Virus record (IMG/VR): IMGVR_UViG_2799112432_000001
Coordinates: 1 to 35,813 of that record
Length of the DNA: 35,813 nucleotides
From: a virus
Direction: 5' to 3' (one strand)
The position numbers were made by a program, and so were the translations under genes. Below are positions 1 through 35,813 of this stretch, in pieces. Within the stretch, counting starts at the first letter, position 1; each line of letters begins with the position of its first letter. The notes below the pieces were generated by a model. The model ran no database searches. It had not been told where the DNA came from and worked only from the letters and a program-made list of their open reading frames with translations.

Positions 1-392
1 GCGAGTGGGTGCATGGTGATTTGGTTCACGTAGAGAATAAGAGTTATATTTCTTATTACTATGAATCACCATTATCAACCTTTATCAACGAGCAGATTAA
101 ATACGATGACATTTCAATAGTGGGAGTTGCCCCGTTTATAGAAGTTGACCTCGCCACCATCGGACAGTACACAGGCTTGAACGATAAGACCGGCAAGAAG
201 ATTTTTGAGGGGGATATTATCTCATGTGGTTATCTTTGCGATTTCTTCGTTGAGTATTCCGAAGAGGACGCTGAATATTGGGCAAACTTCGGAGATTCAA
301 TAGGAAGTTTGCACACATACTTTGACCCTAAAAGAGCTACAGTTATTGGAAACATTTACGACAATCCCGAGCTTTTGGAGGAGAAGGAATGA
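1..392 (+). CDS. YopX family protein, 3' portion (CDS starts at 35675 and continues across the circular junction)
   Basis: The joined product reads MREILFRGKRIDNCEWVHGDL...GLNDKTGKKIFEGDII...VIGNIYDNPELLEEKE. The MREIxFR start and IGNIYxNPELL end are the hallmark ends of YopX-type (PF09643) phage proteins. The frame is open from nt 1. Confidence 0.8.
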   Translation, partial: EWVHGDLVHVENKSYISYYYESPLSTFINEQIKYDDISIVGVAPFIEVDLATIGQYTGLNDKTGKKIFEGDIISCGYLCDFFVEYSEEDAEYWANFGDSIGSLHTYFDPKRATVIGNIYDNPELLEEKE

Positions 393-694
393 GCGTTTTG
401 ATTAAGGGTATGGATATGCCTTGTATGTGTTGTTTGTGTCCTTGCCACGACTGGGATATGGAAACTAACAGATATTATTGCCAGGCGTTAAAGGATGAAC
501 CGAGAATTATTGATGAAAACACAAGACGTGACGATTGTCCTCTTGTTGAAATCCCTACACCACACGGCAGGCTGATTGACGCGGATGAGATTGAAAAATG
601 TGTGCATGAATGGTATGACGTTGGCGAATATGTTTTTGCAGACACTATTCGAAATGCCGACACAATCATCGAAGCGGAGGTGAGCGCGAAATGA
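389..694 (+). CDS. Cys-rich hypothetical protein, paralog of 1587..1925
   Basis: Its ATG overlaps the upstream stop (ATGA). It shares the MSV(L/V)IKGM N-terminus, the PTPHGRLIDADEI core and the TIIEAEVS C-terminus with ORF 1587..1925. A CMCCLCPC cluster sits near the N-terminus. Confidence 0.7.
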   Translation: MSVLIKGMDMPCMCCLCPCHDWDMETNRYYCQALKDEPRIIDENTRRDDCPLVEIPTPHGRLIDADEIEKCVHEWYDVGEYVFADTIRNADTIIEAEVSAK

Positions 695-855
695 GTAAAT
701 ATGTGTGCGAAAATTGTAAAAAGCAGATTGAAAATGAAGCTGATGCCCTTATCATCGACAAGATGTCAGGATCAGGAGAAGCAGGTGGTTATTTAGCTAT
801 TTGCCCTGAGTGCTTGAAAAAAATAGTTCCGGAGGAGCGTGAAAAAAATGCCTGA
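691..855 (+). CDS. small zinc-ribbon protein (54 aa; too short for the ORF track)
   Basis: Hand translation gives MSKYVCENCKKQIENEADALIIDKMSGSGEAGGYLAICPECLKKIVPEEREKNA. It has two CxxC pairs, an ATGA overlap with the upstream stop, and fills an otherwise empty gap. Confidence 0.6.
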   Translation: MSKYVCENCKKQIENEADALIIDKMSGSGEAGGYLAICPECLKKIVPEEREKNA

Positions 856-1081
856 GAAATTAAAGCCGTGTCCGTTTTGCGGAGGGGAAGCACGCCTTCA
901 AAAACATGAAAGAGTTTTTATCCACGGGGAAACGACAAGAGCCGCATATGTTCGATGTTTGCAATGCAACGCAAGGACGGAACGAGTCCCATATGAGGAA
1001 TTTGGTAGGTCAAGCTATAGCGCAGACGCGCACATCAAGGCTGTGAACGCATGGAACAGGAGGGCTGACAATGCCGAATAA
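848..1081 (+). CDS. Lar-family restriction alleviation protein
   Basis: MPEKLKPCPFCGGEA...VRCLQCNART...AVNAWNRRA matches the LKPCPFCGG / CxxC / AWNRR pattern of the Lar (TIGR03655-type) family. ATG 848 is better spaced from the GGAGGAG RBS than GTG 839. Confidence 0.7.
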   Translation: MPEKLKPCPFCGGEARLQKHERVFIHGETTRAAYVRCLQCNARTERVPYEEFGRSSYSADAHIKAVNAWNRRADNAE

Positions 1082-1092
1082 GCTCACCCCCG

Positions 1093-1148
1093 AAGCGGCA
1101 GTAAACGCGCTGTCGCTTTGCCAAAGCGGTGCGGAGAGAGGAAAGGAG
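1093..1148 (+). repeat. 56-nt intergenic leader repeat, copy A (partner at 35543..35598)
   Basis: aagcggcagtaaacgcgctgtcgctttgcc[a/g]aagcggtgcggagagaggaaaggag is 55/56 identical between the two loci. It ends in the RBS of the next gene and contains an imperfect hairpin. Confidence 0.9.
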
Positions 1149-1157
1149 TAACAACAA

Positions 1158-1478
1158 ATGAAAGCAAGAATACCATTGCCGAATGATTTAAAATCGGCAG
1201 TAAAAACAGAAATAGAGGCTGAGTGGAAGAAAATCCAAAAAGAAAAAGCTTTGGAAATGGCTCAGCGGTGTTTGAAAGTTTACCTTTATGTTTTAAATAG
1301 AGATTACGGATTCGGCAAGAAGCGGTTGACAGATTTTTATAATCGGTGCGGTGAGTTCATGGAAACGTCAGACGACAATGAAGTGTTTTGGGAGCAACTC
1401 GACAAAGTGATTATTGACACATATGGTTTTAGCGAGCTCGGCAGAGACTACACAGACCGTGGTAAGGCGATAAGATAG
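1158..1478 (+). CDS. hypothetical protein
   Basis: 106-aa ORF with an AGGAG RBS at the end of the leader repeat. I recognise no motif. Confidence 0.6.
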   Translation: MKARIPLPNDLKSAVKTEIEAEWKKIQKEKALEMAQRCLKVYLYVLNRDYGFGKKRLTDFYNRCGEFMETSDDNEVFWEQLDKVIIDTYGFSELGRDYTDRGKAIR

Positions 1479-1506
1479 TAAGCATTCAAGGAAAGGAGAA
1501 CACAAC

Positions 1507-1590
1507 ATGATAGGATTTATTATTGGCGTTATATTAGGCGTTGTTATAATGGCGCTCATGGCTGCGGCGAAAGGAGGAGATGAAGAATGA
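1507..1590 (+). CDS. tiny single-pass membrane peptide (27 aa), paralog of 35607..35678
   Basis: MIGFIIGVILGVVIMALMAAAKGGDEE. It has a GGAGAA RBS and its stop overlaps the next ATG (ATGA). The 5' region is nearly identical at the nucleotide level to 35589..35660. Confidence 0.6.
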   Translation: MIGFIIGVILGVVIMALMAAAKGGDEE

Positions 1591-1925
1591 GTGTAGTTAT
1601 TAAAGGCATGAAGCTGCCGAAGCATGTAGCGGTAAACGGAGAGAAAGATACAGCATACAAGTGTGTTATTTTGGCACACCCTGACAACTCCGTGGAGATC
1701 GTTATCGACTCAAAATTTGCAAGTCCTTACGATAAAGGTCACAACATTCAGCGTTATCCTTTAACCGAATTTCCCACGCCGCACGGCAGGTTGATTGACG
1801 CCGATGAGATTGTTTGGTTTATTGATAATCATATCGCGTTGGGTAAAAAATGGGTTGAATTTGAAACAATCAAAGATATGATTAATTCACTACCAACAAT
1901 CATCGAAGCGGAGGTGAGCGAGTGA
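1587..1925 (+). CDS. hypothetical protein, paralog of 389..694
   Basis: It shares the MSVVIKGM start, FPTPHGRLIDADEI and PTIIEAEVS with 389..694. Confidence 0.7.
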   Translation: MSVVIKGMKLPKHVAVNGEKDTAYKCVILAHPDNSVEIVIDSKFASPYDKGHNIQRYPLTEFPTPHGRLIDADEIVWFIDNHIALGKKWVEFETIKDMINSLPTIIEAEVSE

Positions 1926-2287
1926 TGGCAAGCTGTAAAGATTGCGTACACTACAAATTATGTGGAGTGTTTGGCTATGTATCCCCTGTTGAATCCTGCG
2001 GATTTTACACAGACCGCTCTCGGTTCGTGGAGCTGCCGTGTAAGGTGGGAGATAAGGTGTATCTTGATAATCTACACATTAAATATGCTGATGTAATAGG
2101 AATATATATAGACGCGTTCGGTGGGGTGTTTGACCTTAGGATTTATACAAATATCCAGCTTGCGAATGGATTCGGATATGAATATTTCATCTCTAAAGAT
2201 TACACATTTGAGGATATAGGGAAACGCTTGTTTTTAACAAAGGAATCCGCCGAGCAGGCGGTGAAGGAGCGTGAAGAAAATGCCTGA
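1922..2287 (+). CDS. hypothetical protein (N-terminal CxxC...C...C)
   Basis: 121-aa ORF overlapping the upstream stop; the start is GTG 1922 or ATG 1925. Its C-terminus ...KEREENA lies in a conserved 21-nt gene junction. Confidence 0.6.
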   Translation: MMASCKDCVHYKLCGVFGYVSPVESCGFYTDRSRFVELPCKVGDKVYLDNLHIKYADVIGIYIDAFGGVFDLRIYTNIQLANGFGYEYFISKDYTFEDIGKRLFLTKESAEQAVKEREENA

Positions 2288-2567
2288 AATGACCATTGAA
2301 GCCGCCATGATCGAGCTCAACCGCCTGAAAACGACAGAGCGCATGGACATTGACCGCGACCGGATGACGGCGGCGATCGACGTGTTGATGGACGCGGCGC
2401 AGTTTAGAATCAAGCGTAAGCCGATCAGAAAGGAATGTGAAGTGAAAACGACTTTTGGAATGATAGAAAGCGCGTATATGTGCTGCCCGAACTGCGAATG
2501 CGTGCCGTATGGGGTGTATAGTTTTTGCCCGCACTGCGGTCAAGCCCTTGATCGGAGTAGCCTATGA
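2280..2567 (+). CDS. zinc-ribbon protein (GC-rich island)
   Basis: MPEMTIEAAMIELNRLK...CCPNCECVPYGVYSFCPHCGQALD has CPNC...CPHC pairs. ATG 2280 sits in the same conserved junction as the Lar start. Confidence 0.6.
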   Translation: MPEMTIEAAMIELNRLKTTERMDIDRDRMTAAIDVLMDAAQFRIKRKPIRKECEVKTTFGMIESAYMCCPNCECVPYGVYSFCPHCGQALDRSSL

Positions 2568-2791
2568 GTGCAGGGGTGTTTGTGGGCGTGCTGGGCTGGG
2601 TGCTTGCCGGACTGCTGGCGGCGTTTTTGGCGGTGCTGACGGTCGGCATGCTCGCCGGAAGCCGCCGCACCAGCAGGGCGTGCCGGGTGCAGAACGTGTG
2701 TGTGTTCTTGGCGCGGCTGCTGCTGGTGTTCTGCGCGATCGTCGGCGCGGCGCTGTTTGCCGGTGTGGGGCTGTGGTTTTTGATATGCTAA
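2564..2791 (+). CDS. small two-helix membrane protein (GC-rich island)
   Basis: MSAGVFVGVLGWVLAGLLAAFLAVLTVGML-AGSRRTSRACR-...LLLVFCAIVGAALFAGVGLWFLIC: two hydrophobic helices around a basic loop. ATGA overlap with the upstream stop. Confidence 0.55.
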   Translation: MSAGVFVGVLGWVLAGLLAAFLAVLTVGMLAGSRRTSRACRVQNVCVFLARLLLVFCAIVGAALFAGVGLWFLIC

Positions 2792-2944
2792 CAAATTATT
2801 GTGGCAATTGCGGTCAAGTGTTAGATTGGAGTTAACCCACAACAGCTCCGCGCGGCTGATGAATAAATTAAAATTCCATTCGTTTATTTCAAAATTCCAA
2901 AACAAAAATCCCTCGGGCGCGGACGGGGGACGGGAGGTGAAAAA

Positions 2945-3179
2945 ATGATAAAAAAGAAAAATATAAAGCTCACAGAATGGAAACTTAAAACCTACTGGGT
3001 GTAATCGCACAGGTTGCGTATTTTGCGCATTTGGTGCACATCTCGAAAAAGAACCGAATAGATTCCAACGACTAAAACAGACTCATCCGCAGTTGTGGGA
3101 ATATTGTATGAAAGATTGGGATGACGGTGGATTAGGGATGAAAAACGTTCTTGAGCAGATTAATGTAAAAATTCAATAA
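2945..3179 (+). pseudogene. remnant of a PAPS-reductase-family gene (start and RBS kept, internal deletion/frameshift, C-terminal ~70 codons)
   Basis: A strong RBS (GGGAGGTG) and ATG 2945 give only a 19-aa ORF. The +1 frame (2967..3179) reads ...LKPTGCNRTGCVFCAFGAHLEKEPNRFQRLKQTHPQLWEYCMKDWDDGGLGMKNVLEQINVKIQ*. From memory this resembles the RTGCxFCxFG...NRFQ C-terminus of phage phosphoadenosine-phosphosulfate reductase-like proteins. Confidence 0.5.
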
Positions 3180-3216
3180 AACAGGATAAGGTGGAAATTC
3201 AACAGGGTAATTTAAA

Positions 3217-3579
3217 ATGAGTTTGATTTTTAAATATTCAATAAAAGCAATACCACCAAGCAACAACAATTTCATCGGGAAAAATCAGCGGTGGCAGTAC
3301 CAAAACGATAAAAAACAATGGGCGAGGATTATTCAGTTATTTTGTGTTCCTCGCCCAAAGGAACCGCTCAAAAAGTCAAAAGTAACAATCATTTATTATT
3401 TCAAGGACAAGCGCAGGCGCGATCCGGATAACTATTCAGGCAAGTTTATTCTTGACGGGCTTGTTCGGAGCAGAATAATTATTGATGATTCTTTCGCCTG
3501 CATTGATTTAAGATTAATCGGCAATGTTGACAAGGAAAATCCGAGAACAGAGATTTTGATTGAAGGTGAAGAGCTATGA
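3217..3579 (+). CDS. rusA: RusA-family Holliday junction resolvase
   Basis: 120 aa. It has the PPSNN...RRRDPDNYSGKFILDGLV...IIDDS pattern (acidic D-x-DN and DD motifs) and a size typical of RusA endodeoxyribonucleases. Confidence 0.7.
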   Translation: MSLIFKYSIKAIPPSNNNFIGKNQRWQYQNDKKQWARIIQLFCVPRPKEPLKKSKVTIIYYFKDKRRRDPDNYSGKFILDGLVRSRIIIDDSFACIDLRLIGNVDKENPRTEILIEGEEL

Positions 3580-3791
3580 TGGTTTTAGAATTAAAAAAAG
3601 CTATGTGGAAAAATGTTCCTGTTAGATATCAAGGCAGGTCGTACGAGATTTTAGCAGCAATCTACAAGTTTGACAGAAAAGAAAGGAAATTCTATTATGA
3701 ATTAGAGTTGAAAGACACGATAGCTAATAGCAGCTTGATTTATTGCAAACTGGAAGATGCAGAGTTAACGAACATACAAGGGAGGATTTAA
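3576..3791 (+). CDS. hypothetical protein
   Basis: 71-aa ORF, start and stop overlapped with both neighbours. Confidence 0.5.
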   Translation: MMVLELKKAMWKNVPVRYQGRSYEILAAIYKFDRKERKFYYELELKDTIANSSLIYCKLEDAELTNIQGRI

Positions 3792-3988
3792 TGAACAGGC
3801 TCGAAGAATTAATAGACAGATCACCAATAGTACGGTCAGAGGTAGCAAGGCTGTGCGGAGTTTCGTATAATACGGTTTATAAGTGGTGTAAAGGACTTCG
3901 ACGACCGAAGCCCATACATTTAAAAAAGCTATCAAAATTGCTCAACGTCAAAATGAGTGAATTATTTAAGATTGTTTACGGGGACTAA
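3791..3988 (+). CDS. small HTH DNA-binding protein
   Basis: MNRLEELIDRSPIVRSEVARLCGVSYNTVYKWCKG is an XRE/Cro-like helix-turn-helix. A GGAGGA RBS lies 4 nt upstream of ATG 3791 (TAATG overlap). The longer 3743 start in the track lacks an RBS. Confidence 0.65.
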   Translation: MNRLEELIDRSPIVRSEVARLCGVSYNTVYKWCKGLRRPKPIHLKKLSKLLNVKMSELFKIVYGD

Positions 3989-3990
3989 AA

Positions 3991-4605
3991 ATGCTAAAAT
4001 ATGACTACAAAAAGATTATAGCTAAAATGCAGGAAAAGCATATAAACATTAAAGATTTGATTGAACACCCTGCTATGTATAGATGGAATGCAAGCACAGT
4101 AGCCGAGGTGTTAAAGGGGCAACGGGCAGTTCCGGAAAGGCTTGCCAAAGACATTGAAACAGGCACGGGAATCCCTCTTACTGAGTTTTTATCAGATGAA
4201 TACAAATCCGCAAATCAGCCAAACTATAGTGGTGAAAAGCTATTCGATTTTATGGCAAAGAAAGGCATAACGACAAAGGAAATCGAGTGCAAAATGCAAC
4301 TGGGTGAAAATACCGTTTGGAAAATCATCACAGGCAAGGAAGTTTTTACAAAAAGTATTGCAAACGGAATTGCAAAGCTGTATAATTTAAGTGATGACTT
4401 TTTCATGGAAGATGAAGAAAGGAGCAAATGTTGTTTCCTTGGTGAGCAATGCAGAATTTTGATTGACACAAAATGTGCGAGTTGCGCTTTTTTTAAAACA
4501 AAAGAGCAATTTATAAAAGACAGAGAAGAAGCCAAACAGAAACTTATTGACGAGAAAAAATGGGATTATTTCGTAGAAAAATACCCGATTTTGAAAGGAA
4601 TCTAA
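3991..4605 (+). CDS. hypothetical protein with two HTH-like repeats and a C-terminal Cys cluster
   Basis: Two segments look like XRE-type HTHs (IKDLIEH...TVAEVLKG and TTKEIECKMQLGENTVWKIITG). They are followed by CCFLGEQC...CASC. Confidence 0.5.
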   Translation: MLKYDYKKIIAKMQEKHINIKDLIEHPAMYRWNASTVAEVLKGQRAVPERLAKDIETGTGIPLTEFLSDEYKSANQPNYSGEKLFDFMAKKGITTKEIECKMQLGENTVWKIITGKEVFTKSIANGIAKLYNLSDDFFMEDEERSKCCFLGEQCRILIDTKCASCAFFKTKEQFIKDREEAKQKLIDEKKWDYFVEKYPILKGI

Positions 4606-4678
4606 TAAACCGCTTCGAATTGTATCCAACAAGGAAAGGCGGAATGAGCTGATGGCGAATGAAAAGGAGGGGGAAAGA

Positions 4679-5218
4679 ATGATTTATCAAAGAACAGAAA
4701 TTGACGCAAGACATTTTATGGACATATTCCCAGAAGGGAGCAAATTTTACAGAATACCTGAACTACCGAAAATTAAGTTTAAGGCGAATAAGGTTCAATA
4801 TTCTATAACGGACGTTCGACTACTGAACGAAAATGCAGTATATACGTTCCTGAATATTCTCAACACCGTAGCGAATGAGCCTGACACGGAAGAAGTTACG
4901 TTCAAGATTGAGGATGACACAAACGAGGACACGGTTGAGATTATTACGGACATTCTGATGGGAATATCCTATACTGCGAAAAAGGGCGGAAAACACGGTT
5001 TTGAGTCATCGTCCAGTTTTCTTGTTACTGGAGTTGAACGACACGAAGCAGAAGATTACAAAACGATTACTTTCAAGCTGATTAAAGACCATGCGCAAGC
5101 TATTTACGAATATGCACAGGAACATGAACAGCCGAACCTTTATGAATTAGTGATTGCGATTGAAGAAAAATCAAGGGAACAAATAGCGGCGTATGTAAAA
5201 GAACATGAGGAAGCTTAA
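4679..5218 (+). CDS. hypothetical acidic protein
   Basis: The ORF frame runs 4652..5218. ATG 4679 follows GGAGGGGG with good spacing. No recognised motif. Confidence 0.55.
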   Translation: MIYQRTEIDARHFMDIFPEGSKFYRIPELPKIKFKANKVQYSITDVRLLNENAVYTFLNILNTVANEPDTEEVTFKIEDDTNEDTVEIITDILMGISYTAKKGGKHGFESSSSFLVTGVERHEAEDYKTITFKLIKDHAQAIYEYAQEHEQPNLYELVIAIEEKSREQIAAYVKEHEEA

Positions 5219-6406
5219 ATGGATAATGAGCTAAAGATTGAATATTTGCCTGTTGGCAGTTTGAAGCCGTATGAAAAGAACGCTCGTAAGCATCAAGATG
5301 CAGATGTGCAGACGATTGTGGCGAGTATAAAGGAATTTGGATTCGATGACCCCATTGGCGTTTGGGGCGAGGACAATCTCATTGTTGAGGGTCACGGGCG
5401 TTTGATGGCGGCGAAAAAACTCGGGATGGAGACTGTGCCTGTTATCCACCTTGACCATCTGACGGATGAACAGCGGAGAGCGTATGCATTGGCGCATAAT
5501 AAGACCGCCGAGATGAGCGAGTGGGACTTTGACCTTCTTAGCGGCGAACTTGACGGCATATTTGATATTGATATGTCAGAGCTTGGATTTGACCTTGATT
5601 TTGACGGGTATGAAGAACCTGCTGAAATTATAGAAGATGAAGTCCCCGAAGAAGTAGAAACACGGTGCAAGCTTGGAGATATATGGCAACTCGGAGACCA
5701 CAAATTGATTTGTGGAGATTCTACGGATGTTGCGGTTATTGATAGGCTTATGGATGGGGTAAAGGCTGATATGGTGTTTACTGACCCTCCATATGGAATG
5801 AATCTTGATACAGACTATTCAAAAATGGATAATGAAAGTAGCAACGCAGAGTTTCGCAAACGAAAAAATATAGTCGGCGGAAAAAAATATGAGCAAGGCA
5901 AGGTTGACGAATTTCACCCCGAAATGATAGATGCGGTATTTGCAATAGATACAGACGAAATGTTTTTATGGGGTGCTGACTATTTTTCAGAATTATTACC
6001 AAACAAAAATGATGGGGCTTGGATTGTATGGGATAAAAGGGATGACAATGAGCAATTTGATAAAATGTACGGAAGTCAATTTGAATTATGTTGGAGCAAA
6101 AAGAAACACAAAAGAGAAATCGCAAGAGTAAGGTGGTGTGGAGTATTTGGAACGGAAACAGAATTTGACCACAAGAGGCATCATCCCACACAGAAGCCAA
6201 TCAAACTTGCATCATGGTTTTTAGAAAGATATAGCAAGGAAAATGATATTGTTGTTGATATATTCGGCGGTAGTGGTAGCACACTAATAGCCTGTGAACA
6301 GTTAAACAGAAAATGCTATATGGCTGAACTCGACCCACACTATTGTGATGTGATTATTTCAAGATATGAAAACTTTACAGGGAAAGCGGCAGTAAAAGTA
6401 AGCTGA
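5219..6406 (+). CDS. ParB-like N-terminal domain fused to a DNA methyltransferase (N6A/N4C, beta class)
   Basis: The N-terminus (LKPYEKNARKH...IVEGHGRLMAAKKLG) is ParB/Srx-like. The DPPY motif IV (MVFTDPPYG) comes before the SAM motif I (DIFGGSGSTLIACEQLNRK), the order seen in PF01555-type beta-class enzymes. Confidence 0.85.
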   Translation: MDNELKIEYLPVGSLKPYEKNARKHQDADVQTIVASIKEFGFDDPIGVWGEDNLIVEGHGRLMAAKKLGMETVPVIHLDHLTDEQRRAYALAHNKTAEMSEWDFDLLSGELDGIFDIDMSELGFDLDFDGYEEPAEIIEDEVPEEVETRCKLGDIWQLGDHKLICGDSTDVAVIDRLMDGVKADMVFTDPPYGMNLDTDYSKMDNESSNAEFRKRKNIVGGKKYEQGKVDEFHPEMIDAVFAIDTDEMFLWGADYFSELLPNKNDGAWIVWDKRDDNEQFDKMYGSQFELCWSKKKHKREIARVRWCGVFGTETEFDHKRHHPTQKPIKLASWFLERYSKENDIVVDIFGGSGSTLIACEQLNRKCYMAELDPHYCDVIISRYENFTGKAAVKVS

Positions 6407-6415
6407 GGTGATTGA

Positions 6416-6790
6416 GTGGCAACAGGCAGACCGAAAAAAGAAATAGACAAAAAAATATTTGAAAATCTTTGCGGTTTGCAGTGTACACTTGAAGAAATCG
6501 CAGGGGTGTTTGATTGTTCTCCTGACACTATAGAACGTTGGTGTAAGCGAGAGTATAAAGAGACATTTGCGGAGGTATATAAAAAACACTCTGCAAAGGG
6601 CAAAACGAGCCTGAGAAGGACACAGTTTAAGCTTGCGGAAAAGTCTGCGGCGATGGCAATATTTCTTGGTAAAAACTATCTCGGGCAAAAGGATAATATT
6701 ATCGAAACAGATGAACAGACATTGCAGGCAGTAGGCGAAGCTCTTGTGAAGATTAAGCGAGCGGCAGAACAAGCAGATAATAATGAGTAG
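6416..6790 (+). CDS. terS: terminase small subunit
   Basis: GRPKKEIDKKIFENLC...TLEEIAGVFDCSPDTIERWCK is an HTH, the protein is 124 aa, and it lies immediately upstream of and overlapping TerL. Confidence 0.7.
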   Translation: MATGRPKKEIDKKIFENLCGLQCTLEEIAGVFDCSPDTIERWCKREYKETFAEVYKKHSAKGKTSLRRTQFKLAEKSAAMAIFLGKNYLGQKDNIIETDEQTLQAVGEALVKIKRAAEQADNNE

Positions 6791-8024
6791 TATCGAAATT
6801 ACAGAAAAGCAAGCGGAATACATACGCAATGCAAATAAGCGGTGGAATTTTGCAGTTGGCGCGGTTCGTTCAGGAAAATCACATATTGCTATTCAATATG
6901 TGATTCCTCAATGCGTCTTAGAGCGAAAGGACAAAAAGGGAATAAACCTCATACTTGGAGCAAGCCGCGAAAACATAGAACGAAACGTTTTAACCCCAAT
7001 GCGTATGATTTGGGGCGATACGTATATAACGAGTATAAACAGCCGTTCTATATGTCGCATATTCGGTGAAGAGGTTTATTGCCTTGGAGCGAATAACGTC
7101 GGAGCGGTTGCAAAACTCAGAGGTTCGGAAGTCAAGTTTTGCTATTGTGATGAAATCTGTGACATACACAAAGAAGTATTCGAGATACTAAAATCAAGAT
7201 TGAGTTTGCCGTATTCTGTGTGTCATGCCGCTGCGAACCCGTCATATCCTACGCATTACGTCAAGCAGTTTATCGACAGCGCTGAAAACGGTATTGATAT
7301 TTATTGTCAAACGTACACGCTATATGACAATCCGTTCTTACCTGCCGAATACGTCAAAGCTCTTGAAAACGAATATAAAGGCACTGTATATTTCCTGCGG
7401 TATATTCTCGGCAAATGGGCAAAGGCTGAAGGCTTGATATATCCGATGTATGAGCAGGCGCTTGAAAAGGTTGACGGCGAGATACAGGATTATTGTGTAT
7501 CAATAGATTACGGCACATTAAATGCTTTTGCGGCGTTGCTGTGGGTAAAGATAAAAGATGTGTGGTATGCAGAACGTGAATATTACTACAGCGGCAGAGA
7601 TAAAGGCAAAACCAAAACGGATAGCGAATACGGAAAAGACATTGAAGAATGGCTTGCAGACGTTATAGAGAAGTTGCCGACAGGAAAACGCATTGAAACC
7701 ATTATAGACCCGTCGGCGGCGTCGTTTATTGCATTGCTGAGAAAAAAGCCGTGGTGCAAGTGCAGGTCAGGCGACAACGATGTGCTTGACGGCATAAGAG
7801 AAACAGCCTCAGCGATAAAGCAAGGGCTAATAAAAATCAATCCAGATTGCGTAAATTGGAAGTTCGAAGCAAGCGGATACGTATGGGATGAAAATAACGC
7901 TGGTGAAGAAAGACCAATAAAAGAAAACGACCATCTTATGGACTCTATGCGCTATTTCACGAAAACAAAACATATAGTAAAAGAAAAAACAGTTTATAAA
8001 TCAATATTCGGGGTGATGTATTGA
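6783..8024 (+). CDS. terL: terminase large subunit (PBSX/Terminase_3-like)
   Basis: Walker A GAVRSGKS near the N-terminus, 413 aa, a C-terminal acidic nuclease region (NDHLMDSMRY), positioned before the portal gene. Confidence 0.85.
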   Translation: MSSIEITEKQAEYIRNANKRWNFAVGAVRSGKSHIAIQYVIPQCVLERKDKKGINLILGASRENIERNVLTPMRMIWGDTYITSINSRSICRIFGEEVYCLGANNVGAVAKLRGSEVKFCYCDEICDIHKEVFEILKSRLSLPYSVCHAAANPSYPTHYVKQFIDSAENGIDIYCQTYTLYDNPFLPAEYVKALENEYKGTVYFLRYILGKWAKAEGLIYPMYEQALEKVDGEIQDYCVSIDYGTLNAFAALLWVKIKDVWYAEREYYYSGRDKGKTKTDSEYGKDIEEWLADVIEKLPTGKRIETIIDPSAASFIALLRKKPWCKCRSGDNDVLDGIRETASAIKQGLIKINPDCVNWKFEASGYVWDENNAGEERPIKENDHLMDSMRYFTKTKHIVKEKTVYKSIFGVMY

Positions 8025-9388
8025 AAACATATCAAGACTTAAGGCTGATAGGCAATAACGAAACGAACAGAATGCAGTTTGTAAGGGGTTGCATATCGGA
8101 GTACAAAAGCTCAGACGGGTATAGAACAGCCGCAACAGCCGAAAGGTATGACAAGTTCAAAAACGCTACGATTGAGCAATTTCAAAAGCTATTGTACACG
8201 ATATCCGGCAGAGCGGTTCCGGATAATTTCTCCGCTAACTTCAAGATTAAATCAAACTTTTTCCACATCTTCCTCGAACAGGAGATACAGCACTTACTCG
8301 GTAATGGTGCGAGCTGGGAAAATGAAAACGTCGAAAGCAAAATCGGCAATGATTTTGACCACAAACTTGTAGAGTTAACAAAGGCGGCGCTTGTCGGCGG
8401 CGTGGGTTATGGCTTCTTCAATCTTGACCACATAGAAGTATTTAAAGCAACAGAATTTGTACCGCTGTATGATGAAGAAAACGGCGCTTTAATGGCTGGC
8501 ATAAGATTCTGGCAGGTATCGCCAAACAAGCCGCTCAGAGCTACATTGTATGAGCTCGACGGATTTACTGACTATATCTGGAATAACAAAAGCGATACCG
8601 AACAAGCAAAAGTCTTGCAGGAAAAAAGAGCATACAAGCTTAAATACAAAATGTCGCAGGTAGACGGGCTGAGAATCTATGACGGCGAAAATTACGAAGA
8701 ATTCCCGATAATTCCGATGTACGGCAACGAATATAAGCAAAGCAGACTTGTAGGACTGCGAGAACAGATTGACTGCTACGATTTAATCAAATCAGGCTTT
8801 GCAAATGACGTTGACGACGCTTCTCAAATCTACTGGACAATTCAAAATGCCGGAGGTATGGATGATGTCGACCTCGCCCAGTTTGTTGAACGTATGAAAA
8901 CAGTTAGAGCGGCTGTTGTTTCAGACGACGGCGCAAAAGCTGAGAGCCACACCGTAGAAGTGCCGTATTCAAGCAGAGAAGCATTGCTAAACAGGCTTGA
9001 AAAAGATTTGTACAGAGACGCTCAGGCTCTTGATATCACTAACATAGCAAACGGAAGCATTACAGCAACACAGATTAAAGCCGCATACGAGCCGTTAGAG
9101 TCCCTCTGCGACCAGTTAGAGTATCAGGTGTTATCTTTTATTGATAAGCTTCTGAAAATCGCTCAGACGGAAAATACAGCCACCTTTACACGGTCAAAGC
9201 TCGTAAACACTACCGAGGAAATCCAAACTATTGTATCAGCCGCAACATACCTCAGCGAGGATTATGTGACGGAGAAGATAATGACTATTCTTGGCGACGG
9301 TGATAGAGTTTCCGATGTGCTTGATAAAATGGTTGAAGATGAATCAAAACGTTTTAACAACGGCGATACCTCCACTGTTGAGGAGTGA
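8021..9388 (+). CDS. portal protein (SPP1 gp6-like)
   Basis: 455 aa, directly after TerL and before the gp7/Mu-F-like gene. TTG start overlapping the TerL stop. Confidence 0.8.
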   Translation: MKTYQDLRLIGNNETNRMQFVRGCISEYKSSDGYRTAATAERYDKFKNATIEQFQKLLYTISGRAVPDNFSANFKIKSNFFHIFLEQEIQHLLGNGASWENENVESKIGNDFDHKLVELTKAALVGGVGYGFFNLDHIEVFKATEFVPLYDEENGALMAGIRFWQVSPNKPLRATLYELDGFTDYIWNNKSDTEQAKVLQEKRAYKLKYKMSQVDGLRIYDGENYEEFPIIPMYGNEYKQSRLVGLREQIDCYDLIKSGFANDVDDASQIYWTIQNAGGMDDVDLAQFVERMKTVRAAVVSDDGAKAESHTVEVPYSSREALLNRLEKDLYRDAQALDITNIANGSITATQIKAAYEPLESLCDQLEYQVLSFIDKLLKIAQTENTATFTRSKLVNTTEEIQTIVSAATYLSEDYVTEKIMTILGDGDRVSDVLDKMVEDESKRFNNGDTSTVEE

Positions 9389-10431
9389 TACTTGTGAACG
9401 CAGGACAGCTTGAAACTGAGACGGAGTTAAAGCGCCTTGAAGCGGAACTGGAAAAAACGTATAAACAGGCACGGGACGAAATTCAAAAAAATCTTGACGA
9501 TTATCTAAAGGAAACCAAAGCCGAGACAGAGCCGGAGGAAAGCCAACTGTTTTTGGCTTGGATTGTGTCGTTTGGGTTGATTGCGGGGAAAGAATACCTC
9601 CAAAAGCTAAACGATGGAAAAATCACAAAAGCTGAGTCAAAAAAATGGTACAGCAAAAAGGTAATAAATGCCAAACGCTGGACGACTATGCGTGATACTC
9701 TTGCCGAAGATTTAACAAACGTTAACGCAATTGCAAATAATATGGTCAGGGGTTCAATGCTCAACACTTTTGCTATTAACCACAACTACGGTACGTATGA
9801 GGTCGAAAACGGGTTGAGCATTAGTACGTCATATACATTATATGACGCTGATACAGTAGCAAATTTAATAAAAAATGACCCTGAGTTATTAAAACGCCCA
9901 ACATTAGATAAAAACCTTGATTTGAGGTGGAACAAGAAGTTGTTTCAGTCGCAAATAACGCAGGGAATTTTACAGGGCGAAAGCATTGATAATTTAGCAA
10001 AAAGGGTTGCGCTTGGTACTACAAAACAAGCTATGAATGCAGCGATCCGTAACGCAAGGACGGCAACCACCTGCGCACAAAACGCAGGGCGAACACAAAG
10101 CTATCAACGAGCCGTGAACATGGGAATCGAGCTATATCAAGTATGGCTTGCGGCGCTCGATAGCAGAACACGAAGCAGTCACAGACATATGGACGGCGAG
10201 AAAGTCAAGGTTGTTAAGGGCAAACAAGTTAAATTTTCAAATGGGTTGCGGTATCCTGCCGACCCTGACGGTAGACCGGAGGAGGTGTGGAATTGCCGCT
10301 GCACACTTGTGACAAGTTTTGATGAAAACGAAGATTTCACAGACATAAAAGAAAGAGCAAACAAACTTGATAATCAATCATACAATGAATGGAAGAATGA
10401 ACACAAGCAGAAAAGCAAGGTGAAATCATGA
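9385..10431 (+). CDS. head morphogenesis protein (SPP1 gp7 / Mu F-like)
   Basis: C-terminal RTRSSHRHMDGEKV...YPADPDGRPEEVWNCRCT is the typical Phage_Mu_F signature. Position after the portal. Confidence 0.8.
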   Translation: MILVNAGQLETETELKRLEAELEKTYKQARDEIQKNLDDYLKETKAETEPEESQLFLAWIVSFGLIAGKEYLQKLNDGKITKAESKKWYSKKVINAKRWTTMRDTLAEDLTNVNAIANNMVRGSMLNTFAINHNYGTYEVENGLSISTSYTLYDADTVANLIKNDPELLKRPTLDKNLDLRWNKKLFQSQITQGILQGESIDNLAKRVALGTTKQAMNAAIRNARTATTCAQNAGRTQSYQRAVNMGIELYQVWLAALDSRTRSSHRHMDGEKVKVVKGKQVKFSNGLRYPADPDGRPEEVWNCRCTLVTSFDENEDFTDIKERANKLDNQSYNEWKNEHKQKSKVKS

Positions 10432-10751
10432 GCAATTTTAAAATGACAAGTCACAAAGATGAGGTTTTAGATGAACTTGATTCAAAGGTAGAAATTGCGC
10501 TTGAAAAGATAGGGCTTCGGGCTGAAACACACGCGAAAAAATATTGCCCTGTTGACACGGGACGGTTAAGAAACTCTATTTCACATACGCAAAGCGGAGA
10601 TACTGAATATATCGGTACTAATGTAGAATACGCGCCGTATGTAGAATTTGGCACAAGCAAGCAAAAAGCGCAACCGTATTTGAAACCTGCCGTGACTAAT
10701 CATATTGACGAATATAAGAAAATAGTAAAATCAACATTAAAAGAGGGCTAA
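10428..10751 (+). CDS. HK97 gp10-family neck/tail-completion protein
   Basis: AKKYCPVDTGRLRNSI...NVEYAPYVEFGT is the signature of the HK97 gp10 family (TIGR01725-type). Confidence 0.7.
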   Translation: MSNFKMTSHKDEVLDELDSKVEIALEKIGLRAETHAKKYCPVDTGRLRNSISHTQSGDTEYIGTNVEYAPYVEFGTSKQKAQPYLKPAVTNHIDEYKKIVKSTLKEG

Positions 10752-10768
10752 CATTAGTCCTCTTTTTT
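10741..10768 (+). terminator. rho-independent terminator
   Basis: aagagggctaa-ca-ttagtcctctt is a 9-11 bp stem with one G.U, followed by a T6 run. The stop codon of the gp10-like gene lies inside the stem. Confidence 0.65.
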
Positions 10769-10778
10769 ATTAAAAGTG

Positions 10779-10807
10779 TTGACAAAGGATAATCGAATAG
10801 CTATAAT
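10779..10807 (+). promoter_or_regulatory. consensus sigma-A/sigma-70 promoter (structural operon)
   Basis: TTGACA (10779-10784), an exact 17-nt spacer, then TATAAT (10802-10807). It sits in the 118-nt gap upstream of the scaffold gene. Confidence 0.75.
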
Positions 10808-10869
10808 AGAATTATACGAATTTCCGAATAAAAATTCAAAAAGAATCTTGAAGAAATGAGGTCGAAGTA

Positions 10870-11466
10870 ATGGCACTAACACGGAAATTTCTGTCAGCGT
10901 TGGGAATTGAAGAGGCGAAGATTGACGAAATAATCTCGGCTCACGTTGACACGGTAAACGTCCTCAAAGAGCAGAGGGACAGCTACAAGGCAGACGCAGA
11001 TAAGCTCCCTGCGGTACAGAAAGCGCTTGACGATTTAAAGGCAAGCCAAAGCGGCGAAGACCCGTACAAGGAAAAGTACGAGAAAAAAGCTAAAGAGTTT
11101 GACGACTATAAAAAAGGCGTTGAAGCAAAAGAGCTTAAGAGGTCAAAATCTACTGCATACAAGCAGGTACTTAAAGAGCTTAAAGCAAGTCACATTGACT
11201 CAATCCTAAAAGCTTCACAATCAGAGCTTGATAAGATTGAACTTGATGAAAATGGAAAAATTAAAGATGCCGATAAGCTGAAAGAGTCCATAAAGAAAGA
11301 ATGGGCTGATTTCATTGTAGAAGAGGGTAAGCAAGGCGCTAACACAGCTAATCCTCCGGCAAATGAAGGGTCAAAGGTTAGCAAGGAAGATATTATGAAA
11401 ATTAAAGACCCTGCGGCACGGCAGAAAGCCATGTTTGAAAACTCGGAGCTTTTCGGCATTAAGTAA
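10870..11466 (+). CDS. scaffolding protein
   Basis: 198 aa, K/E/D-rich and coiled-coil-like, immediately upstream of the major capsid gene. Confidence 0.7.
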   Translation: MALTRKFLSALGIEEAKIDEIISAHVDTVNVLKEQRDSYKADADKLPAVQKALDDLKASQSGEDPYKEKYEKKAKEFDDYKKGVEAKELKRSKSTAYKQVLKELKASHIDSILKASQSELDKIELDENGKIKDADKLKESIKKEWADFIVEEGKQGANTANPPANEGSKVSKEDIMKIKDPAARQKAMFENSELFGIK

Positions 11467-11481
11467 CGAAAAGGAGAATTT

Positions 11482-12372
11482 ATGGCAAATGTTGTAACGA
11501 CTGCTGAAACAAATCTTGTGACAGCGGCAAAAATGAAGAAAATAAGAGAAATTGATTTTGTAAACCAGTTCACTCACGGCAGCCTTGAAAAGCTGGTTGA
11601 GGTTCTCGGCGTAACAAGGAAAATCCCGATGATGGAAGGCACAACAATGTATGTGTACACCACAACGGGAACGCTCCAGCCCGGCAATGTTCCTGAAGGT
11701 GAAATTATTCCTCTTTCGGCGGTTGAAAGAGTGAAAACACCTGTAGGCGAAATCACAATCAATAAATGGAGAAAAGCAGTATCAGCCGAAGCAATCAAGA
11801 AATCAGGTTTGCAGGAGGCTCTTGTTGAAACCGACGCGGCGCTTTTAAGGAAGGTGCAGGCAGGTATCAGAACCAACCTGTTTACATTCTTGAGCGGTTC
11901 AATCACAGGCGCAATTACAGCAACAGGCGTAGGCTTGCAGGCGGCTCTTGCTAACGGCTGGGGCAAGCTGCAGGTAGCGTTCGAGGACGATACCGCAGAA
12001 ACTGTCTATTTTGTAAATCCGCTTGATATTTCCGATTATCTCGGTACAGCGCAGATTTCAGTACAGACAGCGTTCGGTCTGAATTATATTGAGAACTTCC
12101 TCGGACTCGGCACTGTTATTCTGTCCTCACGGGTAACTAAGGGTACATACATTGCGACAGCAAAAGAAAACCTCATTCTGTATTATCTCACAATGAACGG
12201 CGATATTGCTGATTCGTTTGAGCTGACAGCCGATGAAACAGGATACGTCGGTATCAAGTCAGGCTATCAGAACGAAGCAAGAGCGCAGCTCGAAAGCCTT
12301 GTAATGAGCGGCGTGCAGTTCCTTGTCGAGTACGCAGGCGGTGTTGTAAAGGGTACTATTACATCTGCCTGA
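11482..12372 (+). CDS. major capsid protein
   Basis: 296 aa, following the scaffold gene with a strong RBS (AAGGAGAA). Called from position and size. Confidence 0.75.
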   Translation: MANVVTTAETNLVTAAKMKKIREIDFVNQFTHGSLEKLVEVLGVTRKIPMMEGTTMYVYTTTGTLQPGNVPEGEIIPLSAVERVKTPVGEITINKWRKAVSAEAIKKSGLQEALVETDAALLRKVQAGIRTNLFTFLSGSITGAITATGVGLQAALANGWGKLQVAFEDDTAETVYFVNPLDISDYLGTAQISVQTAFGLNYIENFLGLGTVILSSRVTKGTYIATAKENLILYYLTMNGDIADSFELTADETGYVGIKSGYQNEARAQLESLVMSGVQFLVEYAGGVVKGTITSA

Positions 12373-12461
12373 CAAGGAGCGAATAGATGAATTGAAAACG
12401 GCAAAGAATAAAATCGGTAAGCCGTTAATTAAAGCTGAGAGAAAAAACAAAGAGGGATAAA

Positions 12462-12899
12462 ATGACTTTAACTGACCTTTGTGGCGAATTGAACAATTAT
12501 TTTGACGTCCTAAGAATTTACGGTGAGTTTGAAATTTCTAACAGCAGCATGGATTTAAGTAATTACAACGTCCACGACGGGCAGTATATAAGAATTGTTG
12601 GCAGCGTATTCAATGACGGGGTCTATCAATACCCAATTCCTCCTGAAGAAAATCTCGTTGACGAAACATTCAACGGGTCTGTCTGGGCTATGGCGGTTCC
12701 CTCTTCCGTCATAGCAAAGATGGAGGAAATTAATCAATGGCTTGAAGAAAACCAGTCCGCGTTAAATTCGCCTTACCAGTCCGAAAGCTTTGGCGGCTAT
12801 AGCTACACAAAAAAAAGCGGAGATGAAGGCGATAACGCGAACTGGCAATCACATTTCCGAAAAACATTAGACAGGTGGCGAAAACTACGAGCTTATTAA
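12462..12899 (+). CDS. head-tail connector protein (putative)
   Basis: 145-aa ORF, first gene after the capsid. Called by synteny only. Confidence 0.45.
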   Translation: MTLTDLCGELNNYFDVLRIYGEFEISNSSMDLSNYNVHDGQYIRIVGSVFNDGVYQYPIPPEENLVDETFNGSVWAMAVPSSVIAKMEEINQWLEENQSALNSPYQSESFGGYSYTKKSGDEGDNANWQSHFRKTLDRWRKLRAY

Positions 12900-13240
12900 C
12901 TGAATCAATGGAAGATTGTGTCTTGCTGAATAAGCAGACAGCCAATGACGGCTACGGCGGTTTTATCACGACTTATACAGAAGGTGCTGAGTTTTCTGCG
13001 GCGATTAGATTTGATTCAAGCATAGAAGCACGAGCCGCCGAAAAGCAAGGTGTGACAAGCCTTTATACTATCATAACGAATAAAAACATTGTGCTTCAAT
13101 ATCACGATGTTTTGAGACGTGAACGGGACGGCAAGATTTTCCGCGTAACCTCTGACGGTGATGATAGTTTTACTCCTGACAGTGCAAGCCTTAATATGCG
13201 ATTGGCAACAGCAGAGGAGTGGAGTCTACCGAATGAATAA
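12875..13240 (+). CDS. head closure / head-tail adaptor protein (putative)
   Basis: 121-aa ORF in the connector block. The start is uncertain (GTG 12875 or ATG 12909). Confidence 0.45.
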   Translation: MAKTTSLLTESMEDCVLLNKQTANDGYGGFITTYTEGAEFSAAIRFDSSIEARAAEKQGVTSLYTIITNKNIVLQYHDVLRRERDGKIFRVTSDGDDSFTPDSASLNMRLATAEEWSLPNE

Positions 13241-13595
13241 AGCACAAACAATAAATGCATTTTGGAGCTCCTTCGGGATTCCTGCATATGACATGTATAC
13301 CGTACCAAATGACGCTCAAATGCCGTATATCACTTATGAATACGCCGAAGATAATTTTGACAATGTTGTGATTTTGAGCGCCTCTCTTTGGTACAAGTCC
13401 ACATCATGGGTGGGGATCGCGGGCAAAGCTGCCGAAATAGCCGAGGACATTGGCAACGGTAAAATCCTGAAAACAGATGAAGGGTATATATATATCACAA
13501 GAGGAACGCCTTTTATACAACGGTTATCCGATACCGACGATAGCGTAAGAAGAATATACATCAACCTACAGGTTGAATACATGACCTCGATTTAA
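13233..13595 (+). CDS. tail completion / neck protein (putative)
   Basis: MNKAQTINAFW... ATG 13233 overlaps the upstream stop. The longer track ORF from 13158 would overlap the previous gene by 83 nt. Confidence 0.45.
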   Translation: MNKAQTINAFWSSFGIPAYDMYTVPNDAQMPYITYEYAEDNFDNVVILSASLWYKSTSWVGIAGKAAEIAEDIGNGKILKTDEGYIYITRGTPFIQRLSDTDDSVRRIYINLQVEYMTSI

Positions 13596-13605
13596 GGAGC
13601 GAAAT

Positions 13606-14166
13606 ATGAAATTTAACAAAGTTAATCCTGAAATTTTTAACCAGCTTCAAGTCGAAGCTGGTATTTTGTTAAGCAATTTTGACCCTGCGTCAACCGCTGC
13701 AATTAATGATGATGATATCATTTGCGCAACAAGCGGAGGAATTAAAGCGGATTGTGTACCGTCATATACTGATTTTGGCGAAGATATCGACAACGTGCCC
13801 AACAACACAATGGAGCTTAAACGAATTGACGGCTATGACTGTACATTTGCATTTACAGCGCTGAATGTGACTACAAACGTTATCAAGACAGCGCTTGGTG
13901 CGGCTGATATTGACTCAACAGACACAACCAAAGTAACGCCGAGGGCAGAGCTTAAACTTGCTGATTTTAAGCCCATTTGGTGGGTAGGAGACCGCACAGA
14001 CGGCGGCATGATTGCAATTAAATTGGATAATGCACTTTCGACAGGCGGCTTGTCTTTGCAGACAACGAAAAAGGGTAAAGGTCAGCTGTCAGTAACACTT
14101 ACAGGACATATCAGCATTGAACATACTGATATCGTGCCCATGGAATTTTACGTTGCAGAGGGTTAA
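13606..14166 (+). CDS. major tail protein
   Basis: 186 aa, AAGGAG RBS, located directly upstream of the chaperone/frameshift pair and the tape measure gene. Confidence 0.7.
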   Translation: MKFNKVNPEIFNQLQVEAGILLSNFDPASTAAINDDDIICATSGGIKADCVPSYTDFGEDIDNVPNNTMELKRIDGYDCTFAFTALNVTTNVIKTALGAADIDSTDTTKVTPRAELKLADFKPIWWVGDRTDGGMIAIKLDNALSTGGLSLQTTKKGKGQLSVTLTGHISIEHTDIVPMEFYVAEG

Positions 14167-14177
14167 GGTGATAATTT

Positions 14178-14630
14178 ATGGCTGAGGGAAAGACACCGAA
14201 AGCACAAGAAAAGGAAACACAAGAAAAGAAGGCACCGAAGGCGCAGGCGATGAAAACGCTTGCAAATTGTTCTCTGCGTGAATTCCTCGCGCAAACTAAC
14301 AAAATAAGAAAAGACGCGGCTGAATTTTTGGAGCTGACAAAAATTTCTAAAATTCGGCAGCATGTTCCAGCGCTTACAGGCGAGGAAACCGAGGAAGAAA
14401 AAGAAAAGATGTTCAAGGAACAGGGCAGAAAAAACCTCAATGATATCCTTGACTCTTGCCTTGAAAAAAACGCGGACGCTACAATCAAAATGGTAGGCTT
14501 GATGTGCTTTAAGACCTTTGAAGAAGCGGAGCAGATGAAAGGTGAAGATTTCATTGCGGTAGCTGCGGAACTCTTCGGAAATAAGAAAATCATGGATTTT
14601 TTCGGCACGTTGCTCGGCTTGGTGCAGTAG
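14178..14630 (+). CDS. tail assembly chaperone (G-like, unshifted product)
   Basis: 150 aa, K/E-rich, in the canonical position between the major tail protein and the tape measure. It contains the slippery site near its 3' end. Confidence 0.75.
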   Translation: MAEGKTPKAQEKETQEKKAPKAQAMKTLANCSLREFLAQTNKIRKDAAEFLELTKISKIRQHVPALTGEETEEEKEKMFKEQGRKNLNDILDSCLEKNADATIKMVGLMCFKTFEEAEQMKGEDFIAVAAELFGNKKIMDFFGTLLGLVQ

Positions 14631-14908
14631 AGTACGGGCTCGCAATAACAAGCATTGACCTTGAAAAGCTTGATTTGTTCGGGTATGACTACATCCCTCA
14701 GCATATAGAAGCATATGAGAGAGAAAAGGCGTTAAAAGTCTATCTCACGGATGGGCTAAAGACTTTGACTGAAAACACTGCGAACTATGCAGGCGGTAAG
14801 TCATTAAACGTCAGATTCTTTGATTTATTCAAAGAGGTCAAAGAAGAGAATCCAAAAGAAATAATAACAAGAATAACAAACAAGTTAAGAGGAGAGGCAG
14901 GTGAGTAG
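14178..14908 (+). CDS. tail assembly chaperone, -1 frameshift fusion product (G-T-like, about 243 aa)
   Basis: The -1 frame is open from 14585 to the TAG at 14906-14908. The slippery heptamer T_TTT_TTC at 14597-14603 would join the two frames (...KKIMDFF|RHVARLGAVEYGLAITSIDLEKLDLFGYDY...). Confidence 0.65.
14597..14603 (+). promoter_or_regulatory. programmed -1 ribosomal frameshift slippery site (T TTT TTC)
   Basis: An X_XXY_YYZ heptamer in the zero frame of 14178..14630, 27 nt before its stop, with the -1 frame open across it. Confidence 0.65.
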
Positions 14909-17343
14909 AAATAGGAGTATTTGATTTAGCCGCTACATTATCGCTTGATAAATCCCAATATGAGCGAGGGCTGAATGAAGCCGAAAAATCAGGTTCAAAC
15001 ATAGGCTCACGAATCGGCGCAGGCTTTGCAAAAGTCGGTAAGGCTGTTGCCGTTGGAATTGGAGCGGCCTCAACAGCTGTCGGAGCGCTTGCCTCAATGT
15101 CTGTTAAAGGTTACTCAGATTATGAGCAGCTTGCAGGCGGTGTAGAAACGTTGTTCAAAAAGTCCTCGCAATCTGTTATTAATAATGCATCAAAGGCTTA
15201 TAAAACGGCGGGTATGTCGGCAAACGAATATATGGAAACCGTTACGGGGTTTTCTGCTTCACTAATTCAGTCTACGTCCCGTGTAGTTGATCAAAGTGTA
15301 AACACTAAGCTTAAACAAGCAAACGCAGAATTAGCGCGACTTGAAAAAACCTCTGGTAAAGGAGTTGCTCAGCAAAAGAAACAGCTCAAGCAAGAAATAA
15401 AAGAACTCGAATCAAATCTGTATAAAACTGTAAAAACGCAGGAAAGTGTGGCTCGTGCTGCCGATCTGGCTGATCAAGCTGTTATCGACATGTCCGATAA
15501 TGCCAATAAAATGGGTTCGGACATTACTTCCATTCAGAATGCGTATCAGGGATTCGCCAAACAAAACTACACCATGCTTGACAACCTGAAGTTGGGTTAT
15601 GGTGGTACTAAGGAAGAAATGGAACGTCTGCTTTCCGACGCGGAAAAGCTCAGTGGGCAGAAGTTCGACCTCTCCAGTTACGCTGACATTGTTCAAGCTA
15701 TACATGTTGTGCAGACTGAGATGGGCATAACAGGAACCACAGCAAAAGAAGCTTCATCTACTATTCAGGGCTCACTTAGTTCTGCAAAGTCCGCATGGCA
15801 GAATCTTGTCGTGGGGCTTTCAGATGAAAACTCTAACATTGACAAGCTGATTAACAATTTCTTTGACAGCATAGTTACCGTTGGCGATAATATTATTCCG
15901 AGAATCGGAGTCGTGTTGAACGGCATTACGGGCATGATTGAAAAGCTTGCGCCGAAGATTGCGGCAAAGCTCCCCAGCATTTTCAAGCAAATTTTGCCTT
16001 CGGTCGTAAAGGGTGCAACCTCGCTGTTGACTGCATTTGTCAGCATTTTGTCTGAGTTTAGCAAAACTATAATTAAATCTTTACCCGACATCATAGCTTC
16101 ATTTAAGACGGTGATTAAAGGGATTGTAGACTCATTGCCATCGTTGGTTAAAACTTTAGTTTCTGCTTTGCCGAACTTGATACTACAGGTTGTTTCGGGT
16201 ATCGTCGATATGGAGGTTTACTTGATGGGACATTTCAGCGAGATTATTCAACCGATTATCGACAAACTGCCTGTTATCCTGATTTCAATTGTCAGTGCGT
16301 TGATGGACAATTTGCCTAAATTGATAGATGGTGCAATATCATTGGTGCTTGGTCTTGTAGACGCATTACCTGATATTATAATGGGGTTGCTCGACGCTCT
16401 GCCGACGGTGATTGAAAAAATCATTTCAGGGTTGCTTGACGCTCTGCCAAAATTAATCGAGGGTTTAATTGAATTGAACCTTAAAATTGTTGAGCATTTG
16501 CCCGAAATTATACTCGGATTGATAGAAGCGATACCAAAGGTTATCGAGTCTATTGTTAAGGCACTTTTAGACGCAGCGCCCAAATTGTGGGACGCGTTTA
16601 CAAAAATTTTCTCGAATGCTTGGGAGAAAGTGAAAGAAATCTTTGCAAAAATCCCCGAATGGTTCTCAAACATCTTTAGCGAAGCATGGAAGGGTATCCA
16701 GTCCATATGGAACAGCGTCGGCAAGTTTTTCTCTGGTATTTGGGACGGCATAAAGAAAGCTTTTTCGGATGTCGGTACTTGGTTCAGCGATATTTTCAAA
16801 AACGCGGTAAAGGGAATAAAAGGCGCATTTGACGGTGTCAAAACGTGGTTTCAGAATTTATGGAACGGAATTTGGAACGTAATCAAAACGCCTATAAACT
16901 GGATTATTGACGGCATTAATTCACTAATTGATGGCTTAAATTCACTTTCAATTCAAATTCCTGATTGGGTGCCTTTTGTTGGTGGTCAGACATGGGGCGT
17001 GAATATTCCGAAGATACCGAAACTCGCAAGAGGCGGTATTGTTGACAGCGGTACACCGTTTATAGCAGGCGAAGCAGGCGCGGAGGCTGTTATACCGCTT
17101 GAAAATAACAACCAGTGGATTTATAAGTTTGCACATGCATTTGCGGATGGTTTAAGCTCATTTTATGATGGCGATAACTTTACGCAAACGCCAAACAAAG
17201 GCGCAGGTGGCAAAGTAGTCAACATCAACCTTTACCTTGATAACGTCAATGTAAAAAACGATGATGACATCGAAGATGTCGCAAATAAAGTATCCGAACG
17301 AATCGCTGAAAAACTTGTAGCGGAAGGAATGGCGGTAGGATAA
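14905..17343 (+). CDS. tape measure protein (start unresolved; first in-frame ATG is 15097)
   Basis: The frame is open from 14905. The upstream 64 codons (EIGVFDLAATLSLDKSQYERGL...GKAVAVGIGAASTAVGALAS) look like a genuine TMP N-terminus. The body has long helical LPxxI repeats and the C-terminal region has GEAGAEAVIPLE. Confidence 0.8.
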   Translation, partial: VEIGVFDLAATLSLDKSQYERGLNEAEKSGSNIGSRIGAGFAKVGKAVAVGIGAASTAVGALASMSVKGYSDYEQLAGGVETLFKKSSQSVINNASKAYKTAGMSANEYMETVTGFSASLIQSTSRVVDQSVNTKLKQANAELARLEKTSGKGVAQQKKQLKQEIKELESNLYKTVKTQESVARAADLADQAVIDMSDNANKMGSDITSIQNAYQGFAKQNYTMLDNLKLGYGGTKEEMERLLSDAEKLSGQKFDLSSYADIVQAIHVVQTEMGITGTTAKEASSTIQGSLSSAKSAWQNLVVGLSDENSNIDKLINNFFDSIVTVGDNIIPRIGVVLNGITGMIEKLAPKIAAKLPSIFKQILPSVVKGATSLLTAFVSILSEFSKTIIKSLPDIIASFKTVIKGIVDSLPSLVKTLVSALPNLILQVVSGIVDMEVYLMGHFSEIIQPIIDKLPVILISIVSALMDNLPKLIDGAISLVLGLVDALPDIIMGLLDALPTVIEKIISGLLDALPKLIEGLIELNLKIVEHLPEIILGLIEAIPKVIESIVKALLDAAPKLWDAFTKIFSNAWEKVKEIFAKIPEWFSNIFSEAWKGIQSIWNSVGKFFSGIWDGIKKAFSDVGTWFSDIFKNAVKGIKGAFDGVKTWFQNLWNGIWNVIKTPINWIIDGINSLIDGLNSLSIQIPDWVPFVGGQTWGVNIPKIPKLARGGIVDSGTPFIAGEAGAEAVIPLENNNQWIYKFAHAFADGLSSFYDGDNFTQTPNKGAGGKVVNINLYLDNVNVKNDDDIEDVANKVSERIAEKLVAEGMAVG

Positions 17344-18128
17344 TGAGTTTTAATTATTTTACTTTTAACGGTCAGCGCCTTGAAGATTTCGGATTTGTCG
17401 TCAAGAAGAAACCGCGATATATCATCGCCGAAAAGGACTACACGTCTGAGGAAATCGCAGGAAAAGACGGCAATATTATCGCTTATAACGGAAGGTACAA
17501 GAACCGAACTGCAACATATACCATTATAAGCCTTCCGACCCGTGTGCACTGCTCAAATCGGGAGTTGGTAAATAAACTAAATTACTGGCTCAACGCGGAA
17601 ACAGGGTACTGTAAATTTACTGATACCTTTAATCAGGGATTATACACAGAGGCTTTTTGCTCAAAAATTGCTAACGTGCAGAACCATATGGATGGAGTTG
17701 TTGAAGCTGAGGTAACATTTGACATGAAACCATTTTGGTACATCGACAATGATATCGAGGTCAACAATTCGCCCCATGATAAAACGTTTGTGCTGCAAAA
17801 CCCCACAGGATTTTTATGCTATCCAAAAATAACAGTTAAGGCTAATCTAAATATCAATAGTCTTTATTTCATTTTTACAGACAACAGTTCCAATGAGCAG
17901 GCCTTTCGAATTCCTGATACCCGAACCTTTGGAGATAGGGTTGTTGAGATTGTTTACGATTCAGAAACCGGAGACGTTACAATTGAGGGTCAGCCATACA
18001 ATTACTTAATTCTCAATTTTAACCGCCCGCCTGCTTTTTCAATAGGTGAAAACAGAATTAGAATAAACCATATCAATGAGAACACCATCCCTTACATTTT
18101 GATAGAACCGAGGTGGCGTATGCTGTGA
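17343..18128 (+). CDS. distal tail protein (Dit)
   Basis: 261 aa, ATGA overlap with the tape measure stop, first gene after the TMP. Confidence 0.65.
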   Translation: MSFNYFTFNGQRLEDFGFVVKKKPRYIIAEKDYTSEEIAGKDGNIIAYNGRYKNRTATYTIISLPTRVHCSNRELVNKLNYWLNAETGYCKFTDTFNQGLYTEAFCSKIANVQNHMDGVVEAEVTFDMKPFWYIDNDIEVNNSPHDKTFVLQNPTGFLCYPKITVKANLNINSLYFIFTDNSSNEQAFRIPDTRTFGDRVVEIVYDSETGDVTIEGQPYNYLILNFNRPPAFSIGENRIRINHINENTIPYILIEPRWRML

Positions 18129-19324
18129 CACCAAAACTATATGATGAAGATTATGCTACCGGAGGAGTGTATGGAGATTCAAGCCGTAACGGTTATGGCT
18201 TTTTAAACACGTGCCAAAAATGTCTTGTTGAAGAAAAAACATCGGGCGTATACACGCTTGAAATGGAATTGTTAACAACTGACCGATACGCAGAGCATGT
18301 ATTGCCGAACAAGTTTGTTAAAATCATACCAAACAAAATGCACAACCCTCAATTATTCCAGATTTACCGCGTTAAGGAGGAAGGAAAAAAGCTGAGTGTA
18401 TCGGGGTGCCACATAAAATATCTTGCGGAAAATAACATGATATCCCGATATAATGCTTATGTAAGTATAACTCCGCCTGATGGGAGATATCTTACAGTGC
18501 CAAAAACGCAACGAGACACAGCACATGACTTTCTTAAATCTCTTAAAGAAGACAGATTATTTTTAATTGAAGATTACTCAAATTCAACAATACCCATCGC
18601 ATTCCAACGGCAATTCAATATCACCGCTGATACTAATATCGAAGCGAAAACAATTCACTTGCGTAAATTTACGGGCAAAAAGCTCGGAGACCTCTTGACG
18701 GATAAAGAGTATGGAATGGGGCAGTACGACGGTGAATGGCTGTATGATAACTATAAGTTGACTTTAACAAAGCGCGGTAAAGGCGAAGCAGTAAAGCTTA
18801 GATATGGGTACGACTTAAAAAACGTAACAATTGAATATTCAAGCGATAATAATTATAACGTTGTTGTCCCGTATGGAAGAGTTAGAACGTCCGGCGAAGC
18901 TGAATTCTATCTCGGAGGGACACCGGTTTTTTTGAACACGGTTGAAGCTCACAAATACCCACGCTTAAGGGCTGTTGACGTGTCAGAACATTTGCCTGAA
19001 TTAAGTGTTGATACTAATACAGGCAGCGGGATGAAGGACGCGTTTGATCAAATCAACACAGTGTTCTCAGGTGTATACTACCGCGGAAAATACCACGCAA
19101 GAGGTTATGAAATTGCAGTAACAGCCGAGTTAAATTATGAGTCAAAAACAGTGCAGGGGCTTGGTCTATACGACCCTGTTGTTCTTGTGACTGAAAGCGG
19201 TAGGGAAATTTTATCAAAAGTCAACGGGGTAACGTTCGACGCGCTGAACGAAAAGATCGTAAAAATCGAGCTTGATAACAAGCCGCTAACTTTGCAAGAT
19301 ATGATTTCAAAGAAAAGGAGGTAA
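18113..19324 (+). CDS. tail-associated / baseplate hub protein (Tal-like)
   Basis: 403 aa, second gene after the TMP. The start is GTG 18113 or in-frame GTG 18125. Confidence 0.55.
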   Translation: MAYAVTPKLYDEDYATGGVYGDSSRNGYGFLNTCQKCLVEEKTSGVYTLEMELLTTDRYAEHVLPNKFVKIIPNKMHNPQLFQIYRVKEEGKKLSVSGCHIKYLAENNMISRYNAYVSITPPDGRYLTVPKTQRDTAHDFLKSLKEDRLFLIEDYSNSTIPIAFQRQFNITADTNIEAKTIHLRKFTGKKLGDLLTDKEYGMGQYDGEWLYDNYKLTLTKRGKGEAVKLRYGYDLKNVTIEYSSDNNYNVVVPYGRVRTSGEAEFYLGGTPVFLNTVEAHKYPRLRAVDVSEHLPELSVDTNTGSGMKDAFDQINTVFSGVYYRGKYHARGYEIAVTAELNYESKTVQGLGLYDPVVLVTESGREILSKVNGVTFDALNEKIVKIELDNKPLTLQDMISKKRR

Positions 19325-19328
19325 AGCT

Positions 19329-21950
19329 ATGAATAATATAACATATGCCGTAAGTGTTGACGTGAACAATCCAATTATACCGTATAACGTGTATGTGGCA
19401 AGCGTTTTGGATTCAAACGTGAGATACCTTGAAATAACGTTGTATCAAAACGGCAATGTTATTGCACTTAGTAATACTGCAACCGCAACGGCATCGCTTG
19501 TGACAGATAACGTGCTTGTAAATGATAGTGTTAACTGTACTATTTCAGGCAGTATCATAACCGTGCCGTTGGAGGACTTACAGCGGCACGGTAATCTTGA
19601 TGTACAGGTAACTGTCACTGAGGGTACAAAGGTTTTAGCAATTCCGTTTCCAATACAAGTAAGGGTGACTCCGAATATTGCGGAGGAAGCGCAAATTGAC
19701 AATGACTCGCTCGGATCATACGCCGAGGTGGTCAGAGAGATCGCCGCCGCCCGGGGTGATTATCCCGACCTTAAAGACAGGCTCGATGGTGAGATTGACA
19801 GAATTGATGATGATATTTCAGACATCAACACGGCACTGCTGGGTAAGGCAAACAAGGCTGCCGCAGGCTCCGCCGGAGAGCTGGCGGCGCTGGACGGTAA
19901 CGGGTCGCCGATACGGTCTGGCGTTTCGGTTATACAAAGCATCGGCGAGGGCAGCAACAGCAGGGTGCCGACGACGGCGGCGGTGAAAAATGCGCTGGAC
20001 GGAAAGGCGGACAAGGCTGCGGCAGGAACCGACGGCGAGCTGGCTGCGCTGGACGATAACGGGGCGCTGAAACGGTCGGGGGTCACGGTTGCGCAGAGCG
20101 TCGGCGAGGGCAGCACTGACAAGGTGCCGACGACTGAGGCTGTGCGTAACGCGCTGAACGACGCGGAAGATACAACCGCTGAAAACATAGATTGGATTTT
20201 TCAGGGTAACAGCGCCTTTTTTCCGCAACTGTATTTTGAGCAGTATTTCACAGCAAACGGCAGCAATTACAGGCTGATCTATGATGATAGAGACGGCGAA
20301 AGACATGTGCTGTTTGACTTTGCGCAGCTGCCTGCCGCTACGGGTGAGAAGGGAGAGAAGGGCGACCCCGGCAACGATTATGTTTTGACCGAGCAGGACA
20401 AGGCAGACATTGCGGGAATGGTGGACATAAGCGGAAAAGCCGACAAGGCGACAACGCTTGCAGGGTACGGCATCACAGACGCGTACACCAAAACGCAGAC
20501 AGACACTTTTTTCTCGGACACAAACGCCGACATCGCCGACCTCAAAGCTTATATCGGCTACACCGACGGCGATATCCTCGGCTTGCATGCCGATTTTGAG
20601 AACAAGGTATTTACAAGGCTCGGCGCGGCAGTCGGACTGACGGCAGGTCAGGATTTCAATGCTTTCACGATGTACGGTGGCAGACGCAGGTGCTGTGTTT
20701 CTAATGATGGAACGATTAATGCCTACTACGGAGAACAGGATTATGTCGAAGATGGCTCCAATGGTCAGGTCATGGTGTATCAGCCGAAATTCTACTACTG
20801 CATGGTGCCGCTCAAGCTCGAAAAACAGGCTTCCGGAATAGGCTATCATATCCGCAAGGCGAATTACTACGTTACCGCGAATCCGCATCCCGGCTTCAAG
20901 CTCCATCCGCTCTTTTACGACGCGAACGGCAATGAGGTCGACTATGTGCTCCTCTCGGCGTATGAGGGCAGCATGTACGATGTATCTGAATCGGCTTACG
21001 TCAACGACGGCGTTGACAGCATCAGCTACGCGAGCGGCGACCTGCTCTGCTCGGTATCGGGCAAAAAGCCGATCAGCGGCAAGCTTGGCGGTGTTGGAAG
21101 CAAAACACAGTTTGAAACAATGGCAAACAATATTGGTTCCGGCTGGCATCTGAACACCATCAAGGCTGAAAGTGCAAACCGACTTCTGATGATTATTGAA
21201 CTGGGAAGGTTCAACACACAGGCGGCTATTGGTCAGGGTGTTGTTAGACAGTCAGGTGCATCAGGTGCAGACAATGCTTCATCTTTAACTGGTTCAACAG
21301 CAAACCTTGGCAATGGAACAGGACAAGCAACAGAAACCATTGCTGAATCAGCTGGAACGGAAACTGTCAACACAACAAGCAGCAAACTGTCTATCAGTTA
21401 CAGAGGTGTTGAAAATCCTTGGGGCAACATCTGGAAGCATACCAACGGCATCAACCTTTGGGGTGATGGTCACATGGGCGGTGGTCAGGTGTTCATTTGT
21501 GATGATTTCAGCTTCAGTGAAAGCAAGCACGATGGAAATTATCAGTCAGCAGGATTCACCATTTCCAATGGTAACGGTTATGTTTCCGCATTTGGTTATG
21601 GTGATGAAGAATTTGACTGGTTGTTCATGCCCTCAGAAACAACCGGAAACAGTTCACTTCCTGTTGGTGATAACTATTGGTGTACACCCAACCTGAATGG
21701 TTACCGTATTGCTCTATTGGGCGGTAAGTGGAATGACTTTGCTGATGCGGGCGGTTTCTGTTGGCGTTGTGCCGATCCGCCCGGCACTCGGCATTTCGTT
21801 ATCGGCGGTCGCTTGCTGTATGTACCGACCGCAACGGGTTTCGGACCGCAGGGACCGGCAGGCAGTAACTACGCCCTCACTGCCGCCGACAGGCAGGCGA
21901 TCGCGCAGATCGCGATGGACGGCTTGAACGGAAACGGGGTGGCGTACTGA
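19329..21950 (+). CDS. receptor-binding / tail fibre protein (BppU-like N-terminal anchor, fibre repeats, collagen-like triplets, globular C-terminal domain)
   Basis: The N-terminal ~115 aa (ITYAVSVDVNN...LDSNVRYLEITLYQNG...ITVPL...VQVTV...PFPIQVRVTPNI) resemble the BppU_N Ig-like domain. Next come 2x53-aa repeats, GEKGEKGDPG, LAGYGITDAYTKTQTD, and a C-terminal GGKWND...GGFCWRC...IGGRLLYVP segment. Confidence 0.7.
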   Translation: MNNITYAVSVDVNNPIIPYNVYVASVLDSNVRYLEITLYQNGNVIALSNTATATASLVTDNVLVNDSVNCTISGSIITVPLEDLQRHGNLDVQVTVTEGTKVLAIPFPIQVRVTPNIAEEAQIDNDSLGSYAEVVREIAAARGDYPDLKDRLDGEIDRIDDDISDINTALLGKANKAAAGSAGELAALDGNGSPIRSGVSVIQSIGEGSNSRVPTTAAVKNALDGKADKAAAGTDGELAALDDNGALKRSGVTVAQSVGEGSTDKVPTTEAVRNALNDAEDTTAENIDWIFQGNSAFFPQLYFEQYFTANGSNYRLIYDDRDGERHVLFDFAQLPAATGEKGEKGDPGNDYVLTEQDKADIAGMVDISGKADKATTLAGYGITDAYTKTQTDTFFSDTNADIADLKAYIGYTDGDILGLHADFENKVFTRLGAAVGLTAGQDFNAFTMYGGRRRCCVSNDGTINAYYGEQDYVEDGSNGQVMVYQPKFYYCMVPLKLEKQASGIGYHIRKANYYVTANPHPGFKLHPLFYDANGNEVDYVLLSAYEGSMYDVSESAYVNDGVDSISYASGDLLCSVSGKKPISGKLGGVGSKTQFETMANNIGSGWHLNTIKAESANRLLMIIELGRFNTQAAIGQGVVRQSGASGADNASSLTGSTANLGNGTGQATETIAESAGTETVNTTSSKLSISYRGVENPWGNIWKHTNGINLWGDGHMGGGQVFICDDFSFSESKHDGNYQSAGFTISNGNGYVSAFGYGDEEFDWLFMPSETTGNSSLPVGDNYWCTPNLNGYRIALLGGKWNDFADAGGFCWRCADPPGTRHFVIGGRLLYVPTATGFGPQGPAGSNYALTAADRQAIAQIAMDGLNGNGVAY
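19842..20159 (+). repeat. 2 x 159-nt in-frame tandem duplication inside the fibre gene
   Basis: GKANKAAAGSAGELAALDGNGSPIRSGVSVIQSIGEGSNSRVPTTAAVKNALD is followed by GKADKAAAGTDGELAALDDNGALKRSGVTVAQSVGEGSTDKVPTTEAVRNALN. The unit boundaries are 19842/20001/20159. Confidence 0.85.
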
Positions 21951-23791
21951 TGGGACAGAAGTTCTATAATGAAGCGGATGTGCAGGCGATAGCCGCCGCG
22001 ATCCGCGCCAAAAACGGCACGCAGAACACCTACACCGTCAGTCAGATGCCGGCGGCGATAGCGGCGATCACAACGGGCGTGCCGGCTGAAACGCTTGTTT
22101 ATGCGCAGCGCAACGCCGCCGCAGGCGCGTTTGTGGACGAGGTGACCTACGACCCTGCCGATTATACCGTGAGCCGTATCGCGGCATATGTTGGCGCAAG
22201 CGGCAACGACAAGCCCCTCGGCGGCACGTTTTCAGCCCCCGAAAACGGCAGGGTGGTCCTGCTCGACAGCGGCAGATGTGCCGTGCTGACGGTCAGCGCA
22301 GGAAACAATACGCTCTACAATATCACGCCGAACACCACGGGCGCGTTCGTCTTTTTGACCCAAGACGACCGCATCGGCGCGGTCGGCACGCTCCGACCGG
22401 GCGGCGCCCTGCGCATGCTCAAACTGAATGACGCGTCGAACGTCCGCGACCTCGGCGGCTGGGCTTGCGACGGTGGCACGGTGCGCTACGGCAAGCTCTT
22501 CCGCGGCAGCCGGCTGTTTATCAGCGGCAGTGTCAACGCCTACGACAAGACGGTGCTGCACGACCTGCTCGGCATACAGCACGAGCTCGACCTGCGCTAC
22601 GCAAACGAGCTGGAACGCGACTTTTCGCTGATCGGCAGCGACGTGGACTGGACGCACATCGACGGCGCATGGTACGCGATAAGAGACAGCGCAAAATGCC
22701 GTGCGATCCTTGAATGCGTGTTTGACTGCGTTCTGAACGGAATCCCTCTGTATTTTCACTGCGCAGGCGGCGCCGACAGGACCGGCACACTATCTATGTG
22801 GCTCGAAGCCCTGCTCGGCGTTTCGCAGAGCGACATCGACAAGGACTATGAGCTGACAAGTTTTTTTTCGGGCGTTGCCACCGACGCGCAGGCGCGCCGC
22901 AGAAACGAAAGCGAATGGCAGGGCTTGATAACGGCGTTTCGGGATTATCCGGGCGACACTATCCGCGACAGGGTCTTTGCATGGACAGTCACGTTGGGAA
23001 TACCGGTCGCAACAATCAACGCTTTTCGTGCCGCCATGATAAACGGCACGCCGCAAGCGCTGGTGAATCCCTACGGCACGGTCGCGGTCGGTCAGGCGCT
23101 CACGCGCATAACCATTGACAATGCGGCGCAGTCAACCGAGATGTATCAGCCTTACACGGCGACCCTCAGCGCCGACAGCGGTTATTCCCTCGCCGGCGCG
23201 AGCGTTGCGGTCACGATGGGCGGCGTTGACGTGACGGCGGACTGCTATCAGAACGGCGTTATTCACATTGAGCAGGTGACCGGTGCGCTGACCATCACTG
23301 CGACTGCCGCGGCGCAGTACACTAACCAAATTCTATTTGCAACCGACGCCATCGGCGGCACGGCGCTCTACAACGGCACCGGCTACAAGCAGGGCTACCG
23401 CTGGACTACGAGCAACACCGAGGACAACGGCGAAATTTCGGGCATCCCGAACAAGTTCGCGGTCGGCTACATCAAGGTAGAGCCGGGCGATGTGGTGCAC
23501 CTCTACGGCGACATCTGGAAGGGCACCTCCGGCGGTATCTCGATGCACGTCCAAAACGCGACGGACACAAGATTGGTGCGCGCAACATTGGCAAACTGGT
23601 CGGACGGCTATACGGCGCGGTCAGACATCATGGCATATATGTCCGACATCGACTACGACGACACCACCAAGACGCTGCGCTCCTTTAGGTGGACAGGCGG
23701 CACAAGCGCCGTCACGGGCTACATGCACTGGACGTTTGTCGGCGTTTTTGACGCGTACCAAACTGTATTGACGATTAATGAGGAGATGTAA
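21950..23791 (+). CDS. tail fibre-module protein with an internal tyrosine-phosphatase-fold (Y_phosphatase3-like) domain
   Basis: It contains NVRDLGGW...VRYGKLFRGSRL...LGIQHELDLRYANE...YFHCAGGADRTGTLSMWLEALLGVSQSDIDKDYELT, with a CX5R P-loop at 22757-22786. The N-terminus is fibre-style (YTVSQMPAAIAAI) and the C-terminus is beta-rich. ATGA-type overlap with the upstream stop. Confidence 0.75.
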   Translation: MGQKFYNEADVQAIAAAIRAKNGTQNTYTVSQMPAAIAAITTGVPAETLVYAQRNAAAGAFVDEVTYDPADYTVSRIAAYVGASGNDKPLGGTFSAPENGRVVLLDSGRCAVLTVSAGNNTLYNITPNTTGAFVFLTQDDRIGAVGTLRPGGALRMLKLNDASNVRDLGGWACDGGTVRYGKLFRGSRLFISGSVNAYDKTVLHDLLGIQHELDLRYANELERDFSLIGSDVDWTHIDGAWYAIRDSAKCRAILECVFDCVLNGIPLYFHCAGGADRTGTLSMWLEALLGVSQSDIDKDYELTSFFSGVATDAQARRRNESEWQGLITAFRDYPGDTIRDRVFAWTVTLGIPVATINAFRAAMINGTPQALVNPYGTVAVGQALTRITIDNAAQSTEMYQPYTATLSADSGYSLAGASVAVTMGGVDVTADCYQNGVIHIEQVTGALTITATAAAQYTNQILFATDAIGGTALYNGTGYKQGYRWTTSNTEDNGEISGIPNKFAVGYIKVEPGDVVHLYGDIWKGTSGGISMHVQNATDTRLVRATLANWSDGYTARSDIMAYMSDIDYDDTTKTLRSFRWTGGTSAVTGYMHWTFVGVFDAYQTVLTINEEM

Positions 23792-23798
23792 ATAAAGC

Positions 23799-24263
23799 AT
23801 GAAAGATTTGATTCACATTCTTTTCGCCGGAGCCGTCGGTGCTCTGGCGGCATATTTTAACGTTTTAGCCGTGCCGCTGGTCGTGCTGGTCGCGGCCATG
23901 CTGATTGATTATGTCACCGGCATGACGGCGGCAAGCTACACAAAGCAGCTCAACAGCCGCGTCGGCGTGATCGGTATTGTCAAAAAGGTCTGCTATTTGG
24001 CGCTGGTCGCGGTCGGTATGGTGGTTGATTACCTGATAAGCTCGGCGCTGGTTTCCATCGGCATCAGCTTGCAGATCAATTATTGTTTCGGTATGATTAT
24101 AACCGTCTGGCTGATTATCAATGAATTGATTTCAATTTTGGAGAACCTCGGCGAGATGGGCGTGCCGCTGCCGTCGTTTTTGACAAGCATGATCAAGACG
24201 TTAAAGAGTAAGGTTGAGGAACAGGGCAAGCATTATCAAAAAGACAAGGATTCGGAGGAATGA
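23799..24263 (+). CDS. holin (Phage_holin_4_1 / toxin-secretion-holin type)
   Basis: Multiple TM helices. LIDYVTGMTAASYTKQLNSRVGVIGIVKKV matches the D-x-x-TG...S-x-x-G-x-x-G-x-x-KK motif of that holin family. It lies upstream of the endolysin. Confidence 0.7.
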   Translation: MKDLIHILFAGAVGALAAYFNVLAVPLVVLVAAMLIDYVTGMTAASYTKQLNSRVGVIGIVKKVCYLALVAVGMVVDYLISSALVSIGISLQINYCFGMIITVWLIINELISILENLGEMGVPLPSFLTSMIKTLKSKVEEQGKHYQKDKDSEE

Positions 24264-24532
24264 ACATGTTAGGAAACAAAGAATTTATTGAACAGAGTAA
24301 GCAGATCGTGCATGATTACGCGGTCGAGCATATGGACAAGACCGACACGGTACCTCCGTTTGATGTGTTTGTTGTGTGGAGTTGTAAAATTCTTCAGAAC
24401 CACAAGGCGCTGCTGAGCACGACGCTAACGGACGGCATGTACTATGAGATCACCTATAACGGCGACAAAAAAGAGGCATACCTCGACGCGTACAAGAAAT
24501 TCGAAACCCGCGTCGTGATGAAGGAGGATTGA
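24260..24532 (+). CDS. hypothetical protein between holin and endolysin
   Basis: 90 aa, overlapping both neighbours. VFVVWSCKILQNHKALLST...YYEITYNGDKKEAYLDAYKK looks like a small conserved phage family seen near lysis genes (from memory, unverified). Confidence 0.5.
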   Translation: MNMLGNKEFIEQSKQIVHDYAVEHMDKTDTVPPFDVFVVWSCKILQNHKALLSTTLTDGMYYEITYNGDKKEAYLDAYKKFETRVVMKED

Positions 24533-24534
24533 CC

Positions 24535-26166
24535 ATGAACATCATCAACAAAAAAGGCGTCGATATTTCATCCAACAACGGCAAGGTCGATTTCGGGAAA
24601 ATCAAGGCGGCGGGTTATGATTTCGTCATGATCCGCTGCGGCTTCGGTGAGAACATTCCTGAGCAGGACGACACCTTCTGGGAGGAAAACGTCCGCAAAG
24701 CCGAGGCGGCAAACATGCCGTGGGGTGCGTACTTCTATTCCTACGCCTGTTCCGAGGCAAGCGCTAAAAGCGAGCTGGAGCACGTCCTCCGCTTGCTCAA
24801 GGGCAAGAAGCCGACGCTCCCTGTTGCGTTCGACATGGAGGATGCAGACGGATACAAAGCGCGTCACGGCGGCTGGAACCGTACCAACGTGACGAGAGCC
24901 TGCAAGATTTTCCTCGAAGGAATTGCGAAAGCGGGATATTATCCGATGATTTATGCCGGTTTTGAGGAAAAGGACAACCTCATTTCTTCTGCGGTGTGGA
25001 ACAGCCATGATATCTGGTTCCCACATTGGGCGAGAGAATGCGGCTACAAGGGTGACAATCTCAGCATGTGGCAGTACGGCGGCGAGACCAACCTGATTGA
25101 TGGAAACAGTATCCCCGGCGTCGGAGTGATCGACAAAAATCTGTGCTATAAAGACTATCCGACGATTATCAAGGATAGTGGCAAGAATGGCTGGAGCGGC
25201 TCCGGCAAGACTCCTGACAAGCCGAAAGTCAGCGGCATAACGGCAGAGCAGGCAATGAGTGCAGCGCGAGGTCTTGTCGGTAAAGACGAAGATCCCGACG
25301 AATGCGACATCATGAAATGGTACGGCGGCTTTGATACGGACATCAATGAAATCGCCTGCTGTTGCGCCGGTATAATGTATTTGTTTTTCAAGATACTCAA
25401 CGCAGGAAGCCTCATCCCCGGGGGCAAGGTCGCGGATTGCGGCTCAATCGCGCTGAATTTTTACAAAGCAGGACAGCTCCACAAGCCGTCCGAGGTAAAG
25501 CCCGGCGACATTGTCGTATTTTCATGGAGCCACAGCAAAACGTCGGTTTCACCGCTTAACAATCTCGGATATATGTGCTTTGAGCACGTAGAGCTCTGCC
25601 TCAAGGTTTTTGATGATACCATTTTGAGCATTGGCGCGAATAACGGCGGTATTGAGTGCGACGATTTTCAGATCAAGACGCGCAGCCGCTCGGATATTTC
25701 CGCCTGCTGCCGTCCGAACTACGCCGACGGCGGGGAAGAGGACACCGCGGCGACTGTCACCGAGGCGGTCTACGGCGATAAAAACGTCTATGAAATCCAG
25801 CAGTGGCTCAACAGTCATTTCGGCTTTGATATTTACATCGACGGCGTGTACGGTCCTCAGACGCGCGCGGCTCTTGTCATGGCGCTGCAGACCGTTCTCA
25901 ACCGCGATTACGGCGCTGATCTGGAGGTCGACGGCATCTACGGAAGATTGACGAGAAAAGCAGTGGTCAACCTCGAGCGCGGAGCCTACGGCGATTACGT
26001 CAAGGTGCTGCAGGGCTTTCTGATCTGCATGGGCTACGACACGGGCGGCTTCGACGGCGATTTCGGCGGTAGAACCGAGGAATCGGTCAAAACCTTCCAG
26101 ACGGTGAGAGACTTATATGTCGACGGCATAGCCGGTAAAGCAACTTTTGAAGAACTCACGGGGTAA
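24535..26166 (+). CDS. endolysin: GH25 muramidase + CHAP/NlpC-P60-like domain + 2 x PG_binding_1
   Basis: The N-terminus KGVDISSNNGKVDFGKIKAAGYDFVMIRCGFG is GH25-like. The middle (IACCCAGIMYLFF...KPGDIVVFSW...FEHVELCL...SIGANNG) follows a CHAP-like Cys/His pattern. The C-terminus has two DG-x-YG/FG-x-x-T repeats, as in PG_binding_1. ATG 24535 has a GGAGGA RBS; TTG 24529 is the alternative start. Confidence 0.8.
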   Translation: MNIINKKGVDISSNNGKVDFGKIKAAGYDFVMIRCGFGENIPEQDDTFWEENVRKAEAANMPWGAYFYSYACSEASAKSELEHVLRLLKGKKPTLPVAFDMEDADGYKARHGGWNRTNVTRACKIFLEGIAKAGYYPMIYAGFEEKDNLISSAVWNSHDIWFPHWARECGYKGDNLSMWQYGGETNLIDGNSIPGVGVIDKNLCYKDYPTIIKDSGKNGWSGSGKTPDKPKVSGITAEQAMSAARGLVGKDEDPDECDIMKWYGGFDTDINEIACCCAGIMYLFFKILNAGSLIPGGKVADCGSIALNFYKAGQLHKPSEVKPGDIVVFSWSHSKTSVSPLNNLGYMCFEHVELCLKVFDDTILSIGANNGGIECDDFQIKTRSRSDISACCRPNYADGGEEDTAATVTEAVYGDKNVYEIQQWLNSHFGFDIYIDGVYGPQTRAALVMALQTVLNRDYGADLEVDGIYGRLTRKAVVNLERGAYGDYVKVLQGFLICMGYDTGGFDGDFGGRTEESVKTFQTVRDLYVDGIAGKATFEELTG

Positions 26167-26206
26167 AATGTAAAGTATATTTATACTTTAAGAGAATACA
26201 AATAAG

Positions 26207-26584
26207 ATGTTTATTAAATGTAACCCGAATCCGTACCACCTGAGAACCGACGATTGTGTAATAAGGGCTATCGCTATAGCTGAAAATGCAAGCTGGGATA
26301 AGATCTATCTTGACTTATCTATATATGGTTTAATTTATGCTGATTTGCCAATACGGAATAATGTATGGGGCAGATTTCTGAATGATAGAAATTATGAGTA
26401 CATTTCTATACCAAATACTTGCCCCTTTTGCTACAGAATCAAGGATTTCTGCAAAGATAACCCAAACGGTACATTTGTACTTGGTACAGAACGTCATGCA
26501 GTTTGCGTTATTAACGGCGACTACTACGACACGTGGGACTCAGGCAGTGAAGTCCCGATTTACGGATTCAAGAAAGGTGACTAA
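26207..26584 (+). CDS. hypothetical protein with a possible papain-like Cys...His...Asp arrangement
   Basis: 125 aa. It has an N-terminal TDDCVIRAIAIA and a C-terminal ERHAVCVINGDYYDTWDSG, the spacing expected of a small cysteine-peptidase-fold protein. This is pattern only. Confidence 0.35.
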   Translation: MFIKCNPNPYHLRTDDCVIRAIAIAENASWDKIYLDLSIYGLIYADLPIRNNVWGRFLNDRNYEYISIPNTCPFCYRIKDFCKDNPNGTFVLGTERHAVCVINGDYYDTWDSGSEVPIYGFKKGD

Positions 26585-26586
26585 AA

Positions 26587-27012
26587 ATGGCATATAATAA
26601 TTACATGTTTCCGCAAGGTTATTATCCTGCGATTATTCCACAGTATCAGCAGACAGTTCCGCAGATACAGCAGAATGTTCCGCAACAGCAGGCTCAACCT
26701 CAAAATAATGGCATAATCTGGGTGCAGGGCGAACAGGCGGCGAAGGGGTATCCCGTAGCACCGAATCAGTCAGTGCTTTTGATGGACAGCGAGCAGAGCG
26801 CATTTTATATCAAATCAGCGGACAACGCAGGAATGCCGCAACCGCTGAGGATTTTCGATTATTCGGAACGCAACACAAATCCAGTGCCGGCGCAACATCC
26901 TGAGCAGAGTTTTGTTACGCATTTGGAATTTGACGAAAGGCTCGAAGAATTAAAATCAATGATTAAGACTACCACAAAGGAGAAGAAGTCAAATGGCAAA
27001 TCCACTGTTTAA
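26587..27012 (+). CDS. hypothetical protein with a Q/P/Y-rich N-terminus and a conserved-looking beta domain
   Basis: MAYNNYMFPQGYYPAIIPQYQQTVPQIQQNVPQQQAQPQNNG is followed by IWVQGEQAAKGYPVAPNQSVLLMDSEQSAFYIKSADNAGMPQPLRIFDY. Confidence 0.6.
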   Translation: MAYNNYMFPQGYYPAIIPQYQQTVPQIQQNVPQQQAQPQNNGIIWVQGEQAAKGYPVAPNQSVLLMDSEQSAFYIKSADNAGMPQPLRIFDYSERNTNPVPAQHPEQSFVTHLEFDERLEELKSMIKTTTKEKKSNGKSTV

Positions 27013-27220
27013 CCTTCTTAACAATTCAGCGCAAATTCCAGTTAACACGCCGATGGGAAATGCCATGGCGATGTTAAAACAGTTCCAGCAATTCAAAAAT
27101 AGTTTCCACGGCGACCCGAAAGCTGAGGTAATGAAAATGTTGAACAACGGACAAATGACACAAGCTCAGTTTAACCAGTATCAGCAAATGGCTCAACAGT
27201 TCCAGAGCCTTATAAAATAA
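26993..27220 (+). CDS. hypothetical small Q-rich helical protein
   Basis: 75 aa; it overlaps the upstream gene by 20 nt. Confidence 0.55.
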   Translation: MANPLFNLLNNSAQIPVNTPMGNAMAMLKQFQQFKNSFHGDPKAEVMKMLNNGQMTQAQFNQYQQMAQQFQSLIK

Positions 27221-27270
27221 GTCAAAACAACTCGCGAGGTTTTGAAAATAAATTTTAAAGGAGAAAACAT

Positions 27271-28083
27271 ATGTCAATCACAAGTGAAGGCATGACACCT
27301 GCGGACATCGCCGCAGTGACAGGCAACAACAGAAATGATGGAGGATTTGGCGACGGCGGCGCATTTTGGCTGCTCGTGCTGTTCCTCTTTGGAGCCAACA
27401 ACGGCTGGAATTACGGCGGCTGGGGCGGCAACGGTGGCGGCAACAACGGCGCTATCCCCTATATTGGTACAAATGCCGACATTCAGAGAGGCTTTGACCA
27501 GTCAGCTATTATGTCGGGAATCAACAACCTGACAACAGGTCAGTGTAACCAGACTGCGACATTGCAGAATGCAATCACTCAGTCACAGATAGGCGCAATG
27601 CAGGGCTTTAACGGCGTAACAGGCACTATTAACAGTGGTGTAAATCTCTTACAGTCTACACTTATGCAGAACGAAATGAACCGTCAGAAGTGTTGTTGCG
27701 ACACTAAACAGGCAATCGGAGACCTCAAATACACCGTAGCAACTGAAAACTGCGCAGACCGTCAGGCTCTTTCCGATGGCGTTCGTGACATCATTGCAAG
27801 CAATACAGCTCAGACGCAGGCTATTCTTGATAAGCTTTGTCAGCAGGAACTTGACGCTAAAAACGAGACGATCGCAAATCTCAGAACTCAGCTCAACATG
27901 CAGAATCTTGCGGCTTCTCAGACCGCGCAGACTGCTCAGATTCTTGCCAACAATGCGGCGCAAACTCAGGCGCTTGAGCAGTATCTGAACCCTGCACCGA
28001 TTCCTGCGTATGTAGTTCAGAATCCTAACTGTTGCCCTACGCAGAACAATTGCGGTTGTAATTGCGGCTGTGGTGTAGGTTAA
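27271..28083 (+). CDS. Gly/Asn-rich membrane-anchored coiled-coil protein with a Cys-rich tail
   Basis: GGFGDGGAFWLLVLFLFGANNGWNYGGWGGNGGGNNG is a YjcZ-like Gly-flanked TM segment. A Q/N/A/T-rich heptad-like region and a KCCCD motif follow, and the C-terminus is NPNCCPTQNNCGCNCGCGVG. AAGGAGAA RBS. Confidence 0.6.
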   Translation: MSITSEGMTPADIAAVTGNNRNDGGFGDGGAFWLLVLFLFGANNGWNYGGWGGNGGGNNGAIPYIGTNADIQRGFDQSAIMSGINNLTTGQCNQTATLQNAITQSQIGAMQGFNGVTGTINSGVNLLQSTLMQNEMNRQKCCCDTKQAIGDLKYTVATENCADRQALSDGVRDIIASNTAQTQAILDKLCQQELDAKNETIANLRTQLNMQNLAASQTAQTAQILANNAAQTQALEQYLNPAPIPAYVVQNPNCCPTQNNCGCNCGCGVG

Positions 28084-28095
28084 GGAGGTAACAGA

Positions 28096-28575
28096 ATGGC
28101 TGAATATGCCTATAACCCTGCACAGAGCGTGAATGCGGGCGCTCCCATCATTTTAAACACTGTAATTCCGTGCAACAAAGGGTTTGTATACCACAGAGAA
28201 CAAAGTGGTATTCTGGTATTGAGAGGTAAGGTCTGCGGCAACAACTGCTTTGCGCGCTATCAGGTCACATTTAACGGCAACATCGCCCTTCCCGACGGCG
28301 GTACAGTTGGTTCGCCTTTGTCTGTTGCAATAGCTCTTGACGGTGAACCGATTTTGACAAGTAAAGCAATCTATCAGCCCACAGTTACAGCGGAAGACCC
28401 CGCAACAAGTGTAGGTTTCGGGAATGTTACATCAACTGCGATTATAACCGTTCCCAAAGGATGCTGCTTTAACATCTCGGTAGAAAATACATCCGAGAGC
28501 GCAACGCCTGATACAACGCCAGCCCCGACTATTCTGGTTCAAAATGCCAACTTAACAGTAACGAGAATTGCATAA
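28096..28575 (+). CDS. putative TNF/C1q-like jelly-roll protein (BclA C-terminal-domain-like)
   Basis: 159 aa. The alternating beta pattern (APIILNTVIP...GILVLRGK...YQVTFNGNIALPDGG...LSVAIALDGEPILTS...TSTAIITVPKGCCFNISVENTS...ILVQNANLTVTRIA) resembles small BclA_C-type domains. Confidence 0.45.
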   Translation: MAEYAYNPAQSVNAGAPIILNTVIPCNKGFVYHREQSGILVLRGKVCGNNCFARYQVTFNGNIALPDGGTVGSPLSVAIALDGEPILTSKAIYQPTVTAEDPATSVGFGNVTSTAIITVPKGCCFNISVENTSESATPDTTPAPTILVQNANLTVTRIA

Positions 28576-28590
28576 AGCGAGGTGAAGAAA

Positions 28591-29013
28591 ATGAGCTACA
28601 GATTGTATGAAGAAGCTAAAGAAAAGTTCTGCGAAGCTCTCGCGGAGATTGTGGAGGGTAAGCAGAGATTTAACGCCGATGACCTCAGACTTGCAAAAGA
28701 AGCAATTAGCGGTGTTTATAAAGCAACTATCCTTATGGAGATGGAGAACGGCGACTATTCATACGCCGACGGTATGAGTAACGCAAAGAGAGATAGCCGC
28801 GGCAGATACAGCCGTGACAGCGGCAATAGTTACGGTCGTCACATGGGTAACCGTGGCGGCGGTTATGACTATTCCTACCGTTATTCACGTGATGAAGCTA
28901 AAAAGGATATGGCGGCAGAAATCAAAGAGTTAATGCAGTACGCCGAGAACGAAACCGAAAGGTCAGTGCTCAGGCAGGCGGCAGAGATGTTGAAAAACAA
29001 CGCCGAGAAATAA
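28591..29013 (+). CDS. hypothetical protein with a central R/S/G/Y low-complexity segment
   Basis: Helical ends flank KRDSRGRYSRDSGNSYGRHMGNRGGGYDYSYRYSRDE. ATG 28591 is 7 nt from GAGGTG; GTG 28582 is the alternative start. Confidence 0.55.
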   Translation: MSYRLYEEAKEKFCEALAEIVEGKQRFNADDLRLAKEAISGVYKATILMEMENGDYSYADGMSNAKRDSRGRYSRDSGNSYGRHMGNRGGGYDYSYRYSRDEAKKDMAAEIKELMQYAENETERSVLRQAAEMLKNNAEK

Positions 29014-29321
29014 TGCCGACTAAAGAAGAATTACTCAAGGCTATTGATGATGTGTCAAGACTTCCAGACACTTATTCAAAATGTCAGAAGCTTGCAACCT
29101 TTTACATTTTGCTTAATTCTCTTTACCCGGAAGAAGATTTTAAAAACGAATTTAGCACACAATTTCAAAGTACAAATATTGATGTTGGGGAAAGCGAATT
29201 TTTGCAGAAAATCAAAGGGCACGATATAAGCAAAGTAATCAGCGTTTTAGATGAATTGATGGAAGCATTAAAAGCCTTGAACCCGAGGCTATACGCCAAC
29301 ACATTACGGCGGTTTGAATGA
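29013..29321 (+). CDS. hypothetical protein
   Basis: 102 aa, TAATG overlap with the upstream gene, last gene before a strong terminator. Confidence 0.55.
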   Translation: MPTKEELLKAIDDVSRLPDTYSKCQKLATFYILLNSLYPEEDFKNEFSTQFQSTNIDVGESEFLQKIKGHDISKVISVLDELMEALKALNPRLYANTLRRFE

Positions 29322-29325
29322 ACGA

Positions 29326-29354
29326 AAAGGCAGGTCAAGCACCTGCCTTTTTTC
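29326..29354 (+). terminator. rho-independent terminator (end of late operon)
   Basis: aaaggcaggt-caagc-acctgccttt is a perfect 10-bp stem with a 5-nt loop, followed by a T-run. Confidence 0.85.
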
Positions 29355-29386
29355 GTAAAAAAATTCAAAAAATTTTGAAAAAAATA

Positions 29387-29415
29387 TTGACGAATGTGTC
29401 ACATAGTGTTATATT
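29387..29415 (+). promoter_or_regulatory. sigma-A-type promoter with extended -10 (early operon 1)
   Basis: TTGACG (29387-29392), a 17-nt spacer, TGT-TATATT (29410-29415). A TGTGTCACA palindrome sits in the spacer and a TTCAAAA-AA-TTTTGAA inverted repeat sits upstream (29364-29379). Confidence 0.7.
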
Positions 29416-29465
29416 ATAAATGTAATAAAGAGAGGGAAACCTCAAAAAGAAAGGAAGTTTACAAC

Positions 29466-29636
29466 ATGACACAAAAACAGATTTTAACTTTAGCCGCCGA
29501 CAACGAATTAATGAGTATATTAGAGCACATTTCCGACATTCAAGCTAATATGATTTTCAAAACAGCTCATGAGCAAAAAGCCGCAAAGCAAGAAATGAAA
29601 CACTTTGCAAAAATAATTATTGAAAATCTAAAATAA
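29466..29636 (+). CDS. hypothetical small protein (56 aa)
   Basis: ATG 29466 follows GAAAGGAAG. The 29394 start in the track would lie inside the promoter itself. Confidence 0.55.
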   Translation: MTQKQILTLAADNELMSILEHISDIQANMIFKTAHEQKAAKQEMKHFAKIIIENLK

Positions 29637-29689
29637 ACAAAACAGGGCGGCGTAACAGCCGCACACAAGATAAAGAAAGGTGGATAATT

Positions 29690-29875
29690 ATGAAAAACGA
29701 AGGTAAATACATTGCAGTTGATAGCTACAACAACAGGTTCATCGTAAACAATACGCATTATAATGCATTTATGAGAAATCACGGGGTACAGAGCGTTGTG
29801 TATTTCGACAGGACTACAGGGGAAAAGATTCTCAAAGCGGAGATGTTACCAGACGGCAGAGTTATAAAAATTTAA
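29690..29875 (+). CDS. hypothetical protein
   Basis: 61 aa, AAAGGTGGA RBS. Confidence 0.5.
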   Translation: MKNEGKYIAVDSYNNRFIVNNTHYNAFMRNHGVQSVVYFDRTTGEKILKAEMLPDGRVIKI

Positions 29876-29918
29876 TTGAAGTAAATGCTGCTTATATCAT
29901 CAAGGAGGGATTTATTCA

Positions 29919-30230
29919 ATGACAATGAAAGAGCTGAGGACTATGTCAGACGAGGATTTGAGAGAACTGAGTATTCACTGTGCTTGCCGTGATGACCTTC
30001 GCACCTGTAAGATTATCGCGGACGTGATTAAATTCTATCACAAGACCGTTAAGGTGGTCAAAGGGCGTAAAGTGCCGATAGGCACATCAGGAGAATGCTT
30101 CTGGATGGGCATGACAGATTACAGCAAATATGGAGGCCCTTGGGGTATCTATACAAAGGTTCGTGTAGGAATACGCGATAAAGACGACAATGTCTACTGG
30201 ACGTCAGTAGATAACATAGAGCTTGCATAA
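29919..30230 (+). CDS. hypothetical protein
   Basis: 103 aa, AAGGAGGGA RBS. It contains the segment VKGRKVPIGTSGECFWMG. Confidence 0.55.
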   Translation: MTMKELRTMSDEDLRELSIHCACRDDLRTCKIIADVIKFYHKTVKVVKGRKVPIGTSGECFWMGMTDYSKYGGPWGIYTKVRVGIRDKDDNVYWTSVDNIELA

Positions 30231-30274
30231 TAACACGCTGACCTATCGGCTACACGGGGAGAAAGGATAAAGAA

Positions 30275-31195
30275 ATGAAAGGTTTTAAGGCATTTGGTAA
30301 AGGATTAGTTTGCAAGGGCAAACAGTACGCGGAAAATACAGTGTTTGAGGAAAGTAATGCGGTTATATGCTGGAGGGGAATGCATTTTTGCAAAAACCCG
30401 TTTGACGTGTTAGACTATTACCCACTCATTGATAGCAATGGAAATGTAGTGGAAGTCGCGCAAGTCGAAGCGTTGGACGAATGCCACACAGACGACAGCA
30501 AAAAGTATTGCACTAAAAAATTAAAAATAGGCTTTAAATTGTCGTTAAAGGAATTTGTAAAAGCGGCTATAGATTTTGCGCTTGAAAAGAACGACGGCAA
30601 AGTGTCAACAGGCGATGGCGCACAGCTTGCGAGCTCAGGCTATGGCGCACAGCTTGCAAGTTCAGGCAATGGCGCACAGCTTGCGAGTTCAGGCGATTAC
30701 GCAAAGCTTGCGAGTTCAGGCGGTCACGCACAGCTTGCGAGTTCAGGCGATTACGCAAAGCATGCAAGTTCAGGCGATTACGCACAGCTTGCGAGTTCAG
30801 GCGATTACGCAAAGCTTGCGAGTTCAGGCGGTTACGCACAGCTTGCGAGTTCAGGCGATTACGCAAAGCTTGCAAGTTCAGGCGATTACGCACAGCTTGC
30901 GAGTTCAGGCAATGGCGCAAAGCTTGCGAGTTCAGGCGATTACGCAAAGCTTGCGAGTTCAGGCAATGGCGCAAAGCTTGCGAGTTCAGGCTATGGCGCA
31001 GTTATTGCCGGAATTGGAAGATGTAATACAGCAAAGGGGAAGAAAGGTAGTTGGTTAGTTCTTACCGAATGGGGGTATAACGATATAGAAAGAAAATATA
31101 TCCCAATCTGTGTTAAGGCGGCACAGATAGACGGAGTGGTAATTAAAGAAAACACATTTTATAAACTTGAAAACGGAGAATTCAAGGAGGCGTAA
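30275..31195 (+). CDS. DUF7666-like N-terminal domain protein with 14 tandem 9-aa (xxAxLASSG) repeats
   Basis: The N-terminus MKGFKAFGKGLVCKGKQYAENTVFEE...CWRGMHFCKNPFDVLDYYP resembles phage DUF7666 proteins (from memory). The central repeats are DYAKLASSG / NGAQLASSG and similar. Confidence 0.6.
   Translation: MKGFKAFGKGLVCKGKQYAENTVFEESNAVICWRGMHFCKNPFDVLDYYPLIDSNGNVVEVAQVEALDECHTDDSKKYCTKKLKIGFKLSLKEFVKAAIDFALEKNDGKVSTGDGAQLASSGYGAQLASSGNGAQLASSGDYAKLASSGGHAQLASSGDYAKHASSGDYAQLASSGDYAKLASSGGYAQLASSGDYAKLASSGDYAQLASSGNGAKLASSGDYAKLASSGNGAKLASSGYGAVIAGIGRCNTAKGKKGSWLVLTEWGYNDIERKYIPICVKAAQIDGVVIKENTFYKLENGEFKEA
30614..30991 (+). repeat. 14 x 27-nt perfect-phase tandem repeat (coding)
   Basis: The unit is gattacgcaaagcttgcgagttcaggc and close variants, head to tail with no spacers. 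The repeat generates spurious ORFs in other frames and on the other strand. Confidence 0.95.
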
Positions 31196-31197
31196 CC

Positions 31198-32088
31198 ATG
31201 AAATATTACACAATTAACGAGGAAGCGGCGGCAAACGCAAAAGCGATGTATTCATTTTTTGAGTACAAGCACGGTACAAAAACAGCGGAATATAAATCGA
31301 AAGTGGATGAAGCGTATAGTTACGCCGAGTCACTGCCGGAAGAAGTAAAAGAAATAGGGCTTTATATGGCTGACAGGTATGCACAAAGGCTTGCAGACTG
31401 GTACAACAAGCAGTTTTCAATCGATATGCGTTGCCCGTCGATTATGATTGCAGGCGGCTCAAATTTTCCAGTTCGAAAGAAAGAAAAACAGGTTGCCGCA
31501 TTAGACAAGCATTACGCCCTTTACGGCGAGCTGCAAGATTACAAAGAAAAAATCAAAAAGCTTGCAAGTTCTTCAAACATAATCAAGTCAAGCGATTCAG
31601 ACGCGATTGATAAGCTCAAAGCGAAGATTGAGAAAGCCGAAAAACTGCAAGCGACAATGAAGGCGGTAAACGCCTATTTCAGAAAGCACGGCACTTTGAA
31701 GGGCTACGGCGACGGAGAATATGACAACGTCACTATTGATAACATGTATGGTGTACCGTTCCCCTCTTATTGTTTATCCAACAACAATGCAAAGATTAGA
31801 ACTGCGAAACAGAGAATAAAAGAGCTTGAAGAAGCGAAAGACTTTGCACATGGGGAGGATATCGAAACAGGGATAGAGGGGCTAAAAGTCGTTGAAAATA
31901 CCGAAGCAATGCGCATTCAGCTCATTTTTGACGATAAACCCTCGGCAGATGTCAGGGATGTGTTGAAAGGCTACGGGTTTCGCTGGTCACCGAGATATTC
32001 TGCGTGGCAAAGGCATTTAAACTCAAACGGCAAATATGCTGTGAAGAAGGTGCTTGAAATTCTTAAAGATACAGCAAAGGAGGGCTGA
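31198..32088 (+). CDS. DUF3560-like protein
   Basis: SIMIAGGSNFPVRKKEKQ, IDKLKAKIEKAEKLQATMKAVNAYFRKHG and the C-terminal MRIQLIFDDKPSADVRDVLKGYGFRWSPRYSAWQRHL resemble the DUF3560 family found on phages and conjugative elements (from memory). Confidence 0.5.
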   Translation: MKYYTINEEAAANAKAMYSFFEYKHGTKTAEYKSKVDEAYSYAESLPEEVKEIGLYMADRYAQRLADWYNKQFSIDMRCPSIMIAGGSNFPVRKKEKQVAALDKHYALYGELQDYKEKIKKLASSSNIIKSSDSDAIDKLKAKIEKAEKLQATMKAVNAYFRKHGTLKGYGDGEYDNVTIDNMYGVPFPSYCLSNNNAKIRTAKQRIKELEEAKDFAHGEDIETGIEGLKVVENTEAMRIQLIFDDKPSADVRDVLKGYGFRWSPRYSAWQRHLNSNGKYAVKKVLEILKDTAKEG

Positions 32089-32092
32089 TAAA

Positions 32093-32275
32093 TTGGATAT
32101 AAAAAAATTAAGAGTTATGTGTGGAATGACACAAGCTGAATTTTCAAAAACAATAGGGGTTCCATTAAGAGCCTTGCGAAGTTGGGAGCAAAGCGGTAAA
32201 AATCACCGTGAATGCAAAGAATGGATTTATAACCTTATCATTTATTATTTGAGCAAAGAAGGATATTTGAAATAA
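32093..32275 (+). CDS. XRE-family HTH transcriptional regulator
   Basis: DIKKLRVMCGMTQAEFSKTIGVPLRALRSWEQ is a classic XRE helix-turn-helix. The start is uncertain (TTG 32093 or ATG 32117). Confidence 0.65.
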   Translation: MDIKKLRVMCGMTQAEFSKTIGVPLRALRSWEQSGKNHRECKEWIYNLIIYYLSKEGYLK

Positions 32276-32280
32276 AAAAA

Positions 32281-32309
32281 CAACCTGCGGTGTAGCAAAC
32301 CGCAGGTTG
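32281..32309. terminator. strong hairpin at the end of early operon 1 (A-tract upstream, no T-tract downstream)
   Basis: caacctgcgg(t)-gtagcaa-(a)ccgcaggttg is a 10-11 bp perfect stem preceded by A7. A second hairpin, acttgttt-aata-aaacaagt, lies at 32325-32344. Confidence 0.55.
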
Positions 32310-32405
32310 TAAAAAGAAAGGAGTACTTGTTTAATAAAACAAGTGGTTGTGTTTATATAGTACCATAGACAAATAAAATTGTCAAGCTAAAAATCAAAAT
32401 AAATA

Positions 32406-32434
32406 TTGACAAATAGTCAAGAATATAATATAAT
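32406..32434 (+). promoter_or_regulatory. consensus sigma-A/sigma-70 promoter (early operon 2)
   Basis: TTGACA (32406-32411), an exact 17-nt spacer, TATAAT (32429-32434). TTGTCAA/TTGACAA inverted repeats flank the -35 region. Confidence 0.75.
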
Positions 32435-32477
32435 TATATATAGGGGGAAACCCTTAAAAAAGAAAGGAGATAACACC

Positions 32478-32864
32478 ATGAAAAAGAAAGTTTTAAAAGA
32501 ACAACAACAGGAAACAAGGGAGATCGTAAAGCAAATATTTACCCTTGCGTTGGCAATCAATCCAAACGACACTAAGCAAGACACAACCGGCAAGAAACCG
32601 ACCGTATTTGTTAAATTTAGCGGTCATGTCGCAGCAGTTGATGTTGATATTTATCTTAACGGTTGGGACAGCGGAGCATGTGACAAAGATGAGCCACTCG
32701 TAATACGCTATACAATCTATCTTGATGAAGAAAATTTTATTGCACGGGTTGACGAATACGAGCCGTACCCCGAAGAAAAAGAGTGCGAACAGTTATCAGA
32801 GGCGAAGGCTGCACTTTCTGAGCTCCAAAAGATAGCCGATAAGTGGGGTGTTGATTATGTGTGA
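32478..32864 (+). CDS. hypothetical acidic protein
   Basis: ATG 32478 follows GAAAGGAGA. The 32406 start in the track lies in the promoter. Confidence 0.55.
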   Translation: MKKKVLKEQQQETREIVKQIFTLALAINPNDTKQDTTGKKPTVFVKFSGHVAAVDVDIYLNGWDSGACDKDEPLVIRYTIYLDEENFIARVDEYEPYPEEKECEQLSEAKAALSELQKIADKWGVDYV

Positions 32865-33063
32865 TGTTTGTCGTTGCACCCCGTGTGTACCCACTTGCCC
32901 GAACGCTGAACCTGATTTGTATTGCGACCAGTGCGGCGAGAAAATAAGAAAAGGCACTACTTATTTTACCGCAATAGCAAGATATTATTATACCCGCAAA
33001 GCGGCATTTTGTTCGAAGGATTGTTTAAAACGACATTACGATATTGAGGAGGAAGAGGCATGA
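32857..33063 (+). CDS. small Cys-rich (zinc-binding-like) protein
   Basis: MCDVCRCTPCVPTCPN...YCDQCGEKI...FCSKDC has several CxxC pairs. Confidence 0.55.
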   Translation: MCDVCRCTPCVPTCPNAEPDLYCDQCGEKIRKGTTYFTAIARYYYTRKAAFCSKDCLKRHYDIEEEEA

Positions 33064-33539
33064 CGTTATATGAAATGACAGAAGCTCAGAAAGAGTTATA
33101 CGAGCTCATGACGAGCGGTGAAATAGACGAAGAGGTTTATGCCGATACTTTAGAGGGTATCGGCATAGCCGATAAAATAGAAGGTTACTGCGTTGTAGAA
33201 AATGAGCTTGCAGGCGATTTACAGAAAATCGAATCCGAAATTGAGCGGCTGACTGAAAAGAAAAAGTCGATTGAAAACAACATCAAAAGGTTAAATCTGC
33301 GGCTCGGCGATTGTTTGTGCTCGATGAACACGACAAAATATAACGCAGGAACGTACACGGTATATCGGCGAGAAACACAACAGGTTGTGATTGACGATTC
33401 GCAAAAAATCCCTGCTGAGTTCTTAAAAACAAGGGTGTCGGAAACGCCTAACAAAACTTTGATAAAAGAGAGCATAAAAGCAGGGAAGGAAATTGCAGGT
33501 GCTCACTTGCAGACGAACCAAAGCATTACAATAAAATGA
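33060..33539 (+). CDS. Siphovirus Gp157-like protein
   Basis: MTLYEMTEAQKELYELM..IDEEVYADTLEGIG..DKIEGYCVV...EIERLTEKKKSIENNIKRL fits the Gp157 (PF05565) layout. It sits upstream of an annealase and SSB. Confidence 0.6.
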   Translation: MTLYEMTEAQKELYELMTSGEIDEEVYADTLEGIGIADKIEGYCVVENELAGDLQKIESEIERLTEKKKSIENNIKRLNLRLGDCLCSMNTTKYNAGTYTVYRRETQQVVIDDSQKIPAEFLKTRVSETPNKTLIKESIKAGKEIAGAHLQTNQSITIK

Positions 33540-33548
33540 GGTGATTAA

Positions 33549-34244
33549 ATGAAATTCAGACCTTTAACGGCAAGTGAAATTGATTGCCGCGTTTCGACGA
33601 TAAACGAAAAAGGGCTCACGCTCCTATTGTATAAGGACGCGCGAGTCGATATGAATATTCTTGATGAAACATTTGGTGTAACAGGGTGGCAGCGCAAGCA
33701 CGAGGTTATCGGCGGCAACCTGTATTGCACGGTGTCGATCTGGGACGCTGAAAAGCAGCAGTGGATATCAAAACAAGATGTAGGAGTCGAGAGTTACACC
33801 GAGAAGGAGAAGGGTCAGGCGAGCGACAGCTTTAAGCGGGCGTGCTTCAATATCGGGATCGGCAGAGAGTTGTACACTGCGCCGTTTATCTGGATTGGGG
33901 CAGATAAATTCAAGCTTACACAGAAGAATAACAAATACACAACTTACGATAAGTTTGTAGTATCTTCAATAGAGATTCAGGACGGTGCCATTACTGATTT
34001 GACGATTGTAAACGAGCGTACAGGCGTTATCGTTTATAAAATGCGCTCGAACGGGCAGAGATTAGCCGAGAACGAGCCAAAAGCAAGAAGCAATGAAATT
34101 ATATGCCTTAACTGCAAAAATCCGATACAGGGCAATATAGGCAAAAACGGCGTAAGTTACAGCCCGAGGGAAATATACAATATGACAAAAGGGCTTTGCA
34201 CCGACTGTTATAAGCAGATTAAGGCACAGAACGGAGGTAAATAA
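33549..34244 (+). CDS. Rad52/Sak-type single-strand annealing protein with a C-terminal zinc ribbon
   Basis: EKEKGQASDSFKRACFNIGIGRELY is the typical Rad52-like SSAP motif. The C-terminus has CLNC...CTDC. Confidence 0.7.
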   Translation: MKFRPLTASEIDCRVSTINEKGLTLLLYKDARVDMNILDETFGVTGWQRKHEVIGGNLYCTVSIWDAEKQQWISKQDVGVESYTEKEKGQASDSFKRACFNIGIGRELYTAPFIWIGADKFKLTQKNNKYTTYDKFVVSSIEIQDGAITDLTIVNERTGVIVYKMRSNGQRLAENEPKARSNEIICLNCKNPIQGNIGKNGVSYSPREIYNMTKGLCTDCYKQIKAQNGGK

Positions 34245-34651
34245 TGACGAATTTATGTGTGTTAAAAGGCAGATTGTGTAAAAATCCAGAGTTATCTACA
34301 ACATCAAGCGGAATGTCGGTGTGCAGAATCAGGCTTGCCGTACCAAGGCGCGATAAACAAAGCGGAACGGATTTTATCACCTGCACGGCTTTTAAAAATC
34401 AAGCTGAATTTTTGAACAAGTATTTCAGCAAAGGGCAAGAAATTCTTATACAAGGCAGCCTGAGAATAAACCAATGGGAAGGTGATGACGGAATAAAAAG
34501 AGAGGGCTGCGAGGTGTTAATCAATAACATTGATTTTTGCGGCGCGAAACAGGAGAATAAACCATCGGAGCAAAGCAAGGAAGTGCAGACGCCACAGCCT
34601 GACCCATGGGCTGAGTTGTCAGGGTTGGCTGATGAAGATTTGCCATTCTGA
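34244..34651 (+). CDS. ssb: single-stranded DNA-binding protein
   Basis: The OB-fold pattern NLCVLKGRLCKNPEL...RIRLAVPR...DFITCTAFKNQAEF...KGQEILIQGSLRINQWE is followed by the acidic tail DEDLPF. Confidence 0.85.
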   Translation: MTNLCVLKGRLCKNPELSTTSSGMSVCRIRLAVPRRDKQSGTDFITCTAFKNQAEFLNKYFSKGQEILIQGSLRINQWEGDDGIKREGCEVLINNIDFCGAKQENKPSEQSKEVQTPQPDPWAELSGLADEDLPF

Positions 34652-34659
34652 GGTGGACT

Positions 34660-35448
34660 ATGATTTTTAGGGTAAACAAAACCAGTGATTATGTTGTAAT
34701 GAGCAATCGGCATTTCCGTGAAAAACAGATGTCGCTCAAGGCAAAAGGGCTTTTATCTGAAATGTTGTCGCTCCCTGATGATTGGGATTACTCAATCGCA
34801 GGGCTTGCGGCTATCAACAAAGAATCAGTTACAAGCATAAAATCAGCATTGGCAGAGTTACAGGATTTTGGCTATCTGATTATAGAAAAATTCTATCCTG
34901 ACAAGTCAAGCTCCGGCAGGATTGAATACGTTTACAACGTGTACGAATATCCCCAAAATCAAGTAGGTGATAATCAACCTATAGAAAAACAAGAGATAGA
35001 AAAACAAGGGGTAGAAAATCAACCTCTTGAAAATCAATCGGTTGAAAATCGCATGCAATATAATAATAAAAAACAAAATATTAATAATAAAAATATTAAT
35101 AAACAAAATATAAAAGATAGAGTCGAAGAGTTCAAACTTCTTTTCAATGTGATTTGTGTTTCATTGCCGGAAGTCAGGTTGCTAACAAAAGTAAGGGTGG
35201 CGCATATCAAAACGCTTTTAACAACATTAGAAAAATCAGGATGTACACCAATTGAATTTTTGAAAAAAATAGAAAATTCTGATTTTTTAACAGGAAGGAG
35301 CGGACAGTGGCGAGCTACATTCGATTGGATAATTCAGCCGTCAAATGCTGTCAAAATCATTGAGGGAAATTATTCAGGCAAGGCTAAAGCAAATAGCTCA
35401 TATGATATTGATGAGCTTGAAAAAATCAATACGTTGGACGATGTTTGA
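34660..35448 (+). CDS. replication initiator / replisome organiser (winged-helix N-terminal, DnaD-like C-terminal domain)
   Basis: The N-terminus MSLKAKGLLSEMLSLPDDWDYSIAGLA...ALAELQDFGYL looks like a wHTH. The C-terminus has FDWIIQPSNAVKIIEGNY. Iterons are embedded centrally. Confidence 0.6.
   Translation: MIFRVNKTSDYVVMSNRHFREKQMSLKAKGLLSEMLSLPDDWDYSIAGLAAINKESVTSIKSALAELQDFGYLIIEKFYPDKSSSGRIEYVYNVYEYPQNQVGDNQPIEKQEIEKQGVENQPLENQSVENRMQYNNKKQNINNKNINKQNIKDRVEEFKLLFNVICVSLPEVRLLTKVRVAHIKTLLTTLEKSGCTPIEFLKKIENSDFLTGRSGQWRATFDWIIQPSNAVKIIEGNYSGKAKANSSYDIDELEKINTLDDV
34981..35055 (+). repeat. five tandem 15-nt iterons (putative origin), followed by an AT-rich tract to about 35125
   Basis: atagaaaaacaagag / atagaaaaacaaggg / gtagaaaatcaacct / cttgaaaatcaatcg / gttgaaaatcgcatg, then aataataaaaaacaaaatattaataataaaaatattaataaac... 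Confidence 0.6.
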
Positions 35449-35542
35449 TAAATGCAGATGAACAAAAATTAAAGTTATAACCGCACCGTTTTGGCGAGGC
35501 GACAAGCCTCGGAATTTCCTTTCTTTCATTTATCACCTTGGC

Positions 35543-35598
35543 AAGCGGCAGTAAACGCGCTGTCGCTTTGCCGAAGCGGTGCGGAGAGAGGAAAGGAG
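35543..35598 (+). repeat. 56-nt intergenic leader repeat, copy B (partner at 1093..1148)
   Basis: 55/56 identical to copy A. Here the 5' arm ggcaagcggcag pairs with ctgtcgctttgcc: 12 pairs including one G.U, plus one bulged T. Confidence 0.9.
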
Positions 35599-35606
35599 AA
35601 CACAAC

Positions 35607-35678
35607 ATGATAGGATTTATTATTGGCGTTTTTGTAGGCGTTATATTTGGCGTTGTTATATTGGAGGAGAAGGAATGA
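35607..35678 (+). CDS. tiny single-pass membrane peptide (23 aa), paralog of 1507..1590
   Basis: MIGFIIGVFVGVIFGVVILEEKE. ATGA overlap with the YopX start. The 5' part is identical at the nucleotide level to the 1489..1530 region. Confidence 0.55.
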   Translation: MIGFIIGVFVGVIFGVVILEEKE

Positions 35679-35813
35679 GAGAAATACTTTTCAGAGGTAA
35701 GCGGATAGACAACTGCGAGTGGGTGCATGGTGATTTGGTTCACGTAGAGAATAAGAGTTATATTTCTTATTACTATGAATCACCATTATCAACCTTTATC
35801 AACGAGCAGATTA
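35675..35813 (+). CDS. YopX family protein, 5' portion (continues at nt 100 of the window)
   Basis: ATG 35675 with a GGAGGAGAAGG RBS. MREILFRGKRIDNCEWVHGDLVHVENKSY... runs into the terminal overlap. Confidence 0.8.
   Translation, partial: MREILFRGKRIDNCEWVHGDLVHVENKSYISYYYESPLSTFINEQI
35715..35813. repeat. 99-nt terminal overlap identical to nt 1..99 (circular closure)
   Basis: Base-by-base comparison of the two window ends shows identity over 99 nt. The overlap falls in the middle of the YopX ORF. Confidence 0.95.

Follow-up and report, generated by a model that had tools for sequence, protein, structure and literature searches.

Gene order in the window

The window analyzed here is the whole 35,813-nucleotide stretch of the IMG/VR virus record IMGVR_UViG_2799112432_000001. 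Searches against Pfam and PHROGs gave the gene order TMP, Dit, Tal, an 873-aa fibre protein, the gene under study (the PTP gene, encoding the PTP protein), holin, DUF6275, and GH25 lysin, which makes the PTP gene the final tail gene, ahead of the holin and the endolysin (Table 1). The open reading frame delimited in an earlier note on this DNA was recovered on the same strand and translates into the 613-aa protein quoted there. The note had also described the upstream protein as BppU-like; this description was not borne out, as no BppU match was obtained in Pfam, and the protein instead matched phrog_5302 ('tail protein') and tail-fibre proteins, its C-terminal half being homologous to phage tail-fibre or tail proteins.

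When the window was compared with deposited phage genomes (INPHARED), no near-identical DNA match was found, and searching INPHARED with the PTP protein returned a single match, an unannotated 7-kb faecal fragment with 31% identity. The PTP protein had no match in PHROGs, NCBIfam, or PADLOC, and with regard to anti-phage defence it matched none of the PADLOC system models.

Table 1 Features of the PTP gene and its neighbours; coordinates refer to the window.
Feature	Coordinates	Strand	Basis
Upstream 873-aa tail fibre protein	19329..21950	+	phrog_5302 tail protein, E 1e-86; junction sequence
C-terminal tail of the fibre protein (GPQGPAGSNYALTAADRQAIAQIAMDGLNGNGVAY), proposed docking partner of the adaptor	21843..21947	+	co-conservation with the adaptor
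Whole PTP gene, 613-aa distal tail-fibre-like protein with embedded PTP-fold phosphatase	21950..23791	+	ORF, translation, AF2 model
N-terminal helical adaptor, aa 1-45, exchangeable	21950..22084	+	helices 8-22 and 30-39 (AF2)
Helix + beta domain, aa 46-157, constant companion of the PTP domain	22085..22420	+	core conservation
PF13350 (Y_phosphatase3) PTP-fold catalytic domain, aa 158-376	22421..23077	+	Pfam, Foldseek, family profile
N-V-R-D-L-G-G-W-A-C-D-G-G motif, aa 164-176	22439..22477	+	invariant columns, 51 sequences
P-loop H270-C271-A-G-G274-A275-D276-R277-T278-G279	22757..22786	+	sequence, conservation
Ig-like beta domain, aa 377-455, 'VTMGGVDVT' motif	23078..23314	+	AF2 strands, identity to P0142
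Terminal beta-sandwich 'head', aa 456-613	23315..23788	+	model pLDDT 95.5
Holin, closing the tail module	23799..24263	+	PF05105 Phage_holin_4_1, E 2.6e-33
Endolysin, GH25 and two PG_binding_1 domains	24529..26166	+	Pfam, PHROGs

The embedded domain and its active site

Residues 158 to 376 matched PF13350 in Pfam with an E-value of 4.7e-25, and a score of 89.4 bits against a cut-off of 22.2 places this match far beyond chance. The alignment covered profile positions 2-214 of 240, and a second, weak Pfam match was to PTP-SAK. The AF2 model of the PTP protein (pLDDT 92.4, pTM 0.75) retrieved 8DHJ, 8DHI, and 1YWF in Foldseek at E about 1e-8 and probability 1.0 (8DHJ_B: E 1.0e-8, TMt 0.66; 1YWF: E 1.5e-8, TMt 0.64), while the family profile, when searched against the PDB, found the Clostridioides difficile PTP 8DHI at E 1.1e-16. 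The PF13350 match and the PTP-fold structural matches had both been anticipated in the earlier note, which had located the domain at 22427-23044 (aa 160-365), and all the motifs listed for that segment were present.

The sequence Y-F-H-C-A-G-G-A-D-R-T-G is encoded at 22751-22786, with the Cys codon at 22760-22762 reading TGC, and the CX5R P-loop (C271-A-G-G-A-D-R277) is intact, as had been claimed. Residues H270, C271, G274, A275, D276, R277, T278, and G279 were invariant (51/51 sequences), and the pattern HCxxGxDRT[GA] was present in all 120 retrieved homologs, in lineages down to about 35% identity. In the upstream motif, W171, C173, and D174 were likewise invariant in the 51 sequences and are specific to the subfamily of the PTP gene; the residues corresponding to W171 and C173 in the C. 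difficile PTP are N and T. The domain is thus an intact PF13350 PTP-fold enzyme module.

The P-loop signature of the ALPs is HCXXGKDR[TA]G, and its extra basic Lys is important for substrate binding (Beresford et al., 2010, as cited in PMC6409689). By analogy with the residue roles in the account of this signature given there (PMC6409689), the Cys of the PTP protein would be the nucleophile, the Asp the acid/base, and the Arg the phosphate-binding residue. The acid/base Asp is retained as the invariant D276, but the Lys position is occupied by Ala275 in 51/51 sequences and by A in 118 of the 120 homologs, the other two having G and T. The DLR motif noted earlier is present; however, its Asp, D214, is not conserved (D in 28, N in 17, E in 4, and S in 2 of the 51 sequences). 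Because the ALP Lys is replaced by Ala and D214 varies, the known relatives are no guide to the substrate class.

Cys-based PTP-fold enzymes hydrolyse phosphomonoesters and some phosphoanhydrides, and we know of none that cuts the phosphodiester backbones typical of teichoic acids. The cleavage of teichoic-acid-type phosphodiester polymers envisaged in the earlier note therefore falls outside the reactions known for this type of enzyme, which makes dephosphorylation likelier than polymer cleavage.

The replacement of the ALP Lys, the N, E, or S found at position 214 in 23 of the 51 sequences, and the location of the domain in a receptor-binding-protein-like protein would also suit a non-catalytic role, in which the PTP domain grips anionic wall polymers (teichoic acids, phospho-glycans) as a lectin-like substrate trap that does not hydrolyse them. 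We consider such a role unlikely, since a pure binder should, on general grounds, lose the Cys or the Asp in some lineages, whereas Cys271, Asp276, Arg277, and His270 were each kept in every one of the 51 sequences and the P-loop was intact in every homolog retrieved.

Companion domains

Across family representatives, the conserved core spans approximately aa 46-435. The helix + beta domain at its start is repeated alongside each PTP copy in triple-PTP proteins, and it had no credible relative in the PDB. A profile of the beta domain (aa 44-157) matched designer 'Pizza' propellers at E about 1e-8; these matches were rejected because the score was summed from six short AGT-x-x-VTD-like repeats, each with an i-Evalue of at least 20. 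The major tail protein P0142 (phrog_820, E 8e-26) has two copies of the Ig-like domain at its C-terminus, with 41-44% identity to the copy in the PTP protein.

The terminal head, as modeled, is a candidate receptor-binding domain, and it forms the sole cargo of an adaptor protein, P0137 (hhalign probability 97.4%, E 1.5e-11). The C-terminus is beta-rich, as the earlier note had stated, but the carbohydrate binding proposed for it found no support: Foldseek and profile searches gave no significant PDB or PHROG relatives of the head (the best Foldseek PDB match had E 4.8e-3 and probability 0.47) and no recognisable lectin or carbohydrate-binding-module relative. With nothing significant in these searches, carbohydrate binding by the head stays a guess.

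Adaptor and junction with the fibre gene

Over its first approximately 43 residues, the adaptor shares 84-89% identity with the N-termini of 169-183-aa proteins and 68% with the N-terminus of a BspA-LRR protein bearing another cargo; the adaptor is thus found on BspA-LRR cargo and on head-only cargo too. Word-index searches run separately with the N- and C-terminal regions returned few proteins but revealed these alternative cargos. At locus L008, the slot of the PTP gene is filled by P0124. L006 and L008 have retained the sequence on both sides of the cargo, namely the fibre-gene end with the adaptor and, beyond it, the holin, but the cargo in between differs. In L005, L006, and L008, the adaptor and the C-terminal tail of the fibre are conserved together, while fibre body and cargo both differ. 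The class of adaptor changes in step with the motif that ends the upstream protein, though the bodies of the upstream proteins are unrelated, and a '...DGTEVSY*'-type tail ends the upstream protein in 64 of 75 IMG/VR loci, a redundant sample whose 75 proteins reduce to 24 clusters at 90% identity and to 2 at 50%. In this family, therefore, the N-terminal region used for attachment is conserved and the domains distal to it can be exchanged. No description of the joint between the adaptor and the '...DGTEVSY*' tail was found in the searchable literature.

The stop codon of the fibre gene and the start codon of the PTP gene overlap as TGATG, and in 59 of the 75 IMG/VR loci the upstream gene and the PTP gene are spaced by -1 or +1 nt. 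The PTP gene has neither a promoter-like nor a terminator-like site of its own at its flanks. A fusion of the fibre and PTP reading frames by read-through or frameshift was considered and rejected, because the spacing can be either -1 or +1 nt and the two frames therefore bear no constant relation to each other.

Distribution of the family and genomic context

At E<=1e-30, the family comprises 446 clusters at 50% identity. It is present on at least 189 IMG/VR contigs, and relatives in similar phages number thousands. Homologs also hold the terminal tail slot in L001, L002/L003, L014, and L018, and in L015 the homolog lies inside a baseplate cluster (BppU_N, PTP gene, two small ORFs, LRR_5); recurrence of the domain in phage tail modules, a check proposed in the earlier note, was thus observed in these loci as well as in IMG/VR. 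Among the 51 IMG/VR loci whose sequence continues far enough downstream, 34 have a lysis gene within 3.5 kb. Phage genes were absent from three (L009, L010, and L017) of about eleven contexts examined. Fusions to tail-protein modules were found in P0188, which joins Phage_fiber_rpt and a tail-fibre PHROG to the PTP core, and in P0209, which joins a tail-fibre PHROG to it; together with the Ig-like domain common to P0142, they show that bona fide tail-protein domains are shared with, or fused to, the family. In the comparative tests that we ran, the PTP protein consistently behaves as a modular tail-fibre component.

The PTP gene has a GC content of 60% compared with 43.5% in the rest of the window, and the high-GC block takes in the 3' part of the fibre gene as well. 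An assembly chimera was judged an unlikely source of this jump, because low-GC phage sequence resumes downstream and the GC offsets of homologs go both ways. The GC difference points to recent acquisition, the interval between fibre and lysis genes is generally known to house accessory genes, and some homologs lie outside recognisable phage regions. These observations would agree with a moron or lysogenic-conversion gene, that is, a cytoplasmic phosphatase expressed from the prophage and absent from the virion, placed by chance in the fibre-lysis cargo site. We rate this as distinctly improbable: the gene lacks regulatory sites of its own and starts within the fibre stop codon, its adaptor is matched to the upstream C-terminus, its Ig-like domain recurs in a major tail protein, fibre repeats are fused to homologs, the high-GC block extends into the fibre gene, and the scan of window ORFs revealed no integrase.

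PF13350 relatives such as PtpB dephosphorylate proteins and phosphoinositides. A reference title in PMC6409689 terms PtpB-type relatives triple-specificity phosphatases, which would fit an effector ejected into the cell together with the DNA and dephosphorylating host phosphoproteins, for instance in BY-kinase or Ser/Thr/Tyr signalling over capsule or defence. A 613-aa multi-domain protein with Ig-like and head domains, encoded in a fibre slot, is unlike known ejection proteins, and the N-termini of cellular homologs, signal-peptide-like in P0205 and with a prepilin N_methyl motif in P0268, point to an extracellular site of action; we therefore regard an ejected effector as very unlikely.

The records and samples are of gut and rumen origin, and Pho16B is a secreted PF13350 enzyme with phytase activity (PMC6409689). 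On these grounds, the virion phosphatase might hydrolyse organophosphates of the gut or rumen (phytate, for example), or it might mediate attachment to glycans of the host animal or its diet, without taking a direct part in adsorption. The benefit to the phage would not be obvious, and its strict association with fibre adaptors and with the exchange of host-range cassettes speaks for a role in host recognition, leaving environmental substrates with very little likelihood.

Comparison with known systems

The ALPs (M. tuberculosis PtpB 1YWF, Listeria lmo1800, and Pho16B) share the Pfam family and the fold of the PTP domain, as well as the N-x-RDLGG and HCxxGxDRTG motifs and the P-loop Asp that is their acid/base. 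They differ in having Lys in HCXXGKDR[TA]G where the PTP protein has Ala, in lacking the invariant W-x-C-D-G-G extension of the PTP-gene subfamily, and in being stand-alone enzymes of roughly 250-380 aa, whereas the PTP domain is part of a 613-aa multi-domain protein. The nearest solved structure by both sequence and fold is the C. difficile PTP (8DHI/8DHJ), also from a Clostridia organism. It is a single-domain protein of 249 aa that has the ALP Lys (HCTAGKDRTG) and lacks the adaptor, beta, Ig-like, and head domains; no functional paper on it was found.

Among tail proteins, GDPD phosphodiesterases occur in tail modules of Gram-positive phages (enterococcal phages, the baseplate of Lactobacillus phage Ld17), and these enzymes and phi29 gp12 are thought to process teichoic acids during adsorption (PMC10194240, PMC6116005). 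They are phospho-ester hydrolases carried on the tail or baseplate, with the same biological logic and genome neighbourhood as the PTP gene. In contrast to the Cys-thiolate phosphomonoesterase fold of the PTP protein, they are metal-/His-dependent phosphodiesterases (GDPD) or have a beta-helix, and the PTP protein had no Pfam match to PF03009 (GDPD, two catalytic His and metal ligands). Modular receptor-binding proteins and tail fibres likewise keep an N-terminal anchor while distal cargo is swapped, with mosaic GC and an adjoining lysis cassette; what distinguishes the PTP protein is that its cargo includes a PTP-fold enzyme and that its adaptor is paired with a short '...DGTEVSY*'-type tail at the C-terminus of the protein before it.

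The glucan phosphatases laforin and SEX4, which are eukaryotic and intracellular, join a carbohydrate-binding module (CBM20 or CBM48) to a DSP. Like the PTP protein, they combine PTP-superfamily catalysis with beta-sandwich binding domains, in their case for the dephosphorylation of a polysaccharide, and they offer the best mechanistic analogy, though only an analogy, for a phospho-glycan substrate; no CBM20/CBM48-like module was detected in the PTP protein.

A PTP-fold domain on a phage tail was not described in the searchable literature, where 'tyrosine phosphatase' and 'tail fiber' were paired only in reference lists or unrelated mentions; this agrees with the earlier note, which knew of no characterised example.

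Proposed function

Tail-borne enzymes are among the determinants of host range and are exploited as a source of depolymerases and antimicrobials, and to our knowledge the well-known ones all cleave glycan, peptide, ester, or phosphodiester. On balance, we lean towards reading the PTP gene of this gut/rumen phage as encoding a distal fibre subunit with a working cysteine phosphatase that acts on the host surface; from the comparisons above we infer its virion location, catalytic activity, extracellular envelope substrate, and role in adsorption. The fibre and PTP genes would be translationally coupled, and the adaptor (aa 1-45) would dock onto the conserved C-terminal tail of the upstream fibre protein. 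Residues 46-455 would form an enzymatic core composed of the beta domain, the PF13350 PTP-fold domain, and the Ig-like domain as a spacer, followed by the terminal beta-sandwich head (aa 456-613). On a host that would be a Gram-positive anaerobe (Clostridia), the head and beta domains may hold the fibre tip on the envelope while the phosphatase strips phosphate from a molecule on the cell surface; this could be a wall or capsular glycopolymer that bears phosphate groups, or else a phosphate or pyrophosphate linked to lipid. In this reaction Cys271 would be the nucleophile, Arg277 would clamp the phosphate, and Asp276 would serve as acid/base, and removal of the phosphate could unmask, process, or destroy the receptor, at adsorption or at release. 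It counts against this mechanism that the uncultured host is not known to have a surface polymer bearing phosphomonoesters.

Our findings suggest that phages of anaerobic Gram-positive bacteria strip host-surface phosphate during attachment, and the PTP proteins, whose function we infer, probably represent a new catalytic class of tail-associated envelope-modifying enzyme. A further point against the mechanism is that an exposed catalytic Cys would be sensitive to oxidation outside anoxic habitats. A wider proposal is advanced tentatively, as possible but doubtful: that virion-borne Cys phosphatases acting on wall or capsular glycopolymers or lipid-linked phosphates are widespread and unrecognised, that their thiol is viable only in the anoxic gut and rumen, and that the '...DGTEVSY*' tail and the adaptor form a general plug and socket for cargo swaps in Clostridia phages.

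If correct, this would add a fourth envelope-processing chemistry to glycosidases/lyases, esterases, and metal-dependent phosphodiesterases. A Cys phosphatase on the fibre would supply an enzyme class for annotating many 'hypothetical' tail proteins in gut viromes, and it would point to phosphorylated surface structures of the abundant, poorly studied gut and rumen Clostridia as phage receptors or barriers. An oxygen-sensitive virion enzyme confined to anoxic niches would be a testable case, and the modular adaptor/socket joint might be of use in engineering phages of anaerobes.

Apart from these considerations, the homolog at L017 adjoins a polysaccharide locus with NAGPA, LicD, Wzx, and glycosyltransferases, which is suggestive of a phospho-glycan link; being a single case and convergently transcribed, it was kept out of the evidence.

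Identity and fold of the PTP domain

The earlier note had described a tyrosine-phosphatase-fold (PTP-fold) domain inside a tail-fibre-module protein, and this observation is real. The 613-aa ORF (the PTP gene) is present and translates as stated, all the listed motifs were found in the translated segment, and the cysteine codon, TGC, lies within an intact P-loop (Y-F-H-C-A-G-G-A-D-R-T-G), as had been claimed. Pfam assigned the domain to PF13350 (Y_phosphatase3), the family anticipated there, with an E-value of 4.7e-25 and a score of 89.4 bits (gathering score 22.2). When the PDB was searched with a family profile of 51 sequences, the profile matched the Clostridioides difficile PTP (8DHI, E 1.1e-16) and Mycobacterium tuberculosis PtpB (E 3.7e-6). 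The AlphaFold2 model built from the 51-sequence alignment (mean pLDDT 92.4, pTM 0.75) featured five segments. In Foldseek, its central domain showed the expected PTP fold, matching 8DHJ/8DHI and PtpB (E ~1e-8, probability 1.0, target TM 0.64-0.66), followed by Siw14, VH1, TpbA, and DUSPs. The head domain had no significant PDB relative by fold (best E 4.8e-3, probability 0.47), nor any in profile searches of the PDB and PHROGs.

Features of the window and of the homologous loci
Feature	Position	Description
ParB_N-like/methyltransferase gene	window 5219-6406	
Fibre gene	window 19329-21950 (+)	873 aa
High-GC block	window ~19600-23800	55-66% GC, ~42% elsewhere
Gene-boundary joint	window 21843-22084	
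Segment shared with L005	window 21843-24244	94.7% DNA identity
PTP gene	window 21950-23791 (+)	613 aa
Adaptor	aa 1-45	two short helices
Beta domain	aa 46-157	helix + beta domain
PTP domain	aa 158-376	PF13350
Motif series	window 22427-23044	aa 160-365
Cys173 codon	window 22466-22468	W-x-C-D-G-G
Cys271 codon	window 22760-22762	catalytic thiol
Ig-like domain	aa 377-455	
Head	aa 456-613	beta-sandwich
DUF6275 gene	window 24260-24532	between holin and endolysin
Endolysin gene	window 24529-26166	
Raised-GC part of endolysin gene	window 24600-26000	51-57% GC
Esterase/PTP locus	L002 8337-10001	
Rumen MAG remnant	L005 9762-12320	
Rumen MAG remnant	L006 9156-11021	
Triple-unit locus	L009 444-3413	
NTP_transf_5 locus	L010 320-3661	
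NTP_transf_5 locus	L017 1910-11847	

An exhaustive HMMER search covering 1.84 billion representatives returned 7,540 relatives at E<=1e-3, of which 3,219 reached E<=1e-10 and 446 reached E<=1e-30; the conserved core spans approximately residues 46-435. The ~990-aa relatives P0013, P0015-P0017, and P0020 consist of three tandem units of beta domain plus PTP domain with intact P-loops, and they are devoid of the adaptor, Ig-like, and head domains. With three units in one chain, they might imitate a trimer of the phage protein.

Conservation of the catalytic residues

Among 51 full-length homologs (37-80% identity to the query), the residues H270, C271, G274, A275, D276, R277, T278, and G279 were invariant, as were N164, R166, D167, G169, G170, W171, C173, and D174, and likewise D295, D297, K298, Y300, and E301. 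The motif HCxxGxDRT[G/A] was kept in 120/120 retrieved homologs. The 'DLR' aspartate (D214), which had been listed as part of the motif series, proved variable (D in 28, N in 17, E in 4, and S in 2 of the 51). From these alignments, we conclude that the catalytic machinery is under strong purifying selection. A purely phosphate-binding, non-catalytic role for the domain is disfavoured by the universal retention of Cys, Asp, and Arg.

The signature HCXXGKDR[TA]G defines the atypical lipid phosphatase (ALP) group, which includes PtpB; its Asp acts as the acid/base catalyst, and its Lys contributes to substrate binding (PMC6409689). In the family studied here, the Asp is retained invariantly, whereas the Lys is replaced by Ala, and we conclude that the substrate pocket differs from that of phosphoinositide-type ALPs. 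Cys173 is a second invariant cysteine specific to this PF13350 subfamily and lacking in the C. difficile PTP; as a possible back-door cysteine, it would guard the catalytic thiol of Cys271 through a reversible disulfide.

Genomic position and coupling to the fibre gene

Six independent lines of comparison mark the product as a probable tail protein. The gene order of the window is that of a siphophage-type genome, in which terminase, SPP1-type portal, Mu-F, and scaffold genes are followed by TMP, Dit, and Tal and then by the 873-aa fibre, the PTP gene, holin, DUF6275, and a GH25 endolysin. The fibre belongs to phrog_5302, and over its C-terminal half it has homologs annotated as tail-fibre and tail proteins. 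The domain recurs in phage tail modules: PTP homologs hold the last-tail-gene slot in loci L001, L002/L003, L014, and L018, and in L015 the homolog lies inside the baseplate cluster. At least 189 viral contigs in IMG/VR carry PTP relatives, and a recognisable lysis gene was found within 3.5 kb downstream in 34 of the 51 retrieved loci with more than 2.5 kb of downstream sequence.

The fibre stop codon and the PTP start codon overlap as TGATG, and the gap to the upstream ORF is -1 or +1 nt in 59/75 IMG/VR loci, a redundant sample whose 75 proteins fall into 24 clusters at 90% identity, 7 at 70%, and 2 at 50%. No promoter-like or terminator-like site setting the PTP gene apart was found. Five loci were missed by the ORF caller, four of which carry an intact P-loop.

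Adaptor, docking tail, and cargo exchange

The modularity of this region is evident from comparison with other loci. A rumen Clostridiales MAG (L005) matches the window over a segment of 94.7% DNA identity. With L006 and L008, conservation (~77%) is confined to the fibre gene's final ~90 nt, the adaptor at the start of the PTP gene (its first ~130 nt), and the holin, and a 183-aa protein replaces the PTP cargo. The same adaptor bears a BspA-type LRR cargo in P0136 and the terminal head domain alone in P0137 (hhalign probability 97.4%). The upstream proteins have unrelated bodies (the 873-aa fibre, a GDSL esterase, collagen-like, BppU_N, and several small proteins), and all finish in a short conserved docking tail, its type following the adaptor class: '...[DN]G[TSDN][EG]V[SA]Y*' is paired with M-x-K-K-[LF]-Y-x-E adaptors, '...GG[IV]ENGSY*' with MALTDKLTAIGNAIR adaptors, and '...ANANGGSF*' with MAEYLTNTADL adaptors. 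The tail motif was present on the abutting upstream ORF in 64/75 IMG/VR loci.

This conserved joint was seen in the window and in L001, L002, L005, L006, L008, L011-L016, and L018-L098. The upstream ORF ends in '...DGTEVSY*', '...NGNGVAY*', or '...GGIENGSY*', and after a gap of -1 or +1 nt the matching ~45-aa adaptor begins, with the PTP core, a BspA-LRR, small beta domains, or the head alone as cargo. Judged by these sequence pairings, the joint resembles a plug and socket for the distal tail proteins of Clostridia phages; no description of it was found in open-access papers and bioRxiv. In the rumen MAG loci L005 and L006, all that is left is a fibre-gene stub of 79 or 281 aa that still has the docking tail at its end, together with the cargo gene and the holin; in L006 this set is flanked by non-phage genes, and in L005 no long + strand ORF reaches the stub. 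These remnants are degraded prophages or mis-assemblies in which the joint is still intact.

In L002, a related prophage, the gene directly preceding the PTP gene encodes a GDSL/SGNH esterase tail protein with the docking motif at its end, and the BFVD entries A0A8S5RAI3 and A0A8S5S5I6, GDSL-lipase and 'hydrolase' tail proteins, share non-PTP parts of the fold. A single fibre may carry several envelope-modifying enzymes in a chain.

Shared virion domains, fusions, and cellular relatives

The major tail protein P0142 (phrog_820, E 8e-26) has two C-terminal copies of the Ig-like domain, with 41-44% identity to it. In P0188, Phage_fiber_rpt (28.0 bits, cut-off 27) and a tail-fibre PHROG are joined to the PTP core; in P0209, the core is joined to a tail-fibre PHROG and the element 'S-T-I-V-Y-D-G-S-A-A-Q-T-V-E-I', which in other phages is the end of a separate upstream ORF. 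That the gene is a moron encoding a cytoplasmic enzyme is disfavoured by these fusions and shared virion domains, together with the coupling and the adaptor logic.

Two further relatives carry the PTP core behind a prepilin N-methylation motif (P0268, 916 aa; 24.8 bits, cut-off 21.2) or a signal-peptide-like N-terminus (P0205, 737 aa). These predicted N-termini indicate that cellular relatives, too, probably work outside the cytoplasm, and imply putative exported or pilus-displayed phosphatases in gut Firmicutes. Both proteins also carry terminal beta-sandwich domains with '...TINE[EP]I'-like ends. An ejected effector is disfavoured by the protein architecture and by these exported relatives.

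Three contexts, L009, L010, and L017, had no phage genes. L009, the single locus available for the triple-unit relatives, encodes a 990-aa protein with three tandem beta-plus-PTP units, and the homologs in L010 and L017 adjoin an NTP_transf_5 (PF14907) gene. In L017, the convergently transcribed neighbours form a wall-polysaccharide locus with a Wzx flippase, glycosyltransferases, LicD, and a 1460-aa NAGPA phosphodiester glycosidase. This locus is a possible hint at phospho-glycan substrates.

Proposed function and novelty

We propose that the product would be a fibre-tip phosphohydrolase acting on the host envelope during adsorption. In PTP-fold enzymes, a Cys thiolate attacks phosphomonoesters and, in some subfamilies, phosphoanhydrides; no cleavage of phosphodiester backbones is known for them, and for this reason removal of a terminal or side-chain phosphate is more likely than teichoic acid depolymerisation, the first suggestion of the earlier note. 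Glucan phosphatases, which combine a carbohydrate-binding module with a DSP domain, offer the best functional analogy. The best biological precedents are the GDPD phosphodiesterases on Gram-positive phage tails and phi29 gp12 (PMC10194240, PMC6116005). Pho16B, a PF13350 enzyme with broad phosphomonoesterase and phytase activity, is secreted, and the family is therefore able to work extracellularly (PMC6409689). An environmental (phytate) role would lack a rationale, given the linkage to host-range cassettes. Every source identified was gut or rumen, which fits the view that a virion could make use of an oxidation-sensitive thiol enzyme only in anoxic habitats.

Full-length relatives from uncultivated gut phages are already in BFVD and UniProt, where automatic naming calls them 'Tyrosine phosphatase family protein' (A0A8S5V632, with a Foldseek E of 1.4e-59, is one of them); thus, the sequences are not new. 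No paper noting or characterising a PTP-fold domain on a phage tail was found in the full text of open-access papers and bioRxiv, in line with the earlier note, which knew of no characterised example. Among tail-associated enzymes that modify the envelope, the product would bring a new catalytic fold and a new chemistry. The finding is genuine and common in phages, and phage biologists would not expect it. Domain identity, the intact catalytic set, and the modularity of the tail module are shown; virion location, activity, and substrate are putative.

Base composition and other features of the window

With a GC content of 60.2%, the PTP gene stands out from the remainder of the window (43.5%). 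The high-GC block begins inside the fibre gene (~19,600-19,800) and covers the PTP gene, and part of the endolysin gene is also raised. This suggests that the host-recognition module was recently acquired from a phage of a higher-GC host. Over the homologous loci, the GC offset of the PTP gene ranges from -0.19 to +0.17, which fits a cassette moving between phages of hosts with different GC.

The window ORFs scanned included no integrase. The endolysin combines GH25, a ~240-aa central region matched by endolysin PHROGs only, and two PG_binding_1 repeats. Immediately ahead of the terminase gene lies a fusion of a ParB_N-like domain with an N6/N4 DNA methyltransferase.

Follow-up and report, generated by a model that had tools for sequence, protein, structure and literature searches.

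In this study, we analysed the genes that follow the endolysin in a 35,813-nt stretch of viral DNA (IMG/VR record IMGVR_UViG_2799112432_000001, positions 1 to 35,813; hereafter the window) and found that they form a conserved six- to seven-gene operon, carried whole by a very large number of phages from the gut and rumen. The operon corresponds to no described system, and the spore role raised in a preliminary description of the sequence is probably not its function. As a tentative reading, to which we give clearly less than an even chance, we favour an autonomous accessory operon that would build a Cys-rich cytoplasmic complex tethered to the membrane, with a role at the level of the cell envelope. 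The locus comprises the following features:

26165..26206, + strand: endolysin/g1 junction, read directly from the sequence
26207..26584, + strand: g1, 125 aa, predicted papain-like cysteine enzyme (phrog_3754, E 4e-23)
26587..27012, + strand: g2, 141 aa (phrog_21718, E 8.5e-28; alignment A4)
26993..27220, + strand: g3, 75 aa, Gln-rich (17%) (phrog_22984, E 1e-19; alignment A8)
27271..28083, + strand: g4, 270 aa, putative anchor and stalk protein (phrog_16490, E 7.5e-41; alignment A3)
28096..28575, + strand: g5, 159 aa, predicted stand-alone TNF/C1q-type jelly roll (phrog_20016, E 3e-29; alignment A1)
28582..29013, + strand: g6, 143 aa, GTG start (family alignment A7)
29013..29321, + strand: g7, 102 aa, optional seventh gene, helical by sequence pattern
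29326..29354, + strand: intrinsic terminator closing the operon (sequence and hairpin/T-run script)

The seven ORFs are packed on one strand (window positions 26207-29321, +), in agreement with the six genes and a "final hypothetical" counted earlier, and are spaced from g1 onwards by 2 nt, a 20-nt overlap, 50 nt, 12 nt, 6 nt and, between the g6 stop and the g7 start, a 1-nt overlap. Directly upstream lie a holin (PF05105), a DUF6275 protein and a GH25/PG_binding endolysin, and downstream follow early/replication genes for a primase, Gam, an Erf-like protein, SSB and a replication initiator. Searches of PDB sequences, Pfam, NCBIfam and PADLOC matched none of g1-g7 to a named function, and the PADLOC defence-system search of the cluster found nothing; the earlier statement that none of the genes has a standard phage function held in the Pfam, PHROG, NCBIfam and PADLOC searches. 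The unusual compositions that had been described were also recovered when Gln, Asn, Gly and Cys percentages were computed: Gln reaches 13.5% in g2 and 17.3% in g3 against a mean of 3.3% in the other window proteins, and g4 contains 10% Gln, 12% Asn, 12% Gly and 4.4% Cys (mean Cys of the other window proteins, 1.8%). The G+C content of the cluster (43-48%) is indeed below that of the block at 19.3-26.2 kb (50-61%), but it lies slightly above the backbone (37-45%) to whose level it had been said to return.

Conservation of the cluster as a unit was evident in two samples. Among viral contigs picked by g5 alone, with those cut by a contig end excluded, the g1-g6 order was identical in 72 of 73, and g7 was present in roughly half of this sample; among loci selected by g4, the order was kept in 50 of 88, and g7 homologues followed g6 in at least 12. 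A rearranged variant retained all six genes with g1 shifted to the end. Altogether, well over 100 independent loci repeat this gene set and order, which places the cluster far beyond chance. The set recurs as a unit in other phages and prophages, and this conserved synteny bears out the view that it is a functional unit. The phage backbones that carry the cassette are unrelated and include ones of 36 kb, 80 kb and 124 kb, and its position in them varies: it lies, for example, after lysis genes, before integrases, or between an HU-like gene and ClpP.

Of 116 related cassettes, 66 have an intrinsic terminator in the 200 nt ahead of the operon, and 66 of 111 have one in the 150 nt behind it; inside the operon, terminators were found in only 3 of 124. 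Judged from these sequence signals, the cassette is usually insulated by terminators and would constitute an autonomous transcription unit. The assignment of the cluster to the core genome of the phage is not supported, as the cassette behaves as a mobile, usually terminator-flanked module of unrelated backbones. The promoter-like boxes upstream of cassettes are of the sigma-A-type extended -10 form, and a crude pattern placed a TGn-extended -10-like box right after the upstream terminator in 24 of 66 loci. In the window itself, the junction at 26165..26206 carries an AT-only palindrome, AAAGTATA..TATACTTT, and a TAAAAT -10-like hexamer that spans the stop codon of the endolysin gene. Our scan of the 200 nt ahead of g1 revealed no terminator, so that the operon may here be transcribed by late-gene read-through, which counts against the autonomous model. 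The strong terminator reported at 29326 was recovered by our own hairpin and T-run scan and missed by a consensus scanner; its hairpin (29326-29354) reads AAAGGCAGGT-caagc-ACCTGCCTTTTTTT, or AAAGGCAGGT-caagc-ACCTGCCTTT with the T run. A promoter-like site, TTGACG-17-TATATT with a preceding TG, follows at 29387-29415.

These flanks bear on two alternative functions. In the first, the cassette would be an accessory lysis module, in which g4 is spanin-like or regulates the holin, g1 acts as an accessory wall amidase resembling NlpC/P60 or CHAP enzymes and the remaining products regulate late release. Lysins and holins are the commonest named upstream neighbours (GH25 6, CHAP 4, Amidase_2 3 and holins about 6, with 147 upstream genes scanned), a few recognisable ones also lie downstream of cassettes, and the g4 homologue of the crAss-like cr125_1 comes after genes annotated as holin and LysB-like. 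Besides, g4 has the architecture of an i-spanin and recalls the two-component spanins (lambda Rz/Rz1) in its N-terminal anchor, coiled-coil segments, suggestive conserved Cys and Pro-rich end, and Tae4 is among the weak fold matches of g1. However, the cassette is usually split from the lysis genes by a terminator and lies far from them in the 124-kb phage, the g1 homologues of Tsamsa-like phages sit amid early, host-takeover genes, and hosts include monoderm Lachnospiraceae, for which a spanin is unneeded; moreover, a lipoprotein partner is absent, and spanin, holin and amidase families were unmatched in Pfam. We regard a lysis function as improbable.

In the second, comparable to phi29 p16.7, g4 would provide the membrane anchor, and g6, with its R/G/Y/S-rich sequence, would hold DNA or RNA so as to organise replication or packaging there. 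Such a tether fits the RG/RGG- and Arg-rich low-complexity segments of g6 and its Bacteroides-phage counterparts, and early/replication genes often border the cassette: primase, Gam, Erf and SSB downstream here, RecT, YqaJ and a resolvase in a B. uniformis phage, and Gam and Erf behind a cassette-like block in C. perfringens phage XP41-N3. Early expression would be allowed by the sigma-A-type boxes. Yet the replication-gene adjacency is inconsistent among loci, no DNA-binding domain was detected, and the model gives no role to the TNF-like protein or to the features rich in Cys, which makes this reading very unlikely.

First, g1 is predicted to be a papain-like enzyme. Invariant residues include Cys17, His97 and Asp108 and a CPxC motif at 72-75 (alignment A2), and in the AlphaFold2 model (pLDDT 94.8) Cys17 forms the N-terminus of helix 17-25, His97 lies just ahead of strand 98-102 and Asp108 closes strand 105-108. 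The Cys...His...Asp pattern noticed previously is therefore conserved and, in the model, suits a papain-like arrangement. Foldseek against the PDB returned weak matches only (Josephin-2, the PCAT1 C39 domain and Tae4), and against BFVD strong matches to uncharacterised phage proteins. Homologues of g1 are solitary in Tsamsa-like Bacillus phages, and some are annotated "putative peptidase".

Second, g4 has at its N-terminus a conserved peptide, MTPADIAAVTGN, then a hydrophobic core flanked by Gly/Trp, AFWLLVLFLFGA, and QRGFDQSA. Next comes a Q/N-rich stretch that varies in length and has a helical sequence pattern, followed by an invariant CCC at 141-143 with C161 and C190, and by a tail rich in Pro and Cys, NPAPIPAYVVQNPNCC..CGCNCGCG. 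The Cys-rich tail reported before is real, with 6 Cys in the final 17 residues (CCPTQNNCGCNCGCGVG); family-wide, 10.4 Cys lie downstream of the core. The transmembrane segment proposed in the preliminary description is hydrophobic and Gly-flanked, but with 11-15 aa across the family its core is short for a transmembrane helix, which weighs against our model, and its 19-residue Kyte-Doolittle maximum is low (1.44 vs 2.43 for the holin); we consider it a probable, though not certain, membrane anchor. The K+R counts around the core, 0.27 before it and 1.09 after it, speak for assembly inside the cell. The family comprises at least 8,000 clusters at 90% identity and 2,657 (E 1e-3), 1,302 (E 1e-10) or 402 (E 1e-30) clusters at 50% identity, has one architecture throughout, and reaches Bacteroides phages and crAss-like phages. 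Pro-rich peptides are conserved at the tail and, in one subtype, at the N-terminus too. In two comparative tests of partner contact, the N-terminal type of g4 did not track with g1 presence, nor did its tail type track with detectable g5, which also weighs against our model.

Third, g5 is the most conserved gene in the set (58% mean pairwise identity, 117 cassettes), and its invariant residues include Cys26, Cys51 and Cys123-Cys124. Its AlphaFold2 model (pLDDT 87.4, pTM 0.81) matched best, by Foldseek against the PDB, the F-BclA C-terminal domain (9h38, E 4e-7, TM 0.65-0.79), ExsF (9h3d) and BxpB (8d02); ExsFA (7r5i), EDA-A1 and 4-1BBL were also among the matches. The TNF/BclA-C-like character suggested for g5 is thus supported at the level of the fold, and the best solved-structure matches are exosporium proteins; at the sequence level, no membership was obtained with Pfam BclA_C, the NCBIfam exosporium leader or a PDB profile search.

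The remaining products are low-complexity or helical. The Y/Q/P-rich N-terminus of g2 precedes a conserved, beta-strand-like segment of about 55 aa (GIIWVQGE..AKGYPV..LLMDSE..FYIKS..LRIFDY) and a short amphipathic helix (YVTxxEF), and no relatives were found in the PDB or Pfam. The sequence pattern of g3 is helical, with the conserved motif GDP..V..LLNSG.MSQ.Q.NQ, and its Pfam matches (TMP_2, positions 116-166) are sub-threshold only. In most loci g6 is the positional orthologue right behind g5; its helix-like N- and C-terminal regions enclose a G/Y/S/R low-complexity centre (RDSxGRYSRD ... YSRD), the core motif described earlier (RGRYSRDSGNSYGRH...GGGYDYSYRYSRD) is present, and the sole Pfam hint, DUF5320 (E 0.02), is under the cut-off. 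No family match was found for g7 in Pfam, PHROG or NCBIfam.

The matches of g5 speak for the idea, proposed first, that the phage carries a module for remodelling the spore coat or exosporium; the combination of Cys-rich, Q-rich and R/S/Y-rich products also recalls coat proteins, and all products, like coat proteins, lack a signal peptide and would be set free when the cell lyses. However, the cassette is carried by Butyrivibrio virus Ceridwen, for which only lytic growth on B. fibrisolvens has been seen, and by prophages of Butyrivibrio sp., Eubacterium ruminantium, Selenomonas sp. and Anaerovibrio lipolyticus, and all of these cultured hosts, diderm Negativicutes among them, are to our knowledge non-spore-formers. 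Relatives of g4 occur in Bacteroides and crAss-like phages, the upstream boxes are sigma-A-type and no sporulation-type promoter pattern is present. NCBIfam contained no match to YjcZ-type peptides, to which g4 had been likened, or to the exosporium leader, and BclA_C and GerQ were likewise unmatched in NCBIfam/Pfam. As a general function, spore-surface remodelling is largely refuted and retains a very slight probability.

The alternative of a virion decoration set, also raised at the outset, is possible but disfavoured, and we judge it unlikely. Here g4 would be a coiled-coil fibre or ejection-type protein, g5 a TNF-like knob and the others assembly factors, which together decorate or arm the particle. 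Phage fibres and spikes do bear TNF-like knobs, and the phi812 spike knob and a cyanophage fibre domain are among the g5 matches; g4 homologues have been annotated by others as "viral fiber" or "spike protein", g3 has its sub-threshold matches to a tape-measure motif, the cluster ends the late transcription unit in this window, and a homing-endonuclease insert was observed in g4, as is typical for conserved, important phage genes. Nevertheless, the cassette is independent of virion type, since it accompanies unrelated morphogenesis modules and the g4 core occurs in crAss-like phages; it is usually insulated by a terminator, with a sigma-A-type box then in many loci, one product holds a hydrophobic anchor, and no profile matched any solved phage particle protein. 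A receptor-binding, host-range role of g5 is further disfavoured because its 58% identity includes the loops, which would be expected to vary in a receptor head.

In the membrane-tethered model that we favour, six core genes and an optional seventh would move en bloc among tailed phages that infect anaerobes of the gut and rumen and are otherwise unrelated, and would direct a multiprotein Cys-rich assembly in the cytoplasm, tethered at the host cytoplasmic membrane. No signal peptide was found at the N-terminus of any cluster product, and three products are Cys-rich (g4 stalk 4.7%, g1 3.7%, g5 3.1%), so the assembly should be intracellular; cysteine is reportedly depleted from exported proteins in Firmicutes (Daniels et al. 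2010). Exposure outside the cell would come at lysis only. The organiser would be g4, with its hydrophobic anchor, Q/N-rich helical stalk with the invariant Cys cluster and Pro/Cys-rich tail. g5, presumably a trimer, would probably be a docking or capping knob, like ExsF/BxpB, and possibly grips a Pro-rich g4 peptide, while g2, g3, g6 and g7 may serve as adaptor and matrix proteins and g1 would process or cross-link a component or a host target.

Known systems offer partial parallels. ExsF holds a Pro-rich leader peptide in its inter-subunit cleft (PMC12357932). ExsF(A)/BxpB, which with the BclA or F-Anchor leader peptide anchors the exosporium of the Bacillus cereus group, consists, like g5, of a stand-alone TNF fold of about 160 aa, and g5 is structurally closest to exactly these proteins; both systems have a filamentous partner with a conserved Pro-rich peptide (here g4), Cys-rich partners, and components that lack signal peptides, are made in the cytoplasm and are exposed by lysis. 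The cassette differs in its Q/N-rich helical rather than collagen stalk, its hydrophobic anchor, its phage carriage and its non-sporulating hosts. Type II membrane ligands of the TNF superfamily (EDA-A1, 4-1BBL) share the design of N-terminal anchor, stalk and TNF-fold head, but the cassette encodes anchor/stalk and head as two different proteins, an export signal is absent from the head, and the similarity is of fold only (9-17% identity). Morons and exclusion genes (lambda bor and lom, HK97 gp15, lactococcal Sie2009) resemble the cassette as discrete terminator-bounded units with their own promoter-like box, in lying between lysis genes and the lysogeny module or genome junction, and in encoding a membrane-anchored product. 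Known exclusion proteins have no sequence relation to the cassette, and morons usually comprise one gene; an operon of six to seven strictly conserved genes, far more than known exclusion systems use and present also in phages seen only as lytic, weighs against our model, as does the negative PADLOC result. Its least certain step is the envelope-level role, which we nevertheless rank above virion, lysis and spore roles: for the infecting or resident phage, the assembly may exclude other phages or protect the membrane of the infected cell.

The seven open reading frames that follow the endolysin, here called g1 to g7, constitute a unit and not a row of unrelated cargo. Every gene of the window lies on the plus strand in the layout of a tailed phage. 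The tape measure, the distal tail gene and two large GC-rich fibre genes precede, in this order, the lysis region, in which a DUF6275 gene is the third member beside the holin and the endolysin. The features concerned are as follows.

23799-24263, plus strand, holin (PF05105)
24529-26166, plus strand, endolysin, GH25/PG_binding, 545 aa
26207-26584, plus strand, g1
26587-27012, plus strand, g2
26993-27220, plus strand, g3
27271-28083, plus strand, g4, 270 aa
28096-28575, plus strand, g5
28582-29013, plus strand, g6
29013-29321, plus strand, g7
29326-29354, plus strand, hairpin and T run, strong terminator closing the cassette
29387-29415, promoter-like site after the terminator

The start of g1 is 41 nt past the endolysin, and the successive intergenic distances from g1 to g7 are 2, -20, 50, 12, 6 and -1 nt. 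Early genes (primase, Gam, an Erf-like protein, SSB and a replication initiator) lie past the promoter-like site. The preliminary description had reported a cluster of six genes ending at a strong terminator; cluster and terminator are both real, but the ORFs number seven, and all compositional statements on the proteins were reproduced on recomputation. It had also placed the cluster back at the G+C of the AT-rich backbone. The cassette does lie below the fibre and lysis block (50-61%), yet at 43-48% it has not fully returned to the backbone range of 37-45%. Rfam, tRNA and repeat scans found no Rfam match, tRNA, RNA gene or notable repeat in the cassette region.

Several other features of the window were recorded. 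The block of 50-61% G+C spans 19300-26200, comprises two large tail-fibre/receptor-binding genes and the lysis genes, and its composition suggests a recently imported block for host range and lysis. A perfect palindrome composed of A and T only, AAAGTATA-tt-TATACTTT, occupies 26172-26189, past the endolysin stop and ahead of g1, and may act as an operator or form a weak hairpin. On the packaging side, the ORF at 5219-6406 is no terminase; it encodes a 395-aa homologue of DNA (cytosine-5) methyltransferases with about 40% identity to phage methylases. A 306-aa protein encoded at 30275-31195 contains about 13 tandem decapeptide repeats (GDYAKLASSG and variants) and matches phrog_4433, of unknown function in PHROGs.

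The cassette recurs widely as a conserved unit. Among 88 loci picked by g4 alone, 50 show the order g1-g2-g3-g4-g5-g6(-g7). A second survey picked 80 viral contigs by g5 alone; 73 of them contain the locus without truncation at a contig end, and 72 of these show the g1-g6 order, about half adding g7. Co-occurrence of these genes in other phages and prophages, which the preliminary description had proposed to examine, was thus confirmed from two starting points. A seeming g4-g6-g1 variant really holds g2', g3', g4, a divergent TNF-like g5', g6 and g1, so that all six genes are retained even where g1 moves. Over 117 non-identical cassettes, mean pairwise identity is highest for g5 (58%), followed by g1 (48%), g4 (47%), g6 (34%), g3 (32%) and g2 (31%). 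In Dulem virus 33 and Butyrivibrio virus Ceridwen, the same gene order directly follows the endolysin; the cassette sits between an amidase and an integrase in an 80-kb phage, and a 124-kb contig that has YonJ-/YonG-like genes (SPbeta gene names) carries it with an HU-like gene on one side and ClpP on the other. At 90% identity, g4 and g5 each form at least 8,000 clusters.

None of the seven proteins belongs to a family in Pfam or NCBIfam, PADLOC gave no meaningful match (best E 0.016-0.078, 11-12 bits), and PHROGs places g1-g5 in five families, all of unknown function, in agreement with the earlier view that no standard phage function is matched. Cassette DNA gave just two short matches among GenBank phages, and the six clusters of g1, g4 and g5 checked for source names were all named hypothetical protein. 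PHROGs annotation of two loci with structural-module variants (L012 and L083) was uninformative, and nothing relevant was found in the literature on the PHROG families of the cassette, phage TNF-like or exosporium proteins, or the crAss spike protein.

Transcriptional signals delimit the cassette in many phages. Of 116 distinct cassettes, 66 have an intrinsic terminator no more than 200 nt upstream of g1, and 66 of 111 have one no more than 150 nt past the last cassette gene; terminators inside the operon were found in 3 of 124. Many loci also have a predicted promoter element, the conserved box TGn-(C/G/T)A(A/T)AAT of the sigma-A extended -10 type, which directly follows the upstream terminator and precedes the ribosome-binding site by 10-25 nt; by a crude pattern, such a -10-like box is present in 24 of the 66 loci having an upstream terminator. 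The set is a translationally coupled, co-inherited operon of six to seven genes that would usually be transcriptionally autonomous. Named upstream neighbours across loci are mostly lysins and holins, with connector, sigma-like and AgrB genes also present, and on the downstream side integrases, HTH repressors and metallopeptidases predominate among the named genes; the place of the cassette is therefore where the late genes meet the lysogeny or early genes, as is that of morons. The previous assignment of the cluster to the core genome is not supported, since the cassette is usually bounded by terminators and located in the manner of morons. Upstream and downstream terminators and -10-like boxes, putative marks of an autonomous unit of moron type, occur in the family, and the window locus has the downstream terminator only. 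Upstream of g1 in the window there is no terminator, only a TAAAAT hexamer and the AT-only palindrome, so read-through from the lysis genes is possible at this locus. In addition, some cassettes (L104, L111, L133, L144, L169 and others) contain an extra ORF of about 50 aa (MNRLIARLIDCGMTRDVAL...ERYVESVE) between the promoter-like box and g1, and a second type of small ORF (M.DIS..L...M..K.CSS) lies just upstream of g1 in others.

The largest of the conserved proteins examined, g4, has the features of a probable anchor and a stalk. Exhaustive HMMER searches collected 2,657, 1,302 and 402 clusters at 50% identity at E up to 1e-3, 1e-10 and 1e-30, respectively, all of 180-360 aa and one architecture. 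The secondary structures described here for g2, g3, g4 and g6 were read from alignments. A conserved N-terminal peptide of two equally common types (..SLSDIAAATGN.. or ..MVMPVAP..) is followed in the family alignment by a hydrophobic core, 11-15 residues long and set between Gly, Trp and Asn residues, then QRGFDQSA, a Q/N-rich region that varies by about 100 residues in length and has a helical sequence pattern, an invariant CCC, DLKYTVATENCADR, ILDKLCQQE, and a Pro/Cys-rich tail, again of two types. The part past the core contains on average 10.4 Cys in 221 residues, and the K+R count is 0.27 before the core and 1.09 after it. The Gly-flanked transmembrane segment noted previously is accordingly present as a Gly-flanked core, but a short one; the proposed likeness of the N-terminus to YjcZ tiny-TM peptides was not upheld, with no NCBIfam match at E up to 1 and the segment being part of a 270-aa protein conserved over its full length. 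Neither profile nor sequence of g4 found anything significant in the PDB. A g4 tail specific for g5 received no support, both tail types occurring with and without detectable g5, but the comparison is blunted by the divergent TNF-like gene carried by the 'g5-less' variant.

Full-length g4 homologues extend to a Bacteroides uniformis phage and crAss-like phages, where others have labelled them viral fiber or spike protein. At those loci they are accompanied by a beta-rich protein, a second protein whose sequence suggests a beta segment and a coiled coil, an R/D/Y-rich protein and DUF7841. These neighbours are analogous to g5, g2 and g6; by hhalign no homology to g5 and g2 was detected, and two of them gave nothing significant against PDB sequences or profiles; the loci thus share g4 with the cassette, plus g6 by composition only. 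DUF7841 lies beside the g4 homologue at L008 3897-4502 and L007 6853-7254 (E 3e-43 and 5e-16), is fused in the crAss-like phage cr125_1 to an R/Y/D/H-rich tail resembling the low-complexity centre of g6, and also occurs downstream of two Firmicutes cassettes. In cr125_1 (L008 4533-5432), the g4 homologue and its neighbours contain in-frame stops under table 11, consistent with stop-codon recoding. In a contig of a Selenomonadaceae MAG (L047 4197-6403), g4 is split just before the CCC by an insert of about 1.3 kb, probably a homing element or a group I intron, in which a GIY-YIG-type endonuclease of 331 aa is encoded; in Dulem virus 33, a separate endonuclease gene stands between g3 and g4.

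For g5, the preliminary description had noted a BclA-C/TNF-like beta pattern. Sequence membership found no support, with no Pfam match (BclA_C and C1q included) at E up to 0.1 nothing at E up to 10 for a profile of 36 homologues against PDB sequences, and nothing significant for the single sequence there. At the level of the fold, the likeness stands. An AlphaFold2 model from the 36 homologues is all-beta (pLDDT 87.4, pTM 0.81), and Foldseek against the PDB ranks the C-terminal domain of F-BclA first (9h38, E 4e-7, TM 0.65-0.79), followed by ExsF (9h3d), BxpB (8d02), ExsFA (7r5i), EDA-A1 and 4-1BBL, with phage spike and fibre knobs lower; 57 PDB matches have E up to 1e-3, with TM 0.6-0.79 for the best. 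The model thus assigns g5 to the TNF/C1q-type jelly rolls. It is a stand-alone domain, like ExsF and BxpB, with invariant Cys26, Cys51 and Cys123-124. Even the loops are conserved, which in our reading argues against a fast-evolving receptor-binding head.

A predicted enzyme is encoded by g1. Cys17, His97 and Asp108 are invariant in 40 sequences, and in the model (pLDDT 94.8) Cys17 starts helix 17-25, His97 precedes strand 98-102 and Asp108 ends strand 105-108, a layout that matches the papain-like arrangement (clan CA, including C39 and Josephin). No Pfam or NCBIfam match was found, and PDB sequences gave nothing significant by single sequence or by profile. Foldseek of the model against the PDB gave weak matches to Tae4, Josephin-2 and the PCAT1 C39 domain (E 0.5-0.9, probability 0.2-0.28, TM 0.34-0.47), and against BFVD it gave strong matches to uncharacterised proteins of many phages and one weak 'Josephin domain' match. 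An invariant CPxC weakly resembles the glutaredoxin motif, and the PDB match concerned (E 0.06) is one of this motif only. Cleavage of a double-glycine-like g4 leader was rejected: D-I-A-A-V-T-G-N in g4 recalls the ELxxIxGG leader, but the GG position varies (GN, GG, RG or NG), and the N-terminal type of g4 does not follow the presence or absence of g1. Homologues of g1 apart from the rest of the cassette occur in Bacillus phage Izhevsk (L170 4965-5360) and other Tsamsa-like phages, where the neighbouring early genes encode a Ser/Thr kinase and an Ocr-like anti-restriction protein, and by sequence also in Geobacillus GBK2 and Lak megaphages.

The remaining proteins examined are smaller and of biased composition. 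A Y/Q/P-rich N-terminus, a conserved beta-like segment of about 55 residues and a short helix make up g2, which had nothing significant in the PDB by sequence or profile. The Q-rich g3 reads as a helical hairpin. It was considered as a tape-measure-motif protein and rejected, since 8 of 44 family members score 14-17 bits against Pfam TMP_2, always at profile positions 116-166 and below the cut-off of 30.2; no similarity to the phage's own tape measure was found. In g6, helix-like N- and C-terminal regions surround a G/Y/S/R low-complexity centre. An N-terminal signal peptide was found in none of the seven proteins.

A role in remodelling the spore surface or exosporium, as first suggested, is not supported, for several lines of evidence speak against it. 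Cultured genomes with the cassette are those of Butyrivibrio sp. INlla21 (two prophages), Eubacterium ruminantium ATCC 17233, Selenomonas sp. AE3005 and Anaerovibrio lipolyticus DSM 3074. To our knowledge, none of these hosts forms spores, and two of them are diderm Negativicutes. For Ceridwen, which infects B. fibrisolvens DSM 3071, lytic growth alone has been observed (PMC7372960). The g4 core reaches phages of Bacteroidota, the promoter-like boxes are of sigma-A type, models of YjcZ, the exosporium leader, GerQ and BclA_C had no match in Pfam or NCBIfam (the exosporium leader at E up to 1), and none of the seven proteins contains collagen-like GXY repeats. Exosporium and coat proteins do share with the cassette the TNF fold, Cys-, Q- and R/S/Y-rich composition, cytoplasmic synthesis and exposure by lysis; the exosporium nap system (BclA with ExsF/BxpB) has in addition a collagen stalk, a leader and a sporulating host, all absent here. 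Given these negative tests, the likeness is one of design and not of spore function.

We infer that all products may join in one assembly. First, g4 would tether it to the cytoplasmic membrane with the large Cys-rich part inside the cell, because its partners are without signal peptides, g4 shows a weak positive-inside bias, and exported proteins of Firmicutes are depleted of Cys. Second, g5 trimers may serve as a docking knob, as ExsF grips a Pro-rich leader peptide in an inter-subunit cleft (PMC12357932) and g4 bears conserved Pro-rich peptides. Third, the low-complexity proteins would be adaptors or matrix, and g1 may process or cross-link a component. Comparative checks of contacts were negative for g1 with the g4 N-terminus, and for g5 with the g4 tail both types appeared with and without detectable g5. 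If the cassette were a component of the particle, one would not expect a module independent of virion type and insulated from the late genes, a g5 with conserved loops or a g4 with a hydrophobic anchor, and this explanation is less likely. A spanin- or lysis-type role is also less likely, as some hosts are monoderm and a terminator usually separates the lysis genes from g1; g4 itself was rejected as a spanin on these grounds and because the set includes no lipobox protein. With both made less likely, we tentatively favour a cell-envelope function, exclusion or protection, for the infecting or resident phage.

A bolder proposal, which we regard as improbable, sees the cassette as a portable kit with which tailed phages infecting gut anaerobes would build a coat-like, cross-linkable assembly, a viral counterpart of exosporium and spore-coat assembly. 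The docking trimer would have the TNF fold, and the membrane-tethered stalk would be stapled by Cys; matrix proteins rich in Q or in R/Y/S and an enzyme, either papain-like or transglutaminase-like, would complete the set. The host, which does not sporulate, would make the assembly in its cytoplasm and expose it at lysis, where it might cover or cross-link progeny or the remnants of membranes and, for instance, protect or cluster virions or blind receptors on debris.

Compared with known systems, the cassette is nearest by fold and design to the ExsF/BxpB-BclA anchoring pair, by design to type II ligands of the TNF family, and by genomic behaviour to morons and exclusion genes, and g4 is nearest to spanins by architecture; each of these has at least one defining feature that was tested and that the cassette does not clearly share. 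No family, defence system or phage module described so far explains the cassette, and g4 with its five or six obligate partners has no Pfam or NCBIfam family and no solved relative. In our assessment, the cassette is a genuine type of phage module, widespread and not described before. That a strictly syntenic, insulated multi-gene operon is shared by many lineages of gut and rumen phages implies a common, selectable function for which phage biology has as yet no name. The cassette is experimentally accessible, being carried by the cultured lytic phage Ceridwen and by prophages in culture-collection strains. Whatever its role, thousands of 'hypothetical' gut-virome genes would gain annotation, and resolving it would also show how the TNF fold is used inside non-sporulating bacteria.
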